From contig CAZHDO010000003.1 of NCBI GenBank assembly GCA_964531375.1, forward strand, positions 17,983 to 81,982: a DNA stretch of 64,000 nucleotides, given 5' to 3'. The position numbers were made by a program, and so were the translations under genes. Position 1 is the stretch's first letter. The number at the start of each line of letters is the position of its first letter. Shown here piece after piece: positions 1-64,000 of this stretch. This stretch comes from an uncultured Candidatus Saccharibacteria bacterium (GTDB taxonomy: Bacteria > Patescibacteriota > Minisyncoccia > Phycocordibacterales > UBA12445). Under the pieces are notes generated by a model. That model did not search any database. It was not told where the DNA came from and saw nothing but the letters and a program-made list of their open reading frames with translations.

Positions 1-1306
1 CCACATGTATTTCAACGGTTGTTTGACTGTCAGCGGCGGTAGAAAATTCTTGTGTTTTTGCAGAAGGAATTGTCGTGTTTCTTTCAATAAGTTTTGTTGC
101 AACCCCACCCATAGTCTCAATACCAAGCGAAAGCGGAATAACATCCAAAAGTAAAACATCCTTAACTTCTCCCTGCAAAATTCCACCCTGAATAGCTGCA
201 CCAATAGCAACAACTTCATCTGGATTAATTGATCGATTTGGTTCTTTGTTAAAAAGATTTTTTACAGCTTCAATAATAGCCGGCATTCTAGTCTGACCCC
301 CGACAAGTATTACCTCCTGAATTTCAGAAAACTTAAGTCCCGAAGCTTCAACGGCTCTCTTCGTAATCTCTATTGACCTATCAATATATTCTTGCGCTAA
401 CACTACTAAACTAGCTCTTTTCATTTTCAAAAGAAGATGCTTTGGACCATTTTCATCAGAAGTAATAAATGGAATATTTATTTCAACTTCACTCACAACA
501 GATAATTCATGCTTGGCCTTTTCCGCAGCTTCTTTTAATCTCTGTTTTGCCAGTGGGTCATTAGAAACATCGATTCCACTATCTTTTTTAAATTCATCCA
601 CAATCCATTTCATTATCTTCTGGTCAATATCCTCCCCGCCCATGTGACTATCACCGTCGGTAGATTTAACCTCAATAACACTATCCCCAACTTCAAGAAT
701 AGAAACGTCGAACGTACCTCCTCCGAAGTCGTATACTGCAATTTGCTCATTTTTCTTTTTATCAAAACCATAAGCAAGAGCTGCGGCTGTTGGTTCATTT
801 ATAATTCTTCTAACCTTGAAGCCTGCAATTTCTCCAGCATCCTTTGTTGCTTTCCTTTGTGAGTCATTAAAGTATGCAGGCACGGTAATGACGGCCTCAG
901 TAATTGTCTCACCAAGCTTTGCCTCTGCATCAGCCTTTAATTTTCCCAAAATCATTGCAGAAACTTCTTCAGGTGTATATTCTTTATCATTCATCTTTAC
1001 TCTAACTCCACCATCAGAATTTTTAGTAATAGTAAATGGCACAGAAGCTTTGTCTCTTGTAACTTCTTTATCATCGTATCTATGACCCATCAATCTCTTG
1101 ATACCATAAATGGTATTCTGAGGGTTTGTTATATTCTGTCTTTTTGCAAGTTGACCAACAATCCTCTCATTTGCTTTTGAAACAGCGACAATAGATGGGG
1201 TTGTTCTAACTCCATCTACGTTTTCAATTATCTTAGGCTGGCCTCCTTCAATAATGGCCATTGCCGAATTTGTCGTACCTAAATCTATTCCAAGTATTTT
1301 TGCCAT
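1..1306 (-). CDS. dnaK: Chaperone DnaK (Hsp70), N-terminal ~435 aa; the gene continues beyond the window start
   Basis: The reverse-complement translation starting at the ATG at 1306-1304 reads [24 protein letters not shown]...[13 protein letters not shown], which are canonical Hsp70 motifs. It is absent from the ORF track only because it runs off the window edge. Confidence 0.9.
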
Positions 1307-1345
1307 AAATTTTATAGTTAAACTTAATAAAGTTTTTAATAATGT

Positions 1346-1939
1346 TTAATTCTTATATACACTCACCCTCACCTTGCAAGGCCGAATGACCTTGTTTCTA
1401 AATTTATAACCTTTTTGTAAAATATCAACAACTATATCATCATTTTCTTTTTCTTCCACTGGAATTGTCGTCACTGCTTGATATTCTTCTGGATTAAATT
1501 TATCACCAACCTTACCTATCGGTAACAATCCAAATGAAGAAAAGGTGTTTAATAAGCTTGAATATATACCCTCGACACCCATCCTCCAGTTCTTGTCAAC
1601 CTTCTCCCAAACTTCTTTATTTGCGAACGCCATATCAAAATTATCAGCTACAGGAAGTAATTCAGAAAGAAGTCTTTCTTTTATCAGAGGTTCTAATTCT
1701 GATAGATTTTTCTCTTCGAGTTTTTTTGCATTTATATAATCAGCCTTAGCTCTTTGCCACCCTTCTAAATACTGCTGTTTCTCCAATTCGCAGCTCTTTA
1801 GTTTTTCTCGAAGTTTTTTAACAACCTTCAGGTAGTCGCCCTCTTCTTCATCTAAGACAACATCATTATTAACCTCGTTAGAATCGGATGCCTCCATATA
1901 ATCATCAGTACCTTTGTTTTTGTTTGTATCTTCGTTCAT
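1346..1939 (-). CDS. grpE: Nucleotide exchange factor GrpE
   Basis: 197 aa with an acidic N-terminus, a coiled-coil and a GrpE-like C-terminal region (LPVADNFDMA...GKVGDKFNPEEYQAV). It sits immediately upstream of dnaK, as in grpE-dnaK operons. Confidence 0.8.
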   Translation of the reverse strand: MNEDTNKNKGTDDYMEASDSNEVNNDVVLDEEEGDYLKVVKKLREKLKSCELEKQQYLEGWQRAKADYINAKKLEEKNLSELEPLIKERLLSELLPVADNFDMAFANKEVWEKVDKNWRMGVEGIYSSLLNTFSSFGLLPIGKVGDKFNPEEYQAVTTIPVEEKENDDIVVDILQKGYKFRNKVIRPCKVRVSVYKN

Positions 1940-2100
1940 ATTTTTAATTACTAACCCACACTATATCATAAATTAATATTATTTGAAGAATTTTAAACCC
2001 CATCTTCAATCCTGTCAAATATCATTTTTTCATTTTATTTTGTACAATAATCTGCGAAATTTGAACATTAATAAAATAAAGCAAAAAGGAGATTCGTCCT

Positions 2101-2457
2101 GTGACAAGAACCGAAAGAGTACAGTTGGTAATTCCACGAAGGGGCCTATTAATTCAACTCAGAGGAGGTCTGAGTCACACCACGACACTACTGAGAAAAC
2201 TTGATGATGTTTTTGGTGGCTTGACGGGAGAGCTTGTCGACATGAAATGTCATGATCTTAGATTGTCGTTTTTTGATCGGAGCTGGAGTGTTCAGGACGG
2301 TTTAGAATCCGAAAGTATTATTGTACACCTCTTTGGCGGTATAAAAATCAATTTCGTTGATTGGTTTATTAACAGAATTGATGAAGATAAAAGAATTTTT
2401 GGATTCTCGTGTCCTTCCGACGGAGACCTTGTTATCCGCTTTAAACCGGATCTTTAA
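2101..2457 (+). CDS. Hypothetical small protein (118 aa) with a GTG start; compositionally GC-rich relative to its flanks
   Basis: An AAAGGAG Shine-Dalgarno at 2085-2091 lies 9 nt upstream of the GTG at 2101. The ORF ends 17 nt before a strong intrinsic terminator. I recognised no family. Confidence 0.4.
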   Translation: MTRTERVQLVIPRRGLLIQLRGGLSHTTTLLRKLDDVFGGLTGELVDMKCHDLRLSFFDRSWSVQDGLESESIIVHLFGGIKINFVDWFINRIDEDKRIFGFSCPSDGDLVIRFKPDL

Positions 2458-2473
2458 ACCGATGTCTCTTGTT

Positions 2474-2499
2474 GCCCACCACTGGTGGGCAATTTTTTT
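2474..2499 (+). terminator. Rho-independent terminator (GCCCACC-act-GGTGGGC followed by a T7 run)
   Basis: A perfect 7-bp GC-rich stem is followed by aattttttt. It lies between the convergent 2101-2457 (+) gene and murF (-). Confidence 0.6.
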
Positions 2500-2507
2500 A
2501 ATATAAA

Positions 2508-3809
2508 TTATCTTTTTATCCACTCGGCCTCTTGTCTAACCAATTTATTATCAAGTCTTTCTTGTTCGGTAACAATATCAGCAACAACTTTTTCCATCCT
2601 AATACCCTGAGACCCCTTAATCAAAACAGCATCTCCTTTTTCTATAAATTTTTTAGCAAATTCCCCAGCTAGAACTGAATCTTTAAAATAATGTATATGC
2701 TCATATTTCATTCCGGCCGACAACGCACCATCGGCAAATAATTTTGCTTTTTCACCAACAACAATTAGCACCCCACAAGTCTCTGGTATCATTTTACCTA
2801 TTTTTTTGTGGGCTTTTTCAGAATGTTCACCAAGCTCTAACATATCTCCCAGTATTGCAATCTTTCTGCCCCTGTTCTTTATTTCAGAAAAAGACTGCAA
2901 GGCCATTTCTAAGGCAACCGGTGATGAATTATAAGTATCATCTATTATTAAAGAATCGTTTATTCCATGCAATGGTTTAAATCTTCCAGGAGGTCCGCTA
3001 TGTTCTTTTAAAACATTGATTATTTCAACAAAATTCAAGTTACAAGCGAGACCAACTGAAAAAGCAGCCAAAGCTGTATAGACATTTTGTTTACCAAAAA
3101 CGTTACTTAATCTTACAGGTAAATTGTTGCCATTATAATCAATTTTAAAAGCGATTCCTTTAGGCATAATATTATCACCTGCGCCTTCGTATGAAATGTG
3201 ATAATTCGATGCGATTATTTTTGAATTTTTTTCGAAGCCAAAACTTAAAATTTTTCCTTTAAATTTATCTTTTAATTTTTCAATTGATTGATCGTCAAAA
3301 TTTAAAATTAATGTTCCATTTTCTTTTAATGTTTTTATCAAGAACGCTTTTTCTTTAACAATTTCTTTTTGTCCTTTGAATTGCTCAATATGGACCGGAA
3401 TTTCTGCAATCCTTGTCATAACAACAATATCTGTTTTTAACCACCTTGAAACACTTTCAATATCCCCCGGCTTATCTGCTCCGACTTCAAGAATTAGCCA
3501 CTCAGGAAAATCTGATTTAAAAATTATAAGAAGCGCACCGTTTATTATATTTACGAACCAGAGAAATGGATTATTCCAAGCATTTTTTAGACCTAATATC
3601 GTTAGCGGTAAACCAATTTCACTATTGAAACTTTTTTCACTTCTTCGTACTTTAAAAAAATCATTCATTATGGTAAAAATCGCATCTTTTGTGGATGTTT
3701 TACCAACACTACCAGTAACGGCAATAATCTTAGGCTTATATTTATTTAGTACCAATTTTGCCTCTAAGGTTATTATTGATACTATTATTTTTTTAAAAAA
3801 TGATTTCAT
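2508..3809 (-). CDS. murF: Mur ligase, most likely UDP-MurNAc-tripeptide--D-Ala-D-Ala ligase MurF
   Basis: It carries a Mur ligase P-loop (IIAVTGSVGKTSTKD) and the motif SEIGLPLTIL, and lies directly downstream of ftsI in a dcw-type arrangement. Confidence 0.7.
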   Translation of the reverse strand: MKSFFKKIIVSIITLEAKLVLNKYKPKIIAVTGSVGKTSTKDAIFTIMNDFFKVRRSEKSFNSEIGLPLTILGLKNAWNNPFLWFVNIINGALLIIFKSDFPEWLILEVGADKPGDIESVSRWLKTDIVVMTRIAEIPVHIEQFKGQKEIVKEKAFLIKTLKENGTLILNFDDQSIEKLKDKFKGKILSFGFEKNSKIIASNYHISYEGAGDNIMPKGIAFKIDYNGNNLPVRLSNVFGKQNVYTALAAFSVGLACNLNFVEIINVLKEHSGPPGRFKPLHGINDSLIIDDTYNSSPVALEMALQSFSEIKNRGRKIAILGDMLELGEHSEKAHKKIGKMIPETCGVLIVVGEKAKLFADGALSAGMKYEHIHYFKDSVLAGEFAKKFIEKGDAVLIKGSQGIRMEKVVADIVTEQERLDNKLVRQEAEWIKR

Positions 3810-3832
3810 ATTTAGTTTAATTTTAACGCGCG

Positions 3833-5554
3833 TTATCTGTCAGGTGGTATCTCATAATATCCAATTAGAAACTTTAATATATTATAAAATGGCTCAGTCA
3901 AACTATGCGATGCGTATTCTACCCCTTTAGGATCAATAGTGTAAAGAAAGACAAGGAATTTTGGGTTATATGCAGGAAAATAACCAAAAAATGAATGCAG
4001 AAACCTATCTGAATAATATCCACCCTTACCATTTAGTAATAAAGCGGTTCCAGTCTTCGCCGCTACTGTGTAATTTGCAAGCTTTTTCTCTCCACCCATT
4101 AAATTTTTATCTACCACGTCAACAAGCATTCTTGTTATCTCCTCCGACGTTTTTTGTTCTAAAACCCGCCTACCTTCTGGAATAATATTTTCTTTATTTA
4201 TCCCAACACGATAATTAATTTTATCAACTACGGTTGGTGTTACAATCGTTCCTCCGTTCGCAAGAGATGACAGTGCAACCACTGTTTCAATAGGAGTTAG
4301 TGCAATACCTTGTCCAAAGGCAGACGTAGCGTAATCAACCTCTTGCTTGCTTATTAAATTTTTTACAAGACCTTTTGCCTCATTTGGCAAGTCTACTCCT
4401 GTTTTCTCACCAAGACCAAAACTTAACATATATTTACTAAATTTTTCAGTACCTAATTTTTGCATTATATAAACCATACCAGCGTTTAGTGAATTACCCA
4501 GAGCATCTTGTATTGTAGTAATACCCCTAGCTTTGTTATCAAAATTACCAATCCTTTTACCGTTTAACTCAACGAATCCCTTGTCGTTATATGTTGACTT
4601 TGCAGTCACAACACCAGCATCAAGACCAGCTGCCACTGTAAGCGGTTTAATCGTAGAACCCATTTCAAAAACATTTTCGGTAAGAGGGTTCCTAAATACA
4701 GCTAAACTTTTTTCTTTACCAAAATTATTTGGATCAAAATCTGGTAAGGCTGCCATCGATATTATTTTCCCTGTTTTTGGGTCAATAATTATTCCACCGG
4801 CAGATTCCCCTTTCCATTTTTCCATAACACCAGCAAGCTCTTTTTCAAGAACACCTTGCGCTGTTGGTTCAATATTTAACACAACATCGCCTGTCATTTC
4901 GGGACCATCTCCAAGTAAAGTTTTCTTTAAATTTGAAAAGATTTCAGCAAAAAAATTAACATAAACCGACTCACTATCTCTGTGTAAAATATCCTCGAAT
5001 TGTTTTTCAACACCATACCTTCCAATAAATTTCTCACCGTCTTCTTTACTCCTAGCAACGATCCCCAGTACATGAGATGCCAAATTACCTGACGGATAAA
5101 ATCTCACTTCTTCGCGATATGTATAAATACCACGTATGCGCATATTTTTAATTGCGTTCAAAGAATCTTCATCTTTAATATTTCCAATTACCTCATAGGT
5201 ATCATTTTGCTTACCAGCTTTTTCTATAAAAGATTGTTTATCAAACTCCACAAGACTAGATATTTTATCAAAAACCTCTTCTGGGTTTTTAATTGAAGTG
5301 GGATTAATTGCGAGAAGATAGTTTGTTTTTAAATTTGATGCTGAAACTAAATTACCATTTTTTTCTTGAAAGTATATTGAACCACGTGAAAATATATCAG
5401 GAAGTGGTTTTGAATATTGACGTGAAGCGCTCTCTGAGAACTCATCTCCGCGAACTATTTGTATAATAAAAAGACGTACAATAATGATAATTGCAAATGA
5501 AACCAAAAAAAATGAAAGATATTTTACACGATTATTGTTTTCATATTTCATCAC
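3833..5554 (-). CDS. ftsI: Class B penicillin-binding protein / septal transpeptidase FtsI
   Basis: It has an N-terminal TM segment, the SxxK motif (STIKP), a KTGT motif and a PBP dimerisation region, and sits within the mraZ-rsmH-ftsL-ftsI context. Confidence 0.8.
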   Translation of the reverse strand: MMKYENNNRVKYLSFFLVSFAIIIIVRLFIIQIVRGDEFSESASRQYSKPLPDIFSRGSIYFQEKNGNLVSASNLKTNYLLAINPTSIKNPEEVFDKISSLVEFDKQSFIEKAGKQNDTYEVIGNIKDEDSLNAIKNMRIRGIYTYREEVRFYPSGNLASHVLGIVARSKEDGEKFIGRYGVEKQFEDILHRDSESVYVNFFAEIFSNLKKTLLGDGPEMTGDVVLNIEPTAQGVLEKELAGVMEKWKGESAGGIIIDPKTGKIISMAALPDFDPNNFGKEKSLAVFRNPLTENVFEMGSTIKPLTVAAGLDAGVVTAKSTYNDKGFVELNGKRIGNFDNKARGITTIQDALGNSLNAGMVYIMQKLGTEKFSKYMLSFGLGEKTGVDLPNEAKGLVKNLISKQEVDYATSAFGQGIALTPIETVVALSSLANGGTIVTPTVVDKINYRVGINKENIIPEGRRVLEQKTSEEITRMLVDVVDKNLMGGEKKLANYTVAAKTGTALLLNGKGGYYSDRFLHSFFGYFPAYNPKFLVFLYTIDPKGVEYASHSLTEPFYNILKFLIGYYEIPPDR

Positions 5555-5885
5555 TCAAGAAAGAAAGACCACCCTTCACAAAACTATTATCAACATTCGC
5601 AAAATTCATTTTATTAAAATCTTCTTCTAGACCCAATCTAGATGCAAATTCAATTGTTACTTTCCCTCTCGCCTTAAGATACTGAGACTCAAGAACCGCG
5701 ACCTGTGAATTCACTGAAGAAATCTCTTTATCGACTTTTTCTCTTGCAACTATATTAAAAATTGAACTCTGAACAAAGTACAAATACATAAAACCAAACA
5801 TTACTATAAAAACCATTAGAACACCGGAAAATCTTCCAAGTCCCAAGCTTCTTATATTTAATTTTGTTTTATTTATTCGCTTCAT
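5541..5885 (-). CDS. ftsL: FtsL/DivIC-like cell-division protein (single TM plus coiled-coil)
   Basis: 114 aa with one TM helix and a heptad region, positioned between rsmH and ftsI. Confidence 0.45.
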   Translation of the reverse strand: MKRINKTKLNIRSLGLGRFSGVLMVFIVMFGFMYLYFVQSSIFNIVAREKVDKEISSVNSQVAVLESQYLKARGKVTIEFASRLGLEEDFNKMNFANVDNSFVKGGLSFLSDEI

Positions 5886-6774
5886 TTATTTTCTTTGCGA
5901 TTCTTAGCTTTGCACTCCTTGCTCTAGCGTTCGTAGACAACTCCTCTTCACCTGCAACAATTGGCTTTTTTGTAATAATTTCTGCACCACCTAACTCTTT
6001 TTTATTTTTAAAAAATACTTTTACTATTCGATCTTCTAGTTCATGAAAAGAAATTACTGCAACCCTTCCTCCAATATTTAACCTACTCCATACATCTTCT
6101 AATCCTTTCCTAATCGCGCCCATTTCATCGTTTACTGTTATTCTTAATGCTTGAAATGTTTTTGTTGCAAAATGTATTCTTCTTTTTTTATATATCGCGG
6201 GAACTGCTGTTTCAATAATATTTACAAGTTGAAATGTTGTTTCTATCGGCTTTTTTTCTCTTTCTTCAACAATCACCCTGGCAATCCTCTTTGCAAACCT
6301 CTCACCACCATAACCATAGATAATGTCTGCAATACTCTCTTCAGCCCATTCATTCACTATCTCTCGGGCTGTCAACCTACCCTCAATAGGTTTTTCATCA
6401 AAAGTCATTAACAACGGCTCATCTTTTAGAAAACTAAATCCTCTTCCAGAAACTTCAAGTTGAAAAGAACTTAAACCAAGATCAAACAATGCAACGTCTA
6501 CTTTAGCGATACCAGCATCATCTAAAACCGTTCCTAAATTTCTGAAATTTGTAACGAACAATTGCGACTTGCAAACATTTTCTAACGAAGGGCTGGCTCT
6601 CTCAATAGCAGCCTTGTCTTCGTCTATGCCAATCAAAAGCCCCTCAGAACCAATTAACTTGCAAATTTCCTTACTGTGCCCACCACCACCAAGAGTTCCG
6701 TCAAGGGCCACCATTCCTGGCTTTAAGTTCAAACCTTCTATTACCTCCTTTAAAAGAACGGGTATATGTGTCAT
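5869..6774 (-). CDS. rsmH: 16S rRNA (cytosine1402-N4)-methyltransferase RsmH (MraW)
   Basis: It begins MTHIPVLLKEVIEGL, has a SAM-binding GTLGGGGHS motif, and lies downstream of mraZ. Confidence 0.85.
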   Translation of the reverse strand: MTHIPVLLKEVIEGLNLKPGMVALDGTLGGGGHSKEICKLIGSEGLLIGIDEDKAAIERASPSLENVCKSQLFVTNFRNLGTVLDDAGIAKVDVALFDLGLSSFQLEVSGRGFSFLKDEPLLMTFDEKPIEGRLTAREIVNEWAEESIADIIYGYGGERFAKRIARVIVEEREKKPIETTFQLVNIIETAVPAIYKKRRIHFATKTFQALRITVNDEMGAIRKGLEDVWSRLNIGGRVAVISFHELEDRIVKVFFKNKKELGGAEIITKKPIVAGEEELSTNARARSAKLRIAKKINEANK

Positions 6775-6779
6775 AAGGA

Positions 6780-7214
6780 TTAAAGTACGCCAGACTCACC
6801 TAACTTTTCGGCCAAAACATCAACCTGACTCTCAACCTTTGATTTATAATCTTTCCAAACATCTTCATCCCAAATTTCTAATCTTGTATGAACTCCGATT
6901 ATTGCAACTTTTTCCTTAATTCCAGCGTATTCTTTTAAAATATCTGATATCAAAATCCTTCCTAGCGAATCAACCTCAACAAGCGTTGCACCACCCAACA
7001 TAAAACGATTGAACTTTCTAACATCGGACTGAAAAGTTGATGTTTCAGAAAGTTGCGCTGCAACCTTTTCCCACTGAGCGACAGTATAGACAGAAATACA
7101 CTTGTCAAAACCATAACCAATAACAACTTCACCACCCATCTCTTTTCGGAATTTAGCAGGCAAAGAAACCCTTTTTTTAGGATCGACTGTATGTTTGTGT
7201 TCTCCGATAAGCAT
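6780..7214 (-). CDS. mraZ: Transcriptional regulator MraZ
   Basis: 144 aa with the duplicated MraZ fold signature (DPKKRVSLPAKFR ... DSLGRILI). Confidence 0.85.
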   Translation of the reverse strand: MLIGEHKHTVDPKKRVSLPAKFRKEMGGEVVIGYGFDKCISVYTVAQWEKVAAQLSETSTFQSDVRKFNRFMLGGATLVEVDSLGRILISDILKEYAGIKEKVAIIGVHTRLEIWDEDVWKDYKSKVESQVDVLAEKLGESGVL

Positions 7215-7351
7215 TTTGTTGTTTTTATTTCTTATACCACTTCATCCCACTTGAATAACATTATATTCCACTCTCAAACACAATTCAAACAAAGTTATCC
7301 ACAACACTTTTTGTACAGAATGGCAAGATGTCAAAATTTCTAAATATTTTT

Positions 7352-7382
7352 ACACAAAAGAAAACCGCCCTTTTGGGGCGGC
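7352..7382 (-). terminator. Rho-independent terminator on the minus strand (CCGCCC-cAAAA-GGGCGG followed by a T-run)
   Basis: The hairpin lies 15 nt downstream of the stop of the 7397-7825 gene and is followed by ttttcttttgtg on the minus strand. Confidence 0.55.
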
Positions 7383-7396
7383 TTGATGCAGCAGGT

Positions 7397-7825
7397 TTAT
7401 TCAGCAAAAGACATTTCTTCTTTAAAAGCACTTTTTCTTTTAAAAACAACAAGATTTTTTAAATGGTTATTGTCTTTTTTTTGCGAAGCAAGTGTTACAA
7501 TCTTATAAGCATTTCCTTCATGGATTTCAAACAACCACGGAATCCATGAACTGCGGTTTTTTGACCTAAGCCTATTTCCTTCTCTAAAATACAGCTGGTA
7601 AACAATTTTAAAAACGGCAATTTTATCCTGAGTAGAAATATTAACACCACTAAAACAATGTAAACTATTTCTCAGGAGGGGCTTGTTTTTCAAAAAGTCT
7701 GGATCTTCATAAGTTTTCAAATGAACAATTCCCTTTAATTCCTTGAGAAGCAGGCGTGCTTTCTGTATTGAAAGAAAACAAATGGTCAAAAAAACATTCC
7801 TGGCTGTCATTTCAATGACGTTCAT
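7397..7825 (-). CDS. Hypothetical protein (142 aa)
   Basis: An ORF with its own downstream terminator, inserted between lysS and mraZ. I recognised no family. Confidence 0.45.
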   Translation of the reverse strand: MNVIEMTARNVFLTICFLSIQKARLLLKELKGIVHLKTYEDPDFLKNKPLLRNSLHCFSGVNISTQDKIAVFKIVYQLYFREGNRLRSKNRSSWIPWLFEIHEGNAYKIVTLASQKKDNNHLKNLVVFKRKSAFKEEMSFAE

Positions 7826-7938
7826 AATAATTCTCCTGTGTTTTTATTTTAACGAACAAAGTCAGTTTATGATACTACAATATAATTAATATAAAGTCAA
7901 CAAAAACACAATAAACAAAAAACTTCTTGTTTGTTTAT

Positions 7939-9405
7939 TTAGGCCTTATTCTCCGGCCTCATTAGAGGGAAAATCTGACATTCTCTGGCTGGTTTATCCA
8001 TTAGGAAACTGAACAATCTCTCACTTAGGCCAAAACCACAGGTTGGTGGCATTCCGTATTCTAGAGCTTCAACGAAGTCATGGTCGTACATTTGAGCCTC
8101 TTCATCTCCTCCCTCTCGTAACTTAGCTTGCTCCTCAAACCTACCAGCTTGGTCTATCGGGTCATTCAATTCGCTAAAACCTTTTCCAACTTCTGAACCA
8201 GCAAGGATAACTTGAAATCTTTCAACAACCTTGTTGTCCCCTTCTTTTCTCTTGGCCAATGGTTCCATAAACACAGGGACATTAATCAAAAATCCTGGCC
8301 CAGCGATTTGCTTACGACAATATTTCCAAAGATTATCAATAGCCCTCATTTCATTAAAACCTTTTGAGTCATACTCAACCTTAAGTTCTCTTAGCTTACT
8401 TTCCATTTCAGCCAAATTCGAATTAAAAATATCTATTCCTGTTTTTTCTTTTATTATTGAAACATAATCATAAGTCTCCCAATCTTTCTCTAAATCAACC
8501 TCAAAACCCTTTATATTAAATTTTAAAGTATCAAAAGTTTCTTTTGCAATATATCTATACATATCTTTAACCATTTCCATTCCTTCATTGTAGTCAGAAT
8601 AAGCAGAATAAAATTCCATCTGCGTGTAATCTTGAAGATGTTCAGCGTCCATTCCTTCATTTCTAAATATTCTTCCGATTTCAAAAACTTTCGGAAAGCC
8701 CGCAACCATTAATCTTTTTTGCCAAAGCTCACCTGCTGATATTCGTAAGTAAACGTCCATATCAAGGGCATTATGGTGGGTTATAAACGGCCTTGCATCG
8801 GCACCACCAGCTGTATTTTCAAGCGCAGGAGTTTCAACTTCCATAAAGTCTCTTTTGAGCAAAAAATTTCTTATCGATGTCCAAAATTTAGACCTCTTAA
8901 TAGCCATTTCTCTCACATCTTTATTAACCAAAATATCTAAATATCTTTTTCTTAATCGTTCTTCTTCATCTTTAAGGCCATAGTATTCACCAGGAAGTGG
9001 TCGGAGACTTTTTGAAAGCATCTTCCAGTTTTTTACTTGAATAGTTTTCTCACCTCTTTTTGTTACAAACAACGTTCCTTTAACTTCTATAAAATCACCA
9101 ATATCCACAACTTCCCCAAATAATTGAAAATCTTCATCTTGAGTTTCTCCTTTTTTTAAGAGGCCCTGAAATTCTGCCGTGCCATCAAAAAAATTAAAGA
9201 AAATTATTGCGCCCTGTCCTCTGAGCGACATTACCCTTCCAACCAAAAAAATCTCTCTTCCGTCAGAGAGCTCTGTGAATTTTTCTATAACTTCATTAAG
9301 AAAATAATCTCTTTTTGTTCTTGCTGGATAAGGATCAATACCTTTTTCTTTTAGAAAATTTAACTTTCTAATACGCTCATCTCTTATTTCTTCTAAAGAA
9401 GCCAT
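7939..9405 (-). CDS. lysS: Lysine--tRNA ligase (class II)
   Basis: It has an N-terminal OB-fold anticodon-binding domain and class II aaRS motifs (FRNEGMDAEH...GGADARPF). Confidence 0.9.
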   Translation of the reverse strand: MASLEEIRDERIRKLNFLKEKGIDPYPARTKRDYFLNEVIEKFTELSDGREIFLVGRVMSLRGQGAIIFFNFFDGTAEFQGLLKKGETQDEDFQLFGEVVDIGDFIEVKGTLFVTKRGEKTIQVKNWKMLSKSLRPLPGEYYGLKDEEERLRKRYLDILVNKDVREMAIKRSKFWTSIRNFLLKRDFMEVETPALENTAGGADARPFITHHNALDMDVYLRISAGELWQKRLMVAGFPKVFEIGRIFRNEGMDAEHLQDYTQMEFYSAYSDYNEGMEMVKDMYRYIAKETFDTLKFNIKGFEVDLEKDWETYDYVSIIKEKTGIDIFNSNLAEMESKLRELKVEYDSKGFNEMRAIDNLWKYCRKQIAGPGFLINVPVFMEPLAKRKEGDNKVVERFQVILAGSEVGKGFSELNDPIDQAGRFEEQAKLREGGDEEAQMYDHDFVEALEYGMPPTCGFGLSERLFSFLMDKPARECQIFPLMRPENKA

Positions 9406-9433
9406 AAATTAAAAATTATATATAAGCGTCAGA

Positions 9434-9901
9434 TTATTTAATCTCAGTAATTTTATACTGAACAGCGCCTTTTGGAGTATTTACAGTAACAATATCACCA
9501 ACTTTTTTACCAATCAAAGCCGAACCAAGCGGAGAGACATCAGAAATCTTACCAAGAGAAACATTTGATTCTTCAGAACCAACAACCTGATATTTCTTTG
9601 AATCCTTTGTTTTTTCGTTATTTAATTCAACAACAGAACCCATTCCAACCAATCCCTTTGTGTGTCCAGAAACAACCACAACATTTTTTAATATTGTCTC
9701 AATTTCAGCGACCCTCTCTTCTACGTTTCTTTGTAATTCCCTGGCCTCTTGATATTCAGCATTTTCAGAAAGGTCACCTAGTGATTTTGCAAATTCGAGA
9801 CTTTCTACGACTTCTTTTCTTTTCTTTATTACAAGCTCTTCTAATTCGGCCTTTAATTCCTTAATCTTTTCTGGGCTTAAATATTGAACGTTTGTATTCA
9901 T
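9434..9901 (-). CDS. greA: Transcription elongation factor GreA
   Basis: 155 aa with an N-terminal coiled-coil and a C-terminal FKBP-like domain (VVELNNEK...GKKVGDIVTVNTPKG). Confidence 0.85.
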   Translation of the reverse strand: MNTNVQYLSPEKIKELKAELEELVIKKRKEVVESLEFAKSLGDLSENAEYQEARELQRNVEERVAEIETILKNVVVVSGHTKGLVGMGSVVELNNEKTKDSKKYQVVGSEESNVSLGKISDVSPLGSALIGKKVGDIVTVNTPKGAVQYKITEIK

Positions 9902-9987
9902 AATATATAAGATTATATTTTTTGAGACCTAACGTCAAGCAAGATATACATCAAATAAAGCTACTGTCTTAAATTAAAATTATAGAG

Positions 9988-11655
9988 CTATTTAAAGAAT
10001 TCTGGTTTATTTATAAACATCCAATTAAACAATTGATTCATTACATAAACACCGCCCATTGTATTTTCTACTGGCCCTTTTTCCATAACGACAGTAAAGG
10101 CATATTTTGGGTCTTTGTATGGAAAAAAACCAACGTTCCACGAATTAACAAACTTTTTAGAAACCCCAAGTTCGGCGGTTCCTGTTTTTCCCGCAATCTC
10201 AACCTGTGAAAAATTAATACCCTTAGAGGTACCTTCCAAAACCGAATCCCTCATCCCCTCCTTTATTACATCAAACTTATCGCTATCTACTTCGACAATA
10301 CTTTCTATTGTAACCCCCGCTCCAGGCGCTTGTTTTATTATTGTTGGCTTAAGAACCTTACCTCCATTTGCGATTGCAGATATGGCTCGAACAACTTGTA
10401 TTGGTGTGACCTGAAAACCGTACTGACCAATACCACTATGATAAGTATTACCCAATGACCACTTTTCTCCATCAAAAATCCTTTCTTTCCATTCAGGAGA
10501 CGGTATATTCCCAGATTTTTCAGGTTGTAATTCAAAACCCGTTGTAGTACCAAAACCAAACATTTTAGAATACTTTTCAATATTCAAAATACCAATACCC
10601 TTCTGATCTTCATAACCGCCACTTATAGCATAAAAATACACATCAGAAGAGAACGCAATTGCCTTTTTCATATCAACCCAGCCGTGAGCTTTCCAGTCTT
10701 TGAAAACAGTCGGCTTATCAGGCGAATATGGGTTGGGTATTGAAATGGACCCAGAACTATAAATAGATTTTTCTGGTTTTATAATTCCTTCATTCAAAGC
10801 AGCCAAGGCAAAAATTGGCTTCATAATAGAACCAGGTACATACAAACCTGAAACTACTCTATTCATAAACGGCATCCTTTTGTCTTTTAGATATTCCCCA
10901 ACTTTCTCTTCATCTTTTTGGATAAGTGCGTTTGAATCATATTCAGGATAACTCGCCATTGCAACTATTTCTCCAGTATTAACATCCATCATAACACCAG
11001 CGCCCCCCTGAAAACCTTTTTCTTTGGCCAACGAGCTTATGTATTCTGAAAACTTATTTGAAATATCGACATCTAATGATAACTTAACATCGCCTCCCTT
11101 AACTCCAGGATCAAAAATATTTTCTGATTGTATCTCCCCACGAGCATTAACTTCAACAACCTCAACCCCCTCAATACCCCTCAAATACTCGTTAAATATT
11201 TTTTCAGCTCCCTCCTTGCCCGCCATTTCTTTTGAATCTATAGATATATCTAATTTTTCAATATCTTCTTTTGATGGATAACCTAAGTACCCAAGAGCAA
11301 CGTGCACCGACTTATCTGTATATCTTCTTCCATCCTTTTCATTCCAAGCTAAAAGATTATCGTTTCTATCGTAAATAACACCTCGCTCTGGAAGATATGC
11401 GATTTTTTTCAAGCTATTTGACTCACTTCTTATTGCAAAAGATTCTCCGTGCTTCACCTGAAGCGACCATATTTTAAGAACAAAAACGGATACAACTAAA
11501 AGAAAAAAAACGAATGCAAAAACAATAACCTTCTTGGGTAGTGGCTTTTCAATCCAACCCTCAAATTGGTGAGTATTAAAAGAAGACAAATTACTAGAAT
11601 CTAAAAAGATTTCATCTGGCTCAATATCTTTATTCATTCCAGCGCGAAATTTCAT
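9988..11655 (-). CDS. mrdA: Penicillin-binding protein 2 (elongasome transpeptidase)
   Basis: It has an N-terminal TM segment, the SxxK motif (SIMKP) and a KTGTAE motif, and is adjacent to the mreBCD genes. Confidence 0.8.
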   Translation of the reverse strand: MKFRAGMNKDIEPDEIFLDSSNLSSFNTHQFEGWIEKPLPKKVIVFAFVFFLLVVSVFVLKIWSLQVKHGESFAIRSESNSLKKIAYLPERGVIYDRNDNLLAWNEKDGRRYTDKSVHVALGYLGYPSKEDIEKLDISIDSKEMAGKEGAEKIFNEYLRGIEGVEVVEVNARGEIQSENIFDPGVKGGDVKLSLDVDISNKFSEYISSLAKEKGFQGGAGVMMDVNTGEIVAMASYPEYDSNALIQKDEEKVGEYLKDKRMPFMNRVVSGLYVPGSIMKPIFALAALNEGIIKPEKSIYSSGSISIPNPYSPDKPTVFKDWKAHGWVDMKKAIAFSSDVYFYAISGGYEDQKGIGILNIEKYSKMFGFGTTTGFELQPEKSGNIPSPEWKERIFDGEKWSLGNTYHSGIGQYGFQVTPIQVVRAISAIANGGKVLKPTIIKQAPGAGVTIESIVEVDSDKFDVIKEGMRDSVLEGTSKGINFSQVEIAGKTGTAELGVSKKFVNSWNVGFFPYKDPKYAFTVVMEKGPVENTMGGVYVMNQLFNWMFINKPEFFK

Positions 11656-11660
11656 AAATA

Positions 11661-11921
11661 CTAGAATGTCCTAACTCTTTCTCTAATAATTCCAGAAATA
11701 AGCAAAGTAACAGCAGAAAATGCTGTAAAAATAAACTTAAAACCATAAAAACTCGGAACCTGAACTCCAAAAAGAATATCTACAACAAAAGATAAAAACA
11801 AAAATTCGTAATAATTTTCAAAATTAAATGCAGATATAAAACCTATTAGCATAAACGCAAAACCTGGGCTAAAAAAAGTTAAATATAATAAAAAAAAGTC
11901 AATTAAAATTCTTGTTAGCAT
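11661..11921 (-). CDS. Small polytopic membrane protein, possibly a short MreD
   Basis: 86 aa and hydrophobic. Its position between mreC and mrdA matches the mreBCD-mrdA order. The MreD assignment rests on synteny only. Confidence 0.35.
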   Translation of the reverse strand: MLTRILIDFFLLYLTFFSPGFAFMLIGFISAFNFENYYEFLFLSFVVDILFGVQVPSFYGFKFIFTAFSAVTLLISGIIRERVRTF

Positions 11922-11924
11922 AGA

Positions 11925-12824
11925 CTATTCTTTTTCTTTTCTTATTATCTCAACAAAACGAATCTCTTTAATATTAAAAGGTGCTTTTAAAAATATTTTT
12001 TTAAACGCATCTCCTTCTTTTTTTTCTATTACCGCAACAATGGCTACTGTACTAACTATATTACCAGGAAACAAAGCGTAATCTCCAACCCCAACGGTAT
12101 ATTGACTTGGCATTGATACATAGAAGTTACCACTACCAGATCCAATAATATCAATCATGGTTTTGCTTTGCCCAAATATAATTGAAGTTTTTAATCCGTA
12201 GGATGAAAACAATCTTATCTTAGAAGTTTCGGAATAAATCTCCACAACCTCACCAACCATTGACCCCATTGAATCGATGGCTATGTCGCCAACCTTTACA
12301 CTTTTGTTCTTACCACTATCAACCAAAATGACATCATACGGAGGGGTTACCGGACCAGATAAAACAAATGCTGGTGTTATATTAATTTCCCTAGTTTCTG
12401 TTGTTTTTTTATTTTTTTCTTTTAAATTTTTGCTCTTGTCGGAACCGCTACCTGTGCCGACAAACTGAGAAGAATCATTTATAGTTAATATGTTTTTTAA
12501 ACCTAAATTTTCTTCTTTAAGAATCTTATTTTCCAAAGCATAAACCCTAAGAAGACCTAATTGTTTTGTTAACTTATCATTTTCCAAAACAAGGCTCTCT
12601 TTATTATCAAAATTAATAAAAAAAGCTGAAATCTCATCTGAAATATAATTATTTATACCCCAAAGAGGTTTAGAAACATATGTTATCGAGTCAAATAAAA
12701 AAGACTGGACTGATTCTCTCCAGACAAAAGAAATTATTAAAATTAGGAAAATTAAAATAAAAGATATAAATTTATTTTTATTTTCATATTCTTTATTGGG
12801 GAGGTATTTCATCTTCATTGCCAA
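11925..12824 (-). CDS. mreC: Rod shape-determining protein MreC
   Basis: It has an N-terminal TM segment, a coiled-coil (LKEENLGLKNIL) and a beta-rich C-terminal region, and lies immediately downstream of mreB. Confidence 0.6.
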   Translation of the reverse strand: MAMKMKYLPNKEYENKNKFISFILIFLILIISFVWRESVQSFLFDSITYVSKPLWGINNYISDEISAFFINFDNKESLVLENDKLTKQLGLLRVYALENKILKEENLGLKNILTINDSSQFVGTGSGSDKSKNLKEKNKKTTETREINITPAFVLSGPVTPPYDVILVDSGKNKSVKVGDIAIDSMGSMVGEVVEIYSETSKIRLFSSYGLKTSIIFGQSKTMIDIIGSGSGNFYVSMPSQYTVGVGDYALFPGNIVSTVAIVAVIEKKEGDAFKKIFLKAPFNIKEIRFVEIIRKEKE

Positions 12825-13848
12825 TTAAAACCTCTTCATATAAATCAAAATTTTCCAACACAGTACCCGTACCCCTAACAACAGCCCTCAGTGGATCCTC
12901 CGCTATCGTAACTGGTATTTTAATTTCTTTTTGAATCACTATTGGTAGTCCTTGAATAAGAGAACCGCCACCAGCCAAAACAACACCCTTGTGCATAATA
13001 TCAGCAACTATTTCAGGTGGAGTAATTTCAATAACCTCTTTTACTGAATTAACAATAAGTTTAATAGAGCCCGCTATAGCCTCTCTTACGTCGTGATCAG
13101 TAACCACCACCTCTCTTGGAAGTCCAGTAACAAGATCTCTCCCCTTAACAACAAATTCCATTGGTGAGCCCTGTTCACATGCTGAACCAATGGCAATTTT
13201 AATATCTTCGGCGGTTTTTTCACCCAGAAGAATTTTGAATTCATCTCTGATGTAAGAAACAATATCCTGGTCAAGCTTATCACCCGCTATTCTGAGGTTT
13301 TTAGACTGAACAATTCCATTCAAAGAAATAACCGCAATATCAGTTGTACCGCCACCTATATCAACAATCATACTACCCATTGGTTCATGGACAGGCATTC
13401 TAACGCCTATAGCTGCCGCCATTGGCTCTTCAATCAGATGAACCTCTCTTGCACCAACATTCATGCCAGCATCTCTAACAGCACGTCTTTCAACACTTGT
13501 AATTCCAGACGGAACGCCGATAAGCACCCTAGGCCTAAGAAGTTTTTTGTTCGAAATCTCTTGGGTCTTTCTTATAAAATATCCAATCATTTCCTCTGTA
13601 ATTTCAAAATCAGAAATGACACCATCTACAAGTGGTCTAACAGCAACAATATGATGAGGCGTTCTGCCTATCATTTGCTTAGCCTCCTTTCCTATTGCAA
13701 CAACTCTATTTGTTTTTTGATTAACTGCCACAACAGATGGTTCATCGATAACAATTCCATGGTCGCGAAGATATACTAGAGTATTTGCGGTTCCTAAATC
13801 AATTCCGATATCACTTGAAAAATATCTGTAAAATTTCTTTTTCATCAT
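12793..13848 (-). CDS. mreB: Rod shape-determining actin homolog MreB
   Basis: It carries the motifs DIGIDLGTANTLVY and MIVDIGGGTTDIAV. Confidence 0.9.
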   Translation of the reverse strand: MMKKKFYRYFSSDIGIDLGTANTLVYLRDHGIVIDEPSVVAVNQKTNRVVAIGKEAKQMIGRTPHHIVAVRPLVDGVISDFEITEEMIGYFIRKTQEISNKKLLRPRVLIGVPSGITSVERRAVRDAGMNVGAREVHLIEEPMAAAIGVRMPVHEPMGSMIVDIGGGTTDIAVISLNGIVQSKNLRIAGDKLDQDIVSYIRDEFKILLGEKTAEDIKIAIGSACEQGSPMEFVVKGRDLVTGLPREVVVTDHDVREAIAGSIKLIVNSVKEVIEITPPEIVADIMHKGVVLAGGGSLIQGLPIVIQKEIKIPVTIAEDPLRAVVRGTGTVLENFDLYEEVLIGNEDEIPPQ

Positions 13849-13865
13849 CCTTTATTATCTTCAGG

Positions 13866-15116
13866 TTATATAAGTTTAAACAATTCCTCTTCTGTAACTA
13901 TTTTTATTTCTCCATTTTTTCTAACCTTAAGTTCAAAACCGCCAGCATCTAAAGTTTTTTGACTCACAATAATTCTATAAGGAATTCCGATTAAATCGGC
14001 ATCACTAAATTTCGCACCAGCAGAAACATCTCTATCGTCATAAATAATTTCAACACCCCTCTTTTTAAATTCTTCATAAATTCTCTCTGTTTTTTCTTTC
14101 ACAATATCACCATCTTTTTTACTACTTATTTCTATAAGGTGTATTTTAAATGGCGCAATGGATTCTGGCCAAATTATTCCAGCTTCGTCAGAAAGCGCCT
14201 CAACCACAGCACCCATTGCACGACCCAAACCTATCCCATAACAACCCATCAATATCGGTAAAGTTTTACCTTCTTCGTTCTTGTAAACCATTTCAAAAGG
14301 TTCGGTAAATTTGGTTTTTAACTCAAAAATATTACCAACTTCAATCGACTTTTCTTCTTTAAAATTATCCCCACCACAGGAAGGGCAAACTTTTTGGGTT
14401 GAAATTATTTCATCATTTATAGCAATCAAACATTTATCACAAACGTATATTTTATCTTCTCCTGCGCTAGTAACCATCTGAAACTCGTGGGAAAATTTTG
14501 AAAAGCTTCCGCCAGATGCATAAGTCTTAAAAGTAAGATGCCCAATCCCTATTCTTTTAAAAATATTGTTATAAACTTCAGCCATTGTTTCGTAAAAATT
14601 ATGCATATCATTTTCATCTCTATGAAAAGAATACATATCTTTCATAACAAATTCCCTTCCACGAAGTATTCCTGACTTTGCACGAAGCTCCATTCTGAAT
14701 TTATTTTGAAACTGGTAAACAGACAAAGGCAGATCTTTGTAGGAATTTACAAAATTCTTTACGAGAGGGACAACCACCTCTTCGTGTGTTGGAGCAAGCG
14801 CGCTCTCCCTCTTGCCTACATCTATTATTTTATATAAATCATCCATCGTGTCCCAGCGCCCTGTTTTCTGCCAAAGTTCCTTGGGATGAAGAGATGGCAT
14901 AAAAATTTCTTGTGCACCTACCTTATTCACTTCTTCACGAATTATATTTTCAATTTTTTTTATTACTGTATATCCCAGTGGAAGATAACTATAAACCCCT
15001 GCTTGAAGCTTATCGACAAATCCAGCACGTATAAGCAAAGAAGCATTTTTCGAAACCTCATCTTTAGGCCCCTCTCTTCTTGTCTTTGTAAAAAGTTTAG
15101 ATTGTCTCATATACAC
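13866..15116 (-). CDS. proS: Proline--tRNA ligase (short form)
   Basis: It begins MRQSKLFTKTRRE with a ProRS-type N-terminus, has class II motifs and an FRDE-type motif (SFHRDE). Confidence 0.75.
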   Translation of the reverse strand: MYMRQSKLFTKTRREGPKDEVSKNASLLIRAGFVDKLQAGVYSYLPLGYTVIKKIENIIREEVNKVGAQEIFMPSLHPKELWQKTGRWDTMDDLYKIIDVGKRESALAPTHEEVVVPLVKNFVNSYKDLPLSVYQFQNKFRMELRAKSGILRGREFVMKDMYSFHRDENDMHNFYETMAEVYNNIFKRIGIGHLTFKTYASGGSFSKFSHEFQMVTSAGEDKIYVCDKCLIAINDEIISTQKVCPSCGGDNFKEEKSIEVGNIFELKTKFTEPFEMVYKNEEGKTLPILMGCYGIGLGRAMGAVVEALSDEAGIIWPESIAPFKIHLIEISSKKDGDIVKEKTERIYEEFKKRGVEIIYDDRDVSAGAKFSDADLIGIPYRIIVSQKTLDAGGFELKVRKNGEIKIVTEEELFKLI

Positions 15117-15261
15117 TGAATACTAACTCAAATGACCACCTGTGTGAAGTGGCCATTTTATTCATTTATTACAACATAACACGATGAGACACAATGTAAA
15201 ATCTAATGAGAAAAATAACGATAAAAAACAACAAAAAAATATAAACCAAGAATACGATGCT

Positions 15262-16377
15262 CTATGCCGGAAATATTATTTTTACAACATCACTCAAAGT
15301 AACAGCCGCCATTACGAATAATAGAAGAGCAAAACAGACAACACTCATCTTATTTACAACCTCAGGATTAAGAGGTTTTCCTCTTAAATATTCTGCAAAC
15401 AAAAGAAACAGTCTACCTCCGTCTAGTACTGGAAACGGAACCAAATTCAGCACTGCCAAATTGATTGATATAAGCGCAATCATATTCATCAACTGAACAA
15501 GACCATCCTCTGAAGCCTTTCCAACCAATCCAACCATTCCTACCGGACCACTTACATTTGAAACAGAAGATTGTCCTGTAAAAAATCCGTAAATAAAATC
15601 AACTAGACCCAGGCACATACTGTATGTAATTTTGACGCTCAAAATCAATCCTTCGGGAATCGCTTGATAAAAAGGTAACTTTAGTGTTCCCACCATATCC
15701 AAAGAAACGCCAATAGCAGGTTTTCCATTTGCTATTCCAGCCACTGGTATTACGTTTGTAGTAGAGGCCATGCCGTTTCTCTTATATCCGACAAAGATGT
15801 TCTGATCACTATTCGACGCAATAAAACCTTGTACATTTTCAACTGTTATACTTTCAGCTTGTATTGTGCTAGTCGCTGTTGATAAAAATATAATTTCATC
15901 GCCAGCCTCAAGTCCTGCTTTTTTTGCAGGAGAACTTGATAAAACATTCATTATCGCTAAATGAGTTTCTTCTGCCTTAAGTCTTTCTGGTAACTCGCTT
16001 ACAGAAACAGGGGCACCAATAGTTATCGTTGACGAAATCAAAAACCAAGCAAGTATAAAATTAAAAGACACCCCAGCAAGCATAACGGCTGCTTGGATTT
16101 TTTTAGATTTAGCACTCAACGACCTATTCCTAACTTCCTCGCTTGCCTTTAAAAATTCATCATTATTTTCCTCTCCAAAAATTTTAACAAAACCACCGAA
16201 TGGTATTAAATTAAAACTGTATTCTGTCTCTCCCCATTTAAAAGAAAATAATTTAGGTGGAAATCCAAAACCAAATTCATCAACTCTAATACCAGACAGT
16301 TTTGCAACTATAAAATGCCCAAATTCATGAGAAAGTACAAGTATTGCAAGAACCGCAAAAAAAATAATTAAATTCAT
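15262..16377 (-). CDS. rseP: Site-2 (RIP) zinc metalloprotease RseP, M50 family
   Basis: It has an HEFGHFIVAK zincin motif within a TM helix, a PDZ domain, and a C-terminal LDGG motif. Confidence 0.85.
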   Translation of the reverse strand: MNLIIFFAVLAILVLSHEFGHFIVAKLSGIRVDEFGFGFPPKLFSFKWGETEYSFNLIPFGGFVKIFGEENNDEFLKASEEVRNRSLSAKSKKIQAAVMLAGVSFNFILAWFLISSTITIGAPVSVSELPERLKAEETHLAIMNVLSSSPAKKAGLEAGDEIIFLSTATSTIQAESITVENVQGFIASNSDQNIFVGYKRNGMASTTNVIPVAGIANGKPAIGVSLDMVGTLKLPFYQAIPEGLILSVKITYSMCLGLVDFIYGFFTGQSSVSNVSGPVGMVGLVGKASEDGLVQLMNMIALISINLAVLNLVPFPVLDGGRLFLLFAEYLRGKPLNPEVVNKMSVVCFALLLFVMAAVTLSDVVKIIFPA

Positions 16378-16935
16378 TTACATTCCCATTATTTCAACTT
16401 CCTTTTTCGCAGCAACAGCCTCTAGGTTTTTGTTTGCCTCATCAACTAGTTTTTGTAATTCATCCTTTAGTACGAATTTATCATCTTCTGTAAGCAAGCT
16501 ATCTCTAACCTTAGCCTGTATATCGGTCCAAACACTTTCTCTCTCTAATCGAATAGCCACCCTTGCTTCTTCAAGCCTTTCTTTAATTAATTTTGTAATT
16601 GTCTTTCTTCTATCTTCTGTAAGTTCAGGAAAAATAACCCTTACACCCAAACTATCTGGTGAAGTAGAGACACCCAGGTTTGCAGCTGCAATCGCCCTTT
16701 CTATATCCTTAATACTGTTCTTGTCCCAAGGGGTAATCTTTAGAGTCCGTGCGTCTTCAATACTAATATTAGCCACATGAGTCAGCGGCATTTTTGAACC
16801 GTAAGAATCAATTACTACACTATCAAGCAACGCTGGCGTAGCTCTACCAGTCCTTAAACCCGCAAATTCTTGATTAAGCCATTTTGCTGTTGATGTTGTT
16901 TTATCTTTAAATTGTGTGAAATTGTATATTGCCAT
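16378..16935 (-). CDS. frr: Ribosome recycling factor
   Basis: 185 aa with a typical RRF sequence (LRTGRATPALLD...TEDRRK). Confidence 0.9.
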   Translation of the reverse strand: MAIYNFTQFKDKTTSTAKWLNQEFAGLRTGRATPALLDSVVIDSYGSKMPLTHVANISIEDARTLKITPWDKNSIKDIERAIAAANLGVSTSPDSLGVRVIFPELTEDRRKTITKLIKERLEEARVAIRLERESVWTDIQAKVRDSLLTEDDKFVLKDELQKLVDEANKNLEAVAAKKEVEIMGM

Positions 16936-16995
16936 AAGTTTATTGTTAATTATTAATCAATTACCAAAACGCTCGCTCATCTAAATATATCATTT

Positions 16996-17715
16996 TTACT
17001 TTTTTTCTTCTACCACTGGACACAAAAAAGACAAATATTCTAGCAATAATTTTGGAGCTGAGGAAATATCGCCAGAGTATTTTTTTATTTTTGAAATTTC
17101 ACTAAAGATTTTTTGATAATCAATATAATTTAAGAAATTACTATTTTTTTGTATATTAAAAATATGGCCTTCGATGTCTGAAATAAAATCTTCGACAATA
17201 ATTCTCTGACTGCTTGGCTCCATATCTTCATCTATTAAATCAGCAACCATTAAAATTCTTTCAGGTATTTGTGATGACAAAAATTTCTTTGCACTATCTC
17301 CAACAACACTGTCTAATTCATAAATTATTTTTTTTAATCTAGACTTAATTGTCGGTAAAAGTATTCTTTCGCTTGGTGTAATGATAAAAAAATGAGTATT
17401 GGGAATTGGCTCTTCTAGGGTTTTTAAAATAGCGTTCTGTGACTGTTCCGTAAAGCGCCTAGCCCCAATAATAAATATTCTTTTTCCACCAGATAAACTC
17501 TTGCTTTGACTAATTTGTCTTATTTTTCTTCCCTCCTCAATATCAAAAACGTCTTGGTCGTAAATATAATAATCTGGATTTCTTGAAATTTGGACACCTA
17601 AAATTTGCGCTAATAATTCATTCAATTTAGCGATGGATTTTTTAATATCACCAACCACAAGATAAGCATGGTGAAAATCTTTTGTTTCCTTAAAATTATC
17701 CAAAATAGAATCCAT
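16996..17715 (-). CDS. Possible DNA polymerase III delta'-like protein (degenerate AAA+)
   Basis: 239 aa. It begins HAYLVVG without an intact P-loop, as seen in delta'-like proteins. The assignment is weak. Confidence 0.3.
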   Translation of the reverse strand: MDSILDNFKETKDFHHAYLVVGDIKKSIAKLNELLAQILGVQISRNPDYYIYDQDVFDIEEGRKIRQISQSKSLSGGKRIFIIGARRFTEQSQNAILKTLEEPIPNTHFFIITPSERILLPTIKSRLKKIIYELDSVVGDSAKKFLSSQIPERILMVADLIDEDMEPSSQRIIVEDFISDIEGHIFNIQKNSNFLNYIDYQKIFSEISKIKKYSGDISSAPKLLLEYLSFLCPVVEEKK

Positions 17716-17719
17716 ATCT

Positions 17720-18733
17720 CTACCTTTTTGACGTTATTGATTGTTTATAAACATCAAGATGTTCAAGAGCAACACCAGTGCCTTTTACAACACAATAAAG
17801 AGCATCTTCTGCAAGTATCGCCTTAACACCCGTCTTTCTATAAATAAGTTCTGGTAAATTTCTAAGCATCGAAGTACCGCCTGTCATAATTATTCCATGG
17901 TCAATTATATCTGCTGAAAGTTCCGGTGGTGTCTCTTGAAAAACATCCTTAATCGCCTTAACTATTTGTTTTAATTCTTCAGAAATTGCCTTAACTATTT
18001 CATTGGTTGTAATTTCTGCAGTTCTAGGTAACCCACTTAAAAAGTCTCTACCCTTTATTGTCATTTTCATTTCATCGTCGACAATAATCGCAGAGCCAAC
18101 TTTTTTCTTTATCTCTTCTGCCGTCTGATCGCCAACCGCGAGATTAAAAGTTTTTTTAATATAATCAGTTATTGCTTGGTCAATTTTATTTCCAGCACAT
18201 TTTACAGAATTTGCAGTAACGATACCCCCCAAAGAAATAACAGCCACATCTGTCGTACCCCCACCAATATCTACCACCATATGTCCACGCGCCTCGTGAA
18301 TAGGAATTCCTGCACCTATAGCCGCAAGAATCGGCTCTTTAACCACATATGCCATTTTCGCACCTGCTCTAATCGTGGCCTCAATAACAGCCCTTCTTTC
18401 AGTGGAAGAAATACCGGCAGGAACAGACACCATTACTTCAGGTTTAAATATATCGATTTTTCTAAGAGATTTATTTATGTAATAACGCAACATCGCTTCA
18501 GTGATTCTATAGTCAGCGATCACACCATCTTTCATTGGTCGATAAGCAATAATATCGTCTGGAGTTTTACCGATCATATCTTTTGCGCCAGTACCAACAG
18601 CAATCACTCGATTATCCCTTTGAGATACAGCAACCACAGAAGGTTCATTTAAAACAATCCCACGCCCAGGCACAAAAACCAGCGTGTTTGCTGTTCCAAG
18701 ATCTATTCCTAATTTTCTAGTAAATAGCCCCAT
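17720..18733 (-). CDS. MreB/Mbl-family actin-like protein (second paralog)
   Basis: It carries GIDLGTANTLVF and MVVDIGGGTTDVAV motifs. It has the MreB fold but is distinct from the copy at 12793-13848. Confidence 0.85.
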   Translation of the reverse strand: MGLFTRKLGIDLGTANTLVFVPGRGIVLNEPSVVAVSQRDNRVIAVGTGAKDMIGKTPDDIIAYRPMKDGVIADYRITEAMLRYYINKSLRKIDIFKPEVMVSVPAGISSTERRAVIEATIRAGAKMAYVVKEPILAAIGAGIPIHEARGHMVVDIGGGTTDVAVISLGGIVTANSVKCAGNKIDQAITDYIKKTFNLAVGDQTAEEIKKKVGSAIIVDDEMKMTIKGRDFLSGLPRTAEITTNEIVKAISEELKQIVKAIKDVFQETPPELSADIIDHGIIMTGGTSMLRNLPELIYRKTGVKAILAEDALYCVVKGTGVALEHLDVYKQSITSKR

Positions 18734-18784
18734 ATTTATTTTTCTGATTACAACCTGAGACTTACCACGACAGTTTCCCTTGTC

Positions 18785-20083
18785 TTAGTTTGGAAATCTT
18801 TCAATCTCAACGCCAATTTTTTTTAATCTATCTTCAATTTCTCCGTATCCTCTATCAATATAATATGCATTATGTATTACAGAATCACCTTCTGCAAGAA
18901 TTGCTGCAAGCAAAAACGCCAAACCAGCTCTTATATCTGGACTTTCCATCTCTCTTCCGTGTAAATTTGATGGACCTTTTACCGTCGCCCGATGAGGATC
19001 CCATACTTTTATATCAGCCCCCATTCTCTTTAAATCATCAGCATAATTTAAACGCCCTTCGAATATTGTTTCAAAAATAAAACTCTCTCCTGTTGATTGT
19101 GTTAGAAAAACAACCATCGGCGCTTGAAGGTCTGTCGGAAATCCTGGATACTCGTGGGTCTTAATATTTAAACTTTTATAATCTGAATTTGGAGTTTTTG
19201 AATTATCAATAAACCTTATACTATTTTTACCAACCTGCATTTTCACACCAGTTGAAATCAAATATTCTATAAGTGATTCGTTCCATTCTGGATCGCAATT
19301 TTTTATTTCTAAATTATTTGCGCACAATGCTCCCAGAATAATAAAACTACCAGCTTCAATTCTATCAGATGGTGTTATGTAAGCCTTACCTTTTGCAGAC
19401 AATAAGCCAGTACCAATAACCTCTATCGTCGATGTACCAGCGCCTTTTATTTTTGCACCACATTTATTTAAGAAATCTGCAAGATGTTTTGTCTCAGGCT
19501 CAAGTGATGCATTTTTAATCGTGGTTTTTCCTTTTGCTAAAACGGCAGCCATCATAAGTGTCTGCGTACCAGTGACACTCTGATTTTTCATAAAAATATT
19601 TGCGCCTTTTAATTTACCATCAGTTGCTTTGATAGAATATTTTTTCTCTTCGTTTTCAATCCTTGAACCCATTTTTTTAAAACCATCCAAAAAAACATCT
19701 ATTGGTCTTGCGCCAATAACGCAACCGCCTGGATGAGGAAAAGAAACAATTCCCATTCTTGCAAGAATCGGGCCAGTTAAAACAATAGAGGCTCTTAACT
19801 TTTTGGAAATCTCATCGGGAATATCTGTATTTATTTTTTTGCCAAATTTAATTGAACAACTTTTTGGACTTAAATCATTAACCTCTGCACCGAGCGCACG
19901 AAGAAGATCTTTCATCCTCTTCACGTCCTCAATTTGAGGAATATTTTTAATTACTAATTCATCTTTAAAAAGAACTGAAAAAGATAACGCTTGCAAAACT
20001 GCATTCTTCGCTCCATTAATTTCAATTACCCCCTCAAGAGTCTTTTTTCCACCTAATCCTTTGACTTTAAATATGTCTGACAT
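18785..20083 (-). CDS. murA: UDP-N-acetylglucosamine 1-carboxyvinyltransferase
   Basis: 432 aa with an EPSP-synthase-like fold and a MurA-specific N-terminus (KGLGGKKTLEGVIEINGAKNAVL). Confidence 0.9.
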   Translation of the reverse strand: MSDIFKVKGLGGKKTLEGVIEINGAKNAVLQALSFSVLFKDELVIKNIPQIEDVKRMKDLLRALGAEVNDLSPKSCSIKFGKKINTDIPDEISKKLRASIVLTGPILARMGIVSFPHPGGCVIGARPIDVFLDGFKKMGSRIENEEKKYSIKATDGKLKGANIFMKNQSVTGTQTLMMAAVLAKGKTTIKNASLEPETKHLADFLNKCGAKIKGAGTSTIEVIGTGLLSAKGKAYITPSDRIEAGSFIILGALCANNLEIKNCDPEWNESLIEYLISTGVKMQVGKNSIRFIDNSKTPNSDYKSLNIKTHEYPGFPTDLQAPMVVFLTQSTGESFIFETIFEGRLNYADDLKRMGADIKVWDPHRATVKGPSNLHGREMESPDIRAGLAFLLAAILAEGDSVIHNAYYIDRGYGEIEDRLKKIGVEIERFPN

Positions 20084-20250
20084 ACCTAAATCTTATCTTA
20101 TGAATTATAAATATACAATATTGATTTTTGCGCACAGATTCATGTTGATAAGACAGCTTATATATTCAGATAAAATGCTAATTTATCCTTATTTTGCAAG
20201 ATAAATTTAATAATTAACAACAAAAGACAAAATATACATATTTTCTAAAC

Positions 20251-20279
20251 TTGACAAACTACACTATTTGGTATATAGT
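20251..20279 (+). promoter_or_regulatory. Sigma70-like promoter, TTGACA-N17-TATAGT
   Basis: A consensus -35 TTGACA at 20251-20256 and a TATAGT -10 element at 20274-20279 lie about 40 nt upstream of the lipoprotein ATG. The AAGGAG Shine-Dalgarno is at 20307-20312. Confidence 0.5.
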
Positions 20280-20320
20280 ATATAAAGTTCATTAAAAATT
20301 CCAAAAGAAGGAGCGTTCTC

Positions 20321-20851
20321 ATGAAGAACCTTTATTTCGTTGCAGTTCTGATCCTCGCTGTGACTTTTCTTGTTGGTTGCGGTGGCGGAGGTGGTGATAC
20401 ATATTACAACGTTGTCGGCCCGGAGTTGGACCCAAATCCAACCCCTACGCCGACTCCAACACCGACGCCCACACCCGCTCCAACTCCTGTGCCGACACCA
20501 ACTCCTACGCCGGCTCCGATTCCCGAGCTACACTATCGGGTAAATCGGATACTAACCGATGGAGTAACAACAGCAGAAGCAGTCAGTACCAGTGTTTCGC
20601 AGTTCAAAGATGCTGGTATGATTGTTGTAGTGGCTGGGGAACCTGACATGAACTCCGCTGTTTCGGCCCTCTCTGGTCTCTCTGGCACGTTTGTCTTTGT
20701 AGACAACCAAGCCGGACCGTTCTACCCCGTATTGTTGATTGATGACGCGGGGGCAGTAACCAAGTCCTCTGCCAGAGAGCCATGGTCCGCTGGGACGTAT
20801 CTTGTACTCAAAGACGTTCCCGGCGGAGGTAAGGGCTCCCGCCGTTGGTAA
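20321..20851 (+). CDS. Secreted lipoprotein with a Pro-Thr-rich linker (176 aa); GC-rich, about 53% GC
   Basis: It has a signal peptide with an LVGC lipobox, a (PT)n/PTPAP low-complexity linker and a C-terminal globular domain of unknown family. The AAGGAG Shine-Dalgarno is 8 nt upstream. Confidence 0.7.
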   Translation: MKNLYFVAVLILAVTFLVGCGGGGGDTYYNVVGPELDPNPTPTPTPTPTPTPAPTPVPTPTPTPAPIPELHYRVNRILTDGVTTAEAVSTSVSQFKDAGMIVVVAGEPDMNSAVSALSGLSGTFVFVDNQAGPFYPVLLIDDAGAVTKSSAREPWSAGTYLVLKDVPGGGKGSRRW

Positions 20852-20871
20852 ATTTGCTTTTACCGCAACCC

Positions 20872-20905
20872 GCCGTCTAACTTGTTTAGGCGGCTTTTCT
20901 TTTCC
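20872..20905 (+). terminator. Rho-independent terminator
   Basis: A 9-bp stem, GCCGTCTAA/TTAGGCGGC, is followed by ttttcttttcc, 21 nt after the lipoprotein stop. Confidence 0.55.
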
Positions 20906-20989
20906 CTAAAAAACATTGACACAAATATTTTTTTACCCTAGTATCACAAACACTGAATCGTTCTTTTAAAAAAACCACGGGGGGTGAAT

Positions 20990-21151
20990 ATGAAAGTTAT
21001 TGCAACAAAAATCTTACTTCTGTCGTTTTTACTTTTAACAATCTCAACAATTGGGTGCCTACAAGAAAAAGGTGGTGAGGTTTTATATACCACCACTGGA
21101 CCGAGCGCAATCGCATCTCAACCCGCTCGTTTGCCTTTTTTTATCCGCTAA
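20990..21151 (+). CDS. Small lipoprotein (53 aa); below the ORF-track cutoff
   Basis: ATG at 20990. The sequence MKVIATKILLLSFLLLTISTIGC has a lipobox, and a terminator follows directly. Confidence 0.45.
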   Translation: MKVIATKILLLSFLLLTISTIGCLQEKGGEVLYTTTGPSAIASQPARLPFFIR

Positions 21152-21173
21152 GACAAACCAATGTCTCTAGTGG

Positions 21174-21203
21174 AACCGCCTTTAGTAGGCGGTTTTCTTT
21201 TTT
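21174..21203 (+). terminator. Rho-independent terminator
   Basis: A stem AACCGCC/GGCGGTT with a tttagta loop is followed by a T-run. Confidence 0.55.
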
Positions 21204-21208
21204 AAAAT

Positions 21209-22285
21209 TTAGATTTTAAACTCAATTACATCCCCATCTTTTACAATATATTCTTTACCTTCAGTCCTAAGTAATCCTTTTTCCCTAGCAACTCCAAACG
21301 AGCCTGAATCTAATAAATCTTGCCAATTTATTACATCAGCGCGAATAAATTTTTCTCTAAAATCTGTATGTATCGCTGTCCCAGCTTCTGGGGCAGGAGA
21401 ATTTCTTTTTGTAGTCCACGCACGAGTTTCATCTTCCCCTGTCGTAAGAAAAGTTATTAAATCTAAAATCTCATAACCCTTTTTTATAAGATCATTTATT
21501 CCGTCGTCTTTTACTTCAAGAGCCTTTCTGTATTCATTCTTTTCATCTCCTTCGAAAGCTGAAAGTTCCTGTTCGATAGCCGCATCTACAACAACATGAC
21601 TTGCCCCAGAACTTTCGAAGAACTTAATTAGATCGCTTGTATCCACTAGCTTGCTCCCGCTCTTGCTATTTAAAACATAAAGAATCGGCTTCATAGTTAA
21701 TAAATGAAGTGACTTTACGATTTTCTTTTCCTCGTCTGTAAAAATTAAAGTACTTGCTAATTGTCCTGCTTCAAGAACTTTTTGAAGTCTTTGTAAAATT
21801 TCATTCTCAATAATTGCAACTTTATCTCCCCTTCTTAGATCTTTACCAACATTAACAATCCTTTTGGAAACAGTTTCCATATCCGCAAGAATAAGTTCAA
21901 GATTTATCACCTCAATATCACTCATTGGATTTGGTTTACCAGAAACGTGAATTATATTTTCATCTTCAAAAATTCTCACAACCTCAGCAATAGCATCCAC
22001 TTCACGAATATTTGAAAGGAATTTATTTCCAAGCCCCTCGCCACTCGCTGCGCCTTTTACAAGTCCTGCGATATCTACGAATTCTATTGCTGTCGGAACT
22101 GTTTTTTTTGAATTTGAGAATTTCGTCAATTTATCCAACCTCTCATCTGGTACAGCCACCACACCAACAGATGGATCTATTGTGCAAAATGGATAATTTT
22201 CCGCAGGCACACACTTTTTTGTAAGAGCATTGAAAAGCGTTGATTTTCCAACATTTGGTAACCCGACAATTCCTATACTGAGCAC
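21209..22285 (-). CDS. ychF: Ribosome-binding ATPase YchF (Obg-family GTPase)
   Basis: It has a GTG start, a G1 motif IGIVGLPNVGKSTLFNALT, and a C-terminal TGS domain (GDVIEFKI). Confidence 0.9.
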   Translation of the reverse strand: MLSIGIVGLPNVGKSTLFNALTKKCVPAENYPFCTIDPSVGVVAVPDERLDKLTKFSNSKKTVPTAIEFVDIAGLVKGAASGEGLGNKFLSNIREVDAIAEVVRIFEDENIIHVSGKPNPMSDIEVINLELILADMETVSKRIVNVGKDLRRGDKVAIIENEILQRLQKVLEAGQLASTLIFTDEEKKIVKSLHLLTMKPILYVLNSKSGSKLVDTSDLIKFFESSGASHVVVDAAIEQELSAFEGDEKNEYRKALEVKDDGINDLIKKGYEILDLITFLTTGEDETRAWTTKRNSPAPEAGTAIHTDFREKFIRADVINWQDLLDSGSFGVAREKGLLRTEGKEYIVKDGDVIEFKI

Positions 22286-23916
22286 GCAAGTTGATGTTAT
22301 TTAATAAAAAAGGAGACAGATTGAGGGCACCGACTGAAGGAGGTATCCATCCATAAGATTCCGGAACGGGAATGAAACCAGATACCTGAATTATTTCCTT
22401 GTTGCCTACTACTCTATCTACAACGCTTTTAACTATGCCTTGTTTTCTCTCGAAATTCAAGCCATCGCCAAATCTCATCTTTGTGTCCAGAGCCAATGCT
22501 TCTATTTGTTTGATATCAGGAAATATTACATCATCAGGCATTTGTGATTCTTGTTTCGACTTCAGTATTTGATTATTAATCGACGACATTCTTTCTCTTA
22601 CCGGATCAACATACTTTTTATATTTATCTATATCCAACAAACCAGCCCCGAATAATTTAGTATATCGATCTTCTTCTTTTCCTAATTTATTTATCTCTTT
22701 CTTTAACGCTTCAACATTTACTGAGATAGTTTTAATCATTGATGGTCTCTCGTTTTTCCATCGCTCAAGATGCCACTTCATCAACTCCGGAGAAGTTAAG
22801 ATATTTTCAAGTTCTCTCCATACTTTTTTATCCGCCACCATCGCATTAATACTTCCCTCTTCACAAGTTGAAGGCAGAGGATATTTATAAATCCTATCGT
22901 TACATCGATAATAAAGATTTGTACCTTTCTTAGGACCGGCGCCGGATCTAGTACAACCGCAAGGACAATGTACTTTTTTTGAGAGAAGATATTCATATTT
23001 AGTACATCTATTAGAATTAATTTTATTAATCTGTAATTTTGCCTGAACACGATCAAACAATTCTTTATCAATAACTTTTATCGTTGGAATTTGAATCCAC
23101 TTATCTTCCGGATGAAACTTTCTGCTAGTCTTCTTTATCTTCTTATACTTTTCCTTCTTGATAGGATTAACCGGTTCAACCGCATAAGAAGCACCGAAAT
23201 GACTTTCTCCAATATATGACTTGTTTCTTAATAATGTAATGAGGGTACTTGTATTCCAAACGCCACGCTTACTTTTGCGAGGAGGGATTCCCAATTCTTG
23301 AAGCTTCTTCACAAGCCCTCTTATGGTACATCCCTCATCAGCCAACGCAAAAATCTTTCGTAAAGTATCTATCTCGTTTGGATTAATTTCATAAAAACCC
23401 TCTTTTTCTTTCGTCCTTAAAACAAAGGTCAAACCGTAAGGAGCTTCAGAAGTAATTATATGTCCCTCTCTGGCTTTTCTTAATTTTCCAATTCTACAAC
23501 GCTCAGCTATCTTTTTTCTTTCATATTCCGCAAAGACACCCCTAACCCCCATCATCAACCTGTCCTCATTGTTTTTTGACGGAGGCATAGTGACAAAGAG
23601 AGGCTCAATACCTAACATTCTCAATTCATCCATTACCAATTCTTGATAATAGTAACGCCTCGCCAGCCTATCATAAAACGGCGTCCCACATCTTCTTCTG
23701 AGCATCTAAACGAAGCTGATCAAGCTGTGGTCTTTCTAGAGTATCTCCGCTCCAACCCTCATCTTCATATACCTGAACAACCTCATATCCTTTGTCTTTG
23801 ATAAAATCATTCATCGCATCAATCTGGGTCTTTATAGTCTGCTCTTCTTCCTGACGGGCAGTAGAAACTCTGGCGTAAGTGGCAATTATTTTAATTTCTT
23901 TTCCTATGTTTTCCAT
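22143..23916 (-). pseudogene. Large serine recombinase (integrase) split by a frameshift: an 81-aa N-terminal ORF (23671-23916) and a 520-aa ORF (22143-23705) in different frames
   Basis: The N-terminal ORF carries the catalytic motif TYARVSTARQ. The 520-aa ORF continues with the resolvase core YDRLARR, a recombinase domain and a zinc ribbon (CPCGC...YYRCN). The frames switch at a T4 run near 23685-23700. The 3' tail of the ORF overlaps the ychF start by 143 nt. Confidence 0.7.
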
Positions 23917-23946
23917 TTTTATTTTATTTATTTAATTAATAATACC

Positions 23947-24258
23947 TCAACTTTTAGAATCTATTAAATTCTGTCCACCACTGGAGACTGAAACTCTGCT
24001 TCTTTTTAAAACTTCTTCAAAAAAATAGTCATAGATCCTGTTTATCTCCAACTGTATATTTTTATCTATTTCTGAAGTAGTTTTCTGATAGATCACTAAT
24101 GGCTCTCCACGATATTTAGTTTTCTTTGACGATAACTTAATTTCCCCAACAACAATGCCACTTGGAATCCAATCGAAATTAACCTTACTGGAAAACAAAA
24201 TCGGACAGCAATAATCTACCACCAAACTTCCAAAGTCTTCTTCATAATCTTTATACAT
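23947..24258 (-). CDS. Hypothetical protein (103 aa)
   Basis: ORF only. Confidence 0.3.
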   Translation of the reverse strand: MYKDYEEDFGSLVVDYCCPILFSSKVNFDWIPSGIVVGEIKLSSKKTKYRGEPLVIYQKTTSEIDKNIQLEINRIYDYFFEEVLKRSRVSVSSGGQNLIDSKS

Positions 24259-24293
24259 ACTATTAATATTAGTTTATAATTTATTCATTAACC

Positions 24294-24959
24294 TTACTTA
24301 TTTTCAGGAATATTATTTATTCCCTGATAAGCATTCTTGAATTCAACCAATTCACACATGCTGTTTATTCGAGAGAATATTCGGCTACCAACAGCTTCCG
24401 TTAAAGATGTCGGATTATGATTGGTGGTGAAGGAAGTGGATCTCAATTGCTGATATCTTTCATTAATGATCTCGTGATATTCTGAAATAATTGCCTCGGT
24501 GAATTTTTCCGTTCCGATATCATCGATAATTACAAACCCCGGATATACCTTTATATCTTCCAAGAAATCAACGGCTTCTCTCTTCTGAAGCTTTTCCAAT
24601 TCTGAATCGAATTCGGAATCAAATTTAAAAGATAATTTAATCGCATTGATGATCTTCTTAGATGCTATTACCGCCACCTTAGGAACTCCTTTCATAGAAT
24701 CTACATATTTTTGTATCCCGTAAACTGTATGGGTTTTCCCTGCCCTTGATACTCCGAAGAGACAGATACCGTTTTTCTCTAGTCTTCTCCCATTAGAATA
24801 TGAATCTAAAAGCTTATTTATAAAGCTAAAAATAAACTTTCCCTCCGGAGTTATTTTTTCCAATGTTGCCTCTCGGAACATATTCGGAATATTAATAACC
24901 TTCATCATCCCCCAAAATGTTTGTGAAATATCTTTCATTTTAATTAATTTTATTACCAT
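24294..24959 (-). CDS. DnaC/IstB-like AAA+ ATPase (helicase-loader type)
   Basis: It has a Walker A motif GVSRAGKTH and a Walker B motif FVIIDDIG, and lies adjacent to the initiator-like gene with a 20-nt overlap. Confidence 0.65.
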   Translation of the reverse strand: MVIKLIKMKDISQTFWGMMKVINIPNMFREATLEKITPEGKFIFSFINKLLDSYSNGRRLEKNGICLFGVSRAGKTHTVYGIQKYVDSMKGVPKVAVIASKKIINAIKLSFKFDSEFDSELEKLQKREAVDFLEDIKVYPGFVIIDDIGTEKFTEAIISEYHEIINERYQQLRSTSFTTNHNPTSLTEAVGSRIFSRINSMCELVEFKNAYQGINNIPENK

Positions 24960-25836
24960 TAATATCTAACTCTACTTTCTCCCACTTAATCGGTTCCTTT
25001 TGAATAAAGACCCCAGGAGTCCTACCAGTATTCACACCGGTAGGAGTCAGGGAGGCTTCTAATAAAAGAAACTTCTCTATTTGCTGATCACTTCGAAAGA
25101 ACCAGTCGGCGCCAAGACGGGCATTATTGGCCATTCTCCAAACATCCGTTTTGAATTTATCAATGGCCAAAATTATTTCTTCCTTGGAAAATTTCTTTAA
25201 CCTCGCTTTAATACGAGCCTTCGGACAAATCCTAGAACCAGGTTGAATCTTTGATTTAAAATGGCCGTAGATCTCTTCAATTGTCTCTATAGAATTTTTA
25301 GCTTTATATTTACTATTACTTAAAGCATTTAAACTATTAGTACTTAAAGCATTTGTGGCATCCAAATCCACCGGTACATTTTGATCCCCCTGGACCACCG
25401 GGACCTTTTTGTCCTCCTGGTCAATAACTGACTTAATTGTGGTCCTCTTTAATATATAGTTGACCTTCACATACCAGTTTTTAATCTTGCCATTCTCATC
25501 CTTTCTCGCGAACCTTTTTACCAAACCCAATTCTTCCAACCTCTTATGAGCTTTTTCAAATGCTTTCTTTCCTATTTTCATTCCCTTCATTACGAATGAT
25601 TTTACAGCCCAAACCTGATTAGTCTTTTGCCACCTTGCCGTATAATAATAGAAACAATATAAGCCATAAATCTTTGCGAAGTTTTTTTCTTTCAAGAACA
25701 AGTCCATGGTGGCCTTAGGAATGATCACCGAATTATGAAGAATATCAATTTCCTTTTCTTTAGATTCTATAAGCTGATCATTGATCATTCCCTCCAGGAC
25801 AATGGGTTCACTATCTTTTACCACCAATTCTTCCAT
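24940..25836 (-). CDS. Phage/plasmid replication initiator-like protein (wHTH plus a conserved phage C-terminal domain)
   Basis: It has a central winged-helix-like region (LEELGLVKRFARKDENGK) and a C-terminal region (ARLGADWFFRSDQQIEKF) reminiscent of a conserved phage replisome-organiser C-terminus. Confidence 0.45.
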   Translation of the reverse strand: MEELVVKDSEPIVLEGMINDQLIESKEKEIDILHNSVIIPKATMDLFLKEKNFAKIYGLYCFYYYTARWQKTNQVWAVKSFVMKGMKIGKKAFEKAHKRLEELGLVKRFARKDENGKIKNWYVKVNYILKRTTIKSVIDQEDKKVPVVQGDQNVPVDLDATNALSTNSLNALSNSKYKAKNSIETIEEIYGHFKSKIQPGSRICPKARIKARLKKFSKEEIILAIDKFKTDVWRMANNARLGADWFFRSDQQIEKFLLLEASLTPTGVNTGRTPGVFIQKEPIKWEKVELDINGNKIN

Positions 25837-25841
25837 ATTTT

Positions 25842-26102
25842 TTATTTGCTAAGATTGCCCCATTCTTTTTCATCACGAAGAATATTTTCCCATCTCTTAA
25901 TAAATTGTTCTTTGGTCACCCTATTCTTCCAATCTAATTTTGCTTTCTTTAGCTCTTTTAAAGCATTCTCAGCATTGATTGATGATATCTTTCCATCATT
26001 TTCTCCTTCTGAATTAAAACGATTTTCTAAGCTTAATATCTTCACCCAAGCTCTATCTACGAAATTACTATCTACTCCTACTTTATTGTTTATCTTTGAC
26101 AT
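25842..26102 (-). CDS. Hypothetical protein (86 aa)
   Basis: ORF only; it is charged and helical. Confidence 0.3.
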   Translation of the reverse strand: MSKINNKVGVDSNFVDRAWVKILSLENRFNSEGENDGKISSINAENALKELKKAKLDWKNRVTKEQFIKRWENILRDEKEWGNLSK

Positions 26103-26120
26103 ATTATTTTTTTATTATTA

Positions 26121-26612
26121 TTAATTGATTATAACTGCGCTACCCCCGGCTTTAATTTCTTCTTCACTATTTCTTTTATATTCTCTTCTCCAATATGTTT
26201 TAAGTACCATATCGAAAATCGATCTACTATTATGAACAAATAATTTTTCAATAGTGTCCAGTGCATCATCAACATCCGTGAAATTAATTACAGCCCCCAA
26301 TTCCTTCAATTTATCCAGAAGATTTAAAAAAGAATCTCTATCCTTTGTAAATCTTTTTGCGGAGCCGGCAATTATATAATATTTCTTTTCGCTATCTTTC
26401 AAATAAGAAAGGAGATCTTTTACACCCGGATTTTCCAGACAATTAAACGCTGAGCCACTTTCTATAAACACCTTTTCGACCTCACAACCTAACTCTTCCG
26501 CATACTCTCTAGCCCATTTCTCTTGAGCCTTTAAATATTCTGCATTTCTTAATGGATCTTTTATCCCGGCTCTACAATAAATTACAGCACTTCTTTTGAT
26601 CTCGTTTTCCAT
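26121..26612 (-). CDS. Resolvase N-terminal-domain-like protein lacking the catalytic serine
   Basis: AVIYCRAGIKD aligns to the YxRVSTxxQ core of serine recombinases but reads R-A-G instead of R-V-S-T. The remainder follows the resolvase alpha/beta pattern. There is no DNA-binding C-terminal domain. Confidence 0.35.
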   Translation of the reverse strand: MENEIKRSAVIYCRAGIKDPLRNAEYLKAQEKWAREYAEELGCEVEKVFIESGSAFNCLENPGVKDLLSYLKDSEKKYYIIAGSAKRFTKDRDSFLNLLDKLKELGAVINFTDVDDALDTIEKLFVHNSRSIFDMVLKTYWRREYKRNSEEEIKAGGSAVIIN

Positions 26613-26634
26613 ATTATTTTAATTACTAACTTAT

Positions 26635-27177
26635 TTATAAATTCCTTAATTCCGGATCGATATACGGAATTCCTAACATCTCAAAGAGGTCCTCTTCTTC
26701 TCTTACTTCATATTCATTAAGGACACCTTCTTCATCTTCTCTGGTCAAATATCCATCAACGCTTTTATACCCTCTCCTACACCAACCATTAGCCAATACT
26801 TTATGGCTATAATTGGAGGACCCAGTTCTGAGGGCAAAAGTTAATCCCCATCTATCTTCTTCGGTGAAAAATAAATCCAGAGCTATTCCTTCAGGCAACA
26901 TCCTTTGGGAATATCTACAGGGAAGCTCTCCTCTCACCTTTTCCCACCTATTAATAACCGAGGCTATTCCACTTTCGAATAATCCTATTTCATACGGTTT
27001 TGGAATCGCTACTATTTCTATATCACCGACCAAAGGCTTTTTTCTTCTTATACTTCCCGCAATTTCTGCTCTAATACAATGAGGACGGAGTAAATCCAAC
27101 ACCCTCAAAGCTATCTCATGAGCTTCCTCATAAGGGAACCTTTTTTCTACTTCATTCTTTTCTTCTTCTTTATTCAT
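26635..27177 (-). CDS. Minimal Pol X-family (Pol beta-like) nucleotidyltransferase, 180 aa
   Basis: The palm signature IAGSIRRKKPLVGDIEIVAIP matches the GS-x(9-13)-D-x-D/E pattern. The C-terminal MLGIPYIDPELRN resembles the conserved LGLPYIEPELRE of Pol X. The size is comparable to the smallest viral Pol X enzymes. Confidence 0.55.
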   Translation of the reverse strand: MNKEEEKNEVEKRFPYEEAHEIALRVLDLLRPHCIRAEIAGSIRRKKPLVGDIEIVAIPKPYEIGLFESGIASVINRWEKVRGELPCRYSQRMLPEGIALDLFFTEEDRWGLTFALRTGSSNYSHKVLANGWCRRGYKSVDGYLTREDEEGVLNEYEVREEEDLFEMLGIPYIDPELRNL

Positions 27178-27369
27178 CTTAAATATTTTTAACTATTAAT
27201 CTTCCTTCTTCTTTAATAATTCTTAAAAAATCTTTTCCAACATCTATTAATGATGCCAACCGAGAAAAATCATTTCTAAAACAAAAAAGTACCTTATTCA
27301 GGTACATATAATTATTACATTGGTCTTTTTTAGAACTTGAAATTCTAAACAATTCTGGACAATTCCAGG

Positions 27370-28221
27370 CTATTTTGGGCTATTTCTTTTATGGGCGGAT
27401 ACTAGTTGCTCTATCAGCATATCGATATCTATTCCATTTTTTCGCAATTCTTCAACAGACACCTCTCTTCTAAAAAGAATATCTCTCTTGTTGCTTCTTT
27501 TTGGAAAAAAAGCTTTCAGTATCTGACCCTTGAATCCGAGACCATTTAACATATTTATAACTCTCTTGCTTTTTATTTCTTTCTTTATTTCCTGAGGAAG
27601 CTTTGCCAACTCAAGTTTCTCACCAGCATTGTCGTATAGATATTCAAAAAAAGTCATATTCTTTCCTGATGAATGCGGATAGCTAAGTAGACAGCCATTG
27701 ATCCAAATACCTCGTTCTTCTGTCGATACTTCAAATACTTTTGGAATATTGTAACCGGATGAATTCTTGCTTAATATTACTTCTGGTTTGTTGTCCGGTT
27801 CTCTAACAATAATGTTTTTATTATTTTCCATTTCCTCTTTGGCGACAAAAACAAGTTCTTTATATTTCACCTCAAAATCCTCTGCTAACTTTCGCAGATC
27901 TTCTTCATTTTTTCTAAATTCCGCAAAACGATTTTCTAGTTTAAGTTCCTCGTTCTTTTGATTAGAAAATTTGTAATGCTCTAAAAGAAAATCTCGTAAC
28001 GCATTAAAAGATTCGTTAAAAACTTTCCATGTGGAATTTATCTTAGAATCTGAGAACTGGGATAATATTTCACTTGACCAACTATCGTATTCTTGGAACA
28101 TCGCTAAATATCTTTCCACGGACTTTCCACTGGATAAAATCCGGATCAAGAATAATTCCACCTTCTGTTCTGGCAGTAGCTTTATAAATTTATTAAATCT
28201 TTCTTTATCTTCTAATATCAT
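27370..28221 (-). CDS. Hypothetical protein (283 aa); the last gene of the 13-gene block
   Basis: ORF only. It lies 12 nt downstream of the preceding gene. Confidence 0.4.
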   Translation of the reverse strand: MILEDKERFNKFIKLLPEQKVELFLIRILSSGKSVERYLAMFQEYDSWSSEILSQFSDSKINSTWKVFNESFNALRDFLLEHYKFSNQKNEELKLENRFAEFRKNEEDLRKLAEDFEVKYKELVFVAKEEMENNKNIIVREPDNKPEVILSKNSSGYNIPKVFEVSTEERGIWINGCLLSYPHSSGKNMTFFEYLYDNAGEKLELAKLPQEIKKEIKSKRVINMLNGLGFKGQILKAFFPKRSNKRDILFRREVSVEELRKNGIDIDMLIEQLVSAHKRNSPK

Positions 28222-28233
28222 GCATTTTTACTT

Positions 28234-28653
28234 TTACATCAACATTATTTCTGCAGTGCTCAATTCATCTTCTGCTTTTCTTTTGGCATCGATTGTATCC
28301 CAATTCAATAAGTGAATAGCTTCTACTAGCTCCGGGCGCATTCTCCAGTGTATAGCAGCCTCCTCAGGAAAATCAGCGAGAAAAGATACATTATAATTAG
28401 GATTCGGTAATTGATAATTCATCTGTTCGGCTATCTTTCCGGCTAATTTGCCGTATGGTAAGTTGGCATTAGAACCTCCAATTTTCCAACCCATTGCAGC
28501 TCCCATTATTTTAGAAGTAATTGTGTTGTCTGGAGAGAAATAATTCAATAGCAACATCCATCTTTCTTTATCTGTTAGAGGATTTTTCTTAAAATATTCA
28601 ACGAAGTCATTTACTGTTGGATAAGTTTTATTTCCTAATTCTTCTGATGTCAT
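28234..28653 (-). CDS. Hypothetical protein (139 aa)
   Basis: ORF only. It lies 7 nt downstream of the DUF2779-like gene. Confidence 0.4.
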   Translation of the reverse strand: MTSEELGNKTYPTVNDFVEYFKKNPLTDKERWMLLLNYFSPDNTITSKIMGAAMGWKIGGSNANLPYGKLAGKIAEQMNYQLPNPNYNVSFLADFPEEAAIHWRMRPELVEAIHLLNWDTIDAKRKAEDELSTAEIMLM

Positions 28654-28660
28654 ATTTTTA

Positions 28661-30160
28661 TTATTTATTATTAATCACCTCATTAAGTATCCTAAATATC
28701 TCAACCATAACAAATGTATCTTGTTTACAATATTCTTTAATCAGATATATTTTATTTGCTCGGTCTTTTGGCTCTTCTCCTTTATTAACAATATCTCCCC
28801 ACCAGACGAAACCTACATCATTACCAGTATATGGCAGATGGTCATAGGACATCTTGGGAAGTAATACGGTCATTACTGATTCTATCCCAGAACTACCTCC
28901 GAAATCTTTGTGGACATAATGCTGTTTTGAGAATACATCTCGAAGATCTTTCATTTGACGACAGATTCTGTTTAGGACTTTTTCGTATTTTGGAAGTCTA
29001 AGTCCGATCTCTTTGGTGACACCCTTCTCAAACGAAACATTCCAGGCAAGTACCGTACCCTTAGGGTCAACAATCTTTTCCAGTAGTTTTGCAACTGCTT
29101 CAGATGGGTCCGAATTCTCTTCGTGGAGATAATCTACATGGCGCAGTGGTCCGCCTTTCTGATCGATAATGTGCATTGAGAATTGAATAGGAATTCTTTG
29201 GTATGGTCTGAATCCAGAATATGCAGGTACTGCTGGGGCAAAGGTTTCGTAATCGAAGAAATAAAGAGGGTAAGTATATTCATCTAAAATATATGAGATC
29301 TCTTTCCTATCTATTATTTCTTCTTCTGTTTTGTGGGTATGAATTTGATTCTTTTGTGTCTCGGTAAAACCCTTGGTATCTGCTATCTCGTGCAAATGAT
29401 AAATACCATCTTTCACAAGCTTGGTCAGTTTTTTAGAAGTGATACGAGACAAATCGTGAATAGAATATTCCGGGAACTCCGGATGGGATATCTCGAAGGT
29501 GGCACAGTGACTTCTTCGTCCATAATAATGACAATCACATCCGACTGCCGGCTCTTTCGTTTGGTTCAGATATTCTTTAGCCTCTTCCATTTGTTTAGCA
29601 GTAGGAGCTTTCTTTGCAGAGACTTGATCGGTACTATCGTCAATTATAAAAAGCTTCTTAATATCTATCTCCCCATCACGAACATATTTATTATTTATAT
29701 GAACAATGAATTTTTTACCTATATCAATACCTGCCCGTTCCAAAACAATTACCTGAAAGGCAAGATCTGAAATATGATCTCTTGGCCCATCGTCATCTTT
29801 TTTTGAGCTCGAAGCTTTTACTTCATAGATATCCCATTTTTTAGTTTCAGAATTCCAAACAAGAAAATCACAACGGATTATATATCCATCAGCAACAAAT
29901 GTCGGCTGATAAATGGCCGGCACTTTTTGCGCCATAAGTTGCTCTATCTCTTTTGATGCCGAAAAATCATGATTCTTAACTTCAACGAAACCGGGAAATA
30001 ATCCCTTCGCATATTCCTCTACTGTATTCCCTTGATCCATTATATTCTGTTGCGACAGGGGTACTTCAAACTGTTCTAGTTCAGGTCTATTTAATCTAAA
30101 CCAAGCGTCCTTTGGACACATAAGATACTCAAGAAATCTGGATTTAGATATAAGTTTCAT
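28661..30160 (-). CDS. DUF2779-like nuclease: Cas4/RecB-type PD-(D/E)xK domain with Fe-S cysteines plus a C-terminal DEDD-like 3'-5' exonuclease region
   Basis: The N-terminus MKLISKSRFLEYLMCPKDAW is the DUF2779 hallmark. DGYIIRCDFLV...WDIYEVK gives the PD-(D/E)xK motif. CDCHYYGRRSHC together with the N-terminal Cys gives a 4-Cys cluster. FFDYETF is an Exo I-like DxE motif, and YCKQDTFVM is a Y-x4-D Exo III-like motif. Confidence 0.6.
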   Translation of the reverse strand: MKLISKSRFLEYLMCPKDAWFRLNRPELEQFEVPLSQQNIMDQGNTVEEYAKGLFPGFVEVKNHDFSASKEIEQLMAQKVPAIYQPTFVADGYIIRCDFLVWNSETKKWDIYEVKASSSKKDDDGPRDHISDLAFQVIVLERAGIDIGKKFIVHINNKYVRDGEIDIKKLFIIDDSTDQVSAKKAPTAKQMEEAKEYLNQTKEPAVGCDCHYYGRRSHCATFEISHPEFPEYSIHDLSRITSKKLTKLVKDGIYHLHEIADTKGFTETQKNQIHTHKTEEEIIDRKEISYILDEYTYPLYFFDYETFAPAVPAYSGFRPYQRIPIQFSMHIIDQKGGPLRHVDYLHEENSDPSEAVAKLLEKIVDPKGTVLAWNVSFEKGVTKEIGLRLPKYEKVLNRICRQMKDLRDVFSKQHYVHKDFGGSSGIESVMTVLLPKMSYDHLPYTGNDVGFVWWGDIVNKGEEPKDRANKIYLIKEYCKQDTFVMVEIFRILNEVINNK

Positions 30161-30163
30161 AAG

Positions 30164-31279
30164 CTATTTATCCCCATCATTTACCAACTTCGAAGTGACG
30201 GAGAGATTTTCAAGTTGTGCAATTCGTTCTTCTAATTTTTTGATTACTTCCTTGTCTTGTAAGATTATGCCCTTACTGGACAATTCTCTTACCTGCTTGT
30301 ACTTGTCATCAATTTCTTTTTCAAGCCTTTCGTTCGCCCTAAGAACTGAGTCGACCAATCTGAGTGTTAAATCATCCAAAACCTGACCATTTTCTCTTTT
30401 TGATTTATCTAACTCCTGTTTCGCTTTATCCTTTTCCGTACGATTTTTCTTTCCATCAATAAGTTTCCATTGGGCATACAGCACTACCAATCCCCCAAAA
30501 ATACCGCCGACTGCATTAGCAATAATTGGTGTATCGTTTGCTGTCCGCCATGCCGATTTCATATAATCAACAACATGGTATTTATCCCACAGATCAAATA
30601 TTATTTGTGGATCAAGATGCTGAAAAAAAGTGAGATCGATTGGTGACTTGCTTGTTATCTCACTTATGGATGTATACTTTTGTAAGTTTAAATCAAGATT
30701 TCTAGAATTTCTCATCCTAACTGTACGATATACACTTTTACTCAGGTCGTGGTAGTTACCATTTTCGTCGTACCTATCATCTCCTATTTTCGATGATTTA
30801 AATTTTGTGAGACTAATGCTGAGTTTAGATGCGTATTTAGTTCCAACCACACCTATTACACGTTCAACTTCAGGATGTTTTTTAAGAAATGGTTTAAATC
30901 TTTCTTCTATTTCACCTACATTCAGTGTTGCTTCTATCAAAACAAAAAAGATGTCGTTTTCAAACAACTCAGAAAGACCGTGTTCCTCAACCATCTTTCG
31001 ATATTCTCTTGCATGAAGATAACCTTTTTTCTTTGCGAACGATTCATTTAATTTACTAAATTTAGGTATCCCTTCACTAAGAATTTTTTCCAATAAAGTC
31101 TCCTTGTCTATCTTTATGGCAACAAAAAAGAGCAAAACATAAAATTGCATGTCTGCTTTTGTGGAATTTGCGATAGTATCTTTATAGAGAAAATTTACAA
31201 CCTCATCACGTAAATTAAGTAAGGAGAGATCTTTTAATCCCTTATCCTTTTCTTTAATTTTTACTTCTATCTTTTTCAT
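30164..31279 (-). CDS. Membrane-anchored coiled-coil protein (371 aa)
   Basis: It has a single TM helix (IIANAVGGIFGGLVVLY) followed by a long coiled-coil. Its start overlaps the Res stop (ATGA). Confidence 0.45.
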   Translation of the reverse strand: MKKIEVKIKEKDKGLKDLSLLNLRDEVVNFLYKDTIANSTKADMQFYVLLFFVAIKIDKETLLEKILSEGIPKFSKLNESFAKKKGYLHAREYRKMVEEHGLSELFENDIFFVLIEATLNVGEIEERFKPFLKKHPEVERVIGVVGTKYASKLSISLTKFKSSKIGDDRYDENGNYHDLSKSVYRTVRMRNSRNLDLNLQKYTSISEITSKSPIDLTFFQHLDPQIIFDLWDKYHVVDYMKSAWRTANDTPIIANAVGGIFGGLVVLYAQWKLIDGKKNRTEKDKAKQELDKSKRENGQVLDDLTLRLVDSVLRANERLEKEIDDKYKQVRELSSKGIILQDKEVIKKLEERIAQLENLSVTSKLVNDGDK

Positions 31280-34182
31280 ACATTCAGTAATACTGATACT
31301 GTAGAGCTAACTGTTATTTTTTCTGTTGGGACAATCACGTATCGCCACGGTTTTGCTATTCCATATTTACCAACATTCTTTGAAACTAACTCGCAATACT
31401 TATCTGCTGTTTTCTTTTTCTCTTGTATATCTAGATTGCCTATCTCCCCACTTGTTTTTACTTCAACCATTACAATTTCATTTTCAAATTCAACTATAAA
31501 ATCTGGCTCGTAGCGGTGTTGTGAATTGCCAAATTCGTCACGCCAATATAGTCCTTCAAATTGATTTGGGGCAGGTCGAAGCCAGTCTTCAACTGAACCA
31601 TCCCTGTCTAATAAATAAGCCAAACGTGCTTCGTCAGAGGAATCGAAACGATACATTGAGTGACAGGCCTTACTAAACCCCGTATAAATTCTATCTCTCG
31701 AAAAGCGATCAAATTGGGATTCTAGTGTGACAGGTTTCTCGTCAAAACTTCGGGAAATATTGTACTGTTCCAAATATGGTTTTGGTTCACGAATACCAGA
31801 CTCCAAATAGCCCTCGGACTTAAAATGTTTGTGATCCAATATTTGAGCGTATATTTCATTAGCTATTTGGCGTGTATTATTTTCTACCATCATCTTGAGG
31901 GTATTAACATCAGCCGTAAAAGATCTGTAGTATGTAGTCGCTTGTTTTGAAAGCTTGATCAACAATTCTTTCTGTTCATCGTAATCGATGAGAGGATGAT
32001 CGGAGTCAACTAAAACAGAAATGATCGTATTTTCAGGACTCTGAGCCCGACCCTCACCAAGACTCGATACGCGAGTAACTTCAGTCTCCCTACGTCCTTG
32101 ATGGGCAACACCAAATAAATCTTTTTCTTCTTTCCCCTGCAACGACTGCTCGAGTATTGAAGCTTCCGTAGCAAATCTACTTAATTTCTTTATATCCAAA
32201 TTAAAATCATCTATAACAAGCTCTCCATAGTGAGGTGTGAGCATTAACCTTGGAATAGGGATGTTACGAATCTCAATAGTTTCTTTAGAAATACGTCCGA
32301 TGCTCTCAAGCTCTTTTTTAGCAGGCTCACTTAAAATATTAAACAGTGAACTCTCTTCATATACAGTGCCACCAGTCTGCCCAACTCCTATTTTTCTTGC
32401 CTCATTCTTTGCGGTTATCTCCACAATTTCATTTACCTTATTTTGTATCGTTGCCACCTTAACATCCTCCGGGGTGTCTTCTCCTATAACAGCACTGACT
32501 GTTTTTGTCGCTTGCTCTTGGATTTCCTGCATTATCACCGGACTAGCCTTAATTTGATCCTGTATGCTTGTTACGAATGCCGACTGAACCTCAATAATTT
32601 CTTTTACTACTTTTGTATCATCAGTTGAAATACTTTCAATATTTGTTGGTTGAATAAGCTTAGAGTTGCGTGCTTCTTCAATAACTTTCGCGTAATTGTC
32701 ATGGGCAACAATCATCACACGATCTACTTTTTTGTTTCCAGTTTTTTCCCCGTATGGTAGACGGAGACCTCGGCCAATTGTTTGTTCAGTTAAAATCTGT
32801 GCAGCCGAAGATCGTATTGGTGCAATGGTATAAATATTAGAAACATCCCAACCCTCCTTAAGCATGTTCACGTGGATAACAATTTCTACAATATTATCAG
32901 GATGTTCAAGTGATATTAATTTTTCAATCGTTTCATCTGCTTCATCTCCCCTTGTTTTTGTATGAACCTCAATCACCCTTCCCTTATAGACACCGCCCCT
33001 AAAATCATCACTATCAATTAGTTTACGGAGCGCGCTGGCGTGGGCTGTATCTTTGGCTACTACAAGCATCACGGGCTTCACCTCCTGCTTATCATTTTCG
33101 AGCGCATAATCTTTTAAAGCTAACTTTGCTCGTTCGTGGAAAAAAGCGGCGAGCTGTAATTTACGAGCGTCTGTTTCTATAGATTCAGCGTCCAAATGAC
33201 TAAAATCGACATCAGCTTCCGTGCCAATCCATGGATCTTTCACATACCCATCACGAATAGCATCACCGAGATTATAGACATAGAAGATGTTTTTCTTGAG
33301 AACAAGTTCCGCACCCCTCCTTGTAGTAGTTGGGGCAAGATATGGCGTAGCGGTAAATTCAAGTCCAAATAACGGATCAATACGGTCAAGAGAACTCATT
33401 GCAGCATCGGCGTGATAGTGATGCGATTCATCCATCAACACAACCAGATCATCGAGTGACGCTAGGTGATCAAAGTAAGATAAAAGCCTCCCGTCTTCTA
33501 CTCCAAAAATTTCCGAACCTTTTGTAATACCCTTTTCCTTTTCTATATCTTTTTGTGCAAACTGCTGAATATTAAAAATATTTATTTCAATCTTATTTGC
33601 AAAGAGTTGTGCCGTTCGGCTTTGCACGTAGTTTTCTTTAATGATAATTTTTACATTTGAAGTAGTAAGTTCTTCAATCCCACGGAAAACATATTTGGGA
33701 TTATTGGCTTTGCTAAAATCATCTACCAGTTTACGGTAGATGGTATTACCCGGAGCAACAATCAAAAAATGTTGAACGCCATAAACAAGATAGAGATATG
33801 TCACAAAAGCACCCATGAGACGAGTTTTTCCCACACCAGTGGCAAGAGCGAAAGTATATGCTGGAAAGGTTCGTTCAAAAGCCTGAAATTGCTTCAATCC
33901 AGGGATTGTGTGCGTGTATTCTTTTGTCGCTTCTTCGATATCACTAACACTCCCACGGTTCCCCCTCTTCATTCTTGCTAATACTTTTTTACCAGCATCC
34001 CCCTCTAGAAAATCAGCGAAAAAATGCAAACTTTTTTCTTGCGGAGTTCGCAGGCTCATTGTGTTAGTTATATATTGTAGGGCTTGTTCTTTTTTCATAT
34101 TATTATTCATCAGAATCACTTTCTTCTTCAATTTCTTCCATTGCCCGCTCTTTAATAGGAAGTAGATACTCTTTCTTTCCAA
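31276..34182 (-). CDS. res: Type III restriction enzyme Res subunit (SF2 helicase plus C-terminal PD-(D/E)xK endonuclease)
   Basis: It has a motif I ATGVGKT, a motif II LMDESHH, and a C-terminal YEPDFIVEF...VMVEVK nuclease motif. The likely true start is the ATG at 34110 or 34098, overlapping or abutting the Mod stop. At about 940 aa it is typical of Type III Res. Confidence 0.75.
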   Translation of the reverse strand: MERKSIYFLLKSGQWKKLKKKVILMNNNMKKEQALQYITNTMSLRTPQEKSLHFFADFLEGDAGKKVLARMKRGNRGSVSDIEEATKEYTHTIPGLKQFQAFERTFPAYTFALATGVGKTRLMGAFVTYLYLVYGVQHFLIVAPGNTIYRKLVDDFSKANNPKYVFRGIEELTTSNVKIIIKENYVQSRTAQLFANKIEINIFNIQQFAQKDIEKEKGITKGSEIFGVEDGRLLSYFDHLASLDDLVVLMDESHHYHADAAMSSLDRIDPLFGLEFTATPYLAPTTTRRGAELVLKKNIFYVYNLGDAIRDGYVKDPWIGTEADVDFSHLDAESIETDARKLQLAAFFHERAKLALKDYALENDKQEVKPVMLVVAKDTAHASALRKLIDSDDFRGGVYKGRVIEVHTKTRGDEADETIEKLISLEHPDNIVEIVIHVNMLKEGWDVSNIYTIAPIRSSAAQILTEQTIGRGLRLPYGEKTGNKKVDRVMIVAHDNYAKVIEEARNSKLIQPTNIESISTDDTKVVKEIIEVQSAFVTSIQDQIKASPVIMQEIQEQATKTVSAVIGEDTPEDVKVATIQNKVNEIVEITAKNEARKIGVGQTGGTVYEESSLFNILSEPAKKELESIGRISKETIEIRNIPIPRLMLTPHYGELVIDDFNLDIKKLSRFATEASILEQSLQGKEEKDLFGVAHQGRRETEVTRVSSLGEGRAQSPENTIISVLVDSDHPLIDYDEQKELLIKLSKQATTYYRSFTADVNTLKMMVENNTRQIANEIYAQILDHKHFKSEGYLESGIREPKPYLEQYNISRSFDEKPVTLESQFDRFSRDRIYTGFSKACHSMYRFDSSDEARLAYLLDRDGSVEDWLRPAPNQFEGLYWRDEFGNSQHRYEPDFIVEFENEIVMVEVKTSGEIGNLDIQEKKKTADKYCELVSKNVGKYGIAKPWRYVIVPTEKITVSSTVSVLLNV

Positions 34183-35800
34183 ATTGGCACGCTTTCAAAA
34201 TTGACTGTGGTATTTTCTTAATAGTTATACGACCATCCACCTTTTCACATCCAGGTTCAAATTTCTTTGGACAAATAAGTAACGTCTCGTTGAAACCTAA
34301 ATGGCTCACAATCTGTTGGACCATCGCTACAGATAACATTTGTGTAGTTATATAAATACTATTGTTGCCTTGGCCCTTGCCATGTTTCCGATAATCAGAC
34401 GGACTTGGAGCGAACGTGTAGTTGGTAAGCTTACACATAGCGCGAATAAGCTTAGTGTCATTGTAATAGCTATCAATCACAGGATTACCAAATTCATCAA
34501 TTACTACAAAGCTTGGCGCCAGCTCGTAAAACTTAAATCCACCTCCTCCGTGCCAATTCACAGCTTCGCTGATTCCATTAGGATCTTCGGCGTCAACGAC
34601 TGCCTTCATTCGTTTATGCACGTGCGAATAAGCGTGATCTCCCATTTCTATCCCAATATAATTAAAATTCATTTTATGAGCTACTGCCGTTGTTGTGCCT
34701 GAGCCAAGAAACGAATCCAGAATCCAATCCTTACTAGACAAATTTGCTATTTCAAAAAAAGTCTTAATAAGCGATTCTGGTTTTTTAGAGTTTCGAAATT
34801 CAACCACACCTTCATATCCAACACGGTTGAAAGCTGCAGAAGCATCAAAAAAGGATGGATACGGAAGTTCTTTTGACGAAATTCGTGTTTGGGGTACTCC
34901 TTGAAAATAATTACCATTTTTCTTTTTAATATTTTCTGGTGAAAGAAAATATCTGTGGCCAGTTCCGTCATCTCCCATATTAGGGACCTCGTACAAAACA
35001 TTATGACCATCACTTTGAAGTCGTCCTTCAATATGAGCAACATAAAATCTACCACTACTGTTTCCTTCTCTTAACCCACCTCGAATATTAATCTTCTTAA
35101 GTCCAGTTTTATTTCCATCTGAACGGGTTAATTCATACTCACCAAATTTAAAAACATGACACTCCTTATTTCCCAGCAGAAGTTTTTCTCCGGCTCCAAT
35201 TGTTTTTACAGTCCATTCATAACCTTCATACGGATCAGCCGTGACCAACTGTTTTCTTTTTGAAATATTAAATTGATTTGTTTTTTGATAACAGTGTACA
35301 TATTCAGCGACATCGTGAATATCTTTGTCTCCCTTCAACATTCGCTCTGAGTGTCTAACTTTTATAATAAACGACGTAATAAAATTGTTTCTTTGGAAAA
35401 CTTCATCTAATAGGACTTTCAGATATGCTTGCTCTCCATTATCAATTTGTACAAAAATTACCCCATCATCCTTCAAAAGCATTCTTAACAACTCCAATCT
35501 AGGCCTCATAAGTGAGAGCCAAGTACTATGTTCCACACTGTCATCATAATGTTCAAAAGCATTACCGGTATTGTATGGGGGGTCAATATAAATGCATTTT
35601 ACTTTTCCTTCATACTCAGGAAGAAGCGCTTTTAGAGCGAGTAGATTGTCACCATGAATAATCATATTCTCCGTATCTTTGTCGCCATAGGACAAATCAG
35701 TTCGTTCTTCCAAAATGCGTGGTTCAATGTTAGCAATATCATACTCAGGATTATTCTTCCCGATCCATGTAAGCTCTAGTTTTTGTTTGTTGTTTGACAT
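34103..35800 (-). CDS. mod: Type III R-M Mod subunit (beta-class N6-adenine / N4-cytosine DNA methyltransferase)
   Basis: Motif IV IYIDPPYNTG precedes motif I LDSFLGSGTT, which is the beta-class permutation. The gene lies immediately upstream of, and is coupled to, res. Confidence 0.8.
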   Translation of the reverse strand: MSNNKQKLELTWIGKNNPEYDIANIEPRILEERTDLSYGDKDTENMIIHGDNLLALKALLPEYEGKVKCIYIDPPYNTGNAFEHYDDSVEHSTWLSLMRPRLELLRMLLKDDGVIFVQIDNGEQAYLKVLLDEVFQRNNFITSFIIKVRHSERMLKGDKDIHDVAEYVHCYQKTNQFNISKRKQLVTADPYEGYEWTVKTIGAGEKLLLGNKECHVFKFGEYELTRSDGNKTGLKKINIRGGLREGNSSGRFYVAHIEGRLQSDGHNVLYEVPNMGDDGTGHRYFLSPENIKKKNGNYFQGVPQTRISSKELPYPSFFDASAAFNRVGYEGVVEFRNSKKPESLIKTFFEIANLSSKDWILDSFLGSGTTTAVAHKMNFNYIGIEMGDHAYSHVHKRMKAVVDAEDPNGISEAVNWHGGGGFKFYELAPSFVVIDEFGNPVIDSYYNDTKLIRAMCKLTNYTFAPSPSDYRKHGKGQGNNSIYITTQMLSVAMVQQIVSHLGFNETLLICPKKFEPGCEKVDGRITIKKIPQSILKACQFGKKEYLLPIKERAMEEIEEESDSDE

Positions 35801-35808
35801 AATTATAA

Positions 35809-36387
35809 TTATTTTAGATGTGGACGAAGGAATATCTCGATTTCTTTTATAGCACCATCTACCTTTTTTGAAAACTCATCATTAACTCCAATGTTATATA
35901 TAATACTATCAGTACTATCACTAGAGCGTCCATCTAAATATAAACTTAGTCCGCTATATAGCTCTCTTACTAATGCATCTAGATTTAATTGTGCTTTCGT
36001 TGCCTCAGACCCCCATGATACTTCTGCTTCAAGTAATTCGGCTTCAAGATTTGTCCAAGCTTCTCTCACTTTATTCCATCGAACTGAATATACAGCCCTA
36101 TTCATCTTTTGATTGTCACTATATTCCTCTGCTTTAAATCCATTAACCTCAAGAGCCGACTGCATTTCGCCCAATGGAATGAAGGGGTTTCTCACAAATT
36201 TTATAGCATCTCTTAATTTTAGAGAGGCCTTTAGATACTTTCTGGCAATCTCGTAGTTTGTTTTTCCCATCATCTGCTTCCTCCACCCAACTAATCCAAA
36301 AATGGCAACCCCAGCTACAATAACAGCAGATATAGATGTTATAGAATTTGCGACAGTATTAAATATGATTTCTGTACTTGTAGACAT
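35809..36387 (-). CDS. Small membrane protein (192 aa) with an N-terminal TM helix and a helical C-terminal domain
   Basis: It has a TM segment SITSISAVIVAGVAIFGLVGW. It lies 2 nt after the SNF2 stop and 8 nt before the mod start. Confidence 0.45.
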   Translation of the reverse strand: MSTSTEIIFNTVANSITSISAVIVAGVAIFGLVGWRKQMMGKTNYEIARKYLKASLKLRDAIKFVRNPFIPLGEMQSALEVNGFKAEEYSDNQKMNRAVYSVRWNKVREAWTNLEAELLEAEVSWGSEATKAQLNLDALVRELYSGLSLYLDGRSSDSTDSIIYNIGVNDEFSKKVDGAIKEIEIFLRPHLK

Positions 36388-36389
36388 AA

Positions 36390-39300
36390 CTATATTATCT
36401 TCCAGCTTATGGTGAATAATATTTCTAACTTCGATCTTTGTTTTAACTGAGCCTCTACTTTCTTCAACAAATCCTCTTTTTTTAATTCAACCTCATCCTG
36501 TGCCTCGTATAATTTTCTACGCATTTCATTTCTTTTTTTCTCAGAATCCTTTATTTCCCGTTGAGCTTTAAGTTTATCATCAAGGTCAATAATTTTCTTA
36601 GCATTTGTCTTGGCTGCCTTAATATCAATATCAAGCTTTCTCAAATCAAGTTCGAGAGCTTTCTTTACATCTTCTGACCAATTATCCAGTTTATCCACTT
36701 CGTCATCAAAAAATTCTGCATTCCTTTGCATAATTTGTCCTGAAATTACCGAGATATTTTGATTTTCAAGCTCTTCTATTTTTTTGCGTGCCTCAGGTGA
36801 AAATATTTTTGGTGTAACCGACTGTGCAGAAAGTGAAAATAACTTTTTTATACTGTCCGATTCGATTGACTCCCCTGTTTCATTAATAGCAGACACAACG
36901 ACAGCATCTTCTGATTCAAAAGCTTCAACTGTATAATTTGAGACTTTTAACATTCCGCTTTTACCAACCAGTGGTTCTAGTACAGAAATAATTGATGAGT
37001 GATTTGAGTAATCAAAAACAATCTCTGCTTCATCAACTTGTTTGTTTTTTACTTCATTCAAAATCCTCTGTGCTAAAGAGTGTCCGGGGCGATACACGTG
37101 AGCATCTTCTACATTTTTACCGATTTTATATGGACCCTGATCGATATCCTCGTTTGGAAATGGATTGGTTTTAAGAGAAAAAGAATATTCGTGATCGGAA
37201 AAATCAGCATTATCACCCAAATAGTAACGAGTAACATCCCACAACCAGCGATTATATGTGTCCAAATAGGCTTCGCCTTCTTTTTTATTGATCTTTAATT
37301 TTTCATGCACCTCCGCATCGAAATTTTCTAAGAGCTTCTGTCGAGTGTCGGATAAGTTACTTTTTATACTCTCGTCCATTTCTTCCTGAAGTTTATCAAA
37401 GGCAATATTGATGTCTTCAGACGTTCTGCATGTTTGATAAATACCGGCTATGCGTTTTTCGAAATCGACACCGGACTCAATAGATCCTAACACTTCATCA
37501 CTCGCACCGAACACACCTTTAAACAATTTGAATTTCTGATCCAACAGTTCATATACACGCTGGTCTGCTGCGTTTTTTCTATTAACAAAGTTGATTACGA
37601 CGACATCGTGTTTCTGACCATAGCGATGACAGCGACCAATACGTTGTTCAATTCTTTGTGGATTCCACGGTAAATCATAGTTAATTACCAAAGAACAAAA
37701 TTGTAAATTAACACCCTCAGCTCCCGCCTCAGTGGCGATCATAATTTCTGCTTCATCTCTAAAATATTCAATGAGTGCCGCTCGAGTATCAGCTGTTTTT
37801 GAACCAGTTACTTTGTCAGTGTCCTTATTTCTTGCAAGCCAACTTTTATATATCTCTTTTGATTTTTCATCGTTATTTGAACCGTTAAACAAAACAATTT
37901 TATCCTTATATCCATTATTAGCGAGGAGGGTCTCAGCAAGATATCGTTGTGTGATAGTAGATTCAGTGAAAATTATAGCTTTCTTTTTAGCACCCAACTC
38001 AGCAGTCATCTCAAATCCTTTTTTTAGTGCAGTAATTAAGGCATCTCCTTTGGAGTTCGTGTATATTTTCTGCGCGAGATTACGGAATTTTTCCAGATCA
38101 GCTTTTTCCTGCTCCATGAGTACAATATCTTTCTCTGTGAGAGCTTTCTTTTCCTTCTCATCTTCATCGTCTTCGCTCTCCTCATCATCAATCCATTCAT
38201 CTGATATTTCTGGAAGAGCTTCGAAATCTTGAAGGAGCGAAATAGTACCATCATCTTGTTGTGGTATTTTTGCTTTTGTGTCCACGATCAACTGCCTGAG
38301 CTTATATACCAGCTTATCTAATGTACTAGCGATAGCGAAGGAAGACGATGCCAAAAGCTTTCTCAAGATGAGTGTCATGAGCTGACGCTGACTAAAAGGT
38401 AAAGCGTAGAGCTTTGCCCGCTGAAGATACTCGGACATACCATCATAAAGTTGAACTTCCTGTTCGGTTGGAATATAGTCTTGCGTTATTGGTTTTCGCT
38501 CTGTGTAATTGATATATTCTAGTACTTGGCGACGGAGTGTACGGATACAAACAGGTTTTAGGCGATTGCGTAAATCAACGAACATTTCCTGTTTGGGCTC
38601 AAGAAGACCAACTTCGTTTTCATATATATCTTGCTCACGGGAAACTCTTGCATAATTTGCTTTAAAACTTTTAAGATCCCCGAATACATGATCATCAATA
38701 ATACTAACAAGTCCATAAAGTTCGAGAAGGGAGTTTTGTAATGGGGTCGCAGTAAGTAAAATTTTCGGTACTTCTTCTAATGCTTTCTTTATCTCTTGCG
38801 CAATTTTATTGCTTTTTTTATATACATTGCGTAAACGATGTGCTTCATCAATAACCGCTAAATCCCATTTTGTTTGTTTTATATATGAAGATTTAGATCG
38901 AGCAAAGTGATAAGAACAAATAATTATTTTGTCTTCTTGATTAAATGGATTCAGGTTTCCGTCTTTTATATATTGATTAAAAGATTTTGCCTCAAGAATT
39001 ATCGAAGGTAAAAAGAATTTCTCCGAAAGTTCATCGTTCCATTGTTTTCGTAAGCTCGAAGGGACAATCAAAAGAATACTCCTCTTTCTCTCAGCCCATT
39101 TTTGAGAAAGAACTAACCCGGCCTCAATAGTTTTTCCAAGACCAACCTCATCAGCTAAAATTGCGCCCTTCGAAAGCGGTGAGCGAAAAGCAAAAAGGGC
39201 CGCCTCAATTTGGTGTGGGTTTAGGTCTACTTGAGCATTAGATAGTGTAGAAGAAAGTTTTTCCAAACTATTGGAAGAACATCGTTTTGTCAGCTCATAA

Positions 39301-39419
39301 GCAAAATATTTAGCGTGTTGGGCGGTTATTTTCATTTTGCCAGTATACAATAAAGAGGCGGAAAAATCGCCTTGAAAGAATGGCGTTTGTATTTTACAAA
39401 CCTCGCTTTCTATTCCCAA
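36390..39419 (-). CDS. SNF2-family (SWI2/SNF2, RapA-like) helicase with a C-terminal coiled-coil extension
   Basis: Motifs: I ADEVGLGKT, II DEAHRLRN, III LLLTATPLQNSL, VI RIGRCHRYGQ. The roughly 350-aa C-terminal extension ends in a coiled-coil. The track start is a TTG. An in-frame ATG, MKITAQHAKYF, at 39335 is the more likely start. Confidence 0.8.
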   Translation of the reverse strand: MGIESEVCKIQTPFFQGDFSASLLYTGKMKITAQHAKYFAYELTKRCSSNSLEKLSSTLSNAQVDLNPHQIEAALFAFRSPLSKGAILADEVGLGKTIEAGLVLSQKWAERKRSILLIVPSSLRKQWNDELSEKFFLPSIILEAKSFNQYIKDGNLNPFNQEDKIIICSYHFARSKSSYIKQTKWDLAVIDEAHRLRNVYKKSNKIAQEIKKALEEVPKILLTATPLQNSLLELYGLVSIIDDHVFGDLKSFKANYARVSREQDIYENEVGLLEPKQEMFVDLRNRLKPVCIRTLRRQVLEYINYTERKPITQDYIPTEQEVQLYDGMSEYLQRAKLYALPFSQRQLMTLILRKLLASSSFAIASTLDKLVYKLRQLIVDTKAKIPQQDDGTISLLQDFEALPEISDEWIDDEESEDDEDEKEKKALTEKDIVLMEQEKADLEKFRNLAQKIYTNSKGDALITALKKGFEMTAELGAKKKAIIFTESTITQRYLAETLLANNGYKDKIVLFNGSNNDEKSKEIYKSWLARNKDTDKVTGSKTADTRAALIEYFRDEAEIMIATEAGAEGVNLQFCSLVINYDLPWNPQRIEQRIGRCHRYGQKHDVVVINFVNRKNAADQRVYELLDQKFKLFKGVFGASDEVLGSIESGVDFEKRIAGIYQTCRTSEDINIAFDKLQEEMDESIKSNLSDTRQKLLENFDAEVHEKLKINKKEGEAYLDTYNRWLWDVTRYYLGDNADFSDHEYSFSLKTNPFPNEDIDQGPYKIGKNVEDAHVYRPGHSLAQRILNEVKNKQVDEAEIVFDYSNHSSIISVLEPLVGKSGMLKVSNYTVEAFESEDAVVVSAINETGESIESDSIKKLFSLSAQSVTPKIFSPEARKKIEELENQNISVISGQIMQRNAEFFDDEVDKLDNWSEDVKKALELDLRKLDIDIKAAKTNAKKIIDLDDKLKAQREIKDSEKKRNEMRRKLYEAQDEVELKKEDLLKKVEAQLKQRSKLEILFTISWKII

Positions 39420-39479
39420 AAGATACTGGACATTTCCTCATTTAACACCCCAACAAAAAGAAGAGGGGTTCTACGATTT

Positions 39480-41240
39480 TCAATCCAATTCCTTGTAGTC
39501 CACTTTTAAGAATCGGTTTCTCCTGTTGAAACTGGCTCTCGTATGCTCCTTTATTTTTAGTTTAATTTGTTTTTGCCTTTCTTCGTTCTCGATCTTATCC
39601 CTATTAAGAGTGAGAATATATTGAAAATTTGTTTTAACCTCCTGTTCGGCTAAGAAGTTTAAACTCTGAACCAGTGTATCCTGATCAACATCAAATATAT
39701 TATCGTGTATTAGAAACATTGGATGCCTTTTGTTTGTGTCTTTGTTGAGCATTAAGCTTATGTCGTAGATGAATACTTTGGTTCTATCAACACTGTGACT
39801 ACCATCGTCCGGTATTCTCAAGTCCAATTTGACAATCTGTTTACTAGACGCTTTATTTACTGTCGATATGTCAAAAGAAACCCCTGCGTTTCCCATAATA
39901 TACTCATTTATTTCTGCAATTGTTTTATTGAAATCCTTAATAACCTTACTTATCTCGAATATCTTTGCATCTAGCTCAGAAAACAGATTGTCTTTTTTAA
40001 TTCTCAAGATAACCACTTCACGATTAATTCTTTCAAATTCGTCTAGATTAGCTTGAGTGGTAGCGTATTCATCCTTTTTCTTCGTATAAGTATAAAAACC
40101 TTCTTTTAAGATACTAAGTGAATCATTTTTATCGACATGAATAAGGAGGTCAGCTCTTTTTTCATCCAAAGAATTAAGCTCTTCTTGAATTTTTTGAACC
40201 TCTGACCTTACTTCATCGGCCCTCTCATTTATAAGAAGATTTTGATATTTCTCAATCTTCTTTTTAAAGTCCAAAATTTCATTTATTGACTTGGAAACGA
40301 TCTCGCCTAGACCCGCCTTAAATTTATCGTAAACAATCTGAATGTCACTCGTATTTATATTTTCTACCTTAGGCATAGACTCAATGCGCCTAAGCTCATA
40401 CTTTAAAGCAATCTGTCTCGTTCTAAGTTTTTCTATATTAGAATCTATTTTAACTAATATATCTTGGTTCTGTTGGAAAATTGGTTCAACTCTAAATTTA
40501 TCCAGAGAATCTCCAGCCCTAGATAGCTCCAATTCAAGAGCGTTAAGTTCCGCCTTAACATCAGATATTTTTTTCTTCCCTGAATCCGTTATTCTTTTCT
40601 TAATATGACCTTGTGTTTGAGATTTTTCTTCAATCTCCTTAATAATCTTCTTCATTTCCTTAACAAGAAGAGGGTTAATACCAAAGAGGTATAAATGTGT
40701 CTTAACTAGATCCGAATTCGGAATTTTTTCTCTAAGATCATAACAGTTTACGATATCCTTAAATTCTGAGTTTTCGTCTCTAATCAGTGGGCCTATAAGT
40801 TCTCTAAAACTTGGTCTGTCTAATTTATCTTCCTTATTTTTTTCATAAAAAAGATTAGTCAAATACAAAAGGGCATCGTTCGTGTTTTTATACAAACTAA
40901 TATCACCATCCACTTCTATTGACGGTTTGTCCGGGTCATTTATTGTCCGTTCAATCGTCACTTTTTTGCCGTCTATTACTAAGTCCAAACAAATTCTTGT
41001 ATCATAAGAAAACTTATCGAAAGGAATCTTGGTCACACGACTAGAATCGGCATCTTTAAAGAGACAAAAATTAATAAATTCAACCGACATTGATTTTCCT
41101 ACTCCATTAGTTTTTTTATCTTTACGGGGTCCTGATTTCGCTTCAGAAACTTTTTCACCTAAAATAAGGTTAACACCTTCTCTAAATTCAATAGGATCAA
41201 AAGTTGGCGGTATTGAGTATAATTTTAGTATTTTAATCAT
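39480..41240 (-). CDS. ABC/SMC-like ATPase with a long coiled-coil insert (DUF2326-like; ABC-3C-type ATPase candidate)
   Basis: It has an N-terminal P-loop KTNGVGKS, about 250 aa of coiled-coil, and a C-terminal Walker B/D-loop region PMFLIHDNIFDVDQDTL. Confidence 0.6.
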   Translation of the reverse strand: MIKILKLYSIPPTFDPIEFREGVNLILGEKVSEAKSGPRKDKKTNGVGKSMSVEFINFCLFKDADSSRVTKIPFDKFSYDTRICLDLVIDGKKVTIERTINDPDKPSIEVDGDISLYKNTNDALLYLTNLFYEKNKEDKLDRPSFRELIGPLIRDENSEFKDIVNCYDLREKIPNSDLVKTHLYLFGINPLLVKEMKKIIKEIEEKSQTQGHIKKRITDSGKKKISDVKAELNALELELSRAGDSLDKFRVEPIFQQNQDILVKIDSNIEKLRTRQIALKYELRRIESMPKVENINTSDIQIVYDKFKAGLGEIVSKSINEILDFKKKIEKYQNLLINERADEVRSEVQKIQEELNSLDEKRADLLIHVDKNDSLSILKEGFYTYTKKKDEYATTQANLDEFERINREVVILRIKKDNLFSELDAKIFEISKVIKDFNKTIAEINEYIMGNAGVSFDISTVNKASSKQIVKLDLRIPDDGSHSVDRTKVFIYDISLMLNKDTNKRHPMFLIHDNIFDVDQDTLVQSLNFLAEQEVKTNFQYILTLNRDKIENEERQKQIKLKIKEHTRASFNRRNRFLKVDYKELD

Positions 41241-41464
41241 TTTTTATAGATATATGGCTCAGCAAATTCGACTATCCCTGCCTGATACAAAAAAATAAGG
41301 GAAAATATAACCTGTCTGTGATTTATCGTGCCTAATTCCTGTTTCAAATTTACAAAAATTTCATCTAACATTAACTTTTGTTCTTTCGCTTTTGAAATCT
41401 TTTTTAAAATCAAAAAGCCGAGATAAGGTGAAGATGTTTTAATTTTTTCATCTTTACTAATCAT
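41237..41464 (-). CDS. Small alpha-helical protein (75 aa), a candidate middle component of the three-gene ABC ATPase module
   Basis: It is coupled by 4-nt overlaps to both of its neighbours. Confidence 0.4.
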   Translation of the reverse strand: MISKDEKIKTSSPYLGFLILKKISKAKEQKLMLDEIFVNLKQELGTINHRQVIFSLIFLYQAGIVEFAEPYIYKK

Positions 41465-42420
41465 TTCTCATTTGGAAATACATTGCACTTAATAAGCTCA
41501 TCTAATAGATAAAACCTTATCGCCAGATAATCGTGTTTTTTACCCTTATTACTAATCTCGCTTGAAAAATACTCAGTTAGATTATCAAGGGCCTTTTTAG
41601 GATCACCGTCGGCTTGAGTTAAAAAGATATCGCTTTTAATTCTTAAGAAATTTCGTATAAAATCAATTTTTACAGAATCAAGACCTAGTTTTTCATCCAC
41701 CTCACTGCGAGCCAGAGAATATCTCGGCAACAAATCAATTATCTGAGATTTTAAAAACTTTGATTTATCTGCAAACCGATACTCAATCTTGTGGCCCGGA
41801 TCCGGTTCCTCTGTCCAATTCTTATCGCTTATTTCTTTATTATTACTCAAGAAGACAACAAGATCAGCAATCGTCTCTACCTCATTCGTTAGGACCTGTT
41901 CAGATTTACGATCCTTTTGACTATCAAACTCATCTCTCAAAAGATCATGTATCTCTCTTATTTTTGAAGCATCAAGCGGCCTAATCACCTTAACTAATTT
42001 TGACAAGGTTATAATATCTTCATTTTGATCGAAAGACACATTCTTGGGACCCTTGATTTTTGCCTTAAAATTAAGTTTCTTCGTTGTTATTATTAAGAAT
42101 TTTAAAGAGTCAAATTTAGAAGAGAGTCCACTGTCTTCGAATTTTTTTATTGTTTCCTTAATTTTCTTAAGAGTAGTTTCCGATGTAACTTGGAATGAAA
42201 TCTTTCTTGCTCCATCACCCAGGTCAACAGATGGGAAACTCGACTTAAGTATATTTAAATTAACTAGATTTAAATCAAAAACCTTATTCAATAATTTACA
42301 AAAAACATCTTCTAAAAAGATATTTATATCTGTAAGCCCGTTGCTATTACTATTCTTAGTCGATGATTCAATACGAGAAAAGTAATCAATTATTTGATTG
42401 ATAAGATTTTGATTCTCCAC
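41461..42420 (-). CDS. Hypothetical protein (319 aa); the first gene of the block and a candidate sensor/effector partner of the ABC ATPase
   Basis: It overlaps the 75-aa gene by 4 nt. I recognised no catalytic motif. Confidence 0.4.
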   Translation of the reverse strand: MENQNLINQIIDYFSRIESSTKNSNSNGLTDINIFLEDVFCKLLNKVFDLNLVNLNILKSSFPSVDLGDGARKISFQVTSETTLKKIKETIKKFEDSGLSSKFDSLKFLIITTKKLNFKAKIKGPKNVSFDQNEDIITLSKLVKVIRPLDASKIREIHDLLRDEFDSQKDRKSEQVLTNEVETIADLVVFLSNNKEISDKNWTEEPDPGHKIEYRFADKSKFLKSQIIDLLPRYSLARSEVDEKLGLDSVKIDFIRNFLRIKSDIFLTQADGDPKKALDNLTEYFSSEISNKGKKHDYLAIRFYLLDELIKCNVFPNEK

Positions 42421-42613
42421 GAAATATATTATAATCTATTTTTTATTTTTTACTAAATTCTTTTCAAATAATCATGTGACAAAACGATCCAAATCGCCTT
42501 GAAGAAATGACGGTTCTGTTTTAAAAACCCGGATTTTATATTTAGTTAAAATACATATTCTTATTATCCGCAATCTTTTACTTTCCTCCATCTGTTGATA
42601 ACATTCAGTCATC

Positions 42614-43606
42614 ATGGAACCACTATTTAAAGAAGCGGACAATAAAATAATTAAGTTATCTGAAAAGATAATGGCATTAAGAAAGAGACCGCTATTGATT
42701 TTAGATTTAGAGAATGTCGCATATTGGACTACTATTAGGCTGGAAAATGAATTAAAGGGAAAAAAATTGTCAAAACTTGATGTTCTGCTTAATGCACCTA
42801 TGGGAGGTCGCATAGAGCCGGCCTTCAATATTGTCAAACTCATAAGGAAACATGCCGAAGCGGTAGAGATGATAATTCCTTATCGTGCAAAAAGTGCCGG
42901 CACGCTCATCTGTTTAGGAGCAGACAAATTACTGATGAATACTACTGCCGAGTTAGGACCACTTGATACTCAGAACAGGATCCACAAGGAAGAAGAATTT
43001 GAATCAACACAAAATATCTTTAAGGCCCTCGAGCAGATTCAACAGCATGCTCTCGATGGTTTTAATTCTGCCATAACCACAATTAAAAAACGAAACCATA
43101 ATTTAAAAATAGATGATGTGGTAAAATTGGCTGCCATGTTTTCAGGACAAACATGTAGTTCTTTGTACAATAAAATAGATCCTGAAATGCTCGGAGAATA
43201 TGCCCGTCTACTTGAAATGTGCGAGAAGTATGTGTTTGAAGTGTTAATAAGATATGCTGGGCGTGATTATGAGGATGCAAAAAAAGTTACTAAAAAATTG
43301 GTTTATGGTTATCCGAATCATAATTTTATTATTGATATACAGGAGTCAGAAAAATTAGGTTTACCGGCAGAAGAAGTAAGCGATGATATTAAAGAAATTA
43401 TTGATGATCTAAAGATAGAGCTTCGCGAAAAAGATCTTACAAGACAGTCTTTCCTCCTTGAAACCGGAATTTCTTATCAGGAGAAACGAAGATGGTCACT
43501 AATTAAACTTTTAGAGTATCCAACCAAAGAAACCCCGGAGAAAAATAAGCCGGTTCAAAAACCAAAAGAAACTGAGGTGGTGGACAAGAACATAGAGAAA
43601 AAATAA
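42614..43606 (+). CDS. ClpP-fold serine protease of the SDH (serine dehydrogenase proteinase) / S49-like family
   Basis: NAPMGGRIEPAFNIVKLIR and RAKSAGTLICLGADK correspond to the ClpP/crotonase-fold Ser protease core. It is transcribed divergently from the 13-gene block. Confidence 0.55.
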   Translation: MEPLFKEADNKIIKLSEKIMALRKRPLLILDLENVAYWTTIRLENELKGKKLSKLDVLLNAPMGGRIEPAFNIVKLIRKHAEAVEMIIPYRAKSAGTLICLGADKLLMNTTAELGPLDTQNRIHKEEEFESTQNIFKALEQIQQHALDGFNSAITTIKKRNHNLKIDDVVKLAAMFSGQTCSSLYNKIDPEMLGEYARLLEMCEKYVFEVLIRYAGRDYEDAKKVTKKLVYGYPNHNFIIDIQESEKLGLPAEEVSDDIKEIIDDLKIELREKDLTRQSFLLETGISYQEKRRWSLIKLLEYPTKETPEKNKPVQKPKETEVVDKNIEKK

Positions 43607-43724
43607 GCAGACTTTTAAAATCTGATATTTAATAACAAAAAGATGGGCCCACATAGACCCATCTTTTTGTTATTAAATTATTTAGACTTGATGCCTGTTT
43701 CCAATGCTTTTTGTGATTAAGTTA

Positions 43725-43940
43725 CTATATATCCCCCATACTCAAGAGTTCTTTTTGAACCTTTTCAATCATCGCATCAAATGTCTTTGCAGAACCAGCG
43801 AGCATTCCTCCGTGATTAATCTGTGGAATTCCTGCGCCAATAAGTCCTTCTCTAATAATCTGATCGTGGCACTTCTTGAGCATCTCAATCTGTATTGGGA
43901 GAAGCAGGAACTTTTCTTTTGTACTTTTTTTCTTATTCAT
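43725..43940 (-). CDS. Hypothetical small protein (71 aa)
   Basis: It overlaps the upstream 63-aa ORF by 4 nt, forming a coupled pair. Confidence 0.3.
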   Translation of the reverse strand: MNKKKSTKEKFLLLPIQIEMLKKCHDQIIREGLIGAGIPQINHGGMLAGSAKTFDAMIEKVQKELLSMGDI

Positions 43941-44128
43941 TTTGTTTTTTTATTATACTCCAAAACACTGATTTTGGGTCTTTCGAAGTTATTATAACGA
44001 TTAACAGCTTCCATGTAGGTTATGAGAGCTGTAAAATCTTCAAGGGCTTTGGCCCGAGATATTTCTTTACTATTAATCTCAAAGTATAGTTGCAGATATT
44101 CATCAAGTCTTTTCTCAGAAATTTGCAT
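43937..44128 (-). CDS. Hypothetical small protein (63 aa)
   Basis: It is coupled to the 71-aa ORF; they may form a two-gene module. Confidence 0.3.
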   Translation of the reverse strand: MQISEKRLDEYLQLYFEINSKEISRAKALEDFTALITYMEAVNRYNNFERPKISVLEYNKKTK

Positions 44129-44148
44129 TTGTATTTTTAGACCTAATA

Positions 44149-44997
44149 TTAATAATCACAGACATTAAGGTCCGATAATTCTAGACCAAGTGCCTCTGCC
44201 AAAGATTGTTTAGCCTCATATGTTCCACCAATAGCATCTATGATACCCGTCTCTAAAGCTTTTGGAGGTAAAATCGAAGAACCATCGGCTAGTTTTGCAA
44301 CATCTTCGTATTTAAGATTTCTATTCTTGGCAATGGCTCCAACAAATACTTTATGGAATTCTTTTAGATCACTCATAACCATATTCTTCTCTTCTTGTGT
44401 CATCGGCCTATCACCACTAAGCATATCTTTATACTTTGCGGATGTCAGTTGATTATATGTATATCCATCTTTAGTATTTTTTGCGGCGTTATCAACAAAG
44501 GATTGAGTTATTCCTATAGAGCCAATATCTGAAAATTCTGAAGCGAATATCTTTTGTGCTCCTGTAGCGGCCCAATAAGCGGCGGATGTTCCTTGGTCTT
44601 TAATAACAGCAATAGTTGGCTTGGTAGATCTCTTAAGAGCACCGGCAATTTCTTCTCCTGCCACACCGCTACCGCCTGGCGAATTTATCTCTATGATAGA
44701 AGCATAAATATTTGGATCTTTCTCTATCTTTTCCAAAGTACCCACAATGTCTCCCCCTACTGTTTCGTCTGTCCATTCTTCTACTCCTCCATATTTATAT
44801 TCCACCAAGTCTCCATTGATTTTAATTCTAGCGACATTACAAGAACTATCCGCCTCAGATGTGTTTTGATCAGAGAGTTCTCTGTCTAAAACAAGAATCG
44901 AAGCGGAAGAGAATAAGACTAAGAAAAAAAGGACGATGGTGGTAATTATGGCTATTTTTAAATTGAACTTAGCGAGTAGGGTTTTTATTTGTTGCAT
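44149..44997 (-). CDS. sppA: Signal peptide peptidase SppA (S49 family, 36K type)
   Basis: It has an N-terminal TM segment and the motifs EINSPGGSGVAGEEIAGAL and DQGTSAAYWAATGAQKIFA. Confidence 0.7.
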   Translation of the reverse strand: MQQIKTLLAKFNLKIAIITTIVLFFLVLFSSASILVLDRELSDQNTSEADSSCNVARIKINGDLVEYKYGGVEEWTDETVGGDIVGTLEKIEKDPNIYASIIEINSPGGSGVAGEEIAGALKRSTKPTIAVIKDQGTSAAYWAATGAQKIFASEFSDIGSIGITQSFVDNAAKNTKDGYTYNQLTSAKYKDMLSGDRPMTQEEKNMVMSDLKEFHKVFVGAIAKNRNLKYEDVAKLADGSSILPPKALETGIIDAIGGTYEAKQSLAEALGLELSDLNVCDY

Positions 44998-45018
44998 TGT
45001 TTAATTCTAATTATAAAT

Positions 45019-45252
45019 TTAAAACTCAAACGAATTTATATAATCCCCTGCCTCAGAACGAGTAAGACCTTCAATATGCGATAAACACTGCTGAATCGTA
45101 GCATAATCATCAAACTGCTGGAATATAAGATCGTGGAGTTTTCTTCTTTGGCCCGATGTGATAAGTTCATCCTCTCTAAACGGATAATTAGAGATCTCTT
45201 CGAATGAGGATGAGTAATCTCTTTCTGCTACTGCGTTATTATTTGAATTCAT
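45019..45252 (-). CDS. Hypothetical protein (77 aa)
   Basis: ORF only. Confidence 0.3.
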   Translation of the reverse strand: MNSNNNAVAERDYSSSFEEISNYPFREDELITSGQRRKLHDLIFQQFDDYATIQQCLSHIEGLTRSEAGDYINSFEF

Positions 45253-45304
45253 TTTATTTATATTTAGTTAATTAAAAAGACCGGAAGAGTTTCCGATCTT
45301 GTCT

Positions 45305-45976
45305 CTATCTGATCCCGATAAAACTTGAGATCATGTCGCTCGCTTCAGCTTTAGTCATTCCACCCTCAAGTTCTGAAAGCCAGTTCGCCCGATCTTTCTC
45401 GTTATGGGAATTGCGCTTAATAAGAGAAGTTAGAAGTTCCTTTTGACGAGGAGTTATAAGAGGAATTTCTTTAGGAGCTTCTACTTTCTTTATCTGAACA
45501 GGTTGCATGTCTTCAAGATCTTGGCTGAACAGATCAGATAACCCAGTAGCTCTAATTGTGGAGTCTATATAGGCGGATTTTTGTGCCATCTTAATTGTCT
45601 TGTTTGGATCTCCTTCATTCTTTTCTAGTGTAGAAGCTCCACGACCTTGGCCCATTACCTCCCCATTTCTATATAAAGTGCAAATATAGGCTATTAGGCC
45701 CGGAATACTCTGGAAAGCGATCATTGTTTCGTTGTCTCGAGTAAATGTAGCCGTAAGTGAGTAAACCCCACAAAGTTTCTCACATCCTGACTTTCCGAGG
45801 CTTCTTCGTCCTTTGATGTTATAGAAGTCGATATTTTCTTTTAGTGTCGGAAGTAGACGATCAATAAAATACTGTCTACGCTGAAGTAAGCCATCAACTC
45901 CTTGTCTAAAGCTCGCCATGGCATCGGTGTCCGCTAAGCGAATCATCCCCTTTTCAACTGTTGTTTGATTGTTCAT
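45305..45976 (-). CDS. Hypothetical protein (223 aa); its GC content is higher than that of the flanks
   Basis: ORF only. Confidence 0.4.
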   Translation of the reverse strand: MNNQTTVEKGMIRLADTDAMASFRQGVDGLLQRRQYFIDRLLPTLKENIDFYNIKGRRSLGKSGCEKLCGVYSLTATFTRDNETMIAFQSIPGLIAYICTLYRNGEVMGQGRGASTLEKNEGDPNKTIKMAQKSAYIDSTIRATGLSDLFSQDLEDMQPVQIKKVEAPKEIPLITPRQKELLTSLIKRNSHNEKDRANWLSELEGGMTKAEASDMISSFIGIR

Positions 45977-45987
45977 TGTTTTATTAA

Positions 45988-46164
45988 TTATCTTCTTGTA
46001 ATTAAAACACTCGAGTTCCCATATTCAACATCTATAAAATCACCGACTTTAAAATTAGATTTGTATAAAAGATTATTTTGAATACGGATCATTGGTTTTC
46101 TCTCTCCACTGGCGACCCTGTCGTATTTACCAGTTGCGTAATTCACTATCATTTTTCTTTTCAT
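45988..46164 (-). CDS. SymE-like / AbrB-fold small protein (58 aa); below the ORF-track cutoff
   Basis: MKRKMIVNYATGKYDRVASGERKPMIRIQNNLLYKSNFKVGDFIDVEYGNSSVLITRR parallels the SymE core (sYasrYpdysR.P.itLkGqWLeeaGFatGtaVdVkvmeGcIVLTa). Confidence 0.35.
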   Translation of the reverse strand: MKRKMIVNYATGKYDRVASGERKPMIRIQNNLLYKSNFKVGDFIDVEYGNSSVLITRR

Positions 46165-46174
46165 TTTGTTTTAT

Positions 46175-46474
46175 TTATTTTCTAAGCTCTCGAACCTGAC
46201 AATAATGGAATAGACACACTTGTTTTGGGTACCTAGCTATCACAGAACCATCAGGACCTTTCTTCTCGACGATGGTCATAGAGCGCAAACTTTTTTCTCC
46301 GAGCCTAACTTTGTAGCCATTCTCCAACCATTTCTTGTAGGTCATACAGTGGATATTTGGATCATACTCATCGGCGGCTTCCTGACCGTATCGCTCTAAT
46401 ATTTGGAGCCTCACAGCTTCAAATGTTTCCTTCGACCCTGTATAGCCCGACTTCACCGTAATTTTTAGTGACAT
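46175..46474 (-). CDS. Hypothetical protein (99 aa)
   Basis: ORF only. Confidence 0.35.
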   Translation of the reverse strand: MSLKITVKSGYTGSKETFEAVRLQILERYGQEAADEYDPNIHCMTYKKWLENGYKVRLGEKSLRSMTIVEKKGPDGSVIARYPKQVCLFHYCQVRELRK

Positions 46475-46499
46475 TTATATTTCTAATAAACTATTAATA

Positions 46500-46528
46500 A
46501 TAAAAGCACCGGGGACGAGCCAGTGCTT
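46500..46528 (-). terminator. GC-rich hairpin followed by a T-run on the minus strand (terminator-like)
   Basis: On the minus strand, GCACTGG-ctcgtcc-CCGGTGC is followed by ttttattatt. It would terminate a minus-strand transcript arising in the ORF-free region upstream. Confidence 0.4.
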
Positions 46529-46939
46529 ATGTTCGAGATCGTTGTCTTTTTAAAACAATCTCAAAAATATAGTCATATAGTTTATAATTTAAAAATGATG
46601 GGTGGGGAGTTGTTCGGTTTGTGACTGTGGCATATCCAAAGACACTGTATGAAGCGAACCTATATCGCTCGCTGACTACTTTAGAATATAGCCCCCATGC
46701 ACTTGTTTTTAGAATTTGATGGCACAAAAAAATTCTGCAAAAATTTTAGGACTTTGGGGAAGTCGAGCTTTTTATGTGCCATTTTTGACGATTTTTGAGC
46801 CTTATATAGAGCCACCGTTTTGGACTCATTTTTAGGAATATGCGATTCTATGCGTTTTAAGGCCCGTTAAATTCTGAAGTGGATATATGAGTCATTCAGG
46901 CTTTTTGAGCTCCAAAAAAGCCCTCTTATTGAGGGTTTC

Positions 46940-47120
46940 TAAATGAGGATTTTATGATCTTCTAGACACTGTGAGAAAAGATCTATTCTTATAATTCTGA
47001 GATATTTTGTCGGTTCTTCTAGGCACCCAATGTACATTCTTCTAGGTACTGAAAAAGAGGATAAATTAGCGGATTAATCCGAGATTGGTTTGGATTGTCG
47101 ATTCTTCTAGAAGAATGCAC
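46940..47120. repeat. Cluster of four TTCTTCTAG(R)(Y)AC direct repeats; the last is embedded in the perfect palindrome TTCTTCTAGAAGAA
   Basis: Copies lie at about 46959, 47014, 47037 and 47102, within a 0.93-kb ORF-free AT-rich region. Confidence 0.5.
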
Positions 47121-47434
47121 ATTGAGTACTTTTTCCAATGCTGAAATACTCAGATGTTTAAAAAGATAGCTTAAATTAGAGGAATTATTTTAGGATCAAT
47201 ACCGATATAATCTTTCATGTTTACAGTAAACTGAAATGGTATCCCCCGTCTACAAAATGGTGTTGCGTTCGAAGTATTCCGATTGATAACATTTTTTTAA
47301 ATTATATTGATTAAAAACAACAACATTTTAAGATTAATGTAAAATCGACTTATTAGCAATACACAAAACAACTGTAATCTAAAATAAAAAACAGGGGCAT
47401 CGTAAAGATACCCCCAGAAGCACACATTTAATAA

Positions 47435-48301
47435 TTAAATACCATGGAAAGTGCGAACTTTATCTAAATAGTGAGTTTGACTTGCGATTGCTCCTTTTTC
47501 GCCTTCCCTGTCTCTTCCTGAACGAACTTCAATATTCACATACGGGATACGCTTCCTCGCTGTATAATTTGACAAAGAACCTTTCGAACCATCATCAATG
47601 CGCTCATATACAACATTCAATCTCGATTTCTTGTAGAAATTAATCTCCTTAGTAAACTTACCTGACGTTTTATCTTCGCCAGAAAGCCAAATCAAATTCT
47701 TCTCATCAGTATCAAGCGAGGACTCCACACAAATCTCTTTTTTCTTTTTAAGATTTGTGATTCCAAAATCTCCACGGGGATTGTTGTTGTGTAGCGCAAT
47801 TAATACTTCATCTCTTCTGTTTTTTCCAGAAAAAATAACAGAAAGGACTCTGTTTGCAAGTGGCCAATATGGACCATCCTCATAAAAAATTCTGTTCGGA
47901 TCTTGATGTGTCTGAGCGTGTGCCCCAAAGTCATACAAATTACGAAACTCCCCATTTTCGAAAGCAAGCAGAACACCACCGTCTTTAATTGCTCTGAGTC
48001 CAACATCAAAAGCAATATTCTCTGAATCATGACAAACGATAATTCTAATGTCTTTAGAACCCATTTTTGAAAAAACACTAAACTTAAACTTCTTTTTTTC
48101 TAAAACAAACACCTCACTTTTGAAATCAATTTTGTTTTTTACAATGAATTCGAAATTACCTCGGTTCATCATATCTGCATCCCTCGACGACTCATCGAGT
48201 TTTACATGATTTCCATTGTCGCAAGAGACAAGAAAAAAGGCACTCAAAATAACTATCGCTAATAAAAAGCGACGCGAAACATTAGAGGAATAATTTTTCA
48301 T
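47435..48301 (-). CDS. Lipoprotein of unknown function (288 aa)
   Basis: It has a signal peptide with an LVSC lipobox. Confidence 0.5.
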   Translation of the reverse strand: MKNYSSNVSRRFLLAIVILSAFFLVSCDNGNHVKLDESSRDADMMNRGNFEFIVKNKIDFKSEVFVLEKKKFKFSVFSKMGSKDIRIIVCHDSENIAFDVGLRAIKDGGVLLAFENGEFRNLYDFGAHAQTHQDPNRIFYEDGPYWPLANRVLSVIFSGKNRRDEVLIALHNNNPRGDFGITNLKKKKEICVESSLDTDEKNLIWLSGEDKTSGKFTKEINFYKKSRLNVVYERIDDGSKGSLSNYTARKRIPYVNIEVRSGRDREGEKGAIASQTHYLDKVRTFHGI

Positions 48302-48389
48302 AAACTACGCTCCGTTTGGTATTAAGTATTACAAATTTTTAAAGTACTTCCCTATTTTTAAATCTAACATTCTCAAATAATTTTGCAAT

Positions 48390-48422
48390 AAAAAACCGCT
48401 TTTGTTGCGGTCTTTTCTTTTG
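48390..48422. terminator. Bidirectional intrinsic terminator (AACCGC-ttttgtt-GCGGT flanked by an A-run and a T-run)
   Basis: It lies immediately downstream of the stop of the minus-strand gene 48430-48663. Confidence 0.5.
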
Positions 48423-48429
48423 ATAAATA

Positions 48430-48663
48430 CTATTTGGCTAAATTTTTAAGTTCTTCTTGATACTTACTTGCCACTTGCATTACAGCGGCCATCTGATCAA
48501 GTCCTTTTTCTTTCATAAGCACTTGCGCCTCTTCTGCTATCTTTTGAAAGAAGGTCGGGTTCTTTATAACCATATTCATAAGCATCTCTTTCTGATCCTC
48601 AGGAACAGGTGAATCTTTAAGCGCCTTCTTCAACATCTGCTTCATAAAAAATTCTTTTATCAT
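48430..48663 (-). CDS. Hypothetical protein (77 aa)
   Basis: ORF only. Confidence 0.35.
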   Translation of the reverse strand: MIKEFFMKQMLKKALKDSPVPEDQKEMLMNMVIKNPTFFQKIAEEAQVLMKEKGLDQMAAVMQVASKYQEELKNLAK

Positions 48664-48861
48664 AGAGAGAATATTACATTAACTCACAAAAAATCTTAAG
48701 CTTGACTAATATTATAACATAATGTAGTTTAAAAATATATTTCAGTACCTTAAATCAAATCACAAAAGGAGTGTTCATGTCCTCAGACCCGTTCTTTTTC
48801 ATTAAAAAATTTTTGTCGTTCGTTGGTAAAAATCTAGACAACAAGAAGGTGAAAAAGATTA

Positions 48862-49128
48862 TTGCAAAACCATATTATTTCCAAAATTCAAAAAAGAAGA
48901 GGTGCAAAAAAAATGGGGAAGGTTATTAACCTTAAAGACGTGGATGTTGAGAAAATGAGAAGGGCCACAAGCATCTCTGAAACCAGAATACAGAGCGCCT
49001 TTGCACGAGATAATAAAATCGTGCCTACGAGCGATCTAAAGACAGCGTTTGAGTGTTATAAAAACGCAACAACGCCAGCGAGTAAGGATTTGGCAATCAG
49101 GCAAATTGCCGCTTTTTTTAAAAAATGA
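48862..49128 (+). CDS. Hypothetical protein (88 aa)
   Basis: An ORF with a downstream terminator. Confidence 0.35.
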   Translation: MQNHIISKIQKRRGAKKMGKVINLKDVDVEKMRRATSISETRIQSAFARDNKIVPTSDLKTAFECYKNATTPASKDLAIRQIAAFFKK

Positions 49129-49142
49129 TTTTATGCAGCAAA

Positions 49143-49180
49143 ACCCGCCTCTCGAATTAACGAGGGCGGGTTTATTTATT
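49143..49180 (+). terminator. Rho-independent terminator
   Basis: CCCGCCTCTCG-aattaa-CGAGGGCGGG is followed by tttatttattt. Confidence 0.55.
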
Positions 49181-49216
49181 TATAGCGGGCAAGGTTTAAA
49201 ATTAAAACAGACGCAA

Positions 49217-49249
49217 GAAACGTCGTTTCCAAAAAGGAAACGACGTTTC
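49217..49249. other. Perfect 14-bp inverted repeat with a 5-nt loop (GAAACGTCGTTTCC-aaaaa-GGAAACGACGTTTC)
   Basis: It lies in the convergent intergenic region just downstream of hppA. No U-run follows. Confidence 0.4.
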
Positions 49250-49272
49250 GCGCGTTGCAAGATTTATTAAGT

Positions 49273-51264
49273 TTACTTAACTAAAAACTTTGCAATCAAA
49301 AGGGCAACAATGTTTGCGACTTTAATCATAGGGTTAATAGCTGGTCCAGCTGTGTCCTTGTAAGGATCACCAACGGTGTCTCCTGTAACAGCGGCCTGAT
49401 GAGCAAAGGATTTCTTTCCTCCATAATTTCCTTCCTCGATATACTTCTTGGCATTATCCCAAGCAGCACCACCTGAGGTCATAGAAAGACCCAAAAAGAT
49501 ACCTGTTACAATAAGACCAACAAGAAGTCCACCAAGTGCTTGTGCTCCCAACAAGAAACCGACAGCAATTGGGAAAACAATTGGTATAAGTGCTGGTATA
49601 ATCATCTCTTTTAATGCTGCTTTTGTAACGATATCAACACACTGGGCATAGTCTGGCTTACCTGTTCCATCCATAATCCCCTTAATCTCTCTAAACTGTC
49701 TTCGAACCTCCTCCACAACAGATCCAGCAGCTCTTCCAACAGCCTCCATAGCAATAGAAGCAAAAAGATAAGGCATCATACCTCCAATAAATAAACCGAT
49801 CAAAACATTCACATTACTTAGATCAAAAACAACTGTCTGTCCCCCATTTACAGCTGAAATTTCTTGAGTATACGAAGCGAAGAGAACCAAGGCTGCAAGT
49901 CCGGCAGAAGCTATAGCATAACCTTTTGTAACAGCTTTAGTTGTGTTTCCGACAGCATCTAATGGGTCTGTAATATTTCTAACTGATTCTGGTAATCCAG
50001 CCATTTCAGCAATACCACCAGCATTATCTGTAATAGGACCAAAAGCATCAATTGCAATAATTATTCCAGCCAACGAAAGCATACTTAGAGTTGCGAGAGC
50101 AATACCATAAAGACCAGCAAAGAAATATGATCCGTAAATAGCGGCTGTAATTACTAATATTGGCAATGCTGTTGCCTGCATAGAGACAGCCAATCCTGTA
50201 ATTATGTTTGTACCATGTCCAGTTGTGGAAGCTTTAGCAATTCTTTGAACAGGACTAAACATTTTTGAAGTATAGTACTCTGTAATAACAACCATTAATA
50301 TTGTTACAGCAAGACCAATAACTAAAGGCCAAAAAATATTAAGACCTTCTGGTATCGTAACCAAACTATTTACATTTGAAATGTAATAGAAAAATGCAAG
50401 CTGTAAAATTATCGTTGCAGCAAGTCCCTTGTAAAGGGCGGCCATAATTCCACCAGTCAATCTTACAAACAAAGAACCAATTATTGATGCAAGAATCGAA
50501 ACCGAACCAATGAGAAGTGGTAATTCAAGAATCATCTTATCTCCAGGAAAAGAGATATTTCCCAAAATCATTACTGACAAGACAGAGACGACATATGTTT
50601 CAAAAAGATCAGCTGCCATACCAGCATCGTCACCCACATTGTCTCCCACGTTATCTGCAATAACCGCTGGATTTCTTGGATCATCTTCTGGAATACCAGC
50701 CTCAACTTTTCCAACTAAGTCAGCACCAACATCTGCACCCTTTGTAAAAATCCCTCCACCAAGACGAGCAAAAACAGAAATAAGAGAAGCGCCAAAACCA
50801 AGACCAATTAATGAATTTACGTCACCTGCATATTTATAGAATAATGAAAGAGAAAGAAGTGCTAGACCTACAACAAAAAATCCAGTAACAGCACCACCCT
50901 TAAACCCAAGGGAGAAAGCTTCGGAAAGTCCCTTCTTGGCCTCTTCAGCAACGCGTGAATTTGCCTTAACAGCAACAATCATTCCGATGTATCCTGCAAG
51001 CATTGAAGACAAGGCTCCAACAACGAAACCGAGAGCAATCATTCTTCCAAGCCAAATTGCAAGCAATATGGTAATAACAAAACCAACCCCAAAAACAGTT
51101 TTATTTTGTCTTGAAAGGTAAGCTCTCGCACCATCCTCAATAGCCTGCTGAATTGACTTCATTTTGTCGTTTCCAGCCGACTTCTTCATAACACTACTTA
51201 CCAAAAAAGCTCCATACAACAAAGAAATTATGGAAGCGACCATCGAAATCGTAAAAATAGACAT
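49273..51264 (-). CDS. hppA: Membrane-bound proton/sodium-translocating pyrophosphatase
   Basis: It has [19 protein letters not shown] and [21 protein letters not shown] signatures and multiple TM helices. Confidence 0.9.
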
Positions 51265-51356
51265 ATATTAGTTATATATAAACCTTAATAATAAACTTTT
51301 AATGTGAGGCCTATTATATAGATAAATTTAGCTTTTAGCAAGGAAAAGCTTTATTT

Positions 51357-52373
51357 TTAAACCTGTATTAAATTTTCGTTTCTACCCTCAACAAACGCCC
51401 TAATATTACAAATGGTAATCTTTAGAATCTCCTCCTCAGCTTCTTTTGTAAAAAAAGCAATATGCGGAGTGACAATTACTTGTGGAAGATCAATTAGTAT
51501 ATGGTCTTCGTACAACACCTTGAAATCTTTTATTTTCTCATCTCGATTATTTATAAGCTGAGATTCTTCTTTGAGTTGTCTTTCCGCTTCAAGCACATCC
51601 AAACCTGCACCAGCAAGATCACCACCCTTAATAGCATTAAGCAATGCTTCTGTTTCAACTATCTCTCCCCTTGCAGTATTTATAAGATACGCGCCCTTTT
51701 TTATTTTTCCAATATTATTTTTATTTATTAGATGATATGTGCTTTTATTAAATAAAGTATGAATCGAAATAATATCAGAACCAGCCAAAACTTCCTCTAA
51801 AGATGTGCATTTCGTACAAGTCTCTGAAGCGAACTTTTCATCAGGCGCAATATCATAAGCAAGAATATTCATTCCAAAACCCTTCGCCATCCTAATTACA
51901 TTTTTACCAATCTTCCCCATTCCAATAATGCCAAGTGTCTTTCCATAAAGATCAAAACCTTCAAGATTCGAAATATTAAAATCAGAACCCTCTCGGAGTT
52001 GATTATAAGCAGGGTATATCTTCCTAGACAAAGAAAGAATTAAGGCGAACGTAAATTCAGCCACAGTATGAGTCCCATAGGAAGGAACGTTAGCAACCCT
52101 TATGCCCTTTTCCGTCGCGTACGAAATATCAACATGATCATAACCGGTTGACCTTGTGGCAATAAACTTAAGACTTGGAAGCTGTTCAATAACGTCTTTT
52201 TTAATTTCAGAATTTATAAAAATAGAAATAATATCAGCGTCTTTTGCTTCACTAATATTTTCAATACTTAATTTTTTATCAGTAAAAACAAATTCTAAGT
52301 TTGGAATATTTTTAATTAACCCACCAAGCATAGCCCTATCCTTGTCACTTGTCTCGAAAAATACAGATTTCAT
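51357..52373 (-). CDS. D-isomer-specific 2-hydroxyacid dehydrogenase (NAD-dependent)
   Basis: It has a Rossmann motif GIIGMGKIGKNV and catalytic R/E/H positions typical of the family. Confidence 0.75.
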   Translation of the reverse strand: MKSVFFETSDKDRAMLGGLIKNIPNLEFVFTDKKLSIENISEAKDADIISIFINSEIKKDVIEQLPSLKFIATRSTGYDHVDISYATEKGIRVANVPSYGTHTVAEFTFALILSLSRKIYPAYNQLREGSDFNISNLEGFDLYGKTLGIIGMGKIGKNVIRMAKGFGMNILAYDIAPDEKFASETCTKCTSLEEVLAGSDIISIHTLFNKSTYHLINKNNIGKIKKGAYLINTARGEIVETEALLNAIKGGDLAGAGLDVLEAERQLKEESQLINNRDEKIKDFKVLYEDHILIDLPQVIVTPHIAFFTKEAEEEILKITICNIRAFVEGRNENLIQV

Positions 52374-52515
52374 TTTATTTTTTAGTTATTAACACCTTGA
52401 TTATACATTATTTCCAAACAAAAACCCAAAATATTTAACTTGATTTCCGGTCGAAAATGTATCATTAAATTATCCACTTTTGCATTTTATTAAAATAATA
52501 TATAGTAGTGTTCTT

Positions 52516-53727
52516 ATGAAAGAAACAATAAAAAAAATAGTAGCAAAAGAGATATTAGACTCAAGAGGTAACCCAACAGTTAGCGTTACAATCTCATCAG
52601 AAAATTTTGAAGCAAGCACAGATACTCCATCCGGAGCGAGTACTGGAAAATACGAAGCAGTCGAACTTAGAGATGGCGATAAAAGTCGTTTTAATGGCAA
52701 GGGTGTGCTTAAAGCAGTAGAAAATATTAACAAAACAATAGCATCAGCGCTGATTGGAAAAGATCCTCTTAATCAAGAAGAGATTGACAGGATTATGTTA
52801 AGCCTGGATGGAACTCCAAATAAATCCAATCTTGGAGGAAATGCAACCATTGCCGTAAGTATTGCAGTATTAAAATTAGCTGCAAAAATCTCAAATAAAC
52901 CTCTTTACGAATACATAAAGGAAACTGCAAAAATAAAACCTTCAAGGAAATTTCCATATTTACAAATGAACCTTGTGAATGGCGGACAACATGCATCATC
53001 ATCACTAGCTTTTCAGGAATATCACACAATCGCTGACACAGAAAACCTAAACGAAGCTATTGAAAATATCTACAGAGTGCAAAATGAACTTAAAAAAACA
53101 CTAAAAGCAAATACAGGCGACGAAGGCGGATTTGTACCACAAATGTCGGAGATAGAAGAGCCATTAGTTGCTTTTAATAAAGCAGTTGAGACGGTTGGTC
53201 TTACTGGAAAGGTAAAATATTCCCTAGATGTCGCGTCTTCATCTTTTTTTGAGGATGGTCTTTACGATATTGGAAATAAGAAAATTACAGCTGAAGAGCT
53301 TTTGTCTATTTACAAAGACCTTTGCAATAAATATCCAATAATTTCAATTGAAGATCCTTTCAATGAAGATGATTTTGAAATGTTCGCAAAATTAAAAAAG
53401 GAAATTCCTAGCATAATTGTTATTGGTGATGACCTAACAGTTACCAACAAATCAAAACTTCAAGACGCGATCAAGTTGAATAGCGTCGGCGGTTTAATAA
53501 TCAAACCAAACCAGATTGGCACAATGACAGAAGTTTTTGAAACAATGAAACTAGCCAGAGACAATAATATCAATTGTGTGGTAAGTCACAGAAGCGGAGA
53601 AACAAATGATGATTTTATCGCTGACCTCGCCATTGGAACTGGGGCTTATGCGGTAAAATTTGGAGCCTTACAAAGAGGAGAGAGAATTGCTAAATACAAC
53701 AGATTAAGTTCGATTATAAATTACTAA
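52516..53727 (+). CDS. eno: Enolase
   Basis: SRGNPTVSVTI...SGASTGKYEA and a C-terminal TIM barrel. The likely start is the ATG at 52516 (MKETIKKIVAKEILD). The track ORF begins at 52480. Confidence 0.9.
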   Translation: MKETIKKIVAKEILDSRGNPTVSVTISSENFEASTDTPSGASTGKYEAVELRDGDKSRFNGKGVLKAVENINKTIASALIGKDPLNQEEIDRIMLSLDGTPNKSNLGGNATIAVSIAVLKLAAKISNKPLYEYIKETAKIKPSRKFPYLQMNLVNGGQHASSSLAFQEYHTIADTENLNEAIENIYRVQNELKKTLKANTGDEGGFVPQMSEIEEPLVAFNKAVETVGLTGKVKYSLDVASSSFFEDGLYDIGNKKITAEELLSIYKDLCNKYPIISIEDPFNEDDFEMFAKLKKEIPSIIVIGDDLTVTNKSKLQDAIKLNSVGGLIIKPNQIGTMTEVFETMKLARDNNINCVVSHRSGETNDDFIADLAIGTGAYAVKFGALQRGERIAKYNRLSSIINY

Positions 53728-53737
53728 TTTAAAAAAA

Positions 53738-54544
53738 ATGAAAAAGGAATACTCAAGATCCTACACAGTTGCAACCATAGGACCAGCTTCAGGTGAAGTG
53801 GAAACTTTAAAAAAAATGATTGCCCACAGAATGGACTTAGCAAGACTTAATTTTTCTCACGGGACACACGAAACACACGCGAAATATATAGCAGCTATTA
53901 GAGAAGCATCAAAACTTAATGAGAGATATATTCCTATCATACAAGACCTTTCTGGACCAAGAGAAAAAACAGATGATGGTCACCAACTAAACAAAGAATT
54001 AGAATCTGTAATAACAGATAAAGACAAAGAGGATCTTAAATTTGGACTGGAGCAAAACGTTGATTATGTGGCGCTTTCCTATGTATCAAGCGGAAAGGAT
54101 GTTATAGAACTTCGTGACCTAATGGAAAAATATGGAAAGGTAAAACCAATCATTGCAAAAATAGAAAGACCAGAAGCGATACCAAACCTAGACGATATAA
54201 TAGAAAAAACAGATGCGGTAATGGTCGCCAGAGGTGATCTTGGAAATTCCATGCCGCTTGAACAGTTGCCATTCCTTCAGGCAATGATTGTAAAAAAATG
54301 CAACAAAGCTCAAAAGCCTGTTATTGTTGCAACACAGATGATGTTATCGATGGTTAATTCCCCAACCCCGACACGAGCCGAGGTTACAGATGTTTCAAAC
54401 GCCATTCTACAAGGTGCAGATGGTGTTATGCTCTCAGAAGAAACGACAATTGGAAAATATCCCGTCCAAACAGTTGAAATGATGGAAAAAATTGTTCTTG
54501 AGGCCGAGAAATATACAAATGGGAGATTGCCAAATAAATTATAA
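53738..54544 (+). CDS. pyk: Minimal pyruvate kinase (268 aa; A-domain core only, with no B or C-terminal domains)
   Basis: It has RMDLARLNFSHG, MVARGDLG and MLSEET active-site motifs. The roughly 100-aa lid and the 100-aa C-terminal regulatory domain are absent. Confidence 0.65.
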   Translation: MKKEYSRSYTVATIGPASGEVETLKKMIAHRMDLARLNFSHGTHETHAKYIAAIREASKLNERYIPIIQDLSGPREKTDDGHQLNKELESVITDKDKEDLKFGLEQNVDYVALSYVSSGKDVIELRDLMEKYGKVKPIIAKIERPEAIPNLDDIIEKTDAVMVARGDLGNSMPLEQLPFLQAMIVKKCNKAQKPVIVATQMMLSMVNSPTPTRAEVTDVSNAILQGADGVMLSEETTIGKYPVQTVEMMEKIVLEAEKYTNGRLPNKL

Positions 54545-54664
54545 AATAATATTTACTTGGGGATAACTTTTGGACAGTATTTTTTACAAGGAGTAAAATA
54601 TATGTAAGGTTCCTAGAATGGTACCGGTCGGGATAATTTTATAAATAAATTTAAATAAAAAAAT

Positions 54665-54862
54665 ATGCAAAAATTAGCTTGGATTTTAACAACAATTGGG
54701 GCATTGAATTGGGGATTAATTGGAATAGGTGCGATAATGACGACTAATCTAAATATAGTAAACTTACTGCTTGGCAACTACCCAATGATAGAGGTTTCTG
54801 TTTATATTTTAGTGGGCATAGCAGCTCTTATTAGAATTCCTTCCTGGAAATCAATTGAATAA
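54665..54862 (+). CDS. DUF378-family small membrane protein
   Basis: 65 aa with two TM segments. LAWILTTIGALNWGLIGI is typical of DUF378. Confidence 0.5.
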   Translation: MQKLAWILTTIGALNWGLIGIGAIMTTNLNIVNLLLGNYPMIEVSVYILVGIAALIRIPSWKSIE

Positions 54863-54886
54863 TTGAGTCTTTGTATTAGTTTTAAA

Positions 54887-54918
54887 ATACCGCTTTCTTA
54901 AGAAGGCGGTATTTTTTA
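54887..54918 (+). terminator. Rho-independent terminator
   Basis: ATACCGC-tttcttaagaag-GCGGTAT is followed by tttttt. Confidence 0.55.
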
Positions 54919-54949
54919 CAAAAAGGAATGACCGCAATAAATGCGGTCA
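54918..54949 (-). terminator. Rho-independent terminator on the minus strand
   Basis: TGACCGC-atttat-TGCGGTCA is followed by ttcctttttgt on the minus strand, downstream of the 54969-55523 gene. Confidence 0.5.
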
Positions 54950-54968
54950 CAATAAACTGGCTCTCATC

Positions 54969-55523
54969 TCAGTGTTCAGTCTCCAAGATTTCGATAACTT
55001 CCAAAATCCTTTTTTTGAGAACAGAAACAAACTCAAGCCTGTAAGATATTTTTTTGAAAGAAGCATCAAGATACTTCACAGTCTCACTTTCCAAAAAAGA
55101 ATGGAGGTATTGTCCAAATCTGCCATAGGCATTTGTTCCAATACTACCATCGGCCCTACTGTACAGGATTGAATTAAAAAACCCAGGACTTGCCTTTATT
55201 GCACCGCAAGCTGACTCGAATTTTTTGCGTTCATCAGACACAACATCGCACACATCAGGTACCAAAATGATGTCGTTCACATACAAGGATTCTCCAATTG
55301 TTTTTTTTGAAGACCCGCGCGCGATTACCCAAGTAGAACTTTTCCTCTCGTGAAGATGAAGTCTTTTGTACTCCATAGTCTCCAAAACGTCTCCATTAAG
55401 TTTATCGACTGTTGTGGAAACAGGTTGACATACAATGTTGTGAATTTTTATCTTACCGACTTCGTCGAGTAATGATAAAAAAAGCAACTCAACCAAAACA
55501 TCTGAACCAACATAACTCCTCAT
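54969..55523 (-). CDS. Hypothetical protein (184 aa)
   Basis: ORF only. Confidence 0.35.
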   Translation of the reverse strand: MRSYVGSDVLVELLFLSLLDEVGKIKIHNIVCQPVSTTVDKLNGDVLETMEYKRLHLHERKSSTWVIARGSSKKTIGESLYVNDIILVPDVCDVVSDERKKFESACGAIKASPGFFNSILYSRADGSIGTNAYGRFGQYLHSFLESETVKYLDASFKKISYRLEFVSVLKKRILEVIEILETEH

Positions 55524-55625
55524 TGTTAGCTTCCTTTCAAAATTTTTTAAATGTACAAATTTATTTCCTAATAATTATGAGAGTATTTTATTTTCAAGTC
55601 AATTTAAAACTGTGGATTTCTATTA

Positions 55626-56015
55626 TTAGTTAAATTTAATTTTAAAATTATACATCCCCATACCACACAAACCCTGAATTTCGGAACCAATATTTTGCGC
55701 TGGGATATCAACCAAAGTCTCTCCGTTTAAAGGAAGATTTTTTCTAAAATTAATAGCTGGAATAGATAAAGCTGATGAGCAATCATATGTGCTATTTGTT
55801 ATTACCTTTACCACGGTTGGAACACCAGCTTTTGCCAAAGTTTCTCTTGGCGAATAACCGCCCTTTGCATTAATCTCTATTATTTGTTTACCATCTACCA
55901 CACTAACATTATTGCTATCTTTTATATTAACGGGGTCTATTTTCCCAGGAGAAAAACGTAAAGCAAAAAAAATTAGAAATACTGCTAAGATTGTGGAAAT
56001 AATTATTGGTTTCAT
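55626..56015 (-). CDS. Secreted cupredoxin-like protein (putative copper-binding)
   Basis: It has a signal/TM N-terminus, and its C-terminal LCGMGMY with Cys/Met ligand candidates resembles Cupredoxin_1 proteins of cop loci. Confidence 0.4.
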   Translation of the reverse strand: MKPIIISTILAVFLIFFALRFSPGKIDPVNIKDSNNVSVVDGKQIIEINAKGGYSPRETLAKAGVPTVVKVITNSTYDCSSALSIPAINFRKNLPLNGETLVDIPAQNIGSEIQGLCGMGMYNFKIKFN

Positions 56016-56026
56016 TATTTTAGAAA

Positions 56027-57037
56027 TTAAAAAACAGGTGGTATTAATCCAATTACCACCAAACTATTTATAATATTAAACAACGACATGGTTATAATTA
56101 TAATCCCAATGGTCTTAAAAAAAATACTTTGTTTCTTTCCACTTTTAATTCGGTATGAGCTAAAACCAATCAACACCAAGACTGGTAATGTTCCTAACGC
56201 GAACATGAACATAGTTAACGCACCGCTAAAAAAACTCCCAGTACTGAGTGCATAAAACTGCATTGATTGAGTAAAACCGCAAGGTAAGAAAAAAGTTAAA
56301 ACCCCAACAACAAAAGGCGTAACTCTATTATTAAAATCCGAGACTAACAAAACTTTTTTTGATAATAATTTTGGCATAGATATTTGAAATCTTTTAGCGA
56401 AATCAAAAACACCAAGAAGGTTTACACCCATGAAAAACATAACCAAACCAACAGAGAGTATCATTAAGAAATTCATTGTTTCACTAATTTGAAACGTAGC
56501 ACCCAATTGCCCAATAACACCACCTAAAAAGAAAAAAGAAATTAACCGTCCTAAGTGAAATAGAATTTGTGGCATAACCTTATCTCCTCCTTGAGAGAAA
56601 GTAGCCGATAAAGAAAGAAGAAAACCGCCAACAACCGCCATGCAAGTAGAAAGTGAAGCTACAATACCAATCAAAAATATTGACCAGAAATTCATCTCCT
56701 TTACCGAAACCAAATTAGCAATTCCTGCTTTTTGAAGCAATATAAATAATGCAATAACAATAATGGCAACAGGAACAGAAATTTTAAAATCAGAATAATC
56801 TTTGTTAATATTTTTTTCTACCACAAAACCATATCCACGATCTGAAAAGAGGTTACTCAAAATAATAGCAATTTCCTTTTCATTTTTATTTCCGAAATTT
56901 GCCTCAATTTCCACAGAGTGTTCTATAAAATTCGGATCAATATTTTTTATTTCAGAAATCTTTTTTAACTCATCATCTATATGAATCATGCAAGACTTAC
57001 AATGAGTTCCGTTAATATAAAATTTATATTTTTTCAT
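56027..57037 (-). CDS. Membrane protein with an N-terminal heavy-metal-associated (HMA) domain and a DsbD/CcdA-like transmembrane region
   Basis: It has an HMA-like motif GTHCKSCMIHIDDE, 6 or more TM helices and conserved cysteines in the TM region. Confidence 0.55.
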   Translation of the reverse strand: MKKYKFYINGTHCKSCMIHIDDELKKISEIKNIDPNFIEHSVEIEANFGNKNEKEIAIILSNLFSDRGYGFVVEKNINKDYSDFKISVPVAIIVIALFILLQKAGIANLVSVKEMNFWSIFLIGIVASLSTCMAVVGGFLLSLSATFSQGGDKVMPQILFHLGRLISFFFLGGVIGQLGATFQISETMNFLMILSVGLVMFFMGVNLLGVFDFAKRFQISMPKLLSKKVLLVSDFNNRVTPFVVGVLTFFLPCGFTQSMQFYALSTGSFFSGALTMFMFALGTLPVLVLIGFSSYRIKSGKKQSIFFKTIGIIIITMSLFNIINSLVVIGLIPPVF

Positions 57038-57038
57038 A

Positions 57039-59306
57039 TTATAGTTTTATGGTTTTTAATCTAAGTGAATTCAACACAACAGAAACACTAGAAAATGCCA
57101 TAGCAAAACCAGCAAAAGCAGGATTTAATAACCAACCAAACAGTGGGTAAAACAAACCACCAGCAAGCGGTATTCCAATTAAATTATAAAAGAATGCCCA
57201 AAAGAGATTCTGTCTTATAGTTCTCATTGTGAGCTTTGAAAGCTTAATAGATTTAACCAATTTTTCCATATCTCCATGCAAGATAGTTATTCCAGCTGAC
57301 TCTATGGCAATATCAGTTCCAGTACTCATCGCAATGCCGACATCTGCCTTAGCAAGCGCTGGTGCATCATTAATACCATCACCAACCATTGCGACACTCC
57401 TCCCCCTGCTCTGCAATCGTTCTATTTGCAAAAGCTTATCCTGCGGCATTAATTCAGCAACAACCTCGTCTATGCCAACCAACGACGCTATATATGATGC
57501 GGTATTTTTATCATCACCCGTCAGCATCACTACTTTTAATTTTAAATTATGTAAACTTTTTACTGCTTCAATAACTTCTGGCTTAATTTTATCAGCGACC
57601 ATCACAATTCCAACAACCACATTTTTGTCTGCTAAAATTATTGGGGTCTTGCCTTGAGTCGTCTCTTTTCTAATTTCTTCTTTGTCTAATTTTAAACCAA
57701 GCTCTTCTATAAATTTCACGTTACCTGCAAAATATTCAGTACCCGCAACTACCCCTTTTAACCCCCTGCCTTTTATTGCTTCAAAACTAGAAACTGCGTC
57801 AAAATTAATTTTTTTATCTTTTACATAATTCATTATTGCCACTGAAATTGGGTGTTCAGATTTATTCTCTAATGAAGCAAGTATTGAAATTATCTCTTCT
57901 TCTTTTTTGTTAGAATAATTTTTAATCGAGACAACCTCGGGCCTTCCTTTGGTTATTGTCCCTGTTTTATCCATAACAACCGTATCGATATTATGAAGTT
58001 TTTCCAAAGTAGTGGCGTCTTTAATTAAAATACCCTCCCTTGCTCCCTTTCCAACCCCAACAATAATTGCAGTTGGGGTTGCTAAACCGAGCGCACAAGG
58101 ACAAGCAATAACCAGAACACCAACAAACGAAGCTATACCATAAGAAATCGCACTAGAAAGGCCAAGATAAGAAGAACCGACACCAAACCACATTACCAAA
58201 GAAAAAGTAGCAATAGCGAGAACCACGGGAACAAAGACAGCTGATATCTTATCTGCAAGCTCCTGTATTGGCGCCTTACTACCTTGGGCCATTTCAACCA
58301 TCATTATTATTTGAGACAAAAGCGTCTCCTCTCCAATCTTAGTTGCCTTAAAAATAAATGTTCCATTCGTATTCATTGTTCCACCAGAGACAGAGTCGCC
58401 AATCTTTTTTTCAGAAGGAATTGGTTCCCCAGTCATCATTGACTCATCAACAAAAGAACCACCATCGACAACAACACCATCAACAGGAATTTTTGCTCCA
58501 GGTTTAATAATTATCAAATCCCCTCTTTTAACCTTGTCGATTGGCATTTCCACCCCTACCTCATTTTTTAAAACAAGAGCTGTTTTTGCTTGAAGATTCA
58601 ATAATTTTTCAATCGCATCACCTGTCTTTAGTTTCGATTTAGCTTCGAGATATTTTCCTAAATTTACAAAAGCAATAACGACAATTGTTATGTCAAAATA
58701 TGTATACTGAATATTAAAATAATTTTTTAAATAACTACCGAAAAGAATAATGAAAACACTATAAGTAAAGGCGGTAATAGTACCAATACCAATAAGTGTA
58801 TCCATGTTTGCTTTACCATATCTCAAGAAACGCAAAACTCCTTCAAAATATATTTTACCAGCAAATACGAGAGTAAAAGCAGACATGAGTGGTATAATTA
58901 CGTTCAATATATTAAATATATTAATTGGAATAGGTGTAATTAATCCCGAGATAGATAATGCATCCCAAAACATCGCAGAGATACAAAATATGGCAAGAGG
59001 TATTGTTACGTTAATCTTATTTTTCATTTCCGTAATTTCAGCTAACTTCTCTTCTTTTGACTGATTCAAACCGAGATGACCGGCGTGTTCTTCTGCTGTC
59101 ATAATTTTATAACCCAGTGGCTCTACTTTTTTAGATAAATATCCGTAATCTTTAACAGTATCATCAAAATCAACCTGAACGGTTTCAGTACCAAAATTCA
59201 CGCTTGCGGAAACTACTCCTTTAGTATTTTTTAAACTTTTTTCTATATTTGATGCACACGAAGCGCAATGCATTCCCTTTACCCTGAAAGTTTTTTTATT
59301 TGCCAT
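57039..59306 (-). CDS. copA: Copper-translocating P1B-type ATPase
   Basis: It has an HMA motif [12 protein letters not shown], a CPC transmembrane motif ([11 protein letters not shown]), DKTGTIT phosphorylation and GDGINDAP hinge motifs. Confidence 0.9.
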
Positions 59307-59308
59307 TT

Positions 59309-59569
59309 TTAATTAGATAAATTAAATATTTTTAATAATTCATCTATTGCCTTACTTTTGTTATCTGCAAATTGATGCACGGCACATGTATCAAGATGTC
59401 CTGCCAGTAGGTCGCGTTTTACTTTTTTTAAAAGACCTATAGCACTATCGACCTGTTGGATTATCTCTGGACAATATCTATCATCCTCTATCATTTTTGT
59501 AACTTTATTTATTGTCCCCAGTGACTGCTTAATACACTTTAAAGTTTTAGCATTGTTTATTTCTTTCAT
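59309..59569 (-). CDS. csoR: CsoR/RcnR-family metal-sensing transcriptional repressor
   Basis: 86 aa with a conserved Cys...His...Cys ligand pattern (YCPEI...HLDTCAV), located directly upstream of copA. Confidence 0.7.
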
Positions 59570-59688
59570 AATGTTTAATATTAGCTACTTAGTATAACCT
59601 ATATCATAGGTTATAGGTTACAATTTTGCAACATATTCACACACAGACATGTTATAATAGTAAACTAAATATATAAAATTATAAATCA

Positions 59689-60183
59689 ATGCTAACAGAC
59701 TTTTTTTCTAAAGAAATAATTGTATTTTTACTAGGAGCAGCGCCGGTGTCTGAGGTTAGAGGAGCAATACCAGTAGGAATGCTTGTTTTTGGTTTTCCTG
59801 TATTAAAAACCTATATATTGGCAACGCTAGGAAACATAACTCCTGTTATCCCCCTACTACTCTTTCTTGATAGATTTTCTAAATACCTAATGAAAAAATC
59901 ACTCTTGCTGAATAATTTTTTTAATTGGTTATTTGAAAGAACAAGGGTGAAACATAGTGGTCATTTTGATAAATGGAAATACGCACCATTGGCCTTATTT
60001 ATCTTTGTGGCCATACCTGTTCCTCTTACAGGAGCATGGAGCGGTGTAATTGCTGCAATTATTTTTGGTATACCATTTTTTGAAGCGGCAGTATCAATAT
60101 CCTTAGGGGTCGCTGTGGCGGGTGTCCTTGTTGTGCTTTTAACAAGCCTTGGAATACTAACGGCGAGTCAGTTTATGCTTTAA
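59689..60183 (+). CDS. Small polytopic membrane protein (putative small multidrug-export-like family)
   Basis: 164 aa with 4 TM helices. Confidence 0.35.
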   Translation: MLTDFFSKEIIVFLLGAAPVSEVRGAIPVGMLVFGFPVLKTYILATLGNITPVIPLLLFLDRFSKYLMKKSLLLNNFFNWLFERTRVKHSGHFDKWKYAPLALFIFVAIPVPLTGAWSGVIAAIIFGIPFFEAAVSISLGVAVAGVLVVLLTSLGILTASQFML

Positions 60184-60382
60184 TTTTATAAAAAAAAACC
60201 ACCGCTTAAATTAAGTGGTGGTTTTTATAATTTTACTTAGCTTTCTTCTTTGGCTTCTTTGTCTCTTTTTTTCGAGAATCGTTTCCTTTTGCCATTTTAT
60301 TTTCTCAATTAATTTTTAATAAGATAATTATATCATAATAATTTTTTCACAAAATAAATTACTGTGGATAATTATCCAAACC

Positions 60383-60949
60383 TTACTTCAGAAATATTAT
60401 TTTATTATCTCTTAGTTCGCTTCTTAGCTTTTTGTAATCAGGAATCGCCATCGACACCAGATTCCAAAAACGAACAGAATGGTTAAATTCGCCTAGATGG
60501 CAAATCTCGTGAACAATAATATAATCAAATAAATTTGGCTTTAAATAAATTACTTTATAGTTGAAATTCAAATTACCGACCTTTGAACAACTACCCCATC
60601 TTGTTTTTTGATTTTTAATTGTTATTTTGCCGATACTGTAGCCATAGAGTTTGTTGAAAAAATCTATTCTGTCTTTAACTTTTTTTAAAATCTCAACCTT
60701 GCGGTCAATATAGTCTTTTTTATTTATTTTAATTACAACCCTATTTGAAAACTTTTTAAAATAGTTTAATTTTTTAAAAACCCAGTTAGTCTTCTCCTTT
60801 ATAAAGTTATTGACTATGTTTAAATTAGTATTTTGAGGCGCAGTAACAATAAACTTGCCATCAAAATGTATGGCAAGTTTTATTCCTCGAATTATTTTAC
60901 TTACCTTAAGTTCGTATTGAACCTTTTCACCACGGAGATCTACCTCCAC
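60383..60949 (-). CDS. YgjP-like zinc metallohydrolase (DUF45/M48-like)
   Basis: It has an HEICHLGEFNHSVRFW motif of the HExxH...NHs.rFW type. Confidence 0.65.
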   Translation of the reverse strand: MEVDLRGEKVQYELKVSKIIRGIKLAIHFDGKFIVTAPQNTNLNIVNNFIKEKTNWVFKKLNYFKKFSNRVVIKINKKDYIDRKVEILKKVKDRIDFFNKLYGYSIGKITIKNQKTRWGSCSKVGNLNFNYKVIYLKPNLFDYIIVHEICHLGEFNHSVRFWNLVSMAIPDYKKLRSELRDNKIIFLK

Positions 60950-60960
60950 AACATTTTAAA

Positions 60961-61251
60961 TTATTTATTTATTTCTCCTTTCTTACACTCACCTCTGTAA
61001 AATGCCCATTCTTCACAGTAGCTATTGTCAGAAAAGAAACAAAGTCCTGTCGCATTACCTTTCTCATCTGAGACAAATTCTGGTCGTCCTGCGTGCTCAG
61101 TGCAAAATACAGTTGCTGGATTAGACAAACTCTCTGTTTTTATATTTTTATCCGCTATTGGAACGCCTGTCGTATAATAAAAAATTACCTTAAGAGCAAG
61201 CAGACCCACAACAACTAGTGCACTGATATTCATTAAGTCCTCTTTTTTCAT
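60961..61251 (-). CDS. DUF333-family secreted protein (putative hemolysin-like)
   Basis: It has a signal peptide and a Cys-rich C-terminus GLCFFSDNSYCEEWAFYRGEC. Confidence 0.5.
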   Translation of the reverse strand: MKKEDLMNISALVVVGLLALKVIFYYTTGVPIADKNIKTESLSNPATVFCTEHAGRPEFVSDEKGNATGLCFFSDNSYCEEWAFYRGECKKGEINK

Positions 61252-61327
61252 CTGATTAACAAATTATTTAATAATTTATATGTATCTATATTATACATTA
61301 TTCAAATCAAAATTAAAAAGAAATATT

Positions 61328-62248
61328 TTATAATTTCTTTGGGAAAATTATTGACCCAACAAGAGAAGCGACCAGCGCTAAAATTATTACCAAAAATGAC
61401 ATAACGGAAGATATCTGAACCCCAACAATCCCAATGAGCATCTTGGCACCGATAAACACAAGAATAAACGATAACCCCTTTTGAAGATGATGAAATTTAT
61501 GCATAACATTTTCTATAAGGAAAAACAAAGCACGCAAACCCATTACAGCAAAAATATTTGAAGTAAATAAAATAAAAGGATTCTGAGTTATTGCAAAAGC
61601 GGCAGGAATAGAATCAACTGCAAATATAATATCTGTGGTCTCAACAAGAAGCACGATCATAAACAACATCGTAAAACACCACCGTCCACCCTCTTTAATC
61701 ATAAACTTTCCACCGTGATAACTACCTGTAAATGGTAAATATTTTTGCGCAAGCTTAAGAACTTTATTCTCATGAAAATTTACGTGCTCTTCTTTTTTGT
61801 CTTCGAATAATTTAATTCCTGTGTATATTAATATTGATCCAAAAATATAAAGCACCCAATGGAACTGACTAACAACAAAAGATCCTGCGGTTATAAATAT
61901 GGCTCGAAACACAATCGCGCCCAATATGCCCCAAAACAAAACTTTATGATGATACTGCTCTTCTAATTTAAAGAAATTAAACAAAAGCAAGATAACAAAT
62001 AGATTATCAACTGAAAGCATTTTTTCTGTAACATAGGCACTAAGAAACTGGGTTGCAGAGTCCTGTCCCATATAAAGAAAAATCAAAAAAGAAAAAGCAA
62101 CAGAAATCGCAACCCAAAACAAGGACTGGTATATTGCCTCTTTTGCCCCCACCTTATGAGCCTTACGACTAAAAAAACCAAGATCAGCAATTAAAAAAGC
62201 CGCAATAATAAAACAAAAAAGAACAAACAATGAATTCTGTATTTCCAT
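61328..62248 (-). CDS. TerC-family integral membrane protein
   Basis: 306 aa with 7-9 TM helices, and the TerC-like duplicated motifs FAVDSIPA and EKMLSVDNLF. Confidence 0.7.
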   Translation of the reverse strand: MEIQNSLFVLFCFIIAAFLIADLGFFSRKAHKVGAKEAIYQSLFWVAISVAFSFLIFLYMGQDSATQFLSAYVTEKMLSVDNLFVILLLFNFFKLEEQYHHKVLFWGILGAIVFRAIFITAGSFVVSQFHWVLYIFGSILIYTGIKLFEDKKEEHVNFHENKVLKLAQKYLPFTGSYHGGKFMIKEGGRWCFTMLFMIVLLVETTDIIFAVDSIPAAFAITQNPFILFTSNIFAVMGLRALFFLIENVMHKFHHLQKGLSFILVFIGAKMLIGIVGVQISSVMSFLVIILALVASLVGSIIFPKKL

Positions 62249-62260
62249 ATATTATTTTAT

Positions 62261-62620
62261 TTAATTATTTGGCTTGTTTATTAAATAACCGAGTAAAATC
62301 AGCGCTAAAATTATTGCAATAGAATTTCTGCCAAACCCACCATCTAGATATTGAATAATTAAAAAAACTGCGGCCAAAACAGATACAAAAAACAAAAACA
62401 CTAAAGAGGTTTTGGGTATATCATCTGATTTAATTTCCTGTTCAACAATAATTTCTATTTTTTTCCTTCTTGGTATTACAATATACAAAGAGGAAGAAAA
62501 AATAAGGAAATAAGAAAAATAAGCTAAATTAGTTCCGATTAATCTAACATTAAAAAAGTTTATATATACAGAAAATGCAATGGAAACAAATAATAATATT
62601 GAAGCTAACCAGTGTTTCAT
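62261..62620 (-). CDS. Hypothetical membrane protein (119 aa)
   Basis: 4 TM helices. Confidence 0.35.
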   Translation of the reverse strand: MKHWLASILLFVSIAFSVYINFFNVRLIGTNLAYFSYFLIFSSSLYIVIPRRKKIEIIVEQEIKSDDIPKTSLVFLFFVSVLAAVFLIIQYLDGGFGRNSIAIILALILLGYLINKPNN

Positions 62621-62714
62621 AAATATTTAATTAATTAACCTACCTTCATTTTAACCTTTTTATTCATCTTGTGTATAGTATATAATAATTAAACATAAAT
62701 TAATTGAAAAAAAT

Positions 62715-63677
62715 ATGAATGCAATTGAAATTATAAATCTGACAAAAAAATTTGATGACCTTGTGGCTGTTGATGGTATTAACCTCACTATTAATAAGGG
62801 AGAAATATTTGGATTACTAGGTCCCAATGGCGCCGGAAAGACAACTACACTCATGATTCTGTCTACACTACTCAAGCCGACGTCAGGTGACGCTACTGTA
62901 AATAATTTCAGCGTACTTGGAGATTCTTCAAAGGTTAGAAGTTCGATTGGTATTGTTTTCCAAGACCCAAGCTCTGATGATACTTTAACTGGTTATGAAA
63001 ATCTAAAACTCCACGCCCTACTGTATGACCTACCAATGAAAGCAATAGACGAAAAAATAGACGCGGTACTTGACCTTGTTGATATGAAAGACAGAAAAAA
63101 TGACGTTGTTAAAAACTATTCAGGAGGAATGAGGAGAAGAATGGAAATAGCTAGAGGTTTACTACATGAGCCAGAAATTCTTTTCTTAGATGAACCAACG
63201 CTAGGCCTAGACCCACAAACAAGAGCTAAAATATGGCAATATATTGAAGCCTTAGCAAAAAAGAAGAAAATGACAATAATTCTGACCACACACTATATGG
63301 AAGAAGCAGATAAACTATGCAACAGAATTGCAATTATTGACCATGGAAAAATAGTGGCGCTCGATACACCGGCAAATCTTAAGCAAAAAATCGGCGGAGA
63401 TGTTGTTACACTTTCGGGAAAAAATTTAAATATAGATGAATTATCAAAACTTCTGTTTGTGAAGCATATTGAAAAAATAGATGGTCACTATAGATTTTCT
63501 ATTGAAAACTACAGAAAAAATCTTCAAAAATTATTATTGGTCGCTGGCGAAATTGACTCCGTAGAAGCGCGATCCCCAGACCTAAACGATGTTTTTTTAC
63601 ACTATACAGGAAAAGAAATACGTGAAAGTTCAACCAGCCCCGTCGAGCGTCTTAGAATTATAAATAAGGTAAAATAA
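62715..63677 (+). CDS. ABC transporter ATP-binding protein (DrrA/ABC-2 exporter type)
   Basis: It has a Walker A motif GPNGAGKTT, a signature motif LSGGMRRRMEIARGL and a Walker B motif ILFLDEPTLGLD. Confidence 0.85.
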   Translation: MNAIEIINLTKKFDDLVAVDGINLTINKGEIFGLLGPNGAGKTTTLMILSTLLKPTSGDATVNNFSVLGDSSKVRSSIGIVFQDPSSDDTLTGYENLKLHALLYDLPMKAIDEKIDAVLDLVDMKDRKNDVVKNYSGGMRRRMEIARGLLHEPEILFLDEPTLGLDPQTRAKIWQYIEALAKKKKMTIILTTHYMEEADKLCNRIAIIDHGKIVALDTPANLKQKIGGDVVTLSGKNLNIDELSKLLFVKHIEKIDGHYRFSIENYRKNLQKLLLVAGEIDSVEARSPDLNDVFLHYTGKEIRESSTSPVERLRIINKVK

Positions 63678-63681
63678 TAAA

Positions 63682-64000
63682 ATGAACATTCAGAAAAACC
63701 TAAAAGGAATATATGCATTGTGGTATCGAGAAGTAAAAGTATTCCTTCGCGAAACAAGTAGAATCATATCATCAATCTTTATGCCATTAATATGGTTCTT
63801 TGTTTTTGGTGAAGGCATTGGACAAATATCAAATGTAAATGGCAATTACCAACACTTCATCTTTCCCGGTTTCCTGGTAATGACCATAATCTTCAACGCC
63901 ATATTTAACGGTGCCTATTTGGTTTGGGATAAGAAAATAGACTTCCTTAAAGAAGTTTTGGTTGCACCACTATCAAGAACCACAATTTTTATTGGCAAGG
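63682..64000 (+). CDS. ABC-2 type transporter permease (partial; it continues past the window end)
   Basis: The ATG at 63682 begins MNIQKNLKGIYALWYREVKVFLRETSRI, a typical ABC-2 permease N-terminus. It is coupled to the upstream ATPase. Confidence 0.7.
   Translation, partial: MNIQKNLKGIYALWYREVKVFLRETSRIISSIFMPLIWFFVFGEGIGQISNVNGNYQHFIFPGFLVMTIIFNAIFNGAYLVWDKKIDFLKEVLVAPLSRTTIFIGK

What the first reader, a model, noticed from the sequence alone, without database searches (positions are those of the whole stretch)
28661..30160. DUF2779-like protein combining a RecB/Cas4-type nuclease with Fe-S cysteines and a DEDD-like exonuclease signature
The N-terminal 120 aa carry the MxLSKSxFxxxxxCPK start and a D...DIYEVK PD-(D/E)xK core. 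The spacing of CDCHYYGRRSHC plus Cys15 is like the Cas4/AddB 4Fe-4S cluster. The C-terminal half has FDYET (Exo I-like DxE), plus Y-x4-D and other acidic motifs consistent with a DnaQ-fold 3'-5' exonuclease. It lies directly downstream of the Type III res gene and a TM coiled-coil protein. It could process the DNA ends generated by restriction, with a RecBCD/AddAB-like or Cas4-like role.
Basis: partly seen in the sequence, partly recalled or inferred. Interest (0 to 1): 0.6.

Follow-up and report, generated by a model that had tools for sequence, protein, structure and literature searches.

The report
Two-nuclease protein riding on restriction operons
This gene encodes a known but untested type of protein that joins two DNA-cutting enzymes, and here and in many other bacteria it is the last gene of mobile restriction and defence operons, which suggests it finishes off DNA that those systems have cut.

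Summary
The 499-aa ORF at 28661-30160 (-) is real and is a clear DUF2779/PF11074 member (E 1.6e-37).

- **N-terminal half:** a Cas4/RecB-type PD-(D/E)xK nuclease (D98, E113-x-K115) with one N-terminal and three downstream cysteines.
- **C-terminal half:** a DnaQ-like DEDDy 3'-5' exonuclease (D303, E305, E378, Y477-x3-D481, all invariant in 93 distant homologs).

Two details were wrong. The cysteine spacing is C-x-C-x8-C, not the canonical Cas4/AddB C-x2-C-x5-C. ExoIII is Y-x3-D, not Y-x4-D.

The two-nuclease architecture is already published (Majorek 2014; an mSphere 2026 paper on MMSYN1_0389), so the gene is a new member of a known, biochemically untested family.

What I add is context. In 84 non-redundant homolog loci:
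- All 9 Type III Res genes lie co-directionally one or two genes upstream of DUF2779.
- 7 of 8 Hhe-like helicase-nucleases lie directly upstream.
- Other upstream partners are SNF2, GmrSD and Type IIG genes.
- Other clades sit in conserved housekeeping synteny.

Most likely role (inferred, not shown): a motor-less, dual-polarity end-degrading accessory of helicase-nuclease defence effectors.

The parts
28661..30160 (-). DUF2779-family gene, 499 aa: a fusion of two nuclease domains
   Evidence: ORF. Pfam PF11074 E 1.6e-37. 811 close and 6643 representative homologs, mostly matching full length.
29561..30160 (-). N-terminal Cas4/RecB-like PD-(D/E)xK nuclease domain (aa 1-200). Catalytic D98, E113, K115; Q136; C15 codon at 30116-30118.
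   Evidence: PADLOC Cas4 E 1.2e-7. Pfam Cas_Cas4 and TIGR00372 fall below their cut-offs. Foldseek finds Cas4 4r5q, MGME1 and AddB. Residues conserved in 93 homologs.
29504..29539 (-). Cysteine triad C208-x-C210-x8-C219. With C15 it forms the putative Fe-S or metal 'staple'.
   Evidence: Invariant in 33 close homologs. The 1+3 Cys set is kept in about 80% of 93 distant ones, with two spacing types. Metal content not testable here.
28664..29269 (-). C-terminal DnaQ-like DEDDy 3'-5' exonuclease domain (aa 298-499). ExoI D303/E305, ExoII E378, ExoIII Y477-x3-D481, plus D405.
   Evidence: All are invariant except D405, which is present in 92 of 93. Strand and helix order b1-b2-b3-aA-b4-aB-b5-aC, with the motifs in the expected elements. 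Foldseek.
30164..31279 (-). 371-aa protein with one hydrophobic segment and a coiled-coil-like tail. No family. Sits between Res and DUF2779.
   Evidence: No Pfam, NCBIfam or PADLOC hit. No homolog in the 91 related loci fetched by then (L001-L091). The same position holds unrelated small genes in L016, L041 and L062.
31276..34182 (-). Type III restriction subunit Res (968 aa)
   Evidence: PADLOC REase_III E 3.7e-130. Pfam ResIII plus a C-terminal TnsA-like PD-(D/E)xK.
34103..35800 (-). Type III methyltransferase Mod (565 aa)
   Evidence: PADLOC MTase_III E 2.1e-130. Pfam N6_N4_Mtase.
35809..36387 (-). 192-aa protein with no family. It sits in the position held by DUF4391 in L016.
   Evidence: No Pfam hit at E<=10. 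No similarity to DUF4391 proteins.
36390..39419 (-). SNF2 helicase, DrmD-like, first gene of the co-directional block
   Evidence: Pfam SNF2-rel_dom and Helicase_C. PADLOC DrmD PDLC02619 E 1.2e-210. The public gene call starts 28 codons later.
27370..28653 (-). Two unknown genes (139 aa and 283 aa) directly downstream, with gaps of 7 and 12 nt. Probably the end of the same transcription unit.
   Evidence: ORFs. No family. No homologs in related loci.
27289..27305 (-). Terminator-like hairpin plus T-run just after the 283-aa gene
   Evidence: Consensus scan only. The region as a whole is not enriched for such sites (12 found against 8.4 expected).
22143..23916 (-). Large serine recombinase, split into 81-aa and 520-aa ORFs, at the ychF-proximal end of the island
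   Evidence: Pfam Resolvase, Recombinase and Zn_ribbon_recom. Split in two assemblies. Serine recombinases lie near DUF2779 in 15 of the 91 loci fetched by then plus the window (duplicate loci included).

Best explanation
**Shown.** The gene encodes a DUF2779-family protein made of two apparently intact nuclease domains.
- The first is a Cas4/RecB-type PD-(D/E)xK nuclease stapled by one N-terminal and three downstream cysteines.
- The second is a DnaQ-fold DEDDy 3'-5' exonuclease.
- The protein has no helicase or ATPase domain.
- It is the sixth gene of a tightly spaced co-directional block: SNF2 (DrmD-like), 192 aa, Type III Mod, Type III Res, 371 aa, DUF2779, 139 aa, 283 aa.
- This block lies on an island that ends in a serine recombinase next to ychF.

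**Inferred.** DUF2779 here is a portable, motor-less accessory nuclease of DNA-targeting defence effectors. The partner (here Type III Res/Mod, perhaps with the SNF2 helicase) nicks or cuts foreign DNA and supplies translocation or unwinding. The Cas4-like domain would then degrade from 5' ends and the DEDDy domain from 3' ends. The broken DNA could therefore not be repaired or recombined. This is the job RecBCD or AddAB does after restriction in bacteria that have those enzymes.

In other clades of the family (syntenic CPR clades and Mollicutes), the same enzyme probably serves general DNA end processing.
For: **Domain identity.**, plus published HHpred and classification for the family (PMC3985635; PMC13621843, read).

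**Operon-like spacing.** Gaps of 3, -4, about -8, 8 and 2 nt.

**Recurrent order in 84 non-redundant homolog loci.**
- All 9 Type III Res genes within +/-10 kb are at position -1 or -2 and co-directional.
- 7 of 8 Hhe/PDC-S37-like helicase-nucleases are at -1.
- Both large SNF2 genes that are not part of a Mod-Res block (L039, L065; about 1240 aa) are at -1.
- GmrSD is at -1 and at -3.
- Type IIG-like genes are 3-5 genes upstream in four loci, and 10 genes upstream in L017.
- Most gaps between a -1 defence gene and DUF2779 are under 25 nt (read from the coordinates).

**The window's own order recurs.** SNF2-(small)-Mod-Res-(x)-DUF2779 appears in L016 and L018, although the Res genes belong to different subfamilies.

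**Type III Mod-Res-DUF2779 in distant organisms.** L011 (45% identity; neighbouring branches in the NJ tree are Hyphomicrobiaceae and Bradyrhizobium loci), L062, and L133 on a conjugative element.

**Fusion proteins.**
- DUF4391+DUF2779 directly after an SNF2 gene, in a Mod-containing operon.
- DUF2779+DUF2726/MTES_1575 REase domain, directly after Mod-Res.

**Independent set of distant homologs.** On IMG/VR contigs at 24-37% identity, the neighbours are again N6_N4_Mtase, ResIII, GmrSD, AAA_15/21/OLD, WYL and UvrD.

**Flanks differ between loci**, so the gene moves with the defence cargo rather than marking a fixed insertion site.
Against: - No activity, metal content or phenotype has been measured for any family member. 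Polarity, substrate and the link to restriction are all inferred.
- About a third of the loci sit in conserved housekeeping synteny with no defence genes. The Mycoplasma homolog is quasi-essential without phage (PMC13621843). The family therefore has a non-defence role somewhere.
- The +1 genes also include defence genes: SIR2 twice, a Type IIG enzyme, AbiEi, PDC-S05 and PDC-S23, and a GajB-like protein. Part of the signal is simply that these are defence islands.
- The loci are not phylogenetically independent, and my defence labels were seeded from upstream examples.
- The partner changes (Res, Hhe, SNF2, GmrSD, IIG), which argues against a specific protein-protein complex.
- PADLOC has no system containing this protein.
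- That CPR bacteria lack RecBCD/AddAB is my recollection. It was not tested here.
Confidence: 0.5

Rival explanations
1. Housekeeping DNA end-processing or repair nuclease. It would stand in for AddAB, RecJ or ExoI in small genomes, and here it merely lies beside a defence island.
For: - Two large CPR clades keep DUF2779 in conserved, vertically inherited synteny with no defence genes. The neighbours include DinB, cupin, a cation ATPase, DAGK, NUDIX and RluA-like genes.
- The Mycoplasma homolog is quasi-essential in a phage-free minimal cell (PMC13621843).
- UvrD helicase lies just downstream in L003 and L005.
Against: - For this gene and its clade (at least 57% identity), 9 of 11 loci have RM-type genes co-directionally upstream, within 10 genes, with different flanks in each locus.
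- 9 of 9 Res genes and 7 of 8 Hhe-like genes lie in fixed polar positions.
- The gene sits on serine-recombinase islands and a conjugative element.
Confidence: 0.25
2. A nuclease that serves the mobile element itself. It would act in recombination, replication or end processing of the integrative or conjugative element, or attack competing DNA, in the way some virus and plasmid Cas4-like or RecE-like exonucleases do.
For: - In the window the gene sits at the junction between the RM block and a replication/recombination module: a DnaA/DnaC-like ATPase, a Pol-beta-like protein, a resolvase and a large serine recombinase.
- Serine recombinases lie near DUF2779 in 15 of the 91 loci fetched by then plus the window.
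- About 30 full-length homologs lie on IMG/VR contigs.
- MGE-borne Cas4 genes are known (PMC5704561).
Against: - The constant neighbour is the defence effector upstream, not the replication or recombinase genes. Those vary in distance, side and strand.
- Neighbours on the IMG/VR contigs are defence genes, not phage replication or structural genes.
Confidence: 0.15
3. A Cas4-like trimming enzyme that produces defined DNA fragments for another immune pathway, such as spacer-like capture or guide generation, rather than degrading DNA in bulk.
For: Cas4 homology of the N-domain. DEDDh exonucleases trim prespacers in some CRISPR systems (title and abstract of 10.1101/2023.01.23.522648, listed).
Against: - No cas1, cas2 or Argonaute genes appear among the annotated neighbours in the window or in any locus examined.
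- The partners are restriction-type effectors.
Confidence: 0.05

Closest known systems
DUF2779 / PF11074 family (RNase H-like clade F.17 of Majorek et al. 2014; MMSYN1_0389 of JCVI-syn3.0; NCBIfam UU173 family)
   Same: - Same family by HMM (E 1.6e-37).
- Same two-domain architecture: Cas4-like/DUF83 plus a DEDD-type exonuclease with Tyr as the fifth residue.
- Same conserved D/E/K triad and acidic residues.
   Different: - The window protein is much shorter (499 aa against more than 650 aa for the Mollicutes form). It matches UU173_fam only weakly (34.8 bits against a cut-off of 225).
- It keeps all four cysteines, whereas MMSYN1_0389 keeps two.
- It sits in a mobile Type III RM operon, not a core-genome site.
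- No member has been studied biochemically.
Cas4 (Pcal_0546 4R5Q, SSO0001 4IC1) and the AddB / MGME1 nuclease domains
   Same: - PD-(D/E)xK core with D...ExK.
- One N-terminal and three C-terminal cysteines around the core.
- Best structural matches of the N-domain.
   Different: - Below the Pfam and TIGRFAM Cas4 cut-offs.
- Cysteine spacing is C-x-C-x8-C rather than C-x2-C-x5-C.
- The upstream His of Cas4 aligns to a conserved Gly (G44), as described for the family.
- There is no cas1/cas2 context.
- It is fused to a second nuclease.
DEDDy/DEDDh 3'-5' exonucleases (Klenow exo domain, DnaQ, MrfB, ERI2, YprB/PF13482)
   Same: - Motifs in the same order: ExoI (FDYET, compared with FDTET), ExoII (N-x2-F-E, compared with N-x2-F-D) and ExoIII (Y-x3-D).
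- The motifs fall on the same secondary-structure elements.
- RNase H-like fold.
   Different: - Glu replaces Asp in ExoII.
- There is an extra near-invariant D405 and a family-specific G-S-x-S-I-K loop.
- No sequence-level hit to Pfam RNase_T or DNA_pol_A_exo1, or to PDB sequences.
UvrD-Cas4-like fusion proteins encoded next to Type III Mod/Res (Hudaiberdiev et al. 2017, PMC5704561)
   Same: A Cas4-like nuclease recurrently encoded beside Type III RM genes and read as an uncharacterised defence or repair partner.
   Different: - That is a different Cas4-like family (pfam12705).
- It is fused to an SF1 helicase, not to a DEDD exonuclease.
- DUF2779 has no motor of its own.
RecBCD / AddAB degradation of restricted DNA
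   Same: The proposed role is the same: destroying linear DNA from the ends made by restriction. AddB has the same kind of Fe-S-stapled nuclease.
   Different: - There is no helicase in the polypeptide.
- The second nuclease is DnaQ-fold rather than a second RecB-type domain.
- There is no Chi-type control known.
- This is functional analogy only, and untested.

Membership tests
DUF2779 (PF11074) | Match to the family HMM above the gathering score | tested here: met
   129 bits against 23.3, aa 300-424 covering profile positions 1-125 of 126.
DUF2779 (PF11074) | Full-length two-domain architecture shared with family members | tested here: met
   Most of the best 150 of 6643 representatives match aa 1-495 end to end. 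Alignments A1 and A2.
Cas4 (PF01930 / TIGR00372) | HMM match above the curated cut-off | tested here: not met
   PF01930 scores 17.5 bits against 22.7. TIGR00372 scores 23.2 against 65. PADLOC Cas4 models match at E 1.2e-7 to 8e-4. It is related to Cas4 but is not a Cas4 family member.
Cas4 / RecB-type nuclease | PD-(D/E)xK catalytic residues (D, ExK) conserved | tested here: met
   D98 in 92 of 93, E113 in 90 of 93, K115 in 91 of 93.
Cas4 / AddB Fe-S nuclease | Four cysteines, one N-terminal plus C-x2-C-x5-C, binding an Fe-S cluster | tested here: inconclusive
   The 1+3 cysteines are conserved in about 80% of homologs. The spacing is C-x-C-x8-C or C-x5-C-x5-C. Metal binding is not testable here.
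Cas4 (CRISPR-associated) | Encoded beside cas1/cas2 or a CRISPR array | tested here: not met
   No cas families among the annotated genes of the window or of the loci examined.
DEDD (DnaQ-like) 3'-5' exonuclease | ExoI (DxE), ExoII (D) and ExoIII (Y/H-x3-4-D) motifs in order | tested here: met
   D303/E305, E378 (Glu in place of Asp) and Y477-x3-D481 are invariant in 93 sequences.
DEDD (DnaQ-like) 3'-5' exonuclease | RNase H-like fold of the exonuclease type | tested here: met
   C-domain model pLDDT 93.7. BFVD hits: DEDDh exonuclease E 4e-4, PolA/PolB exo domains, YprB, DnaQ, and a top hit at TM 0.63. PDB hits are all RNase H-like but weak, at E >= 0.008.
DEDD (DnaQ-like) 3'-5' exonuclease | Sequence-profile match to RNase_T, DNA_pol_A_exo1 or PDB exonucleases | tested here: not met
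   Only DUF2779 is found at E<=10 on the C-terminal half. No PDB sequence hit with a single sequence or with a profile. Published HHpred for a family member reports MrfB at E 5e-7 (PMC13621843).
DEDD exonuclease / Cas4 nuclease | Measured nuclease activity and polarity | not testable with these tools
   No biochemical data were found for any DUF2779 protein in the library searched.
Type III restriction-modification system (neighbouring genes) | Adjacent Mod (N6/N4 MTase) and Res (SF2 ATPase plus PD-(D/E)xK endonuclease) | tested here: met
   PADLOC MTase_III at E 2.1e-130 and REase_III at E 3.7e-130. The genes overlap.
AddAB / RecBCD-type helicase-nuclease | SF1 helicase motor in the same protein or complex | tested here: not met
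   No ATPase or helicase domain in the 499-aa protein. Motors are present only in neighbouring genes.

The most novel reading that the evidence does not exclude
DUF2779 is a free-standing 'end-destroyer' module that mobile defence islands carry along with whatever helicase-nuclease effector they encode (Type III RM, Hhe, SNF2/DrmD-like, GmrSD or Type IIG). It would give lineages with reduced repair machinery, such as CPR bacteria, a portable substitute for RecBCD/AddAB-type degradation of restricted DNA. That would make it a shared accessory common to several otherwise unrelated defence systems, and one that current defence-system catalogues do not list.
Probability: 0.35. Interest if true: 0.6.

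Novelty: new member of a known kind. Interest (0 to 1): 0.4.

Why it matters
The domain reading itself is not new. What could matter is the gene order. A widespread two-nuclease protein (more than 6,600 clusters at 50% identity) that nobody has characterised repeatedly closes the operons of very different DNA-targeting defence systems. It is sometimes fused to their components.

If it completes the destruction of cut DNA, that would explain how small-genome bacteria turn a single restriction cut into loss of the invader. It would add an accessory gene to Type III RM and Hhe-type systems. It would also give a concrete hypothesis for a quasi-essential gene of the minimal cell JCVI-syn3.0.

The idea can be tested directly with a cloned operon and simple nuclease assays.

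Tried and rejected
**Searches that found nothing or could not run**
- PDB sequence searches with the protein and with a 33-sequence profile gave nothing relevant.
- Pfam at E<=10 on the isolated C-terminal half found only DUF2779.
Only ExoI aligned, and power was low because the templates were single sequences.
- phmmer with those two sequences against all 1494 ORFs of the loci found no DEDD exonuclease from which to build a template.
- Model coordinates are not exposed, so I could not measure Cys-Cys or acid-acid distances.
- The literature searches for DUF4391 and for Patescibacteria with RecBCD/AddAB were uninformative. The claim that CPR bacteria lack these enzymes therefore stays unverified.

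**Ideas considered and rejected**
- The window's 192-aa gene is not detectably a divergent DUF4391.
- DUF2779 as a fixed chromosomal anchor beside an insertion hot spot: rejected because both flanks differ between island-type loci.
- A CRISPR link: rejected because no cas genes are anywhere nearby.
- Internal terminator-like and promoter-like hits inside the gene: treated as chance, since the region shows no excess over shuffles.
Full report

Yes. A 499-aa ORF occupies 28661-30160 on the minus strand. The identical protein is called in an NCBI MAG (GCA_037130235.1, contig JBAXTJ010000004.1) and in an independent Logan assembly.

- K6 and C15 in the MKLISKSRFLEYLMCPK start
- D98 and E113-V-K115
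- C208-D-C210-x8-C219
- FDYET (D303, E305)
- WNVSFE (E378)
- EYCKQD (Y477, D481)

Pfam places aa 300-424 in DUF2779/PF11074 at E 1.6e-37.

In 33 homologs at 45-70% identity, all four cysteines and all catalytic residues are invariant. In 93 cluster representatives at 27-46% identity, D303, E305, E378, Y477, C478 and D481 remain invariant. D98, E113, K115, Q136, C15 and C210 are at 90% or more, D405 is in 92 of 93, and C219 is at 88%.

- ExoIII is Y-x3-D (the DEDDy form), not Y-x4-D.
- The cysteine spacing is C-x-C-x8-C. A second form, C-x5-C-x5-C, occurs in 22 of the 93. Neither is the canonical Cas4/AddB C-x2-C-x5-C, so only the 'one N-terminal plus three downstream' arrangement is shared.

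**2. What is the protein?**

*N-terminal half.*
- The curated Cas4 models miss their cut-offs (PF01930 17.5 against 22.7 bits; TIGR00372 23.2 against 65).
- Four PADLOC Cas4 models match, the best at E 1.2e-7 over aa 3-206.
- The AF2 model of the whole protein is confident (pLDDT 91.8, pTM 0.87).
- Its best PDB matches are Cas4 Pcal_0546 (4r5q, E 1.4e-3, probability 1.0), human MGME1 and AddB (3u44_B). All are PD-(D/E)xK exonucleases of the RecB/Cas4 type.

*C-terminal half.*
- No sequence method tied it to a named exonuclease family.
- The element order in the model is b1 (D303, E305), b2, b3, aA, b4, aB (E378 at its start), b5 (D405), then a long C-terminal helix carrying Y477 and D481. That is the DnaQ-fold layout, with the Exo motifs where they belong.
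- A separate model of aa 284-499 (pLDDT 93.7) found only RNase H-like folds in the PDB. The statistics were weak. The best global fits were the exonuclease-type members Maelstrom MAEL, ERI2 and a family-B polymerase exo domain (TM 0.42-0.44).
- Against viral predicted structures the signal is clearer: E 9e-6 (TM 0.63) for an uncharacterised giant-virus protein, E 4e-4 for a 'DEDDh 3'-5' exonuclease', then exo domains of phage PolA/PolB, YprB (E 2e-3) and DnaQ (E 9e-3).

**3. This is already in the literature.**
- Majorek et al. 2014 placed PF11074 in the 3'-5' exonuclease clade of the RNase H-like superfamily as family F.17. They noted its co-occurrence with DUF83, a Cas4-like PD-(D/E)xK domain (PMC3985635).
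- A 2026 mSphere paper describes the quasi-essential JCVI-syn3.0 gene MMSYN1_0389, a PF11074 member, as a Cas4-like nuclease fused to a DEDD nuclease with Tyr in the 'h' position. HHpred hits were 7MID at 2e-6 and MrfB 8UN9 at 5e-7. Only two of the four cysteines are kept there (PMC13621843).
- I found no biochemical study of any member.

The family is large: 6643 representatives at the 50% cluster level, most of them full-length two-domain matches.

**4. Surroundings in the window.**

The gene is part of a tight co-directional block on the minus strand:
- SNF2 helicase (36390-39419; PADLOC DrmD E 1.2e-210)
- a 192-aa protein with no family
- Type III Mod (PADLOC E 2.1e-130)
- Type III Res (E 3.7e-130, with a C-terminal PD-(D/E)xK domain)
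- a 371-aa protein with one hydrophobic segment and no family
- DUF2779
- two unknown genes of 139 and 283 aa

Gaps run from -80 to +12 nt as listed. The -80 reflects an upstream TTG start listed for Res. A terminator-like hairpin follows the last gene, but that is a consensus match only.

Upstream lie further defence-type genes: DUF2326/PDC-M68B, a SMEK-domain protein and a ClpP-like SDH protease.

Downstream is a replication/recombination module ending in a split large serine recombinase next to ychF.

The region therefore looks like a mobile defence island.

**5. Is the link to restriction more than position in one genome?**

I fetched 80 loci from one-genome-per-species contigs, plus loci for individual homologs. 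I called ORFs, clustered them and labelled them with seeds, Pfam and PADLOC.

In 84 non-redundant loci, with about 15 other genes each:
- All 9 Type III Res genes within +/-10 kb are co-directional and at position -1 or -2.
- 7 of 8 Hhe/PDC-S37-like proteins are at -1. These are about 1600 aa and combine DUF4011, an SF1 helicase and an MTES_1575 Vsr-like nuclease.
- The two large SNF2 genes that are not part of a Mod-Res block (L039, L065; about 1240 aa) are at -1.
- GmrSD is at -1 and -3. A PDC-S06/AAA_13 ATPase is at -1.
- Type IIG-like genes are 3-5 genes upstream in four loci. In L017 the gene is 10 genes upstream.
- Counting any labelled defence gene, 15 of 82 loci have one at -1 and 23 have one within three genes upstream. 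With the same labels, the figures downstream are 0 and 1.

An unbiased PADLOC scan of the +1 genes does find some defence genes: SIR2 twice, a Type IIG enzyme, AbiEi, PDC-S05, PDC-S23 and a GajB-like protein. These loci are therefore defence islands on both sides. The polar, tightly spaced position behind a helicase-nuclease effector is the specific feature. Gaps are mostly under 25 nt.

The window's own order, SNF2-(small)-Mod-Res-(x)-DUF2779, recurs in L016 and L018. This holds even though L016's Res belongs to another PADLOC subfamily, and the small genes differ (DUF4391 and an HSDR_N/NucS-like nuclease in L016).

Mod-Res-DUF2779 also occurs at 45% identity in L011, which has a serine recombinase nearby, and in L062.

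An NJ tree separates two vertically inherited, syntenic 'housekeeping' clades from clades in which nearly every locus is of the island type. In the island clades the partner systems are mixed.

**6. Fusion proteins.**

Among the longer representatives:
- P0145 is DUF4391+DUF2779. It is encoded directly after an SNF2 helicase, in an operon with a Mod-type methylase and Schlafen-like ATPases.
- P0133 is DUF2779 plus a C-terminal DUF2726/MTES_1575 nuclease domain. It is encoded 4 nt after a Type III Mod-Res pair on a conjugative element.

These fusions tie the module to components of the same kinds of systems that precede it elsewhere.

A further independent sample consists of homologs at 24-37% identity on IMG/VR contigs. 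Their neighbours within two genes are led by N6_N4_Mtase, ResIII, GmrSD_N, AAA_15/AAA_21/OLD-TOPRIM, WYL and UvrD. Phage structural or replication genes do not lead the list.

**7. How it most likely works.**

*Shown:*
- There are two intact-looking nuclease active sites and no motor.
- The gene sits at the end of operons whose products are ATP-driven DNA translocases and nucleases.
- The module is mobile.

*Inferred:*
- After the partner cuts or nicks foreign DNA, and possibly unwinds it, the Cas4-like domain attacks 5' ends. I take that polarity from characterised Cas4 and AddB enzymes (PMC5704561).
- The DEDDy domain attacks 3' ends. Together they would turn a repairable break into degradation. 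This is the role RecBCD/AddAB plays after restriction in bacteria that have those enzymes.
- The changing partners argue for a general end-degrading accessory rather than a subunit of one system.
- The housekeeping clades and the quasi-essential Mycoplasma gene suggest the ancestral job is general DNA end processing.

I put about 0.5 on this combined reading. The domain assignments alone rate about 0.9. The rivals are a housekeeping repair enzyme that only neighbours the island (0.25), a nuclease serving the mobile element (0.15), and a Cas4-style trimming role for another pathway (0.05).

**8. Comparison and novelty.**
- It is a member of DUF2779 (membership tests met).
- It is related to Cas4 but is not a Cas4 family member. 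The curated cut-offs are not met, there is no cas context, and the cysteine spacing differs.
- It works like a DEDDy exonuclease by motif and fold but matches no curated exonuclease HMM.
- The nearest published parallel for the context is the UvrD-Cas4-like fusion found beside Type III Mod/Res genes, together with the remark that solo Cas4 genes of small-genome organisms sit near RM systems (PMC5704561). That is a different Cas4-like family.
- I found no report of the DUF2779 association with defence operons in the library searched. That is absence in a limited library, not proof of novelty.

**Verdict.** The gene is a new member of a known, uncharacterised family. The recurrent operon position and the fusions are a modest, testable addition.

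Noticed in passing
window 22143-23916 (-): The large serine recombinase at the island end is split into an 81-aa ORF carrying the catalytic Ser region and a 520-aa ORF in another frame. The same split appears in an NCBI MAG and a Logan assembly. It may be a real frameshift or pseudogene, which would mean the island is now fixed in place.
   Followed up: partly
window 35809-39419 (-); L016:57-8833; L018:397-7835; L132:2744-12151: A recurring block: a DrmD-like SNF2 helicase, a small protein, then Type III Mod and Res. The small protein is DUF4391 in L016 and is fused to DUF2779 in L132. In the window it is an unrelated 192-aa protein with a hydrophobic N-terminus. The block resembles neither a plain Type III RM system nor DISARM (no DrmA/DrmB seen).
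   Followed up: partly
window 39480-43606: More defence-type genes lie upstream: DUF2326 (PADLOC PDC-M68B, E 8e-57), a SMEK-domain protein (matches the N-terminal part of an Argonaute-associated REase model, E 4e-43), and a ClpP-like SDH protease on the opposite strand.
   Followed up: partly
window 24294-27177 (-): Replication/recombination module of the element: a Pol-beta-like protein matching only the 'thumb' (180 aa), a small resolvase-domain protein (163 aa), a 298-aa protein with no family, and a DnaA/DnaC-like ATPase (221 aa).
   Followed up: no
window 28661-30160 (-), aa 422-427: The near-invariant family loop G-S-x-S-I-K (S425 and K427 in 91 of 93 representatives) reads G-S-S-G-I-E in the window protein. 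All homologs at 57% identity or more have Glu at 427. This is a clade-specific charge reversal in a conserved loop of the exonuclease domain.
   Followed up: no
L025:722-5623, L045:5191-9987, L042:6466-9990 and relatives: Hhe/PDC-S37-like giant proteins (DUF4011, SF1 helicase and an MTES_1575 Vsr-like nuclease; 1170-1630 aa) are followed within a few nucleotides by DUF2779 in seven CPR genomes. A serine recombinase often lies just upstream, on the opposite strand.
   Followed up: partly
L003:12132-14777, L005:9614-12289: A UvrD-type helicase is encoded immediately or a few genes downstream of DUF2779 in two close homolog loci. The pairing of a helicase with a Cas4-like nuclease recalls AddAB.
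   Followed up: no
L092-L122 (IMG/VR contigs): Contigs classed as viral that carry DUF2779 homologs have RM, GmrSD, OLD/AAA_15, WYL and UvrD genes beside them rather than phage genes. Some may be defence islands or other mobile elements rather than viruses.
   Followed up: partly
window 20321-20851 (+): A 176-aa predicted lipoprotein-like protein with a long Pro-Thr repeat (TPTPTPTPTPTPAPTPVPTPTPTPAP). It is one of the few plus-strand genes in this part of the window.
   Followed up: no
window 1-64000: GC skew is negative across almost the whole window and nearly all long ORFs are on the minus strand. This is consistent with strong co-orientation of genes with replication. GC content is 32-40%.
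   Followed up: no

Follow-up and report, generated by a model that had tools for sequence, protein, structure and literature searches.

Three adjoining genes on the minus strand of a 64,000-nt stretch of DNA from an uncultured Candidatus Saccharibacteria bacterium (the window) raise the question of whether they make up a defence operon in their own right and, if so, of which family. The ORF list of the window gives three minus-strand ORFs encoding 319, 75 and 586 aa. The 319-aa gene, for an LmuA-like effector, lies at 41461..42420 and begins with GTG, a start that is supported by the many homologues aligning from residue 1. It is followed by an LmuC-like middle-component gene (75 aa; 41237..41464), assigned by sequence to the MC6 family and sharing an ATGA overlap with both neighbours, and then by the gene for an SMC/Rad50-like ABC ATPase that is LmuB-like and of the DUF2326/YydD family (586 aa; 39480..41240). 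At both junctions, aaaaATGAttaaa and gagaaATGAttagt, the end of one gene and the start of the next share 4 nt, so that the three ATGA-overlapping ORFs described in the initial annotation are confirmed in their coordinates and at each junction. The arrangement far exceeds what chance would produce, and the triad recurs in dozens of genomes. The cassette is compact, at ~2.9 kb. A probable operon promoter region, made up of consensus matches only, is located on the same strand at 42421..42470. Here a TATAAT was read 9 nt upstream of the effector GTG start and a consensus scan placed a -35/-10-like pair at 42467..42438, though the count of promoter-like sites in this region was not above shuffled expectation.

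We consider it very probable that the triad is a self-contained defence operon of the ABC-3C/short-Lamassu family, of the SMEK-nuclease subtype, and that its mechanism may be understood by analogy with solved Lamassu systems. ABC-3C and Lamassu are one family (PMC10586767). The initial annotation had proposed an ABC-3C-like three-gene conflict system, and that proposal is supported by a DUF2326 ATPase, an MC6 middle component and a conserved triad. At the level of sequence, no homology to experimentally validated LmuA, LmuB or LmuC was detected; PADLOC v2 likewise returned no Lamassu match at E 0.1 or better, its only match being the untested candidate PDC-M68B.

The 319-aa protein had been described as having no recognisable catalytic motif and as a possible new effector or sensor. 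The first statement is wrong, as Pfam SMEK_N matches the protein with an E-value of 1.3e-39, and the second finds no support in a protein that joins a SMEK/Mrr-type nuclease domain to a helical C-terminal domain. SMEK is already listed among the short-Lamassu effectors in the survey by Haudiquet et al. (PNAS 2025, PMC12663957), which removes the novelty of the effector and makes the cassette another instance of a subtype catalogued there. In the predicted model, the effector consists of two domains connected by a flexible linker. The first (residues ~4-166) is a PD-(D/E)xK nuclease domain of the SMEK/Mrr type, with an alpha/beta core and conserved acidic and Lys residues; a low-confidence linker (residues 168-176) leads to a six-helix domain of ~145 aa (residues ~173-310), after which comes an invariant tail, C312-N-x-F-P-N317. 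All members of the effector family retain E37, D66, Q77 and K86, its putative catalytic residues. The same residues occur in the partner protein of the Kordia jejudonensis short Argonaute, and the effector-family profile matches the nuclease domain of that partner with an E-value of 3.1e-35.

The C-terminal domain of the effector resembles the domain with which short LmuA proteins dock, their C-terminal domains being described in the same survey as a 'bundle of 5 to 6 helices' (PMC12663957). None of the Pfam ABC-3C CTD models matched it, its hhalign comparison with the CTD10 family (E 0.055) is suggestive only, and a profile-profile comparison of the effector with an HNH-type effector gave no match. 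A phmmer search with this domain against 1.84 billion representative proteins returned 176 matches, nearly all of which belong to one of three kinds: SMEK_N+CTD proteins (~320 aa), proteins consisting of the CTD alone (170-190 aa), and shorter sequences that are possibly fragments; among these 176 there was no clear case of fusion to another effector domain. A pAgo-like reading was also considered and rejected, as the C-terminal domain is a helical bundle rather than APAZ, and no Argonaute or APAZ was found among the 26 window ORFs scanned between 18.8 and 51.3 kb.

The 75-aa ORF sits where a small middle component is expected, between effector and ATPase. Its own match to Pfam MC6 (E 1.3e-4, 22.3 bits) falls below the curated cutoff of 27.2 bits, but 35 of its 39 orthologues match the same model, the best with an E-value of 5.9e-10. 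Judged by sequence, it belongs as a divergent member to MC6, a family of ABC-3C middle components; 83 of 86 loci have a homologue immediately upstream of the ATPase gene. A profile of the family gave no match to solved LmuC chains at E up to 10, and against solved structures generally its sole match was an insignificant one to a Fur winged-helix (E 0.022).

Comparison of the 586-aa ATPase with DUF2326/ABC-3C profiles, as had been suggested, gave a match to Pfam DUF2326 (E 1.3e-22), and PADLOC PDC-M68B matches over the full length (E 7.8e-57). The P-loop and Walker B noted earlier are real: Walker A reads K43-T-N-G-V-G-K-S50 and Walker B F-L-I-H-D513-N514, followed by IFDVDQD, and all of them are invariant in 18 diverse homologues. 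Motif counts over 86 loci show a Walker B pattern of hhhHD[N/G] in every one, with no Glu after the Asp. The H-loop position, which reads QYILTLN in this ATPase, lacks its His in 86/86 loci, and a CxxC zinc hook is present in 0/86. In the AlphaFold2 model (mean pLDDT 84.1), the ABC head is split by a nearly all-helical insertion of ~275 aa (residues 175-449), in line with the coiled-coil insertion of roughly 250 aa claimed before, and the coiled-coil arm is short, with ~130 residues per strand, and includes a conserved segment at about residues 290-333. The protein thus has the coiled-coil-split SMC/Rad50-like head of an LmuB.

A Foldseek search of the PDB with this model placed B. subtilis YydD closest (E 3.7e-25), followed directly by LmuB chains 9uxh_F, 9hqx, 9hqu and 9ux7 (E 1.7e-12 to 3.5e-10), which belong to the Lamassu structures of V. 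cholerae, S. enterica and Bacillus. SMC/Rad50 heads begin at 8.3e-11, so that LmuB leads by a small margin. Searches of solved structures with the single ATPase sequence and with its profile gave coiled-coil noise only, and the profile did not match solved LmuB chains at E up to 1. An assignment to a housekeeping SMC, RecN or RecF clade, which the initial annotation had named as grounds for abandoning its proposal, is not what the folds indicate, with YydD and then LmuB nearest.

Nearly all of 80 genomes carry the effector, middle component and ATPase genes in the same order, including the two small ORFs whose conservation beside the ATPase had been set as a second condition. The hosts include Patescibacteria, clostridial and bacillar Gram-positives, Bacteroidota, Pseudomonadota, Verrucomicrobia, a cyanobacterium and Chlorobiota. 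Protein divergence is correlated across loci, with rho values of 0.51 for ATPase against effector and 0.64 for ATPase against middle component. The distribution is patchy, and gene neighbourhoods are unrelated between genomes; mobilizable and conjugative plasmids carry the triad too, and at times it stands alone amid housekeeping genes, for example beside ftsA/ftsZ at locus L005. The close clade shows no effector other than SMEK. Among more distant relatives, a DUF2326+MC6 operon carries an HNH effector in A. vitis and a Pfam CTD10-bearing effector in R. bangladeshense, so the effector is exchanged on a conserved core of ATPase and middle component across distant operons. A phage origin was rejected, as a homologue occurs in only one short, unannotated phage-collection record.

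In the window, the triad belongs to a defence island, with an SNF2 helicase and a Type III R-M system as its neighbours. This could mean that it is not autonomous and serves as an accessory of the SNF2 and Type III R-M module, all being co-transcribed as one DISARM-like or 'embedded' composite. The triad and the SNF2 ORF are on the same strand, ~60 nt apart, with no convincing terminator between them; elsewhere, the triad directly follows a Type III R-M pair in Robiginitomaculum and a DpnII-type R-M pair on the Sphingomonas taxi plasmid STP2. However, SNF2 adjoins the triad in 0/80 related genomes, including relatives with ~80% identity, and the sole other SNF2-adjacent copy (L090) is a read-assembly contig with an identical ATPase. 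The Type III pair is present in only 1/80 genomes, and copies such as that at L005 stand alone among housekeeping genes. We consequently find a composite very unlikely, and obligate coupling to SNF2/Type III R-M was rejected, given the absence of SNF2 beside the triad in all 80 related genomes. The island as a whole combines the Lamassu-like triad, the SNF2 helicase, the Type III R-M system and a Cas4-like nuclease.

If the triad is a self-contained short-Lamassu operon, the sequestration, release and oligomerisation mechanism of Lamassu (bioRxiv 10.1101/2025.06.23.660979) offers a model for its action. The analysis itself shows the order of the genes, the identity of their domains, the similarity of folds, and how conserved and mobile the cassette is; from the analogy we infer complex formation, a trigger, and a release-and-oligomerisation step. 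An ATPase dimer would grip a single 319-aa effector by its helical C-terminal domain, and the 75-aa middle component would link that effector to the coiled-coil arms. At rest, the N-terminal SMEK nuclease would be a sequestered, inactive monomer. Contact of the ATPase heads with foreign DNA structures, for instance free DNA ends produced as a phage or plasmid replicates, would release the effector, which may then oligomerise and allow its PD-(D/E)xK nuclease to degrade DNA indiscriminately, leading to aborted infection or plasmid elimination. The ATPase itself is probably a switch worked by ATP binding, hydrolysing little ATP or none.

The unusual motifs of the ATPase bear on how far this model carries over. 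One extension, which we regard as unlikely, is that the DUF2326/MC6/SMEK systems form a mechanistically distinct Lamassu branch, in which an ATPase lacking a catalytic Glu or Gln, the H-loop His and the zinc hook would be a pure ATP-binding latch, with a trigger other than DNA ends and possibly a new docking fold in the effector C-terminal domain. If true, such a branch in an episymbiotic Patescibacteria genome would represent a so far untested sensing mode, not just another Lamassu. A related and still less probable reading, to which we give little credence, takes the protein as a hydrolysis-dead ATP sensor in a Lamassu-like cassette that responds to something other than DNA ends, such as a phage protein or falling ATP levels, so that the canonical mechanism would not be transferable. 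The hhhHD[N/G] Walker B and the missing H-loop His and zinc hook in 86/86 loci would fit a dead sensor, as would the lack of sequence similarity of ATPase and middle component to solved LmuB and LmuC and the modulation of canonical Lamassu activity by ATP concentration. Against this, the survey describes short Lamassu with a divergent Walker B, and often without a hook, that nevertheless sense DNA ends (PMC12663957). Finally, that the 586-aa protein is a housekeeping SMC/Rad50/RecN-like repair or chromosome-maintenance ATPase with the small genes as repair cofactors borders on the negligible: Foldseek does match SMC, Rad50 and Smc5/6 heads (E 1e-10 to 1e-8), and SbcCD is the proposed ancestor of Lamassu in PMC12663957, but the gene lacks the synteny of a core gene together with canonical motifs (catalytic Glu, H-loop His and zinc hook are all missing in 86/86 loci), its distribution is patchy, with variable neighbourhoods and plasmid carriage, no protein of the Mre11/SbcD type accompanies it, its constant partner has a nuclease domain common to an Argonaute defence system, and the products encoded next to related proteins carry the PGAP label ABC-three component system protein.

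Read as a short-Lamassu operon, the triad adds one instance to a widespread defence family and leaves current understanding unchallenged. It is also a record of several defence systems stacked in one island of a small Patescibacteria-like genome. In the searchable literature we found no experimental test of a SMEK-type or DUF2326-type system, and a compact cassette that is conserved across phyla would be a reasonable candidate for such a test of a SMEK/DUF2326-type Lamassu.

Among catalogued systems, the PADLOC candidate PDC-M68 is computational and unvalidated; its PDC-M68B model matches the ATPase, whereas the effector and middle component are unmatched by PDC-M68 models at E 0.1 or better. 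SPARMA, the K. jejudonensis short Argonaute with its SMEK/Mrr-APAZ partner, has a nuclease domain homologous to the N-terminal domain of the effector, with E, D, Q-x-T-S and K common to both, and in each system the nuclease is tied to a separate sensor module. In SPARMA that sensor is Argonaute/APAZ, whereas here it would be the SMC-like ATPase and middle component; likewise, the SPARMA nuclease partner carries APAZ where the effector carries the helical bundle of ~145 aa. YydD, of the B. subtilis YydB-YydC-YydD operon, is the type member of DUF2326 and, at 586 aa, equal in length to the ATPase, the structural alignment of the two (Foldseek E 3.7e-25) having a TM of 0.62 and 18% identity. The partner of YydD is YydB, as in PDB 9a6c, titled as an integrative YydD-YydB model from crosslinking mass spectrometry and deep learning, while the partner here is a SMEK protein.

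The closest overall likeness is to short Lamassu (LmuA-LmuC-LmuB; type II Lamassu, DdmABC, ABC-3C). At the HMM level the triad shows no similarity to the experimentally studied Lamassu proteins of V. cholerae, S. enterica or Bacillus, and its effector C-terminal domain matches no curated CTD model. In 86/86 loci the Asp of Walker B is followed by N or G, unlike the hhhhD[Q/S/T/E] given for short Lamassu in the survey (PMC12663957). The likeness to the SMEK subtype listed there is one of effector type. The triad and short Lamassu have the same order of effector, middle component and ~600-aa ATPase, and the 586-aa and 75-aa proteins fit short-Lamassu lengths, with LmuB at ~600 aa in the survey. 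In both, the effector joins an enzymatic domain at its N-terminus to a bundle of 5-6 helices at the C-terminus, and the coiled-coil arm is short. Some short-Lamassu clades share the divergent Walker B and absent zinc hook of this ATPase, in agreement with the range of 0-2 hooks given in PMC12663957. As in short Lamassu, effectors are exchangeable among related operons, and the systems are found in defence islands and on plasmids.

The three genes lie on the minus strand between positions 39480 and 42420 of the window, in the order effector (319 aa, 42420..41461, GTG start), middle component (75 aa, 41464..41237), and SMC-like ATPase (586 aa, 41240..39480). Both junctions are 4-nt stop/start overlaps with the sequence ATGA, so the overlapping arrangement described in the initial annotation is confirmed. 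The sequence TATAAT is found 9 nt 5' of the effector start, and this GTG is backed by the many homologues that align from residue 1.

The P-loop and Walker B motif attributed to the 586-aa protein are also present (Walker A, K43-TNGVGKS50; Walker B, FLIHD513-N514, then IFDVDQD), and both are invariant among 18 diverse homologues. The C-terminal half of the head matches Pfam DUF2326 (E 1.3e-22), and the PADLOC candidate model PDC-M68B covers the whole length of the protein (E 7.8e-57). Some database homologues carry the JGI label "YydD (DUF2326 family)". In an AlphaFold2 model built with 18 homologues as input (mean pLDDT 84.1), the ABC head is split by a near-wholly helical arm at residues 175-449, in keeping with the proposed coiled-coil insertion between the head halves. 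In a Foldseek search of the PDB, the top match was B. subtilis YydD, taken from an integrative model of YydD with YydB (E 3.7e-25, TM 0.62); next came chains of LmuB, the Lamassu SMC-like ATPase, from three different Lamassu structures (E 1.7e-12 to 3.5e-10), and then the heads of SMC, Rad50, and Smc5/6 (from E 8.3e-11).

Within this DUF2326 lineage, the Walker B Asp is followed by N or G in all 86 loci by motif count, whereas the residue published for short Lamassu is Q, S, T, or E. The H-loop position is occupied by QYILTLN, which lacks His, and a CxxC zinc hook in the coiled coil was found in none of the 86 loci. From these features we infer that the ATPase would bind ATP and hydrolyze it poorly or not at all. 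Near the apex of the coiled coil, residues P290, E293, Y304, L311, G312, F325, K326, K328, and Q333 are invariant among the 18 homologues. By analogy with the solved complexes, this region probably corresponds to the docking site of the C-terminal domain of the LmuA effector and of the LmuC middle component.

The 75-aa protein matches Pfam MC6 ("ABC-3C system Middle Component 6") at E 1.3e-4, which is below the curated cutoff. Since 35 of 39 orthologues from other genomes also match MC6 (best E 5.9e-10), it is a divergent member of this family, in agreement with its proposed role as the small middle component.

The 319-aa protein was thought to have no recognizable catalytic motif and to be a possible new effector or sensor domain, neither of which holds. 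Residues 9-146 match SMEK_N of both Pfam (E 1.3e-39) and NCBIfam, and residues 4-166 align with a solved structure, "Mrr domain from Kordia jejudonensis Mrr-APAZ pAgo" (single sequence, E 1.3e-19; 31-sequence profile, E 3.1e-35). In Kordia, this domain is the nuclease part of a defence system built on a short Argonaute; published names are SMEK or Mrr for the domain and SPARMA for the system (PMC10810196; bioRxiv 10.1101/2025.04.08.647717). Residues E37, D66, D69, Q77, S80, and K86 are invariant across the effector family, and all except D69 are common to the Kordia chain. With this pattern, the N-domain is a PD-(D/E)xK variant of the form D...QxT...K. In the AlphaFold2 model (mean pLDDT 84.6), an alpha/beta N-domain is joined by a low-confidence linker (168-176) to a six-helix C-domain (173-310). 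None of the Pfam CTD models matched the C-domain, and a profile-profile comparison with 20 CTD10-bearing effectors gave only E 0.055. The latter alignment is colinear, C-domain to C-domain, and reaches both C-termini with a common terminal motif, C-[ND]-[VI]-F-x-N. Proteins of 170-190 aa that consist of this helical domain alone, without the SMEK nuclease, also recur (P0168, P0208, P0286, and about 25 others), and in two loci (L015:5242-5760 and L082:1445-1939) such a protein precedes the middle component and ATPase. They could represent variants of the system that lack an effector, or genes in decay.

A homologue scan limited to one genome per species yielded 80 loci, spanning Patescibacteria, clostridial and bacillar Gram-positives, Bacteroidota, Pseudomonadota, Verrucomicrobia, and Chlorobiota, together with a cyanobacterium, Acidobacteriota, and Bacteriovoracaceae. 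The ATPase has its closest relatives in Patescibacteria/Paceibacterota genomes. Of 86 loci, 83 have a middle-component homologue immediately 5' of the ATPase; two of the remaining three are cut off at this point by the contig end, and the third has an ORF of suitable length there that finds no match. A full-length effector homologue (29-70% identity) in turn directly precedes the middle component in nearly all loci. Divergence from the window proteins is correlated between ATPase and effector (Spearman rho 0.51) and between ATPase and middle component (0.64). The neighbourhoods are otherwise unrelated, with ftsA/ftsZ in a Paceibacterota genome, lon in a Gottesmanbacteria genome, and a TetR regulator and nSTAND3 protein in Paenibacillus, and mobilizable and conjugative plasmids also carry the cassette. 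Conserved gene order, unrelated neighbourhoods, and plasmid carriage thus argue against both a housekeeping ATPase of the SMC/RecN/RecF clade and a chance association with the two smaller ORFs.

Directly downstream of the triad is a second defence module of six minus-strand genes (28661-39419), encoding a DrmD-like SNF2 helicase (699.8 bits, below the NCBIfam equivalog cutoff of 950 bits), a 192-aa unknown protein, a Type III methyltransferase, a Type III restriction enzyme with a C-terminal TnsA-like endonuclease domain, a 371-aa unknown protein, and a DUF2779/Cas4-like nuclease. Its composition does not match canonical DISARM. Among the 80 other genomes, none has the SNF2 gene beside the triad and only one has homologues of the Type III pair there; we therefore treat the co-location as stacking within a defence island and not as one system. 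Restriction-modification genes do occasionally recur beside triads: in Robiginitomaculum (L086:373-4760) a homologous Type III methyltransferase/restriction enzyme pair (43% and 34% identity to that of the window) directly precedes the triad, as does a DpnII-type pair on Sphingomonas taxi plasmid STP2 (L087:822-2767).

A large serine recombinase (23705..22143) adjoining housekeeping ychF, together with a small resolvase (26612..26121), points to the defence island (about 22-48 kb) as a possible integrated mobile element. A DnaA-like ATPase is also encoded there (24959..24294). Divergent from the triad is an SDH-type ClpP-like serine protease with a PHROG match (42614-43606, plus strand), and nearby is an S49 peptidase matching the PHROG head-maturation protease (44149-44997, minus strand, E 4e-42); these could be prophage remnants or defence-associated proteases. 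A 99-aa ORF (46175-46474) resembles the N-terminal domain of the anti-restriction factor ArdC weakly and below threshold (E 8e-4), a similarity that would be consistent with derivation of the region from a mobile element. Across positions 1-64000, almost all 1-kb bins have negative GC skew; the minus strand carries nearly all long ORFs as far as about 52 kb, and no tRNA genes were found in the 64 kb. The window is cellular DNA, since it encodes an H+-pyrophosphatase.

ABC-3C, type II Lamassu, and DdmABC are treated as one family in reviews and structural papers, comprising the effector LmuA, whose N-terminal domain is enzymatic and whose C-terminal domain serves for docking, a small LmuC "middle component", and an SMC-like LmuB (PMC10586767). 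In solved Lamassu complexes (LmuA:LmuB:LmuC, 1:2:1), the effector, monomeric and inactive, is held by the LmuB arms in their head-distal part, and DNA ends trigger its release and tetramerization, followed by non-specific DNA cleavage. The window triad may follow the same logic, in which case DNA would be degraded by the SMEK nuclease; its trigger, stoichiometry, and nuclease activity are proposed here by analogy. Profiles of the ATPase and middle component did not match solved LmuB or LmuC chain sequences, and no PADLOC v2 Lamassu model gave a match. With no CTD match either, the link to experimentally studied Lamassu therefore runs through fold and architecture, together with the curated MC6 family, and not through direct sequence homology.

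Distant plasmid DUF2326 operons (22-24% identity) retain a bona fide MC6 (56-74 bits) with other effectors: an HNH effector in Agrobacterium vitis (L089:3004-5713), and in Rhizobium bangladeshense (L088:2860-5731) an "ABC-three component system protein" with Pfam CTD10. The latter has its own conserved N-domain (DFELIK...GDKKSDG...FQCYAPE), and CHAT-domain and TrlF-like ATPase genes adjoin the A. vitis operon. Such effector exchange is the modularity typical of the ABC-3C/Lamassu family. The initial annotation was right in its identification of an ABC-3C-like conflict system, given the DUF2326 ATPase, MC6 middle component, nuclease effector, and kept gene order, but the effector carries a known nuclease domain instead of the novel one hoped for. 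The subtype is already catalogued, apparently with no experimental test in the searchable literature, and the genome is new; as a further member, the triad is of low to moderate interest. The short-Lamassu description in a survey (PMC12663957, PNAS 2025) gives an LmuB of about 600 aa, a small LmuC, an LmuA C-terminal domain formed by a 5-6-helix bundle, diversified Walker B motifs, and zero to two zinc hooks, and explicitly names "HNH, SMEK, and Lipase" as effector domains. Based on this effector modularity and on its point-by-point agreement with that description, we conclude that the triad is a SMEK-nuclease short Lamassu/ABC-3C operon.
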